Source: Schmidtea nova
Lineage: Eukaryota
Length of the DNA: 64,000 nt
Reading direction: 5' to 3'
Assembly: GCA_044892505.1 (NCBI GenBank)
Contig: CM097884.1
Location: 17,298,001-17,362,000 of the forward strand
Part shown: piece after piece, positions 1 to 64,000 of the stretch
How positions within the stretch are numbered: position 1 is the stretch's first letter
How the letters are laid out: each line of letters opens with the position of its first letter
The notes under the pieces: generated by a model
Database searches by the model: none
Seen by the model: the letters and a program-made list of their open reading frames with translations, nothing else
What the model was told of the DNA's origin: nothing
Program-made: the position numbers and the translations under genes

Positions 1-1077
1 ATTGATGGTGTTGCCATGTGCTCACCTTTAGCTTCTACACTGGCATCTATTTTTATGTCAAGTTTAGAAAATAAATTTATAAATTGTAGTGTGAATAAAC
101 CCTTAGTATATAAACGTTATGTTGATGATATTTTTCTTGTATTTAAGAATAAAGAACATGTTGAGCCTTTTTTGTATTATATGAATGATTTGCATAAAAA
201 TATTAAATTTACTTTTGAAGAAGAAATTAATTCTAAAATATCATTTCTTGATTTGTTGATTGAAAAGAAAGAGAAACATTTTAAAACTGAAATCTATAGG
301 AAAAAAACAGATACTGGTTTGTATACATCACCGGAAAGCTTTTGCGATTTTAAATATAAAATAAATATAATAAAAGGATTGGTTTATCGTTCTTGGACAT
401 TGCCGTCAACTTATTATAAATCTATAAATAGTATTGATAAATTATTTAAATTACTACAGAATAATGGATATTCAAAATGTTTCTTGCAACGAATGGTGAG
501 CAAAACTGTTCATAAGTGTATTAAAAAGTTGAATGTTATTGATGAAAAAATTTCTCCTGGTGTTGATCCGTTTAATACCCCGTATAGTGCTCATTTGATT
601 GAAACCGGTGATGTTGTTATGGGAATAAATGATGGTGTTGATTGTAATAATAATAATGAAATAAATAAAAGTAACTTGAATGATTGCATTGGTTCTGTTA
701 TAGTTTTACCGTTTTCAGAGGGATTTGTAAATTTTAAAAATCTATTATGAAGAATTTTGGAAATACTAATGTTAAAATAATTTCTAAGTCTTGCAAAGTT
801 CGGGACATGTTCAGTAATAAATCTGTGACAACATTTGGTCTGAGTTCTGATCTCGTATATGGTTTTACCTGTAATGTCACATACATTGGAGAGACTGCCC
901 GTCATCTCTGTACACGAGTTCAAGAACATGCCAGAAAGAGCGGAGAGTAACATTATTGAGCATAATAAGACTTGCAAGAAGAGCATTGATGATAACATCA
1001 TTTTATCCAAAAATAAACATACAAAATGCAATATCTACATGCATTTTGAGAGTGTTTCATTAATTTTACTAGGGTAA
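1..1077 (+). mobile_element. Penelope-like retroelement remnant (RT C-terminal half, frameshift, GIY-YIG endonuclease)
   Basis: Frame from base 1 reads IDGVAMCSPL...YKRYVDDIF...SFLDLLI...YRKKTDTG, matching PLE RT motifs (GxxMGSPL, YVDD, FLD, YRKxT). After a frameshift near 750, LVYGFTCNVTYIGETARHLCTRVQEH matches the GIY-YIG of PLEs. 5' part lies outside the window. Confidence 0.9.
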
Positions 1078-1167
1078 ATTAAAAATTTTATTGGATTATG
1101 CACATGTAATTATGTAATCACTATTAAGCGTATAAAAAAGATTAATTTTTATTTTATTGAGATTGTG

Positions 1168-1220
1168 GAAAGCCTGATGATGACAGCTGAGCTGTTGAAA
1201 TATATTGCAGTAATATATTT
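1168..1220 (+). ncRNA. Hammerhead-ribozyme-like motif at PLE 3' end (stem I degenerate)
   Basis: CTGATGA-t-GACAGC tga GCTGTT-GAAA-TATATT...AATATAT gives the hammerhead core, stem II and a possible stem III. Stem I pairing is poor. PLE terminal repeats are known to carry hammerheads. Confidence 0.5.
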
Positions 1221-4200
1221 AAAAAGATGGTGTTCTCTTATTTATATCAATAAATTGCNNNNNNNNNNNNNNNNNNNNNNNNNNNNNNNNNNNNNNNNNN
1301 NNNNNNNNNNNNNNNNNNNNNNNNNNNNNNNNNNNNNNNNNNNNNNNNNNNNNNNNNNNNNNNNNNNNNNNNNNNNNNNNNNNNNNNNNNNNNNNNNNNN
1401 NNNNNNNNNNNNNNNNNNNNNNNNNNNNNNNNNNNNNNNNNNNNNNNNNNNNNNNNNNNNNNNNNNNNNNNNNNNNNNNNNNNNNNNNNNNNNNNNNNNN
1501 NNNNNNNNNNNNNNNNATTACACATATTATTATAAAAATTACATTAAAATTATGCCAATAAATTTTTTATCTATTGTTATTTTAGCTTTATCGCGATTTT
1601 CATCACGGAATACTATTTTGTAAATATTTTGATAAACAGATCATGAATTAAATTAAAAAGAAAATTATAACTATTTTAAAATATCTCTCAATTTATTTCA
1701 ATTTTTCTTAATTTATTTCAATAATTAAATTAAATATCCATTAAACTAACCAATCAAAAGTGTTGCAATTGTTTTTATGGGTTTATCGGAAAAAATGTTC
1801 GGAATAAACCAGTCTTTCCATTTTGTAATGAATTGTTCCATAATAATAGCAGGCGGGCGATCTTCTGAAATACAAAAGCAATATTAATGACAAATGTATA
1901 TATAAAAATATTGAAGTTCTTTCATAAAAAAAATTATCTTTCATGTTGAAATTGATTCAAATCTTTTCGATTTCCGCTTTATAATCATTAGATTTCATTA
2001 ATCCCCATGAAATGTTTGAAAATTTTATTTACCGAAATTTTTTTGTCCATTTTTTAACAATAGAATTTAAATGCGCAAAATATTTTTTCAATGAAAACCT
2101 ATAATGATTTTTAATTATCTTTAATAAAGTTTAATTTATTTTTTTTCGATTTTAAATATAAATTTAATAATTTTACTAATATCTTTGAATACAAATAGTA
2201 AATAGAATAATCTCTCTGTTTGTGATTGAATTCTTTGAGAAATTATTTAAATAATTCGTATAAATATAATAATAATAATAAATTTATAAAATAAAAATAT
2301 TGCCTAAACTAAACTTTATTTAAATTAGTAAATTATATGAAAATTAAAAATGTGTTTATTATATTTAATTATTCTTTAGGCATCTCATGCCATTGTAAAC
2401 ATTAATTGTGTTTGCACTTATTTACTGTCATACAGAAGTGATACCCATATTTTGTTATATTTATGATATTCCATAATATTGAAAATAAATAATTTTAAAA
2501 TATAAAATTTGCTATAAAAATTCGCTATAAAATCAGTATTTTTTTAATTTTTAATTATTAGTAATTAGTAATTTAATATTAATTAATTCAATTAATTCAA
2601 TTTATTTGGTTTATTTAATTTATTTTAATTTTATAGTAAATTTTATAGCGACGCAAAACGGGGCCCTGGTTTATATGCGTGTGTGCCTTTGCTTGCGCTA
2701 CCCTTGTCTACCCTTAATTTATTTCCATATTTTACTATTTTATCAGTTGAAATCTATCTATTTCATTAATTACACTAGATAATAATTACACTAAATATAT
2801 AATAAATGAATATAACTGACTCAAAATAAAACTTCTTTGGAAAAGTAATTAAAATACAATATTCTATCTTTCTCAATTATTATTAAAGTTGTATCTCTGA
2901 TAATTTGCCGTATTACAAATGCGGCCGTCATATTATTTTACTTGGTATTTTAATTAGTTTTATTTTAAATTCTCTTTGTCAAAAACATAACAAATAATTG
3001 GCAAAAACAAATGTAAGCTAATATTAATTACTGCGCCATTTCCCAAGATTATAATGTCACTGACAATCATCCATAAATAATTATATTTAATTTCACAAAA
3101 AAATAAATCACGAATCACTAATAAAACTTGAATGATTGTCACTTTTATTGTGATTTTGATTTAATATTAACATAAAAATTAATTAATACTGATAAAAATT
3201 AATACTATTAATAATATTATTACATCGTATGCCAATCACCAACAATTACAAAAAATAAGAGTAATTATAATTTGTCAAATTTTGTTGATTTTGTCATTTT
3301 ATGGACTTTTTCAAAAATTGCAAGTTTTTTTGTTAAGTTTAATAATTAAAAAATTTAAAATTTAAAAATTTATTAAAAATAAAGAAAAATCTCAAAAATG
3401 TCAATGTATGAAATTATATTTAAATTTAAATATTTCTATAAAAATTATTTGTTTTAAAAAGAATGTATTTTCTGGACGAGTAAAATTTTTCGCATATTTG
3501 CAAGCATGTCTACGATTTTATTATAGAAAATTATTGAATATTTTGTTTTAATAATAAAAAGTCAATTGATTGATATCCGATTAAGAATTTAGTCTTGACA
3601 CTAGATCAGAAATTACAATACACGAGTGTTAATATAGAATACCTTCATGAATGTTTTTCTAACAAATCCGTTTTTATAGTGAATATTTGGTTTGCCTATT
3701 GTTATATGATATTAAATGATTATGTATGTTATAATTATTTTGTTTTATATTATTATGGTGTGGGCTGATGTGGAGGATTGAAGAGCCCAACAGAGTCTCT
3801 GGTAAAAAATGTGCATGGACTGTTATGATGAGTGCTGTGTACAGTTGTGTGAATGCGTGTGTGTGTATATAATTATGATGTAACAATTAATTAAACAAAA
3901 AAATTGTTTAACACATTTTATTTAATAAATTATTATATAACTAAGCTACTACTCACGTATACAAGGATAGAAAAACATAAAACATCAGTCATAAAGGTTC
4001 AACCAGTCTTCTTTATATTTTTATCTTTTTCATATATTGTGAATTTTCGACAGTTATTTTCTAGAAGTTTCTTAGATAATTTTTCTTATCTTCTTGTCAA
4101 TTTTTCTTTAGTTATTAAATCGTTTTTTATTTGTTTTATTCTATTTATTCTTTGTAGGCCTTCTTATTTCTATAGGAATATTTTTTTAATGTCATAAATA

Positions 4201-4623
4201 ACTTTTTTAATTGTTTATTAATTTTGTTTTTATTAAAATTTTTTATTTTGAATTTTTTTATAATTATAATTAAAATTTTCATTGTCATTGTCATTCTGAC
4301 AAAAAATAAAAAATAGGGGGGGGGGGTTATCCGGTGTCCGTAAGGACGCCCACCATAATAATAATAGAAAAATAATAATACACAAATAAACATAAACAAC
4401 AATAATCATATCATTACGGTATTAAAACCTATTAACTACATTTTGCATCTATTAACTAATTTAATTTTTTCAAAGTATATTATAAATCTACCATTTTGAA
4501 AAAGTAACAAGGTAATTATTTAAAAGATAGTATTTTGATTTCAATGAGATAATTATACAAGCTTCGTAATTATAATATTAATCATCATGATTTTTTTTCA
4601 TTATATTTTTCATATATTTGATA

Positions 4624-4626
<3 letters not shown>

Positions 4627-4697
<71 letters not shown>

Positions 4698-4698
4698 T
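4627..4698. repeat. (AT)n followed by (AAT)n microsatellite
   Basis: Directly visible. Confidence 0.95.
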
Positions 4699-4988
4699 TA
4701 ACATTTAGCTTCATGTCATAATAATCTCATAGAAATTTAGTTTTCTTGATAAATTTTTTTAAAAAAGTATTATCAAATATTCCATAAATAACTCTTGAAA
4801 CACTTTTATTCTTCTTTCTTTCATTTGAAGAAAATATTACTCTCCAAAGATATCTTTTTTTTGCAGCATTTGGGAAAAAACGATGGATATGCTGATAATA
4901 ACTTTTGAGATTTTTGAATCCATCTTTTTGTAATTCATTCTATTTTTCCATTATCTTCGGAAATCTTTGATTAACTGCCACCGATTTT

Positions 4989-5099
4989 TTATTTTATTAT
5001 AAAGCCAAATTCTTTATACTGAAATATTATTGCTTTAATTGTGTTTTTTGTAATTCCTAACAGTCTGCCAAATTCTAAATAATCCTCCCCAATTTCCAT
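4989..5099 (-). pseudogene. Possible death-domain-like fragment
   Basis: Manual translation MEIGEDYLEFGRLLGITKNTIKAIIFQY resembles the death-domain pattern LGxDWxxLAxxLGxxxxxIxxI. Short, with an in-frame stop just upstream and downstream. Confidence 0.3.
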
Positions 5100-6460
5100 G
5101 GTATTCACGATTTTGACTTGTCACCTTCTGAAATTCTGTTACAATATAACATTTTTAAAATTTTAGCCAATAAAACCTACTTTTTTCTAGTATTTCTTTC
5201 TATACAAAGCCCCTACAGAACTTGATTGTTCTTCATTAAATGATATTCTATAAAAATTTTGATTTAATTATGTATTAAAAAATAATTTTTACAAATTTAG
5301 CTGGTCATTTTCCTAAAAGCTTCAGAAATATCGGAATTGCTATAAAAATTTAATTAATTATTAAATGAAAAAAGAAATCTTACAATATGCCCTTTTAAAA
5401 AATGTTTTCAATGATTTTCTTTTGATTTAATTTTAAAAATCGATAAAAAATAATTAATATGAAGAAGATACCAACTTTTTGTGTGTGTAAAATTTATTAT
5501 TGGGTAATAGTGATTGATTAAATTTGCACCTATTAAAAGTTTGCATTTAATTTTTACTTTATAATGCCTTTTTGTGGTTTTCAAAATTTTCCATCATTTT
5601 TGTCTACCACATAATAAAAGATGTTAGTTAATGTTAGCACACCGACAACACACAAGTGAGTGTTTGAAATTTCTATAGTATAATCTTATTTTATATTATA
5701 GGAGCTGCTACTCATCGTTGTATGGTGTACATTATTTTAAATGATACATACTGTATTTAGTCAATGCATGCATTAACTAGTGAGTGTATACACACACTGA
5801 TTCACATTAGTGATAGTATTAGTTGAATGATTCTAACCTCAAAATTTTAAAGACTTGTGCTAGTTGTGTCTACTGCAAATAGAAATCTTGCGAAATTTAC
5901 GAAAAAGATTATGTAAAAAACACTAATTTATTAATAAATTATAAATAAATTTAATAAAAATTAATAAATCAATTGTAAAAATATCTGTAAAACTTATGAT
6001 AAAAATACTAATTTAATAATAAATAATAAATAAATTTAATAAAAATTAATAAATAAATTGTAAAAATATCTATCAAATATTACAGTATATAATAAACAAA
6101 CCATTGAAATACTTTAACTAATCTACTTGTGTAATCTATTTGTGTATACTTTCTCTGATTAGGTAAGTTAAGGTATACTTTAGCTAGTGGGTGTATATAT
6201 TGACTAAGTTGATGCTTTAACTCTAACATATATTTTACATATTTTACATTTATTTATATTTTCCAATCAAAATATATTTAACTTTAAATTGAAAGAATAA
6301 TTGTAAAATTTTCCTATTTTAATTAGAAAAAATCTGGACTTATAAATTGGCATTAATCTCATTATTTAATTATAAATATTATTACTGTATTGGTGACTGT
6401 CTTTAAACAAAATTATTTTACCTACCAACTCCACATTTATGTGTAACTTATAAATGCATG

Positions 6461-6461
<1 letters not shown>

Positions 6462-6538
<77 letters not shown>
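6462..6538. repeat. (AT)n microsatellite
   Basis: Directly visible. Confidence 0.95.
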
Positions 6539-6544
<6 letters not shown>

Positions 6545-7003
6545 AATTTATATATCTAATTTTTCATATTTTCTTTGATTTAGTTTAATATATTAAAATA
6601 TAAAAAAATTTTTAATTAACAATAAATATTTGAGTAACAAATTCCAGTTTGAAGACCACTGGACTTGTTAATTAATGATTTATTAGTGACTAGTTAAAAA
6701 CAATATTTTAAATATTTTAAAATTTATTTTGTATTTTTATGAATTCATTATTTTTAATTACTAATATTAAACATTATTTAAATTCTTTTCTCCAAAACTA
6801 ATAGCATCCGGATTTAAAATTTTCCTACAGGGGTATTTAAATAAATACTTGTTTTTTGTTTTAACTTTGATTTTAATATTAGCTAATAAAAATAAAAACA
6901 TTTTGCATAGTTTTGAAGTAAGAATATTTAAAGTATCATTTTTAACATTCAATTACAACCGTAAGGATTTACGAAAAAAATATTATATCATTTCAAAACT
7001 TAC

Positions 7004-7150
7004 TTGCAATGCATAAAGCTGCATCTTCGTCATATTTTTCTGGACAATCAGGTTCGCCATCACATATGAAGTCAAACGACAAACACTTCCCGGGAGTTTT
7101 GCAAGGCCAAGGTGCACTTTCTGGACATCCATTTCCAGAACGGCTTTCTC
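7004..7150 (-). CDS. Internal exon encoding an LDL-receptor class A module, prohormone-4/IDLSRF-precursor-like
   Basis: 147-nt phase 1-1 exon bounded by ...ttaag acceptor (7152-7151) and gtaagt donor (7003-6998). It translates ESRSGNGCPESAPWPCKTPGKCLSFDFICDGEPDCPEKYDEDAALCIA: six Cys, CDGxxDC and DE motifs. The ending DEDxxLCxA matches my recollection of prohormone-4. Confidence 0.75.
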
Positions 7151-7858
7151 CTTAATTCATATAATTATAATATTTATGTAAACAATCAGTAAATTAACAC
7201 AATTTTGTGAAATATTTATTGCCGAAACTTCGTGTTGAAAAAGAAAAAATCAATGTTTTGATCCATTGGTTGAAATAAGATAAAAAGAATCAAATAATAT
7301 TAAATAACAAAATGAACAAAGATAAAGTAAATAAAAGATTTTATTGATATTAAAATGTTTAATATTCATAGAAATCCTAAGCAATACGTAAAATTNNNNN
7401 NNNNNNNNNNNNNNNNNNNNNNNNNNNNNNNNNNNNNNNNNNNNNNNNNNNNNNNNNNNNNNNNNNNNNNNNNNNNNNNNNNNNNNNNNNNNNNNNNNNN
7501 NNNNNNNNNNNNNNNNNNNNNNNNNNNNNNNNNNNNNNNNNNNNNNNNNNNNNNNNNNNNNNNNNNNNNNNNNNNNNNNNNNNNNNNNNNNNNNNNNNNN
7601 NNNNNNNNNNNNNNNNNNNNNNNNNNNNNNNNNNNNNNNNNNNNNNNNNNNNNNNNNNNNNNNNNNNNNNNNNNNNNNNNNNNNNNNNNNNNNNNNNNNN
7701 NNNNNNNNNNNNNNNNNNNNNNNNNNNNNNNNNNNNNNNNNNNNNNNNNNNNNNNNNNNNNNNNNNNNNNNNNNNNNNNNNNNNNNNNNNNNNNNNNNNN
7801 NNNNNNNNNNNNNNNNNNNNNNNNNNNNNNNNNNNNNNNNNNNNNNNNNNNNNNNNNN

Positions 7859-7958
7859 ACCTTTGATCTTTTTTTATTATTATTATCAATAATTCTCATA
7901 ATGACTATAGATCAAAATTTTTTTTTATAAACAATAACACAATATTTCGGCACAGCCT
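7859..7958. repeat. Arm of ~150 bp hammerhead-containing repeat (between gaps)
   Basis: ACCTTTGATC...GACTATAGATCAAAA...TTTCGGCACAGCCT matches the other copies. Confidence 0.9.
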
Positions 7959-8596
7959 NNNNNNNNNNNNNNNNNNNNNNNNNNNNNNNNNNNNNNNNNN
8001 NNNNNNNNNNNNNNNNNNNNNNNNNNNNNNNNNNNNNNNNNNNNNNNNNNNNNNNNNNNNNNNNNNNNNNNNNNNNNNNNNNNNNNNNNNNNNNNNNNNN
8101 NNNNNNNNNNNNNNNNNNNNNNNNNNNNNNNNNNNNNNNNNNNNNNNNNNNNNNNNNNNNNNNNNNNNNNNNNNNNNNNNNNNNNNNNNNNNNNNNNNNN
8201 NNNNNNNNNNNNNNNNNNNNNNNNNNNNNNNNNNNNNNNNNNNNNNNNNNNNNNNNNNNNNNNNNNNNNNNNNNNNNNNNNNNNNNNNNNNNNNNNNNNN
8301 NNNNNNNNNNNNNNNNNNNNNNNNNNNNNNNNNNNNNNNNNNNNNNNNNNNNNNNNNNNNNNNNNNNNNNNNNNNNNNNNNNNNNNNNNNNNNNNNNNNN
8401 NNNNNNNNNNNNNNNNNNNNNNNNNNNNNNNNNNNNNNNNNNNNNNNNNNNNNNNNNNNNNNNNNNNNNNNNNNNNNNNNNNNNNNNNNNNNNNNNNNNN
8501 NNNNNNNNNNNNNNNNNNNNNNNNNNNNNNNNNNNNNNNNNNNNNNNNNNNNNNNNNNNNNNNNNNNNNNNNNNNNNNNNNNNNNNNNNNNNNNNN

Positions 8597-8696
8597 ACCT
8601 TTGATCTTTTTTTATTATTATTATCAATAATTCTCATAATGACTATAGATCAAAATTTTTTTTTATAAACAATAACACAATATTTCGGCACAGCCT
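8597..8696. repeat. Arm of ~150 bp hammerhead-containing repeat (between gaps)
   Basis: Near-identical to 7859-7958. Confidence 0.9.
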
Positions 8697-9899
8697 NNNN
8701 NNNNNNNNNNNNNNNNNNNNNNNNNNNNNNNNNNNNNNNNNNNNNNNNNNNNNNNNNNNNNNNNNNNNNNNNNNNNNNNNNNNNNNNNNNNNNNNNNNNN
8801 NNNNNNNNNNNNNNNNNNNNNNNNNNNNNNNNNNNNNNNNNNNNNNNNNNNNNNNNNNNNNNNNNNNNNNNNNNNNNNNNNNNNNNNNNNNNNNNNNNNN
8901 NNNNNNNNNNNNNNNNNNNNNNNNNNNNNNNNNNNNNNNNNNNNNNNNNNNNNNNNNNNNNNNNNNNNNNNNNNNNNNNNNNNNNNNNNNNNNNNNNNNN
9001 NNNNNNNNNNNNNNNNNNNNNNNNNNNNNNNNNNNNNNNNNNNNNNNNNNNNNNNNNNNNNNNNNNNNNNNNNNNNNNNNNNNNNNNNNNNNNNNNNNNN
9101 NNNNNNNNNNNNNNNNNNNNNNNNNNNNNNNNNNNNNNNNNNNNNNNNNNNNNNNNNNNNNNNNNNNNNNNNNNNNNNNNNNNNNNNNNNNNNNNNNNNN
9201 NNNNNNNNNNNNNNNNNNNNNNNNNNNNNNNNNNNNNNNNNNNNNNNNNNNNNNNNNNNNNNNNNNNNNNNNNNNNNNNNNNNNNNNNNNNNNNNNNNNN
9301 NNNNNNNNNNNNNNNNNNNNNNNNNNNNNNNNNNNNNNNNNNNNNNNNNNNNNNNNNNNNNNNNNNNNNNNNNNNNNNNNNNNNNNNNNNNNNNNNNNNN
9401 NNNNNNNNNNNNNNNNNNNNNNNNNNNNNNNNNNNNNNNNNNNNNNNNNNNNNNNNNNNNNNNNNNNNNNNNNNNNNNNNNNNNNNNNNNNNNNNNNNNN
9501 NNNNNNNNNNNNNNNNNNNNNNNNNNNNNNNNNNNNNNNNNNNNNNNNNNNNNNNNNNNNNNNNNNNNNNNNNNNNNNNNNNNNNNNNNNNNNNNNNNNN
9601 NNNNNNTTTTTCTAGAAGAAAGAACAGTGAGAAAGAAGTAAAATGTATGGAAAAGTATTTGTATTTGATGTATTAGAAACTCTTTTGGTCAAAATCTTTC
9701 ATCAAATGAACATTTAGAAAAGACTTATGATTTTAAATGATATTATTATATTTTAAAAGACTCCACTATTACTAAACTAAATCTTATTAATTCCTTTTTA
9801 TTTCAAAAATTTTTTAAGAAGCAACGGCACAAAGCATTATAGAAAATCATCAATTATCATCACTAATAAATCTGCAAACTAATTGAACAGTTTTTTCTT

Positions 9900-10030
9900 G
9901 AACAAGATCATTTTAAGATTTTCCTTGGAAGAAACCTGGCTAGAACTCATTAAACGAAGGTGCGTCGAAATAAAAGTAAATCAAAGTCAATAAGCAGCTT
10001 CAGACGGCGGTCTCTACATACAACAGTGGA
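9900..10030 (+). pseudogene. Possible degenerate APE endonuclease fragment of a non-LTR retrotransposon
   Basis: LEETWLE (ETWL motif) followed ~80 nt later by DGGLYI (GGGVxIY-like), with frame breaks. Confidence 0.3.
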
Positions 10031-10647
10031 GTGAAATGATAAATTGCACTCAATTAAGCCTGAAATGGGGCTTTTATTATCTATCTACATTATTATTATT
10101 AATAATAATATTGAGGTTTATGTCCAGATATGTTTTTCCAGTAATCTGAATCTAGTTTTATTTTAAAAGTAATAAAATCAAATTTTTTAAGCGTGTAGTA
10201 AGAACTAAATTCTGCACTAATTGCGATAATTGTCTTATGTTATTTATTCTTATGCCAACTTGTTGCTCCGCTTAAAGACGGCGCCTAATTGTCAAGCTCT
10301 TATTTGAGGGATCATAGCAATTTATATATTTATATAAGTAATTTAATTTATAGCACTGGACGATTTTTCGAAAAACAGTTTATTCTTTACTGATGTAATT
10401 GTAATTAATAATATAATTGGAACGCTTTATATCAATCAAATTTTCAGAAAATTCAGAGATGATATGAAAAAAAAGTTTCCTATCAAAGATAAAAGTATAA
10501 GTAAAACTTAATTATGGTATTCATAATATTATTAAAATTATTACTTTTATCAAAAATATTGAAACATTCTGTAGCGTATGCGTAGACGAATAATATCAAA
10601 ATAAAATAACACAATCCACTCATCTGAAATTATAAATTAAAATAAGA

Positions 10648-10649
<2 letters not shown>

Positions 10650-10698
<49 letters not shown>

Positions 10699-10854
10699 TA
10701 TCAATAATTCTCATAATGACTATAGATCAAAATTTTTTTTTATAAACACACTTGATAAAGGCTGTGCCGAAATATTGTGTTATTGTTTATAAAAAAAATT
10801 TTGATCTATAGTCATTATGAGAATTATTGATAATAATAATAAAAAAAGATCAAA
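10650..10854. repeat. (AAT)n plus inverted dimer of the hammerhead-containing repeat
   Basis: Partial left arm followed by the reverse-complement arm CTTGATAAAGGCTGTGCCGAAATATTG...AAAGATCAAA running into a gap. Confidence 0.9.
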
Positions 10855-11138
10855 NNNNNNNNNNNNNNNNNNNNNNNNNNNNNNNNNNNNNNNNNNNNNN
10901 NNNNNNNNNNNNNNNNNNNNNNNNNNNNNNNNNNNNNNNNNNNNNNNNNNNNNNNNNNNNNNNNNNNNNNNNNNNNNNNNNNNNNNNNNNNNNNNNNNNN
11001 NNNNNNNNNNNNNNNNNNNNNNNNNNNNNNNNNNNNNNNNNNNNNNNNNNNNNNNNNNNNNNNNNNNNNNNNNNNNNNNNNNNNNNNTACCAGCAAACTT
11101 TGGCTATTTATTCGCTTTTAGTGATTTTGTGGTGCTCC

Positions 11139-11276
11139 CGCGTCTGTGTGCATCTGCGTGGGTATTTATTCTCTTTATCGCGTCTGTGTGCGCGGAAGTT
11201 TTTGTCTGAAGCATTATTGTCAGCGTCTGTGTGCGCATGTTCACCTTGTATTTTTCTATTCGCGTCTGTGTGCGCG
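11139..11276 (+). promoter_or_regulatory. Cluster of four direct CGTCTGTGTGC(GC) motifs, ~40 bp spacing
   Basis: Copies at ~11139, 11179, 11223 and 11261 in AT-rich context, ~220 bp upstream of the ORF at 11496. The same motif occurs at 61309-61495. Regulatory role is inferred. Confidence 0.45.
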
Positions 11277-11495
11277 TTCTAGTTTGAGGTAGTTTTTTTG
11301 GATAGATGTAAATTTGGTAATTTGGATATTTTAGATTTAATTGAGATTGATTTTCTAGATATTCTAGAATTGTTTATTCGTTTGATTTAAGATTGTTTAA
11401 ATATTCCAATTTAGTGGAATTTTTCTGGGGATTTTTTGAAATGCTTTAGTTTTGATCTGTGATTTGAATTTATTGGAGTTGATTCAAAAAATACG

Positions 11496-11948
11496 ATGAG
11501 ATTTTGGGAAGTTGGGAGAGGCGAAATATTAGACAGAGACGAGCCATTATTGATATTAAACGAGAAAGGATTTGTTCTATTCCCAATACAATATGATGAC
11601 ATTTATGCAACATATCAAATGATGGCATCTAAATTCTATATTCTACAGCGATCTGGAACTGAAACCTTTTCTCTGGATAGTTTGCCGATCGCTGAGCAGT
11701 GTATTGTCGAAATCATATTATCGTATTGGAGTTTGGCTTCAGAGCAAAGCTTGACATTCAAGCTCAATAATGATATCAAGATCCCTCAAGCGCGCTGGTT
11801 TTCTGGATCTCAAACCAATGGCCAAACGAATCACAGAGAGCCTCTTTCAGTTCTGTTACGTGGTGTTCATTACAAAAGACAATTTAGTGATTACACACTC
11901 GAGCTGCTCGCTTCTTTGATGAAAACATTGTTTGACAGGAATAAATAA
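11496..11948 (+). pseudogene. Divergent, truncated ribonucleotide reductase small subunit (R2)-like ORF
   Basis: DEPLLILNEKGFVLFPIQYDDIY aligns to R2 [33 protein letters not shown] aligns to VLAFFAASD. IKIPQARWFSGSQTNGQTNHREPLSVLL aligns to [27 protein letters not shown]. Only the N-terminal ~40% is present. Confidence 0.75.
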
Positions 11949-11972
11949 TATTATTTGATTTTTGTTCGAATC

Positions 11973-12214
11973 AATAATAATAATAATATCATAATTATCT
12001 TTTTTCACCTTTGATCCTTTTTTAGTATTAATATCGATAATTCCCATAATGAATGACTATAGATCAAAGTTTCTTTAAATAAGTACACAATATTTCGGCA
12101 CATCCTTTATCACAGCCTTTATCACAGCCTTTATCACAGCCTTTATACGCACTTGATAAAGGCTGTGCCGAAAAATTGTGTACTTGTTTAAAGAAATTTT
12201 GATCTATAGTCATC
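11973..12214. repeat. Inverted dimer of the hammerhead-containing repeat with central tandem TTTATCACAGCC copies
   Basis: Arm, then 3-4 tandem CCTTTATCACAG copies, then the reverse-complement arm; slightly diverged. Confidence 0.9.
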
Positions 12215-14347
12215 CATTATGGAAATNNNNNNNNNNNNNNNNNNNNNNNNNNNNNNNNNNNNNNNNNNNNNNNNNNNNNNNNNNNNNNNNNNNNNNNNNN
12301 NNNNNNNNNNNNNNNNNNNNNNNNNNNNNNNNNNNNNNNNNNNNNNNNNNNNNNNNNNTATCTGTAATAAAATGTTTAGAAAAATTTGAATAAAATATAA
12401 AATATAATTTAGATTTGGAAACATTCAATTAATGTAACTTTAATAAATAATTTTCATTCATTTATTAGAGAAAATTCATTATGAAATGCAATTACGAAAA
12501 CTAGATTCATAGAGTATATTTCACTTAAGTGGTTGATGGAAAAATCATATAATTATTATCATGAAAAAGAATAGTCATATTGTGTGAAAATATAAACTAT
12601 TTATTTCATGTATCTCATCCGAGTTGAAATTATAAACAATATTCAGTCAAACTATATCTATACTAATAAAATATTTATTTTGTTACTAAGTATAAATATA
12701 AAATAATAAAATAATAAAATGTTATAATTACACACATATATATATATATAATTTTATTTTAATTCTCAGTGACAATATAAATATAAATATTTTTTATATG
12801 TTNNNNNNNNNNNNNNNNNNNNNNNNNNNNNNNNNNNNNNNNNNNNNNNNNNNNNNNNNNNNNNNNNNNNNNNNNNNNNNNNNNNNNNNNNNNNNNNNNN
12901 NNNNNNNNNNNNNNNNNNNNNNNNNNNNNNNNTTTCTAATATTTTAGTAATAATATAATAATAACAAAATATTTGTTAGCATTGTATAAAATCGTACAAA
13001 AAATGTGCAAAAATTCAATTGCAATGTATATAAACTCCAGCATTTAATAATCACTGTAAAAATAAATTCACCGTAAAATTATATGAAAATAAAATGCATA
13101 GAAAACAAAGTGCTGATCAAATTCAAAAGTTAACAAATAAAGTGCAAAAAAATTGAGAAAATTAATTTATTAATTTAAAATCAAGGAGGGGTCCTCAGAA
13201 ATAAATATTAAGAAAATACAAATTAATGAAAAAATTATTTAACTAATGTAAAACCAGAGCAATGAGAAATCTCAGTCAAAGGAAGACTCGATCAGTGAGA
13301 GAACCCGAATCTAAAACAAACTAGTCATATTTGTTGATTGAATTCGGCAAACTCAAACTATGTAGGAAACCCGAATCAGAAAACAAGTAATTGAATTTGT
13401 TTAGGATAAATTGAAAACTCAGGAGGTAATAAAAGACAAATTGAAAAATTAAATTAATTGTAGAGAATTTTCAAAAATATAAAAAGGAAATCCTACATTA
13501 CTGTCAAATTGAATTAAGACTCAATCAATTTCAGAAACAGGAGTCACTACATAAAGGAAGGAAAATTTTCTTGATGGTCGAAGAAATGTTTCGTGTAGAA
13601 TTCAGAAATTTCTGAAAGTTAGTATAGTAGACAGTGTAAAGAAGATAGTATCAGGTTATCAAATCAATTGCGCCTACCAGAAAGGACGATCTTCCATTGG
13701 GACGACGTAGTCCAAATAATTTAAAATTGATGGGGGATACTCAAGTATTGGTATTATAAAAATACCATCTAATTAACTAATTAACTAATTAATCTAAAAT
13801 TTGTTAATAATTTTATGGGAAAACAATTATTCTTAAATTCGGTAGGCACGAAAGCGACCTGCCAGAGTGCGGTTCAATAGTGGAAAGGATAATTGTGTTA
13901 TTTAGACCAGCAAATGGATAATTAAACAGCTGTAATGAATCGACATTAAAACCGATCTTGTTGTGCCAATTCTGTCTATTTATTGGGACTTAATCAGCAA
14001 TTGGGTTTCAAACGGTTTAAAAACTGGAACAATGATCAAAGTGACAAGAAATCACTATGTGACAAAAAAGAAAAGTTTTTATCAACATAATTGGGGGAAT
14101 TTGCATTAGAGAAAAAGTTGCTACTTTCCCCAGGCATCAACCTCTTCAATATATTATCTTAGGTATACTTTTGTTATAAAGAAATAAAGGTTCTTATTCC
14201 TTGACTTGTGAATTAGAATTGTTTGCGTCAAAGGGATGTGTGTAGTCAATTTGATGTCGAATTCCACCAATACAAATAATGACAAATTTAGTCGTTGTAT
14301 GCGTAGAAACAAATTTAAAGGATAAAATGTATTTCTTTAATGTCTTA

Positions 14348-14595
14348 TTAACCCCTCTACCGTAGAAAAAAAAGTTTTTGTTAGGCAAACCGTGCATTTC
14401 TTTCTTTCATAATTTGATATGTTATGTTGTCCTGGCAAAATAAAATATTTTTTAAGTGAAAATGAGTTGTCTTTTAGAAATTGTGAGGAAAATAAGAAAA
14501 ACGTGAATTGTCGTACTTTTTTACTCTCGTGATGCAAGGTTAAGCCCAACATTTTTTATGACGAGTTAACTCGTGACACGCGGTAAAGGGGTTAA
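14348..14595. mobile_element. piggyBac-type MITE (TTAA-flanked)
   Basis: TTAA|CCCCTCTACCG (14352) ... CGGTAAAGGGG|TTAA (14591): 11-bp TIR with 1 mismatch, TTAA at both ends, no ORF. Confidence 0.7.
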
Positions 14596-16036
14596 AAAAG
14601 TTTACACAGAAAACCAAAAGAATTATTGCATCAGTTAAGCTTAATGATAATATTGTACTAATAAAATCACCTCAAAAACAGTTTGGATGGGTCCGTAATA
14701 GGTCTGAAATGTTTATCAAAACAATAAAAGGCAATTTCTTTTAAATTAGAATAATAAAACAGTCGATGTCAAAATTTAATGTTTAGTTTGAGTCTATTAT
14801 TATTAAAATTAAAATATTATTAAAACAACTAATGTTAATTAAATCAGGTAGGGCTTGTAAGTTCATATCTTACTTAATTTGCATTTTTCATTGAAAAATT
14901 ATAACCAAAAGAAATGAATTTACTTTAAAAATTTATAAAAGATCATCATCTCTTTTGGTGTATAAAATTTCATTTTTCATAACTAAAATGTCATTTAAAT
15001 TCTCATTTTCTTTCGATTTGGACTTGCTCAAAGTCAGAAAATGTCAAATAGACGAGAAATATCAACTTTCACATCTCATTTGTGATTGAAATGCAAACTT
15101 GAAACCTTGAAGAAATGATCAAAAGCTAAGATTAAAATAATCCACAGAGAGAGTCTAGAACTTTTCCGATTAGTAGAAAATTGAAAATCTTATATTTAAT
15201 TATTAAAGATGATAATTAAAACAACCGGTAATTATATATATTAAATTTATGTTTTAAATCATTTAATTTATTTTATCTTCTAAAATTTGATTTTATTTCA
15301 ATTTATATTTTCAATAAATATTTTTCTATAACCATTTGCGTTTTATTTAGTCTTCGCCGGAGATAAAAAATCAAAAGAACAGAAAGACGTACAAGTTAAT
15401 TCCAATTTTTTTTATCTTAAATACACTTAAATCATTTTAATACAAAAATTAGAAGGTTAATAAAATTTATTTTAATCTAAAACCAAATAATTTCATTTTT
15501 CTTTATATAAATACATTAGATCAAACATTTTTTAAAAGATTCACGAATTTCCGGCCCAGCAAGTCTCTACACACCGGAAGAAGAAAAAAAAAAGAAAAAA
15601 TGACTACAGAAAATTCGTTTACATTGAAAAACATTTTTAGTTTTTATCTAAAGAATTTAAAATTTCTGAAAAAGAAAAAAACGATAAAAAGAGGAGAAAT
15701 GTTAATGATTTAAAAAAAAAGTTAAATCCTACAAATTTCAACAAATTGGAAAAAAAACTATTTTTAAATTCATTATTTTTTATATTGTTTTATCTTTACA
15801 GTTTGACCATTTGGACCATGAAACATATTTCTACCCATAATATACAGTATTTTATTTGTTATAATAATCTTGAAAACATTGTAAAAATAAAAAATATATA
15901 AACTTATAAAGATAATTCTGTTATAAAATAAATGAATAATTATTCATCATCAGAAGGTAATTTAAAATTTCTGACCTTTCTCGGCGAATCTCCGACTTTA
16001 TGGTGTATGTAATATTACATAACGAGGTGATATTTG

Positions 16037-16040
<4 letters not shown>

Positions 16041-16097
<57 letters not shown>
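16041..16097. repeat. (AT)n microsatellite
   Basis: Directly visible. Confidence 0.95.
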
Positions 16098-16100
<3 letters not shown>

Positions 16101-17460
16101 TGTAATTTCTATTGTTATAGATATGATAATGAAATTAAATATATGTATAAAAGAAATTTGTAAAGTCTAGCAGCATCTCTAGTAAAAAAGGTCGGGACAG
16201 CTTGGATGGGATGTATGTATTTTGAATTTGTTTGTGTCCGTGTGTGCTTGTATATTTACCAAAGATTTGCAATTAACAAGTAACAAATTTGTAACAACAA
16301 AATATAAAAACGATTACTCACGTAGTAATTAGGTACAATTTATATTTAAAGCGATTTTTGGTCATCTTTCTTTCGTGATAAATAATCTTTTTCAATTGTT
16401 TCTTTTGTTTAATTTTTTGTTTAATTTTTTGTTTAATCTTTTTTTATCTTGTTGGCTTAGTTATTTCTCTTAGTTTTATTTTGTTTACCTAATTTTCTTT
16501 AGTCGTCCTGAAATTCCGTTTTTATTTTCAATTTTCGTAGTAAGTAAAATATATTTTTCCCGACTCAAACCAATTCCAAGATTTCAACTGGAAATTAGTT
16601 TTAATTCAATCTTTTTATTTATTTGAGTACTTAATTTTTATTTACAAATAAACATGGTCATTGACGTAGAATCACTTATTGGGATCCATAGACTCTAAGT
16701 ATATTTTGACGACTATAATGAATTACATGAGTATATACTGCAATGAAGTGGCATATTATTTTAGTAGTCTATTTTAATAAAAATAAAAGATTCATTATTT
16801 AAATTTGAAAATATAATTTTTTAATATTAATATTTAATTGTGTTGTATTCTAGAAAAGTAATTCTTAACTTTAGGGCCGTTGATTATTTGGAGCCTGTAA
16901 ATTTTGTTAAAAGGCCATATATAACCGATCTTACAAAATAGTCATTTCGGAAAAAGATTTAGAGAACCTCAAGACATTTTTAAATAAAAATATATTTTTT
17001 AAGATTTCAAAAATATCTAATCGCATTTGATAATTAAAAGATTTTTTATAAAAAGTTTATGAATTTTTGCTTTATTTTTTTTTATAAAAAAATATAATTA
17101 TATTTTAAAATAGACAGAAAAAATTTAATAGCTATTATGCGGAATTGGACTTAAAAATATGAAGAATCACTGTTCGTAATTGTTATTTTTTTAAATAATT
17201 ATTAAAAACAAATTTGTCTTTTACTTTAAAGTATGTTTTGTAGAAATACTTTGTTTGAATAACAGAATAATTGTGGTTTTCTATAAACTTTACTCTTGCG
17301 TAATTCCAGAATCATAATTAAATAAATTCTCAAAGTTTTATCATAATTATATTTAACTTGTGCAAAAAATATACAATTTTTAACTATCATCGAGCTTTGC
17401 TTTATTTCATAAAAATACGTAAAAATAAACATTTTAGAAGTAATAAAGTAGTTCTCTTGT

Positions 17461-17684
17461 TTAACACGTTCGCGGGCTCACGAAATGTGAAGTAGGCTAG
17501 AAAAACACACCGTTTTCGTTGTATTTCTGTAGGGACACACGAATGCTACATGTATGCAAGTTCTAACAAAAATAGCCGTTTCGTCCCTAGTGATAACGTT
17601 TTATCAAGACAACTAGTACCGTTTTATCCCGTCCTAGACAAGCTCCTAGAGCGGTTATAACCGTTTCGTCCGCGAACGCGTTAA
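17461..17684. mobile_element. TTAA-flanked MITE (piggyBac-like)
   Basis: TTAA|CACGTTCGCGGG ... TCCGCGAACGCG|TTAA: imperfect ~12-bp TIR, relatively GC-rich interior. Confidence 0.65.
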
Positions 17685-20385
17685 ATACATTGTACTAAAA
17701 CACTCACATTTTCTTACTATTAAGAATGATTAACTGTTTTGAAGATTAAGGTCATTTACTTTTATACTTTATAATAAACGAGTTCGTTAAAAACATTCAT
17801 TAAAAATCTGGACTGGTATTTATATTTGCTTAACTTGTAAAAGGTTTGAGTCGTCTTACTCCTTAATAAATCTATCCAATAATTTATTTAAATTAGATAT
17901 ACAAAAATTAATTATTGTTTTAATGAAGTGTAATTCTAGACTTTTTTAATTAAACTGTCGAATTCTAATAATAAATAATAAATTAAAAAAAATCTTTCCG
18001 AAAATTAATTAATCGGCTGAGACTGAAAATTTGATATTAAACCAAATTATGTTCAACCAAAATTATTTACTTTTATAAAATTATAATTGTTTTTTCTAAA
18101 TAATTTCAATGAAAAATATGCCAGAAATCTGTTTTTTAAATTTAATTAAATATTTAATTAAATTAAATAATTATTTGTTTTAATCTTCAACACTCATTTC
18201 CATCGATAGATATGTCAAAAAAATATTTACATTTTGTCGCATATTGGCAAAATTAATTAAAATTCAATAATGGGCAATTGCTTTTTTATCTCTTTATTAA
18301 AAATATTTGTAATTAAAATTAAAAAAAATCACATTTTTTGAATTTACAAAAATATACGTGACAAATTATTTTATTTATTTTTAATTTACAATATTTATTT
18401 TTATTATTTAATTTATGAACATGTTGTTTGTTGAATTTTTTATTTCATAAATTAACTTGTTTTAACATTAATTGGTATTATTTTTATTATTTTTATTATT
18501 TAATTTTTTTAAATTTATTTTTTAAAATTTTGTGAAATATTTAGTTTTATATTTAGTTGTTTATACAACCATTTATGGTTTGGTTTAATTTCTTTAATTT
18601 TAATTTGCATAAATAAATTATTATTTTTTCAAACAAATATTTTTATTTAGATTAAAGATAATTTATAAAGTTAGAATGTTAAATCTTGTCTTGATTAGCA
18701 AATTTAATTTTGAATTAAATCAAATGTAAAAATTCTACAACAGATGTCCATGAGTAGATTGATTAAACAATTTGATAGAAATTATAAAATATAATGCAAA
18801 ATATTGTATGTTACTTTCTTTTTAATATTTTATATATCAGTAGCGTATTAAAATAATTTTATCATATATTAACATTGGATTACAATTTTAATTTCTCTTT
18901 AAACACCTTTATAAAAATGACCCTATTTCGTGATTTTTTTTGGGAATTAGATAAATATTTCTTTCAAAATGTTTGAATTTATATACATTTTAAAATAAGC
19001 AAATTTTGATTTAAAATTTTAGTCCCGAAAGAACCATTAAAATAATTTATGTTTAAAATTGAGTTAAATTTATTTTTTATCTCAAAAAAGGAAATTTAAT
19101 TTGATTTACATATGTGAATACGATTAATAAACTTTATTTTATATTTATTAATTTTAATGTGCTTCATAGTATATGTAAGATTATAAAAGATTATTTAATA
19201 AATATAATATTATTTTAATTTTTAAACAAGATATCAAAATAATTTTATACATCACGAATTTTAGGCACTGTTTTTTTACAATTGTTGATAATGAGTTTTC
19301 AATAAAAGATACCACCCAAAAAACTTACTTTATGTTTAGACAAGCTCGACCTCCTTATAACTATTAAATTAACTCAACATATTTTCAAACAAAATTAAAA
19401 GTTTTAAAGTTTAAGATTAAATTATTCTATAATTTATAATTTGTTTGAAAAGCATATTGAGTCGATTTAACAATAATGATAGTGAAATGGTCCAAATTAA
19501 CTGTTGGTTAAAGGGTTGATTTAATTAATTATTATAAATTATTTTTTAGAGCATTGATATTTCAAAAACACAGTTTTGTTGTAATTAAAAAAGCTTAAAT
19601 TTAAAATTACAAAGAAAGCTAAGTAAAGGGATGCATAAAGGTTTGACAAGAATGAATATAGAAAAAAGATGTAAATGATATATGTATACAATATTTTGAG
19701 ACGAATGCATATTTGTATTGGTTTACTTGAAATTTACTGTCAATGTTTACATTTCTTAATAACTTTGTAAATGATTATATTGACAGCCACATTTTGTAAC
19801 TGGAGGTATTAGAACTAAAAGTCAAACATAATCAAGAGAGAGATTCTTATTGGTGCGATTGATCTATGCATTTCTATTGGATAGTTATTCGAATGTAGAA
19901 AGGTTATGAAAAGAATTAGTTGTAACTCTTTGAGAGCTGAATGCCGATTGCAGGATTATTTTTATTTTGAAAAAAAGCTCAAATATAATATCTAAATTTT
20001 ATTATTGAAAAATTTTATTTCCTCAAGCTTTCAAGTTTTAGGATTTTTAATAAAATGCCAAAATAATTTATTTTTATTAGAGTTTATATTTTACCTTTTA
20101 TGAAAAATATTGAGGATGAAATTAAATCTTTTCGAGTAAAATAAATAAAGTTTATAAATAAAAAATAAATTCATTTTTTTAGGACGTCATTGTTTTACTG
20201 AATTAAAAATGAATATTATTTTCAATTTAAAAATTAAAAAATAAAATTAAGAATTTTTTTTGTTGCAAAAATTGATTATATAGATTTTTCATTTTCATTC
20301 AAGCATAGAATGAGCAAATTGAGAAAGTGTTATTTTTCAATTATTATTGATAGCTGAAAATGTGTAAATAACAAATTAATCTAAA

Positions 20386-20387
<2 letters not shown>

Positions 20388-20461
<74 letters not shown>

Positions 20462-20666
20462 TCATAATTATCTTTTTTCACCTTTGATCTTTTTTTATTA
20501 TTATTATCAATAATTCTCATAATGACTATAGATCAAAATTTTTTTTTTATAAACAATAACACAATATTTCGGCACAGCCTTTATCAAGTCTCAGAAATAC
20601 ACACTTGATAAAGGCTGTGCCGAAATATTGTGTTATTGTTTATAAAAAAAAATTTTGATCTATAGT
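20388..20666. repeat. (AAT)n plus inverted dimer of the hammerhead-containing repeat
   Basis: Full left arm, short spacer, reverse-complement arm into a gap; abuts the 3' LTR. Confidence 0.9.
20596..20637 (+). ncRNA. Minimal type I hammerhead-like ribozyme (U3:A8 variant), representative copy
   Basis: Stem I AATA(C)ACAC/GTGTTATT, core TTGATAA plus one extra A, stem II GGC-tgt-GCC, GAAA, palindromic ATAT stem III, putative cleavage triplet AUU (20627-20629). Confidence 0.6.
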
Positions 20667-20847
20667 NNNNNNNNNNNNNNNNNNNNNNNNNNNNNNNNNN
20701 NNNNNNNNNNNNNNNNNNNNNNNNNNNNNNNNNNNNNNNNNNNNNNNNNNNNNNNNNNNNNNNNNNNNNNNNNNNNNNNNNNNNNNNNNNNNNNNNNNNN
20801 NNNNNNNNNNNNNNNNNNNNNNNNNNNNNNNNNNNNNNNNNNNNNNN

Positions 20848-23468
20848 GGTTAAAACAAAATAGTAAATTAAACTAATAATTATTTTTAAACGCTCTAGGG
20901 ATTCCTCCATCCAAAACCTCACATAAAATGCTTACATATCACACGAGCACCCTCGATCATTTCCCTATAATAATCGAGTTGGAAATGTGCAAGGTGTTTG
21001 AACAATGATGGGCAGGTGAGCTCTATTGCTAAAACTACTCCCCATTTATGTTCACGGGTTCGTCTCGCTGCCGATAGAAGGACTTACGCTTAAATTTTAA
21101 TCTATCCGCATCCATTTATCTGTCATCTCAATTATCTCTTTTCGCCCCCTTTCGTTACAATATATTTCAACTTTCAACTTTCTTTCAGCCCCCTTCTTTA
21201 CAATATCAACAAATAATATTTTTACGATATGTTATTTCTTTAATGCTATTATTGTTCATTACTTTGTGTCAATCTTTTATTTATAATCTACCTTTAATTT
21301 AATTTAGAAATCCCTTAATAAAATACTTTAGTTCATATACTTTACAATAAAATAAATACAAAACAAAAATTATTTAATAAGCAAAATTTACAAATCACAA
21401 AATTTCTAATCAAAATATTTAGAAATGTCTTCATCTGATATTGTAAAATTCATGTTCAAATCAATTTCTGGAATGTTGTTTGATCGTTGTGCCAATTGCT
21501 GGAGAACTTGTTTCTTCCAGCGACGCTGACGCGCGCCCATCTTACTCTTCTTTTTCTTTTTGACTTCTGGAATTATTACGTCCTTTGGTGTGATTGAGGC
21601 CGCCGTTGCTTGAACCTGAGATGGTTCCTCTGTGCTTGTTCCTTTTGAGCATCCTGCCTTTTCGTCAGCCCAATGCTGGTAAGTGATTGGTCGAATGAGC
21701 TGGCTGAGCTCTTGAGTTAGATATGATGCCGTTACAGATTTTAGGCATTTCTTTAATTCCATCTTCGTTGCGTCCAATTCCATTTGCAGTTCGCTGTTAG
21801 CTCGCTGTGAGCGTTGAGTTTTGGTGATTTGCATTTTCATTTGGTCTGGACTGAACCAGCTTTTCTTTAGGTTGGAAATTATTCCATCGGCTTCTTTTAT
21901 TTTCTCTGACTTTCGCAGCATTTCCTTTTCCAGGCTGCGAATTATTCTCCAGGCTTTGTCTAATTCGGCTTGATTGGTTGCTGTGTTTGCTGACATTTTC
22001 TAAAATTCAAAATGGTTTATTGACATGAAGTTAGTAGTCTTGATTCGAACGATTCTCATACCTTTGACAATTGGTAATTGTTAATTTAGGAAAAGAAAAT
22101 GATGTACCTATTACGCTTTCAACACTGTCGCTATGTACAGCGATCAGATACATTTATGTCATAATATGTTTTATTTCCACCTGTGCTATATACAGCAATC
22201 AGGTTACAAAATTATTTAAATAAACTAAGATCCGCTGCCCTATGTACAGGGTTCAGGATAAGCAATTATATTTAATTATTTAGGTGGACTGTTTGATCCT
22301 ATAGCCTATTGCTGCTATGTTACTTGCGTAGTAGATCACTACGCTATTAAATTATCGATTTTTATGTTATTGTTAAAATTACATTTTGTACAAATTCTTA
22401 ACCCTGCATCTGCCGCTCTATGCCCACAAACCCCAGATGTGACAATCGAAAAATATAGATTCACTCTCTGTGAATTCGAAAGAAAATCAGGTTAATCAAA
22501 TCGTAGTTACGTCTGTATCCAACTAGAATCAAACTCTATTCAACTATAAACTCATGAAAAACTAAATCGGTTAGAAAATAAAACTTCAACTGGTTATACT
22601 ATCCAGTGAAAAATAGGGTTAAAAATCAGGGTTAAATAAAAATTCCTACCCTCGTCACGGCGCTTTACACCGGTCGGACGGCCTAACTGTACGGAGCAGT
22701 CGTTTCTACTCGGCACAGTATGCCTCCATGTTCCCTATTGCACGGTGAACGGAGCCCCTTAAATCATACGTAATTTTATACTATAAATACGGTATATAGA
22801 TAATATATATTCGCCTCCTTCCACTGATTTCACAGTGGAAGAAGCTTGGTTTAATTCTATACTCGAAAAAAAATTTAAAAATCATATATCATAAAATATT
22901 TTATTAATAATTAACTACAATGGTCAATGACAGATAATCATAAAATTTATAAATTCAATAAACAAAAATACTCATACCTTTCAAGTTCTGTTCAAATATC
23001 TTTCAGTATCAAATAATCACAAGATCATAAAATCATAAAAGCATAAGCATATATTTTAACTGAATCTGGATCAGTATATATACTGATCAGATCAGATCAC
23101 TGACCAATCAGCTTGAAGCTGATGGTCATCAATGCAATTCTATTAAAATCAAAAATCGATTTTATTAATAAATATGATTTGCATTTTCTGGTTTTAATTT
23201 ATCGAATTTTTATTAATTCTTCTTCTTTTTTACTTATTTATTTCGCTTTCTTATTATTTAAATATAATTAAATATCATTTTCTTTAACGTTTTTACATTA
23301 TACATTTATTTTCTTCCAATTTTTTTATATTAAATTAATATTCTTTATTACATTTTAATTCGTTTTTACTGATATTTTCATAATTATATTTATTTTAATT
23401 TATTCTTATTTTCTCTCTTATTATTATTATTTTTTATGCTAAATGTGGACCAAATGGTGGATCCAACA
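20848..23468 (-). repeat. 3' LTR (left end hidden in N gap)
   Basis: Matches 35262-37882; ends ...GGATCCAACA on +. In spot comparison I saw only two substitutions (22629/37043 and 22736/37150). Confidence 0.92.
21406..21996 (-). CDS. LTR-encoded 196-aa coiled-coil protein with basic cluster (3' LTR copy)
   Basis: Intact ORF identical to 35820-36410; contains KKKKKSKMGARQRRWKK; preceded by ttttAG-aaa-ATG. Confidence 0.65.
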   Translation of the reverse strand: MSANTATNQAELDKAWRIIRSLEKEMLRKSEKIKEADGIISNLKKSWFSPDQMKMQITKTQRSQRANSELQMELDATKMELKKCLKSVTASYLTQELSQLIRPITYQHWADEKAGCSKGTSTEEPSQVQATAASITPKDVIIPEVKKKKKSKMGARQRRWKKQVLQQLAQRSNNIPEIDLNMNFTISDEDISKYFD

Positions 23469-23658
23469 TCACTCGGGGACCCCTAAAATTGCGTCCCGCA
23501 ATTAATTATACACTATTACTTATACTCAACATTCATAAAAAATTTTACGTTTGATACATAAGCATAAAGATTCACATAAGGTGAGTTTAGTCTATACGTA
23601 ATCACGAAGAAAATATAGAAAATTCAGAAAATTGTTAATCAAATATTTTGTCACGTCT

Positions 23659-24222
23659 TTATTGTTTATACAAATAGTTCATAACTCGCACTGGATTGGA
23701 CTGGTTCTGTGGAATTGCTGGTAACTCGTATTGGGTTCGTATTCTGTTGAACTGATTTCTCATTTGTCTTCGGGCATTGTCATCGTATGCTGTTGTTTGA
23801 TTGATGATCGATTGTTTTTGTTTTAGGATCTTTATTCTATATACTGCGATGAGAATGGTAATTGCGCAGGTTGTTGTACTAATTGTTAATACGATTATAA
23901 TCGCAACGATCCATCTCTCTTGGTATTGAATTTCTGCTCGATGTAAATTCTTTATAGTTTCTTTACTTTCTTTTAAGGTTTTTCGAATCTTCTCTAATTT
24001 GTTATTGATTTTGCACAGGGTTTGTTGCGTTGATACTGGGTTAGGTGCTGTTGACAATTGAATTTGAGATATTTCTTTGATTGCTTCTTTTAATAGATTA
24101 TCTATTTCTTTATAGATTTTTTCGGGTAAGACTTGTAGGTTTTCTTTTAATATCGGACGGTCTTCTCTTTGTTGGGTGATTTCGATTACGTTTAGGATTA
24201 TTAGTATTACGAGCTTCTTCAT
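23659..24222 (-). CDS. 187-aa putative type I membrane protein (signal-like N-terminus, coiled coil, TM)
   Basis: MKKLVILIILNVI N-terminus, amphipathic middle, TM WIVAIIIVLTISTTTCAITILIAVY followed by RIKILKQK. Last ORF before the 3' LTR. Confidence 0.7.
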   Translation of the reverse strand: MKKLVILIILNVIEITQQREDRPILKENLQVLPEKIYKEIDNLLKEAIKEISQIQLSTAPNPVSTQQTLCKINNKLEKIRKTLKESKETIKNLHRAEIQYQERWIVAIIIVLTISTTTCAITILIAVYRIKILKQKQSIINQTTAYDDNARRQMRNQFNRIRTQYELPAIPQNQSNPVRVMNYLYKQ

Positions 24223-24298
24223 TTCACTTTACAAATTTGTCAATACAGTTTGACATTGTTATGTTACAGATATTTACAAATATTTTTCGCACTTCTTT

Positions 24299-25402
24299 TT
24301 AAACTAACGACTCATTGGGTTCGTGAAAACCTTCATCTTGAGGTTCCACTTGGTTTGTAGGGGGTGGTAACCACACTATCGTGTTTCTCCACATTGTTAC
24401 TTCATCTCGATAGAAGTGTGACAATTGAATTTCTTCGTCTAACAGGTATTCTAAATAATTTGATTGTTCTGTTAACGCTTCGATCTGTTTTTCTAATTCT
24501 GTTATTTTATTGTTTTTCTCTTCCTCTTCCATCATTTTTATTACTGCTTTGGTGATATCTGTCTCTTTTGGTGGTGTTAATTTTTGTATCAATTTTTGTT
24601 TCAACTCTTCATTTTCTTTGGTTAGATTTAATAAATTTTCCTCATAGCTTTGTTTTGCTTCTTTTAATTTTAATAAATTTTCTTCATAGCTTTGTTTTGC
24701 TTCTTCTAATCTTTCTTTAGTTTTCTTTAATTCTATCTTCTTTTGAGTGATTACTCCTTGATAACCATTAATATCGCGCTTCATATCTTCCTCTTTCTGC
24801 ATCCCTGCTCTGAGGTTTGCATCGGATTGTTGTTTACTGAAATATAATTCTCTTTCCGATCTTTCAATCTGGTGCATAAGTTGTTTAATTTTTCCTGCTT
24901 GCTCTCTGATGAATTGTTGTCTCTTTATATTCCATTTCTTGCTCGATATTTCCTGATAGGTTTTCTGTTCTAATTCCTCTTTTAATTTATCGATTTCTTC
25001 AAATAACTTCCAATCATCGCTGTACGCCGTTCTTTCGATTATTTCTCTTGCTTTCGTATAAGATTCTTTCGCTTCTTTTTTCCAATATCTTGCTTGCTCG
25101 GTAATGGAGTACATTTTCCGTTCCATTTCTGTTCGTTCTCGCTCTCTTTCTTCTCGTCGTTCTTTCATCATCTTTTTATAATATTCTTTTTGTTTCTCTA
25201 ATAATTCATATAATTCGTCTATTTTATCTTGACTTAATCGCTTTAATCTTTTGGCTTCTGTTATTTGTTCGGCTTGTCTTTCTACTTCTTTTTGTTTGTG
25301 GTAATATGCGTGGATCCAACTTTTAATTTGTTCTAAATGCTCACAAATAACTTCATCTTGATGTTCGGTTACTTCTTGTAAACTGATTTCGACGTTTCCC
25401 AT
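24299..25402 (-). CDS. 367-aa long coiled-coil protein
   Basis: Intact E/K/Q-rich heptad-like ORF with an internal 14-aa duplication (EAKQSYEENLL x2); no recognisable catalytic motif. Confidence 0.75.
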   Translation of the reverse strand: MGNVEISLQEVTEHQDEVICEHLEQIKSWIHAYYHKQKEVERQAEQITEAKRLKRLSQDKIDELYELLEKQKEYYKKMMKERREERERERTEMERKMYSITEQARYWKKEAKESYTKAREIIERTAYSDDWKLFEEIDKLKEELEQKTYQEISSKKWNIKRQQFIREQAGKIKQLMHQIERSERELYFSKQQSDANLRAGMQKEEDMKRDINGYQGVITQKKIELKKTKERLEEAKQSYEENLLKLKEAKQSYEENLLNLTKENEELKQKLIQKLTPPKETDITKAVIKMMEEEEKNNKITELEKQIEALTEQSNYLEYLLDEEIQLSHFYRDEVTMWRNTIVWLPPPTNQVEPQDEGFHEPNESLV

Positions 25403-25506
25403 TTTCTATAATTACAAATATTTTCAATCAGGCTACTTTTATTATTTTGTTTATTTATCATTTTATATTGTTTTGTACAGTTTATTTACACGATCATTTT
25501 CTCTTG

Positions 25507-26862
25507 CTACGCCAACCATCCTTTTCTATCTGCCTTCTCGTTCCTTTCCATTTCTATGTATAAGGTGTCCTCATACAATAATCCCCATATCTTGCTTTGT
25601 AATACAAAGTGTGGTTCTCCACTTGCTAATCCACATTCTTCTGTTGGTCTGTTACTCGTAACTGCTCCTTTGTCTGTCGTGAATCTCTTTTCTATGGTTT
25701 CGTTTAAACCCCTGATTTTTATCATTACTCCTACTCCTATCGGCCAATCGATTAACTCGTCATATTCTCCTTTGCAAAACGCAAAAAATATTGATATATG
25801 TTTTCCCATACTTTTCCCATCTCCGTTTGGATATACTTTCAATCTCACTTTAGCCCCGTTTTTCCATAAGTAAAATGGTGGGCTTATTACCGCAGTTTTC
25901 TTGAAGCTTCGTGCATCTTCCAATTTATTTCGAAAATCCGTTATTTTCCACACATAAGGTGCTATTGGTAAATCTTTTTTCTCATCAATTTCTTGTATTA
26001 ACTTGTTATATTGCACTTTCATTCCTTTTGCTAATTTTTTAATGGTTATTATTTTTTCTTCCATCTTTTCTCGGGTTAATTCAAACTGTTCTCTCGTTTC
26101 TAATAATAGGTTCATCATTATCTTATGAGATTCCACTTCTTTTTCCAATTTCTGAATTGTTCTGTCTGTCATTTCAATATGATTGATTGCTTCTGTTTCT
26201 AAATGTTGTTTCATATTTTGTTGAGACTTCTTTTCCTTGCATCCATATCTGTTGTAAGGACATTCTCTTGGTATTTCTGTACACTTTTTCCAATGTTCTC
26301 GTAATTTCACTTCTTCGGTAATTTCACATTTGTTTGGGCACACTCCTACATACTGTTCGCATATTCTCTCTTCTTTTATATTGATGTGCTCTTCTTCAAT
26401 TTTTCTCCTTGTTTCTCGAATTTCGCAATATTCACATGCGATTTCTTCCTCTTTGCATTCATCTCTGTGTTTATCTTTGTCTTTTAAAATTATCGTTTCT
26501 TTACACTTTTCACATTCGCTTCTCTTTTCTTCACAATTTTCTATATGATTTTCAATTTCACTGATTTGTCCTTGCCATATGCACGGTGGATTTATACATT
26601 CAATTAATATGTTCATGATTTCTCTCTGAGTTGCTCTATCTGGTCTCGTTTCGTCTAACACTATTTGTCCTTCTTTACATTCTGGACATTCTGTTATTCC
26701 TTTTAACTCTAACATTTGTACACATCTAGTGCATAATCTACATCCACAGGCGGTTTGCTTTGGTTTCCGTAATAAATTATTACAATATCCACATACAAAT
26801 CTCTTGTTCCAATTTCTGTTTGCTGCTCTCAAAATCTCGACTGCTCGTTCTTCTTTATCCAT
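25507..26862 (-). CDS. TRAF: TRAF-family protein (RING, TRAF zinc fingers, coiled coil, MATH/TRAF-C)
   Basis: RING CGYCNNLLRKPKQTACGCRLCTRC...CPEC; PDRATQREI...CxWQG; MATH YVWKITDF...SPPFY...KVRLKVYPNGDGKSMGKHISIFF...KGEYDELIDWP parallels TRAF2/3/5. Start MDKEER (26862) is favoured over 26886 because of the adjacent acceptor-like AG. Intronless. Confidence 0.92.
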   Translation of the reverse strand: MDKEERAVEILRAANRNWNKRFVCGYCNNLLRKPKQTACGCRLCTRCVQMLELKGITECPECKEGQIVLDETRPDRATQREIMNILIECINPPCIWQGQISEIENHIENCEEKRSECEKCKETIILKDKDKHRDECKEEEIACEYCEIRETRRKIEEEHINIKEERICEQYVGVCPNKCEITEEVKLREHWKKCTEIPRECPYNRYGCKEKKSQQNMKQHLETEAINHIEMTDRTIQKLEKEVESHKIMMNLLLETREQFELTREKMEEKIITIKKLAKGMKVQYNKLIQEIDEKKDLPIAPYVWKITDFRNKLEDARSFKKTAVISPPFYLWKNGAKVRLKVYPNGDGKSMGKHISIFFAFCKGEYDELIDWPIGVGVMIKIRGLNETIEKRFTTDKGAVTSNRPTEECGLASGEPHFVLQSKIWGLLYEDTLYIEMERNEKADRKGWLA

Positions 26863-26957
26863 TTCTACAATAATATATACATACATTGATTTGTTCTTTG
26901 TTTTTGATTTTTCTAGAGTTTATTTTTACATATATACAATTTTCCGCTACAATTTGA

Positions 26958-27293
26958 CTATGGTTCGCTTGTTGAATCTGGTTCCATACCATTCTCTAAT
27001 CCATTTATTACCCAATCTAGCCATTGACCTTCTGATTCATCTCTTCTTGTTAGTTGATTTATTTCCATCGTCTGTCTCAATCTCTGATTCTCTCTTGTTA
27101 GTTCTGTTATTGTTCTCTGTTGCTCTTCTATTTTATGTAACTGCTCAAAAATATTGTTGTAACAATCTGCTAATATATTCTGCTTCTCTACCAATTGATT
27201 CTGTAGTGCATTAATTGATCGAACTAACGTTTCACATTGTGATTTCCATCGCATAGTCAAAGTCATTTCGGTTGTTTCTTCTCGTACATTCAT
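26958..27293 (-). CDS. 111-aa short coiled-coil protein, unknown function
   Basis: Intact ORF with heptad pattern and ttttAG-aaa-ATG context like its neighbours. Confidence 0.6.
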   Translation of the reverse strand: MNVREETTEMTLTMRWKSQCETLVRSINALQNQLVEKQNILADCYNNIFEQLHKIEEQQRTITELTRENQRLRQTMEINQLTRRDESEGQWLDWVINGLENGMEPDSTSEP

Positions 27294-27415
27294 TTTCTAA
27301 AATACATTATTATTTTTCTCTTTTCTCTTTTTATCTACTCTATAATACTAATACCCATACTATATACGGTAATGCTTTGTAATTTACAATATTATTTACA
27401 GTCATATCCCACCCT

Positions 27416-28561
27416 CTATACTATCATCACTGCCTTTTCATCGTGTCGCTCCTCGTCTTCGATCTGCTTCCAAAATTCTTTGCCTTTGGTTCTTCTTTGG
27501 AATTCTTTCTTTACTTCTTCTGGTATCTTGATTTTACAATTCATAATCTTTATATCTGGCCATTGTCTGGTTGGTTTCTTTTTTATTATGTCCCATAGCC
27601 ATATTATTGATAGTATTATTATTACTGGTACGCATACTGCTAGTATTCCTACTCCAATTAGTTCTCTTCTTTGCTTGTTAATATTAATTTGGGTGAATTT
27701 GCTTTGGTTGATCATTGGTCCATATTGTCCTTTCAATTTGAGTTCCAATTGTTGTCGTTCTTGTTGTTTCCTTTTGACTTCCTGGATTACTTTTTCTGGT
27801 TTCCATTGTGCATAAGAATCTATTATTGTTTCCTCGTTTTCCATTTGTTTCGTTGTTTGATTGAGTTCTCCAAAAGTTAGTTTCCTGATTCTTCCTTTGA
27901 TCGTTGTATTTGTCGGTGTATAGTAATTTCCACATTTTTCTTGCTGGTTTCCAAATTTATCTGCCTTCTCTATTGCGCATATTTCGTATTGTTTGTCCAA
28001 TTGTAGGTTCTGAATTCTGATCTCCTCTTCTTTATTCATCTTTTCGCATTGTTGTGGTTGTCTTTCCTCGTATTTCTTGATCATTGTCCAACATATTTCC
28101 ACTGTTTTGTCATCTAATTTCCAAAGTATAAGTGTTGCTGAGGTTTTCCTCTCTGGTTCTGTTTGACTTTTGGTAGTGGTATGCTTCGGTTTTTGTTGAC
28201 TTTTATTCTTTCGTATTGCTTTATTGGTTTTTACTCTGTTCGGTGCTTTGTATATTCTGCATTCTAAATCTTCTTTCGTTATTTGATCATTTTCTTTTAC
28301 TAGGCATATTTCATACGTTTGATTTCTTTCTAAGCTTTTTATTTGTACTTCAGTTGTTCCTCTGATTGTTTGACATTGTGATGATTTAGGTTTGTTCGCT
28401 TCTTTCTCGTATTTTCTCCAGCATACTCCGTTTACGTTTTGTTCTATTCCCGTTATTTCTAACGTTATGGTTAATTTCTGGTTCATATTTGTCTTCCATT
28501 TCTGGTCTAAATTCTTCTTCATATATACCTCCTTTTGCTTTCCAGCATTTCTCTTTAACAT
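27416..28561 (-). CDS. 381-aa protein with two FN3-like repeats and a C-terminal TM helix
   Basis: Two internal repeats: VCWR...IKSLERNQTYEICLV...C...Y and ICWT...IQNLQLDKQYEICAI...C...Y (FN3 LxPxTxYxxCV-like pattern). TM LIGVGILAVCVPVIIILSIIWLW followed by KKK. No signal peptide; overlaps the Gag 3' end. Confidence 0.7.
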   Translation of the reverse strand: MLKRNAGKQKEVYMKKNLDQKWKTNMNQKLTITLEITGIEQNVNGVCWRKYEKEANKPKSSQCQTIRGTTEVQIKSLERNQTYEICLVKENDQITKEDLECRIYKAPNRVKTNKAIRKNKSQQKPKHTTTKSQTEPERKTSATLILWKLDDKTVEICWTMIKKYEERQPQQCEKMNKEEEIRIQNLQLDKQYEICAIEKADKFGNQQEKCGNYYTPTNTTIKGRIRKLTFGELNQTTKQMENEETIIDSYAQWKPEKVIQEVKRKQQERQQLELKLKGQYGPMINQSKFTQININKQRRELIGVGILAVCVPVIIILSIIWLWDIIKKKPTRQWPDIKIMNCKIKIPEEVKKEFQRRTKGKEFWKQIEDEERHDEKAVMIV

Positions 28562-31500
28562 CCCAGTGTTTCTCTACTGGTGTTAATCGGCGTTCGTTGA
28601 AGTTTAATTCTCCTAATATATTTTCCCATTCTGGCTGTATCTGCCATCTTCGATAAATTTCTATTATTTGTCTTAGTTTGTGCATCGCTTCTCTTTGACG
28701 TTCTTGTCTCCTTTTTTCGTCTTTTGGTGTTTCTCTTGGTGTATCATCCATTCTGATAACATGAATTGTTTGGTAATTATCCCATATACCAATTTTATAT
28801 AATCGTCTCTCATCATGATCCCCTAGTACGTGTTCATTATATTTCATGATGATATCGTCTACCAATTCGTCTTCTTTTTCCCGTTGTAATAAAGTCTCAT
28901 TGATAACATCAACTAATTCTTCTATTGTGCAATCCGCGATTACTTCAATTTCTTTTGTGTCTTCGTTTGGTAATTTCACTTTGATTTTTAAATCTCCTAT
29001 TTCTCCTCGTTTAAACATCGCTTTTCCCATTTTCGCGATCACTCTCCAAGTCTTGTATGACGAATGTCTCGTATGGCTGGTATCTCGTATATTTTCGATG
29101 CATTGTTTTAATTTCTCATATTCAGTTTTTGTTAATTCTTCTCTATTCTTGTCGATTTGTTGAATAATTTGTTCTATTAGTGAATTTAAATTTTCTCTGA
29201 GAATTCTTTCTTTCCTTTCTACTAACTGAGGTTTAATTCTCATCTCAAAACACATATTTGCTTCCTTTGCGATTTCTTGTAAATTTTCCTCTTTCTTATT
29301 GTCGCATATTGATAATGTTGTTATCTCTCCTGGCCATATGCCTGTTTCTACCAAATGCGTTGCTCGTCTTACAAGTTCATTTCCTGAATATATGAATTTG
29401 TTTTTATATGAACTTCCCAATCTGTCTTCTACCCATCGATAAATTTCGTTCGTGCATGGAGATTTGATCCAAATTCTTGGTGAACATTCGTTTATTTCTA
29501 TTAAAATTATATATTCATGGAGTGGTTCATCTAATAGTTTGACGACGTATCCTGATAATATCTCTACTTCACGACTTTGTAACCGTTCTTTATAGTTCAT
29601 TCGGAATACTGCTCTTATAAATTTTCGATATCGCTTCTTCTCAATAAATTCCTCGTTATAAATCACTTCTAACGCATTATCTAATAGTTTCTGAATTTCA
29701 TCTTCTTTAATTTGTATATTTTCTGGCGTCTTCGCTACTTCTATCTTGTTGTCTTCATTTTCTGGTTCTTTTAGCATATCTCCTGCTAAACTACTGACAT
29801 CACTGTCACTTTCTACATCTGAAAATTCTCTAGTTAAGTTTCTTAACATGTTTATATGTGTTGTCTGTTCTACTTTATCTGGTACATTTTTTGGTGGTAT
29901 CTCTTCTTTTTTGTCATTGTTTTCTGGTTCTTCTATTTGGCCTCTTCGTTTTTCTATTTCCATTGCTTTTCTCTGTTTGATTCTCTCTTCAAATATCTTC
30001 AATGCTCTACTTTTGACTTTTGTTACTGGTTTTGATTTCTCTTCATCGTTATTTTCTTCTATTTCTTGGATAACTGTGACTTTCATTTTATTCATTGGTA
30101 CTCCTAAATCTTTCCATATGTCAGTTGGTTTTAATTTTATTGCTGCTTCGTCTTCTGTCTGTAAGAATGCTTCTCGGGGTAGTTTCGTCGTTCCCGGAAT
30201 CGTCTTGTTTACTTTATTAATTAATACTCCTACTTCCTCTTTTTCATCATATTCAAATCGAAATACATGATCGTTTGGCATGACTACCAACATCCTTTCT
30301 TGTTCAATAACTTCTTCGTTTTCTTGTACTTTTTCTTTTTGGTTTTCTTCGTCTACTAAATTAGGTTTTATCTGATTTGTTTCTGGTTCAATATCTTCCT
30401 TGTTATCTCTTGTTTGATTCGCTGCTCTCATCATATTAATTCTCAATGGTTGTCGTTCTCTTTCTTGTCGTTTCTGTTCGTCTTCTCTTTGTATTCTTGC
30501 CCATTCTTGAGCATGTCGTGCTTGACTTTCTCGATTTAGTCGTTCATTTTCACTTTCTACTTTTCTCATCATATTCATTTGTTGTTGATTCGTTTGTTGA
30601 TTTCCTCTCGGTGTATTGTTTATTAACTCTGTCAATCTCTGAACTTCTTGTAGTAAATGTATTTCTTTGGTGGTACTTTTATTCTCGTTGTAACTACTCT
30701 GTTGATTTCCAAAATTCTGACGGTTTCCGTTATTCTGTCGATTATCATAATTTTGTCGATTTCCGTTGTTCGACCAATTCCTTTGCTGGTTGTTTTGTTG
30801 TTGGCAGTTTCTTGCCATATGACCTGGTTGTCCACAGTTATAACATGAATTCAGGTAACATCTACTTTCCGAATGTCCTTTTCTTCCACACTTTTTACAA
30901 TTTAAATTCGCGAAACATTCTTGTTGCCAATGTCCTAACTTTCCACAGGTTTGACATTGCTTTGTCTGTCCTTGCGTATTATAATTATTTTGGTTTCCGA
31001 AATTTTGTACTTTGTTTCCCTCATTTCTCCTTTGAGGTGGTGGTCGATTTAATTGCTGTGAGTTCGGAATATGGTTATTTATCTTTATTGCTTGTTCGTT
31101 TTGTGTCGTATCCATTGCTAGGTAAATTCTTCCTTCACTTCCGATCATATGTAATTCGAATCTGTTAGCAATTTCCAACGCTTCATCTATTGTTTTACAA
31201 CCTTGGCATCCAACTTGTGCTCTTATATCGGGTCTTCTCAATCCCCCCACAAAAATTGCTGCCATTAATTCTGGACTCATTGGACTATTTTGATTAAATG
31301 CTAATTTAGCCAATTTCTTTAATTCACTTGCATATACCGCATTTGATTCATTAACTTTTTGTTTCCTCATTGAAAATTCTGTAAACGCTTCATTTAATAC
31401 TTTATTTATTCCAAACGTTTGCTGGAAAAAATTCTTTATCTTTTCCCAACTATCGAGTTGATCATCTGAATTTTTAGCTTCTAAATATAAATCTAACGCA

Positions 31501-32033
31501 CTGTCTTTTAAATATAACTGAATTCTGCTCCTTATCGTTTCTGGTTTCCATTTACACACTTCTACAAATATACCAAATTCTTTTAAAAACGTTTCTAACT
31601 TGCTGGCATCTCCATTGAATGGTTCTCCAGTAAATTTATCTTTGATTTCTTCTTTATGTTCGTTCATTTCGATTCCGCTGTCTTGTGTCGTTTTACTCTC
31701 GTTTCCTCTTGTTTCACTAGTATGCTCGTTATTCGTTTCGTTTGAATTATTATCAATTTCTGCTTCTACTTCTTCTGTGTTTATTGACTCGTTATCTGAT
31801 GCTTCCGTATTATTATAATTATCGTAGGTTTCACTTGAACTTTCTTCTGTTTCACTTTCGTTAGTTTTTGTTAATTTATTGTTTTCGATTTTTGACTTTT
31901 CTACTATTACTCTTCTTGATTTACTTCCTTTAGGATTTGTTTTCTTTGTAACACTGGTTGCTCTTTGTTTCGATTTATTTCTCTGTGAATTATCAACTTT
32001 TTTGATTGTAGCACTAACTGCTCTTGATCTCAA
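28386..32033 (-). CDS. gag: Extended Gag polyprotein: capsid, 3 CCHC zinc knuckles, N/Q-rich and E/K-rich linkers, two ubiquitin-like domains
   Basis: Capsid: FNGDASKLETFL...YLKDSALDLY...SWEKIKNFF...RKQKVNESNAVYASEL (Ty3/Gypsy-type). CX2CX4HX4C x3 at 30804-30956. Ubl-like segments at 29307-29513 and 28752-28991. The frame is open from 32126 but has no early ATG, so the start is uncertain. Confidence 0.85.
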   Translation of the reverse strand: MRSRAVSATIKKVDNSQRNKSKQRATSVTKKTNPKGSKSRRVIVEKSKIENNKLTKTNESETEESSSETYDNYNNTEASDNESINTEEVEAEIDNNSNETNNEHTSETRGNESKTTQDSGIEMNEHKEEIKDKFTGEPFNGDASKLETFLKEFGIFVEVCKWKPETIRSRIQLYLKDSALDLYLEAKNSDDQLDSWEKIKNFFQQTFGINKVLNEAFTEFSMRKQKVNESNAVYASELKKLAKLAFNQNSPMSPELMAAIFVGGLRRPDIRAQVGCQGCKTIDEALEIANRFELHMIGSEGRIYLAMDTTQNEQAIKINNHIPNSQQLNRPPPQRRNEGNKVQNFGNQNNYNTQGQTKQCQTCGKLGHWQQECFANLNCKKCGRKGHSESRCYLNSCYNCGQPGHMARNCQQQNNQQRNWSNNGNRQNYDNRQNNGNRQNFGNQQSSYNENKSTTKEIHLLQEVQRLTELINNTPRGNQQTNQQQMNMMRKVESENERLNRESQARHAQEWARIQREDEQKRQERERQPLRINMMRAANQTRDNKEDIEPETNQIKPNLVDEENQKEKVQENEEVIEQERMLVVMPNDHVFRFEYDEKEEVGVLINKVNKTIPGTTKLPREAFLQTEDEAAIKLKPTDIWKDLGVPMNKMKVTVIQEIEENNDEEKSKPVTKVKSRALKIFEERIKQRKAMEIEKRRGQIEEPENNDKKEEIPPKNVPDKVEQTTHINMLRNLTREFSDVESDSDVSSLAGDMLKEPENEDNKIEVAKTPENIQIKEDEIQKLLDNALEVIYNEEFIEKKRYRKFIRAVFRMNYKERLQSREVEILSGYVVKLLDEPLHEYIILIEINECSPRIWIKSPCTNEIYRWVEDRLGSSYKNKFIYSGNELVRRATHLVETGIWPGEITTLSICDNKKEENLQEIAKEANMCFEMRIKPQLVERKERILRENLNSLIEQIIQQIDKNREELTKTEYEKLKQCIENIRDTSHTRHSSYKTWRVIAKMGKAMFKRGEIGDLKIKVKLPNEDTKEIEVIADCTIEELVDVINETLLQREKEDELVDDIIMKYNEHVLGDHDERRLYKIGIWDNYQTIHVIRMDDTPRETPKDEKRRQERQREAMHKLRQIIEIYRRWQIQPEWENILGELNFNERRLTPVEKHWDVKEKCWKAKGGIYEEEFRPEMEDKYEPEINHNVRNNGNRTKRKRSMLEKIRERSEQT

Positions 32034-32870
32034 TTTATTTCTTTGTGAATTATTAACTTCTTGATTTTTAACTGTTCTTGATCTCGATTTACTTCTCTTT
32101 AATTTATCAATTTTTCTGTTTCTCTGTTATCGTATTCTGATTGATTGGTTGGTTGTTTGACTTGTTCTGTTCCGTGTATCTAAATTAAAAAGTCACTTCA
32201 ACGATACATCATTGTTATCGTTGCGCTTTTATTCCTCATTATTGGGTTTCCATTGTTTCCCCATTCCCGGTTTCCCCTTTATTTAAGTCTATTTAAATTA
32301 TCTATTCACTGGTAACAATTATCTATATGGTCGTAATAATTATCTATCGTTATCAAATAAATTCATTACTTTTCCCTCAGTCTCCCAATTTAATTTGTCG
32401 CTCAAACGCTTTAATTCCCTTGAGCTCTCCTGACTCAATTATCATTTTATTACTATTCATTATATCATCATTACTCACTATTCTCACTAATCAACTCTAA
32501 TTTCTCATCATTACTCACTATTCTCACTATTTCTACCGGTTTTTTTCCGGTCAACTCTAATTTCTCTTATTCCTATTTCTACTCGTATGCATACTGAATC
32601 TCTAGTTTACTTAATCATCTTTACTCGTATTACTCAATTTCTAGTGCTCATTACTCTTAACATCGTCGACGATTACAACTTGGTTTTATTTCATCTCTGT
32701 TGCTTATTTATTCCCTTGGCTCTCTACGCCATAATTTAATTTATTCACTTGACTCTTCTCTAATTTATTCACTTATTCACTTGGCTCTTCTATGCCCTAA
32801 TTTAATTTATTCGCTTGACTCCATGGCCCTTCTCTAGGGAAAATACCTTCTTAGAGAATAATCACCTGCT

Positions 32871-33790
32871 TAGTTAGGCCTTTGACCCTTCTTTCGGGGT
32901 AATCTTAAATAATCTGACTTGTTTGCTCTTGACCTTTTTTTTACAAGGTATTTAACTAATATGGCTTGTTTGCCCTTGACTCTTCTTTCAGAGTATTTGA
33001 CTAATATGGCTCGTTGGCCCTTGACCTTTTTGTACAAGGTATTTAACTCATCTGGCTTGTTTGCCCTTGACTCTTCTTTCCGAGTATTCAACTAATATGG
33101 CTCGTTGGCCCTTGACCTTTTTGTACAAGGTATTTACTCATCTGGCTTGTTTGCCCTTGACTCTTTTTCCAGAGTATTCAACTAATATGGCTCGTTGGCC
33201 CTTGACCTTTTTGTACAAGGTATTTAACTCATCTGGCTTGTTTGCCCTTGACTCTTCTTTCAGAGTATTCAACTAATATGGCTCGTTGGCCCTTGACCCT
33301 TCTTTCAGAGTAATTAACTAATACGGCTCGTTGGCCCTTGACCCTTCTTTCAGAGTAATTAACTAATACGGCTCGTTGGCCCTTGACCCTTCTTTCAGAG
33401 TAATTAACTAATACGGCTCGTTGGCCCTTGACCCTTCTTTCAGAGTAATTAACTAATACGGCTCGTTGGCCCTTGACCCTTCTTTCAGAGTAACTAATAT
33501 GGCTTATTTGCCCTTGACCCTTCTTTCAGAGTAACTAATATGGCTTATTTGCCCTTGACCCTTCTTTCAGAGTAACTAATATGGCTTATTTGCCCTTGAC
33601 CCTTCTTTCAGAGTAACTAATATGGCTTATTTGCCCTTGACCCTTCTTTCAGAGTAACTAATATGGCTTATTTGCCCTTGACCCTTCTTTCAGAGTAACT
33701 AATATGGCTTGTTTGCCCTTGACCCTTCTTTCAGAGTAACTAATATGGCTTATTTGCCCTTGACCTTTTTATACAAGGTATTTAACTAAT
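32871..33790. repeat. Hierarchical tandem array in element leader (90-91, 45 and 41 bp units)
   Basis: All units share the core GCCCTTGAC. 90-91 bp dimers at ~33017-33198, 45-bp units x4 at 33281-33461, 41-bp units x7 at 33469-33756. Confidence 0.95.

Positions 33791-64000: not shown

Follow-up and report, generated by a model that had tools for sequence, protein, structure and literature searches.

Giant env-bearing Ty3/Gypsy retroelements of a Burro-like clade in Schmidtea nova carry a full-length TRAF gene as a conserved accessory gene. We found this gene in the window, which is the whole stretch of 64,000 nucleotides analysed here (contig CM097884.1, positions 17,298,001 to 17,362,000), as a stop-free ORF of 451 aa on the minus strand (25507-26862) that sits within a 17-kb LTR element. 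Five element lineages, A to E, were distinguished by their flanks, and every one of them contains the same cassette; the window copy belongs to lineage A. Both cassette neighbours of the TRAF gene were present at 58 of the 58 element-type TRAF loci and at none of the eight host-like loci.

Structure of the element in the window

The LTRs of the window element are direct repeats 14,414 bp apart, and with only two differences in 2,621 comparable bases the insertion is very young. Along the element strand, the first LTR is followed by the IAP-type RING ORF, the tandem arrays, gag, an FN3-like/transmembrane remnant, the 111-aa ORF, TRAF, the 367-aa ORF, the 187-aa transmembrane ORF and the second LTR; the cassette ORFs are separated by 77-123 bp. 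The features are:

35243..37882, minus strand: 5' LTR of 2,640 bp with TG...CA ends (repeat comparison)
35820..36410, minus strand: 196-aa ORF inside the LTR, second copy at 21406-21996 (homologues in lineages B, C and D)
35219..35236, minus strand: primer-binding-site-like 18-mer after the 5' LTR, presumably of the tRNA-Pro type (same start in lineages B, C and E)
34384..34845, minus strand: 153-aa ORF with a C-terminal IAP-type RING (zf-C3HC4_3, E=1e-11) and no BIR (homologues in B, C and E)
32861..33850, minus strand: tandem arrays in the leader with 45/46-bp and 41-bp units, families D3 and D4 (repeat analysis)
28386..32126, minus strand: gag ORF with capsid, three CCHC knuckles and a weak ubiquitin-like segment, shortened by an internal deletion
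28473..28481, minus strand: deletion junction with 9-bp microhomology (comparison with sister copies)
27416..28573, minus strand: FN3-like and transmembrane remnant of the polyprotein C-terminus (fn3 E=0.016, weak; sister copies)
26958..27293, minus strand: 111-aa coiled-coil-like ORF, always immediately upstream of TRAF, with an invariant C-terminal EPDS
25507..26862, minus strand: full-length TRAF with a RING of eight Cys, TRAF zinc fingers, coiled coil and MATH (Pfam, solved-structure matches, ligand alignment, AlphaFold)
24299..25402, minus strand: 367-aa coiled-coil-like ORF with a C-terminal DEGFxE invariant across A-E
23659..24222, minus strand: 187-aa ORF whose hydrophobic stretches resemble a signal sequence and a transmembrane segment (homologues in B, C and D)
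20848..23468, minus strand: visible part of the 3' LTR, its outer end within an N stretch (repeat comparison)

The env, PR, RT, RH, IN and ankyrin regions known from sister copies are missing from the window copy through the deletion at 28473-28481, and this copy is non-autonomous. Pfam gave no match for the 367-aa ORF. The C-terminal motifs EPDS (26958-27293) and DEGFxE (24299-25402), which are invariant in all five lineages, presumably recall SPOP/MATH-binding and phospho-independent beta-TrCP degrons and are regarded here as putative.

The initial annotation had described a complete RING-zinc finger-coiled coil-MATH protein in one intronless ORF, and the single 451-aa frame indeed showed all of these parts. 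Pfam matched MATH_2 (E=2e-21), TRAF-mep_MATH (1e-17) and zf-TRAF (5e-8), the MATH models being PF22486 and PF21355. Among solved structures, the N-terminus with RING and TRAF zinc fingers matched the RING/zinc-finger chains of TRAF5, TRAF6 and TRAF2 (E 3e-14 to 2e-10); for the C-terminal TRAF-type MATH domain, the matches were those of TRAF3/2/5 (E about 1e-20). An AlphaFold model built on a 51-row alignment (mean pLDDT 88.9) contained a helix at residues 225-295, representing the coiled coil ahead of MATH, followed by a beta-rich domain at 303-440; its pTM was just 0.41, in keeping with an extended monomer. No Pfam RING model matched the window TRAF at E<=1, and the TRAFs of lineages B and C gave sub-threshold matches to TRAF3_RING. 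The alignment shows an intact set of eight RING cysteines and of zinc-finger ligands across all five lineages. An alternative in-frame ATG lies 24 nt upstream of the TRAF start, and the alignment with the sister lineage favours 26862 as the start. The MATH groove, which reads KPD...SACY in host-like TRAFs, has become TTD...AVTS in lineage A. With vertebrate TRAF2/3/5 the element protein has RING, zinc fingers, coiled coil and MATH fold in common, but it differs from them in the His-to-Cys exchange of the RING, a shorter coiled coil and the loss of the groove serine triad.

Sister copies and element lineages

The order PR-RT-RH-IN is present in the sister copies L008 and L021, in which env, PR, RT, RH, IN and ankyrin form a single frame. 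Together with the TG...CA ends of the LTRs and the primer-binding-site-like 18-mer, this order represents the Ty3/Gypsy traits of the clade. The env of the sister copies was recognised ahead of PR by a Monjiviricetes_fusion match (E=2e-66), and Ank matches followed IN. Ten lineage-A copies were fetched from the TRAF matches and not randomly; two of these contain the complete env-PR-RT-RH-IN-ankyrin region as one frame, and the other eight (L024, L026, L028, L029, L033, L035, L037 and L040) have a common in-frame deletion of 3,018 bp covering RT-RH-IN. The deletion is associated with a microhomology of about 17 bp, and protease and ankyrin are kept in 8/8 and env in five of these copies, which constitute an amplified non-autonomous sub-lineage. 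A protease-to-ankyrin join resembling this deletion was observed in D and E copies. We also considered the deletions as copies of spliced RNA and rejected this idea, since the junctions show the 9-bp and about 17-bp microhomologies and not GT-AG.

Copies of lineages B, C, D and E are surrounded by LTR pairs with 99.6-100% identity, and 4-bp target-site duplications were found at one D and one E copy among three copies examined. The lineage-D copies examined are without RT-IN, and two scanned lineage-E copies gave no match for gag, env, RT or IN; the TRAF gene is kept in both cases. The lineage-E elements (L075-L078, L079-L082) are about 25-27 kb long with LTRs of 4.5 kb and carry RING, protease-ankyrin, TRAF, a BIR+RING IAP as the ORF directly after TRAF, and four further ORFs. 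One lineage-E copy (L093) is without TRAF. Each of the two host TRAF clusters that were fetched also has a lineage-E element no more than about 10 kb away (L092, L093), which may be due to chance, given the copy number of these elements.

No MATH domain matched inside the scanned gag frames of lineages A, B, C and D, the TRAF being a separate 3' ORF. The gag and env-pol frames are split by an in-frame stop in two B copies and one D copy (L007:8632-8637, L018, L072), and the frame is open at this place in lineage-A copies. A helical segment with a BH2-like GGW motif lies just ahead of the env signal peptide in one lineage-A copy (L029:3843-4406) and is missing from the window copy. Its top match was Bcl-xL, at E>=0.7, and in a low-confidence model Bcl-2 folds appeared with Z 5-6 among unrelated rows. 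The ubiquitin-like segment before env gave a weak match to Rad60-SLD (E=0.046).

We compared the layout of this clade with the published description of the giant Gypsy elements Burro/GYPSM1 (PMC6431247). Like our elements, these have three CCHC knuckles in Gag, a giant frame in which env lies between gag and pol, ankyrins, apoptosis/ubiquitin cargo including MATH and BIR, and a size of about 25-30 kb; their ubiquitin-like segment may have a counterpart in the weak one seen here. With env between gag and pol, three knuckles and ankyrin, the layout identifies the clade as Burro-like, env-bearing giant Gypsy elements. MATH, BIR, BCL2-like and ankyrin cargo of Burro has been on record before (PMC6431247). 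In the Burro1 description, however, MATH lies inside the polyprotein, and in an element of Girardia/Dugesia tigrina it lies in an upstream ORF (both PMC6431247), whereas a complete TRAF is encoded here by a separate ORF downstream of pol in a fixed cassette. The Burro1 B-IAP (Lee et al. 2026, via PMC13465017) is a host-derived regulator of cell death carried by a giant retroelement of planarians, and lineage E likewise carries a BIR+RING IAP; the cargo described here differs in being a TRAF, and the RING ORF of lineage A has no BIR. The literature searched contained no description of a full-length free-standing TRAF ORF in Burro-like elements, an earlier description elsewhere being possible.

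Selection and composition

The NG86 dN/dS values within the lineages were 0.21 for A, 0.11 for B, 0.12 for C, 0.18 for D and 0.18 for E, as calculated from 11, 8, 19, 6 and 12 copies with intact frames, respectively (broken copies were excluded, as was one C copy whose start had been called wrongly); the choice of intact top matches and the use of NG86 under transition bias lower these values. Variants shared within a lineage gave 0.10-0.22. The comparison of A with B yielded 0.16 at a dS of 1.25, with 0.30 for the RING, 0.10 for the zinc fingers, 0.05 for the coiled coil and 0.23 for MATH; the corresponding value for RT-RH-IN was 0.015. Synonymous sites are nearly saturated between the lineages, and frame and ligands survive, a combination that neutral carriage cannot produce and that indicates purifying selection on the element TRAF. 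A captured gene that merely rides along on young elements and is intact by recency would fit the very young window insertion with its two LTR differences, and our sampling favoured intact copies. Set against the near-saturation of synonymous sites in a kept frame with kept ligands, the A-B value and those of the shared variants, such a passenger is very improbable.

Amino acid identity of the TRAF between A and B, C, D or E was 71, 48, 46 and 36%, and that of the protease was 92, 77, 74 and 54%, which is the same order. This parallel divergence fits vertical co-inheritance after one capture. The element TRAFs are rich in A, as are gag and pol, and their AT skew of 0.29-0.45 is closer to that of gag (0.39) than to that of host-like genes (0.13-0.18), in line with the proposal made at the outset that the composition of the gene had adapted to the element.

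Relation to host-like TRAF genes

Three clusters of host-like TRAFs (C2 452.9 Mb, C2 416.8 Mb and C3 43.8 Mb) consist of single open frames of 417-509 codons. The absence of introns from the element TRAF had initially been read as a sign of retro-transduction, on the premise that host copies normally contain introns. Because the host-like TRAFs are likewise without coding introns, this feature is silent on the route of capture, and we rejected intron loss as proof of retro-transduction. A family search for a TRAF6-type host gene had no match, nor had its control, and intron-bearing host genes of the TRAF4/6 type may well exist in addition to these clusters.

Element and host-like TRAFs share about 25-30% identity. 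In a tree of 54 of 79 rows (25 were dropped, namely 22 His-type and 3 Cys-type), one clade with an SH-aLRT of 97 comprised the element TRAFs together with three unnamed proteins from the database and contained no host-like gene; several element rows failed the composition test, and part of this support may be compositional. A Dugesia japonica TRAF grouped with two host-like genes of this genome, and the named homologues come from Dendrocoelum and Dugesia. An origin as a recent copy of one host gene was rejected by AU tests, in which trees that join lineage A to any one of the three host genes or pairs tried did not stand (p 3e-70, 5e-10 and 2e-8). The phylogeny thus placed the gene in a separate clade with many insertions and not as a near-identical host copy confined to a single insertion. 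Of the ancient retro-transduced capture suggested in the initial annotation, the age stands, as judged from the many insertions, the low identity and the rejected nesting within host genes; the retro-route, as deduced from missing introns, does not. The TRAF gene probably goes back to a single ancient capture from a triclad host. The triclad host TRAF2/3/5-like proteins (Dendrocoelum TRAF-2/-4/-5, Dugesia japonica TRAF-2-like A) have the same architecture, length and Cys RING, and those of this genome the same single open frame; in contrast to them, the element TRAFs form their own A-rich clade with an altered MATH groove and occur in hundreds to a thousand copies.

The RING of the window TRAF reads CGYC...QTACGCRLCTRC...CPEC, with Cys41 in place of His. 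Among 152 homologues examined, 118 bear a RING, and the equivalent position is His in 84 and Cys in 22 of them; paddlefish TRAF2, for example, reads QCGHRFC at this site. All six host-like TRAFs of this genome with an in-frame RING read CGC, and the Dendrocoelum TRAFs also have the Cys-type RING. The Cys-type planarian and element rows fell into one branch (SH-aLRT 93 in the 54-row tree), and a crinoid TRAF3-like protein has acquired Cys at this site independently. The exchange noted initially is therefore real, but because it is common to all six RING-bearing host-like TRAFs and those of Dendrocoelum, it is evidently a trait of the triclad host lineage, and its interpretation as an adaptation of the element was rejected. 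RINGs with eight cysteines, such as that of CNOT4, are active ligases.

Proposed function of the element TRAF

A YAG is located 1-3 nt before the TRAF ATG in all five lineages, compared to 41 of 356 element-strand ATGs as background. These acceptor-like sites and the short ORF spacing suggest spliced subgenomic mRNAs, from one of which the TRAF would be made. Cis-splicing from the LTR leader would be the default; spliced-leader trans-splicing may also occur, being listed as possible in flatworms in the literature. The TRAF would trimerise, as expected by homology, and might co-operate with the IAP-type RING proteins of the element; its action would be pro-survival for the host cell, and the window copy would be mobilised in trans.

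Three features suggest an active adaptor/E3 scaffold: the RING and zinc fingers are intact, the coiled coil is constrained, and the gene has IAP-type neighbours. We regard it as slightly on the probable side that the element TRAF acts as such a trimeric scaffold and rewires host TRAF-IAP survival or immune signalling in favour of element-expressing cells. The altered MATH groove of lineage A suggests that its ligands have changed and may differ from host receptors. In favour of the scaffold also count the TRAF gene followed by a BIR+RING IAP in lineage E, the protection of stem cells from apoptosis reported second-hand for the BIR-RING protein of Burro1 (PMC13465017), and the requirement of planarian host TRAFs for cell survival, as stated in PMC8807557. 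Counted against it are the altered groove, the BIR-less RING ORF of lineage A, the TRAF-less copy L093, and the tails of element membrane proteins, in eight of which no canonical TRAF2/3-type motif was found (one tail contained one PxExx). It is via the BIR that cIAPs bind TRAF2.

Alternatively, the element TRAF might join or compete with host TRAFs, or have a host signalling protein degraded through recruited IAP-type ligases, and thereby damp an immune or death response directed against the element rather than activate survival signalling. The divergence of the MATH groove on a conserved fold would suit this, as would the coiled coil as the most constrained part in the A-B comparison, and mammalian TRAF2/3-cIAP complexes are known to degrade NIK. 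However, classical dominant-negative TRAFs are without RING, whereas none of the five lineages has lost any of the eight RING cysteines or the finger ligands, and at so low an identity to host-like TRAFs it is uncertain whether mixed trimers would form. Because the RING is intact and under selection, a simple truncation-type decoy is argued against. We consider the suppression of host responses possible but less likely than not. A role confined to the element cycle, such as ubiquitination of Gag, sorting of particles or binding of the 111-aa and 367-aa proteins, with little effect on host signalling, would account for the fixed order with both neighbours at all 58 loci and for the invariant C-terminal motifs of these proteins. 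It is nevertheless distinctly unlikely, since the lineage-E copies examined gave no gag, env, RT or IN match and still contain intact TRAF and IAP genes in a lineage of more than 1,000 copies; to our knowledge, most Gypsy elements move without a TRAF.

Returning to the adaptor/E3 scaffold, an extended version would combine TRAF and IAP into an operon-like module of spliced accessory genes, which is selected even in stripped derivatives for keeping stem cells alive. The elements would then supply most TRAF genes and thereby explain much of the planarian TRAF expansion and the piRNA targeting of TRAF, ankyrin and E3 transcripts. We put this forward tentatively and consider it rather unlikely as a whole.

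Copy number and the planarian TRAF expansion

Of the 94 full-length matches to the window TRAF in a protein search, 83 were close to the query and 11 stood at about 71%, and searches with three other TRAFs revealed more multi-copy types. Exact-match probes inside the TRAF gene were found at 90 (A), 149 (B), 117 (C) and 1,089 (E) places and the reversed controls at none, where a match shows that the sequence is present and does not prove an intact gene; lineage D was represented by 10 places in a search with another TRAF. At least 1,445 TRAF-type sequences in four retroelement lineages were thus counted versus about a dozen host-like loci, the latter number being a lower bound; the match lists are crowded with element copies, and the true number of host MATH genes is for this reason probably higher. 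The suggestion that such elements add to lineage-specific TRAF expansions is hence supported at the DNA level in this genome, with hundreds to more than 1,000 copies. A word-based protein search gave two distant MATH matches for the TRAF and none for the 367-aa ORF, and no related loci were found in metagenome or viral contigs. One extra MATH-family match outside the TRAF loci (G000:C1:573260048-573260269) came from a family search with two matches in all.

TRAFs are expanded in S. mediterranea (PMC6109357), and the cause of the planarian expansion is called unresolved in PMC8807557; the sections of PMC7586133 and PMC8532177 drawn on here make no link between TRAFs and elements. TRAF, ankyrin and E3 transcripts are enriched among the SMEDWI-3 piRNA targets (PMC6824462). 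These classes match the element cargo, but host tandem arrays fit just as well, because several of the target gene ids given there lie close together and match TRAF weakly. With a full-length gene that is conserved in five lineages, is paired with an IAP and occurs in such copy numbers, the expansion can be tested directly, and it becomes a mapping question of element-borne versus host loci. Element-borne copies may confound RNAi and expression studies of planarian 'traf' genes. After the IAP of Burro1, the TRAF is a second candidate for a captured gene by which a retroelement steers host cell death.

The window element has inserted into an (AAT)n run beside a MITE-like repeat, and a palindromic short MITE-like repeat family is represented at 20544-20648, 37994-38140, 12040-12226 and 10738-10854. 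Elsewhere in the window, we observed fragments of a Tc1/mariner transposase (52109-52843, minus strand) and an RT (46142-46585, minus strand) and a protein-kinase exon (61636-62199, plus strand).

Follow-up and report, generated by a model that had tools for sequence, protein, structure and literature searches.

Predicted integral ubiquitin-like units within the polyprotein of an internally deleted Burro-type Gypsy element

Burro elements rank with the largest LTR elements described. The window analysed here, a stretch of 64,000 nucleotides of Schmidtea nova DNA, contains a Gag-coding frame in which a first-pass annotation had seen two ubiquitin-like domains fused to the C-terminal part of Gag. 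The locus raises the questions of whether these units are ubiquitin-like, where they reside in the protein, and what a retroelement would use them for. Both quoted peptides were found where the annotation had placed them, on the minus strand within one open frame of 1,246 aa. The main unit is termed unit C and the weaker one unit B (Table 1).

The frame belongs to a 17 kb Burro-type giant Gypsy LTR element that is internally deleted. In a self-comparison of the window, the direct repeats 20848-23468 and 35262-37882 are 99.9% identical (2 differences in 2,621 bp), and the element is a young copy. The putative primer-binding site is presumably tRNA-Pro-like, and ARAGORN found no tRNA genes in the window. 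No RNA data set was listed as containing the element. As the annotation had proposed, the element carries RING and TRAF genes, which match the Pfam families zf-C3HC4_3, zf-TRAF, and MATH.

Table 1 Features of the internally deleted element, in positions of the 64,000-nucleotide window
Feature	Positions	Strand	Details
5' LTR	35246..37882	-	2.6 kb; TGT start, CA end; 197-aa ORF at 35820-36413
Putative primer-binding site	35219..35236	-	9 nt inside 5' LTR end
Accessory RING ORF, 165 aa	34384..34881	-	C-terminal C3HC4 RING; Pfam zf-C3HC4_3 E 1e-11
Tandem-repeat block, 5' leader	32860..33790	-	
Burro-type polyprotein, N-terminal 1,246 codons	28386..32126	-	Stop 32 codons past deletion junction, in shifted frame
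Capsid core	31236..31517	-	Retrotrans_gag E 1.4e-5
Nucleocapsid CCHC knuckles	30804..30956	-	Three by eye; Pfam zf-CCHC in 2 stretches, E 5e-11
Putative protease site, Gag (CA-NC)/unit A border	30423..30443	-	Inferred
Unit A, ubiquitin-like (predicted)	30057..30293	-	AlphaFold pLDDT 68, beta-grasp
Putative protease site 5' of helix-B-helix-C module	29838..29858	-	Kept in 5/5 subfamily frames printed and in P0005
Unit B (weaker unit of first-pass annotation), likely ubiquitin-like	29301..29516	-	Ile/Leu kept at I44-equivalent
B-C linker, helical, ~100 aa	28992..29300	-	Low-confidence AlphaFold model; VIA match
Unit C (main unit of first-pass annotation), likely ubiquitin-like	28743..28991	-	Pro at L8, Lys at I44
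Deletion junction	28473..28481	.	9-bp microhomology
Orphaned polyprotein C-terminal end	27416..28481	-	FN3-like repeats and transmembrane segment; in Gag frame in undeleted copies
Coiled-coil accessory ORF, 112 aa	26958..27296	-	
Accessory TRAF gene	25507..26919	-	RING-like N-terminus by eye; zf-TRAF E 2e-8; MATH E 2e-21
Charged helical accessory ORF, 368 aa	24299..25405	-	No Pfam match
Accessory ORF, 189 aa	23659..24228	-	Likely signal and transmembrane segments, by eye
3' LTR	20848..23468	-	Outer end under N; 197-aa ORF at 21406-21999

The end of the 1,246-aa frame is produced by a deletion. Compared with the undeleted locus L032, 7,646 bp are absent from the window, and the alignment jumps from L032:1721 to L032:9359 at the junction. 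Judged from L032, the lost stretch encodes a further candidate unit (D), a putative BCL2-like region, Env, the protease, and the ankyrins. In undeleted copies Env matches Monjiviricetes_fusion (E 9e-68) and is followed by the protease and ankyrins. The junction pattern has a single match in the whole genome, and loose ends of the undeleted form occur at 28472-28481 in contigs of four other public runs from one study; the deletion is specific to the window copy. On these grounds the placement of the units at the C-terminus of Gag was abandoned. They are located midway in a Gag-Env-Pol polyprotein of 4,118-5,649 aa in the sister copies, the ORF with the FN3-like repeats and transmembrane segment forms the actual C-terminus of that polyprotein, and the module in the window copy is a truncated remnant.

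The undeleted copies were characterized by a search of the element's own genome with window positions 28560-29600, in which 117 of 1,139 candidates were scored. Four other matches with 100% identity have open frames of 2,194-4,118 aa, and in a second group, at ~75% identity, the longest frame has 5,161 aa and most have 5,140. The 30 fetched loci include the window itself, and 20 of them have an open frame over the entire 4 kb. Undeleted copies measure ~25.2 kb (LTR 2,788 bp) and ~28.3 kb (LTR 3,243 bp). The LTRs of the two long copies checked are 100% and 99.9% identical, so these families are young.

The families differ in the composition of the polyprotein. In the 4,118-aa copy, which belongs to the window's subfamily, RT, RNase H, and integrase are absent, and the protease is joined directly to the end of the integrase region. 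A genome search with the pattern of this RT-less junction found 16 matches, of which 12 are exact and four have one mismatch, and the subfamily retains Gag, the ubiquitin-like units, Env, and the protease. The 5,140-aa subfamily (L036/L037) has the order zf-CCHC, Env, PR, RT, RNase H, integrase, and ankyrin, and unit C is present in a 5,649-aa subfamily as well. A family of ~4,990 aa (L051), found with the homologous protein P0005, has the order Gag-B-C-MATH-D-(BCL2-like)-Env and lacks unit A. Both P0005 and the L051 family contain MATH in frame ~120 aa past unit C, whereas MATH is a separate gene in the window's own family. The BCL2-like region of L032 has no Pfam match; the L087 family has a Bcl-2 match below the cut-off (E 0.0036), and its alignment to the corresponding place in L032 is weak (E 0.005, 19% identity). 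Pfam found no BIR domain in the frames scanned.

This organization is that of a known element family, the Burro giant Gypsy elements of planarians. According to the accessible text on Burro, a single giant ORF holds Gag with CCHC knuckles, Env placed between Gag and Pol, and ankyrins, and MATH/TRAF is either in frame or encoded by an accessory gene (PMC6431247). The present element has the same layout, with MATH/TRAF and ankyrin cargo detected by Pfam, and is classed as Burro/GYPSM1-like; this layout and the low G+C point to a planarian host. A Burro-like element there has an ORF of 5,140 aa, the length of one subfamily here. The undeleted copies do not reach the >30 kb given for the largest Burro elements, and the TRAF gene lies downstream of ORF1 here but upstream in that description (PMC6431247). 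Relative to Burro, RT, RNase H, and integrase are missing from the window's subfamily, and the window copy additionally lacks D, the BCL2-like region, Env, the protease, and the ankyrins.

Among the units, the strongest fold prediction was obtained for unit A, which the first-pass annotation had missed. Its AlphaFold model (pLDDT 68) has beta-grasp secondary structure, and a Foldseek search with it returned 41 matches at E<=0.001, with a prob of 1.00 and TMq of 0.56-0.69. Each of the matches listed is a ubiquitin-fold chain or contains one, and VIA returned a Z of 10.5 with an rmsd of 2.0 over 77 residues. Unit A is therefore strongly predicted to be a ubiquitin-like domain of beta-grasp fold. 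Unit D, at L003:2926-3174 within the part deleted from the window, is a candidate fourth unit on the basis of its position relative to a published motif and of its appearance by eye; searches of Pfam and PDB profiles returned nothing for it.

For units B and C, the parallel to ubiquitin proposed in the annotation does not rise above chance at the sequence level. In comparisons with the host ubiquitin encoded at locus L057, unit C scores no better than 684 of 2000 of its shuffles and unit B no better than 1866 of 2000, and in HHalign the observed score is reached by 3/40 column shuffles for C and 26/40 for B. Unit B has no Pfam match, and phmmer searches of the PDB with B and C returned nothing relevant. 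Pfam matches of unit C are sub-threshold and belong to beta-grasp families (OTU1_UBXL E 0.0055, Ubiquitin_4 E 0.12). Across 10 members they fall on OTU1_UBXL in four, FERM_f0 in three, and Ubiquitin_4 in two. PDB profile searches with C reach designed ubiquitin variants at E 0.3-0.4.

Structural likeness comes mainly from P0005, the sole relative in the 50%-cluster protein library (32% identical over 470 aa; searches of the 90% library found no homologues), whose units are 39% identical to B and 37% identical to C of the window. In the ESM Atlas model of P0005, with a whole-protein pLDDT of 0.54 and feature scores of 0.87-0.90 that serve as leads only, each unit has ten structural matches. Those of the C unit (TM 0.64-0.73) name Rad60-SLD, ubiquitin (2), UBX, or Ubiquitin_4 in five cases and carry no family name in the other five. 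Among those of the B unit (TM 0.66-0.73), five meet the bar for a ubiquitin-family name, including RAD23-type, OASL, and HECT E3 proteins. The matches of both units span 69-86 residues. The check by AlphaFold and Foldseek that the annotation had suggested was uninformative for B and C of the window itself. The window's own B-linker-C segment, modelled from 10 sequences, reached a pLDDT of 38.5, and Foldseek found nothing at E<=0.001 with this model. Among unrelated entries it listed local likenesses of 35-41 columns to FERM/RA domains and ubiquitin variants, and VIA matched the helical linker only. On balance, B and C quite probably adopt the beta-grasp fold, on indirect support. That B and/or C are not beta-grasp and resemble ubiquitin by chance would agree with the null sequence tests and the low confidence of the own-sequence model, but this is quite improbable given the ubiquitin-type Atlas neighbours of both homologous units, the convergence of the sub-threshold Pfam matches of C on beta-grasp families, and the predicted beta-grasp fold of the adjoining unit A. 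The two domains of the annotation are thus probably integral beta-grasp units as claimed, and its count falls short, the likely number being four with A and the deleted D.

None of the units ends in di-Gly, which excludes conjugation. Gly-Gly is absent after B and C, in agreement with the annotation, and GG pairs occur elsewhere in the frame at residues 294 and 1199 only. In this respect the units resemble the integral (type II) UBL proteins RAD23, ubiquilin, HERP, OASL, and UBX, which embed a beta-grasp domain without di-Gly and whose families provide the nearest structural matches of A, B, and C. The tandem Ubls of USP7 are another integral case. In contrast to those proteins, the units here reside inside a retroelement polyprotein. 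The likeness is not one of orthology: the structural matches of unit A are 5-18% identical, and no sequence match to any host Ubl was found.

Short motifs flanking the units point to processing by the element's protease. A strict motif, IN[ML][ML]R, occurs one to three times in 6/10 frames, against an expectation of <0.02. A loose motif, [RHQTK][IM][NSGAC][MVAI][LMIV], which was defined once some sites had been seen, has four matches in the Pol half of L037 (expected 0.9), at residues 62, 186, 771, and 1222. All four are located at domain borders: one precedes PR (76-166) and one follows it, the third separates RNase H (to 738) from integrase (from 847), and the fourth separates integrase from the ankyrins (from 1307). 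The same motif is also found after NC, two to three times, and between A and B before the helix preceding B. This flanking pattern occurs in L031, L032, L046, and L051; the motif follows C in L032 and L046 and follows C-MATH in L051. The site after C does not fit the pattern in L036 or L039, and L033 has no such site. Stray matches fall within unit A of L046 and within unit B of L039. The accessible text of PMC6952103 gives no Ty3 site consensus for comparison. Since the motif of the four Pol borders also flanks the units, its copies are likely sites of the element protease, and the units are likely cut from Gag by it. The predicted products would be CA-NC, A, helix-B-helix-C(-MATH), and D with the BCL2-like region. 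The annotation had tied the capsid protein itself to the ubiquitin pathway, a proposal weakened by the putative sites between NC and the units.

We tentatively favour, at slightly less than an even chance, the reading that B and C are integral, non-conjugatable Ubls of an adaptor. The element's own protease would likely release them from the middle of the polyprotein as a helix-Ubl-helix-Ubl(-MATH) protein, and this module would bind proteins beside the TRAF, RING, and BCL2-like cargo of the element. The effect would be to damp ubiquitin-dependent death or immune signalling of the host; both this role and the binding partners are speculative. An adaptor role is favoured because MATH resides within the same predicted product in the sister family and because the cargo is dominated by such domains. 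The accessible text on Burro likewise reports many apoptosis- and ubiquitination-related domains (PMC6431247). Adjacency of the units to MATH is not required, as the separate MATH gene of the window's own family illustrates. A broader reading appears rather doubtful. It holds that Burro-type elements are enveloped retroelements in which up to four diverged Ubls, the protease-freed Ubl-Ubl-MATH adaptor, and the TRAF/RING/BCL2-like cargo would form a complete kit for rewiring death and immune signalling, under selection even in the RT-less satellite subfamily.

Alternatively, the units could act as a built-in late domain, mimicking ubiquitin on the uncleaved Gag precursor and recruiting ESCRT for the budding of enveloped particles. 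This is unlikely, although several observations are in line with it. The element encodes an Env-type fusion protein, and Gag, the units, Env, and the protease are all kept in the RT-less subfamily. A pattern search for the classical late motifs PTAP, PPxY, and YPxnL found none in the window ORF, L032, L036, or L037. Release of the units by the protease would be compatible with such a role, as retroviral late domains are likewise cut off after budding. Moreover, the single ORF yields units and Gag in 1:1 stoichiometry, and the accessible text of PMC2958808 reports that fused ubiquitin works when >50% of Gag carries it.

Ubiquitin-driven budding of Gag fusions requires L8 and I44 of the hydrophobic patch, according to the same accessible text (PMC2958808). 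In registers set by eye, unit C has Pro at the L8 position in 10/10 aligned sequences and Lys/Gln at the I44 position in 6/10, with Val/Met at I44 in the relatives that carry MATH in frame. Unit B keeps Ile/Leu at I44 in 10/10, in a by-eye alignment whose L8 register is not fixed. The engineered fusions place a ubiquitin-fold unit in one frame with Gag, as here, but they carry true ubiquitin at the Gag end (PMC2958808), whereas the present units are internal and highly diverged and C seems to lack the patch. In addition, no unit is detectably ubiquitin-like by sequence, and the sister families do have candidate late motifs by pattern (PPxY and YPxxL in L051, PTAP and YPxnL in L087), though far from Gag. 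The budding idea of the annotation accordingly loses ground for C and keeps some for B, and the precursor could act before cleavage. A budding role is possible, and less likely than the adaptor role.

Equally unlikely is an internal scaffold, in which the units would have the nucleocapsid, RNA, or protease of the element itself as partners, or would serve as fast-folding spacers that help a 5,000-aa precursor to stay soluble and to be processed correctly. Coronavirus nsp3 offers an analogy, its Ubl1 and Ubl2 being diverged beta-grasp domains within a polyprotein that the viral protease cleaves; the virus group is unrelated. A scaffold would accommodate the dependence of unit number on family, with A absent from L051 and P0005 and two different units in a distant 3,401-aa family. 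It would also accommodate the lack of conservation of the host-binding patch residues of C across families and the retention of the units by the RT-less subfamily. The conservation of unit C argues against it. C is 74-87% identical between subfamilies and is the most conserved segment in two of three comparisons (87% and 83%), which exceeds what a spacer needs. The insertion of MATH inside the same predicted product in the sister family likewise speaks against it.

The units are under purifying selection. Between the window's subfamily and three others, in comparisons with dS near saturation, dN/dS ranges over 0.19-0.25 in A, 0.10-0.26 in B, 0.02-0.12 in C, and 0.09-0.18 in D. Selection does not single them out, since most segments outside the units are about equally constrained (0.07-0.25, with one spacer at 0.48).

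The published record contains one of these units. The accessible text of PMC6431247 places one 'Ubi2/SUMO-like (PF11976)' motif between MATH and BCL-2 in Burro. This corresponds to D only, which sits between MATH and the BCL2-like region in the L051 family. The same text does not describe B and C, which lie upstream of MATH in L051, or A, further upstream in the window's families (PMC6431247). Literature searches did not find A, B, or C in print, and the figures or supplements of the Burro papers (PMC6431247, Grohme 2018, Jurka 2007) may already mark B or C. What is new in this known element family is three more predicted ubiquitin-like units, the predicted protease boundaries, and the RT-less subfamily. 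Where one annotation had been published, up to four units can now be placed along with their predicted protease boundaries, which provides small expressible domains and exact peptides for probing the manipulation of host ubiquitin and apoptosis or a built-in budding by ubiquitin mimicry. BURRO1 is highly abundant, active, and PIWI-repressed according to the accessible text of PMC8532177, and its activity and abundance make native tests feasible in its species.

Units of this kind recur beyond the window's relatives. Tests of sequence-level ubiquitin ancestry by Pfam, PDB, HHalign, and shuffling were null for A-D. An origin of A-D by internal duplication of one ancestor found no support, as HHalign probabilities among A, B, C, and D are <=1.4%. 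A distant Env-bearing family, with frames of 3,401 and 3,393 aa, has two candidate units between Gag and a Bcl-2 match. Ubiquitin-fold units between Gag and BCL2/Env are thus predicted in all three family groups examined. In the 3,401-aa frame the two units match each other at 95% HHalign probability, and the first of them (E1) matches polyubiquitin at E 0.0014, above all 40 column shuffles; unlike A-D, it alone rose above the shuffles against ubiquitin.

A high-copy BEL/Pao-type element, distinct from the element in the window, carries a near-canonical ubiquitin that ends in LRLRGG and lies in frame directly 5' of Gag (DUF1759). Of 2,602 candidates in the genome search, 150 matches were scored, the majority of them from this element, and the ubiquitin/Gag junction was read in three copies. 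According to Pfam, the stretch upstream of its ubiquitin comprises a remnant with a terminal Gly-Gly and a fragment of Hsp70. The arrangement is a natural ubiquitin-Gag fusion, on which our literature search found no paper, and which host deubiquitinases could cleave. In a smaller Env-bearing Gypsy family, the part between Gag and Env holds two candidate ubiquitin-like units as well as a Bcl-2-like region. Among all units seen, those of this family are nearest to ubiquitin in sequence.

The subfamily of the window's element, with an ORF of 4,118 aa (L031-L033, loci from the same genome), is devoid of RT, RNase H and integrase, and its single open frame still encodes Gag, the ubiquitin-like units, Env, protease and ankyrins. 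Sixteen junction matches to it were found in the genome; in the one copy examined for this, the two LTRs are identical and a target-site duplication of 4 bp is present. This subfamily looks like a non-autonomous satellite that is mobilised at present. In L032, one hydrophobic segment is flanked by the BCL2-like region at one side and by Env at the other. This segment could play a double role, as tail anchor of the BCL2-like region and as signal peptide of Env, and when so used could tether the Gag-side precursor to a membrane.

In the window, 153 open codons precede the first ATG of the polyprotein frame, and the same open stretch is present in L031. Because the frame is open ahead of this ATG, non-AUG initiation or a spliced leader is suggested. 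Each LTR of the window's element contains an intact, charged 197-aa ORF with no convincing Pfam match, and the LTR of the 5,140-aa subfamily harbors a 198-aa ORF. The window's element is inserted in an (ATA)n tract belonging to a short dispersed repeat, which itself contains an inverted repeat. Self-comparison revealed several occurrences of pieces of this dispersed repeat within the window.

Positions of the features (L-numbered loci in locus-internal coordinates)
Feature	Position	ORF length
BEL/Pao-type ubiquitin-Gag element	L091:2839-7956; L092:3229-9900; L077:577-3216	
Smaller Env-bearing Gypsy family	L087:4252-9900; L089:4358-9901	3,401 aa; 3,393 aa
Hydrophobic segment before Env	L032, residue ~1128 of frame 3-9998	
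Open stretch before first ATG	window 32126-31667	
LTR-borne ORFs	window 21406-21999; 35820-36413	
Dispersed-repeat pieces	window 20410-20666; 37883-38140; 48078-48239; 7859-7958; 8597-8696; 10739-10854
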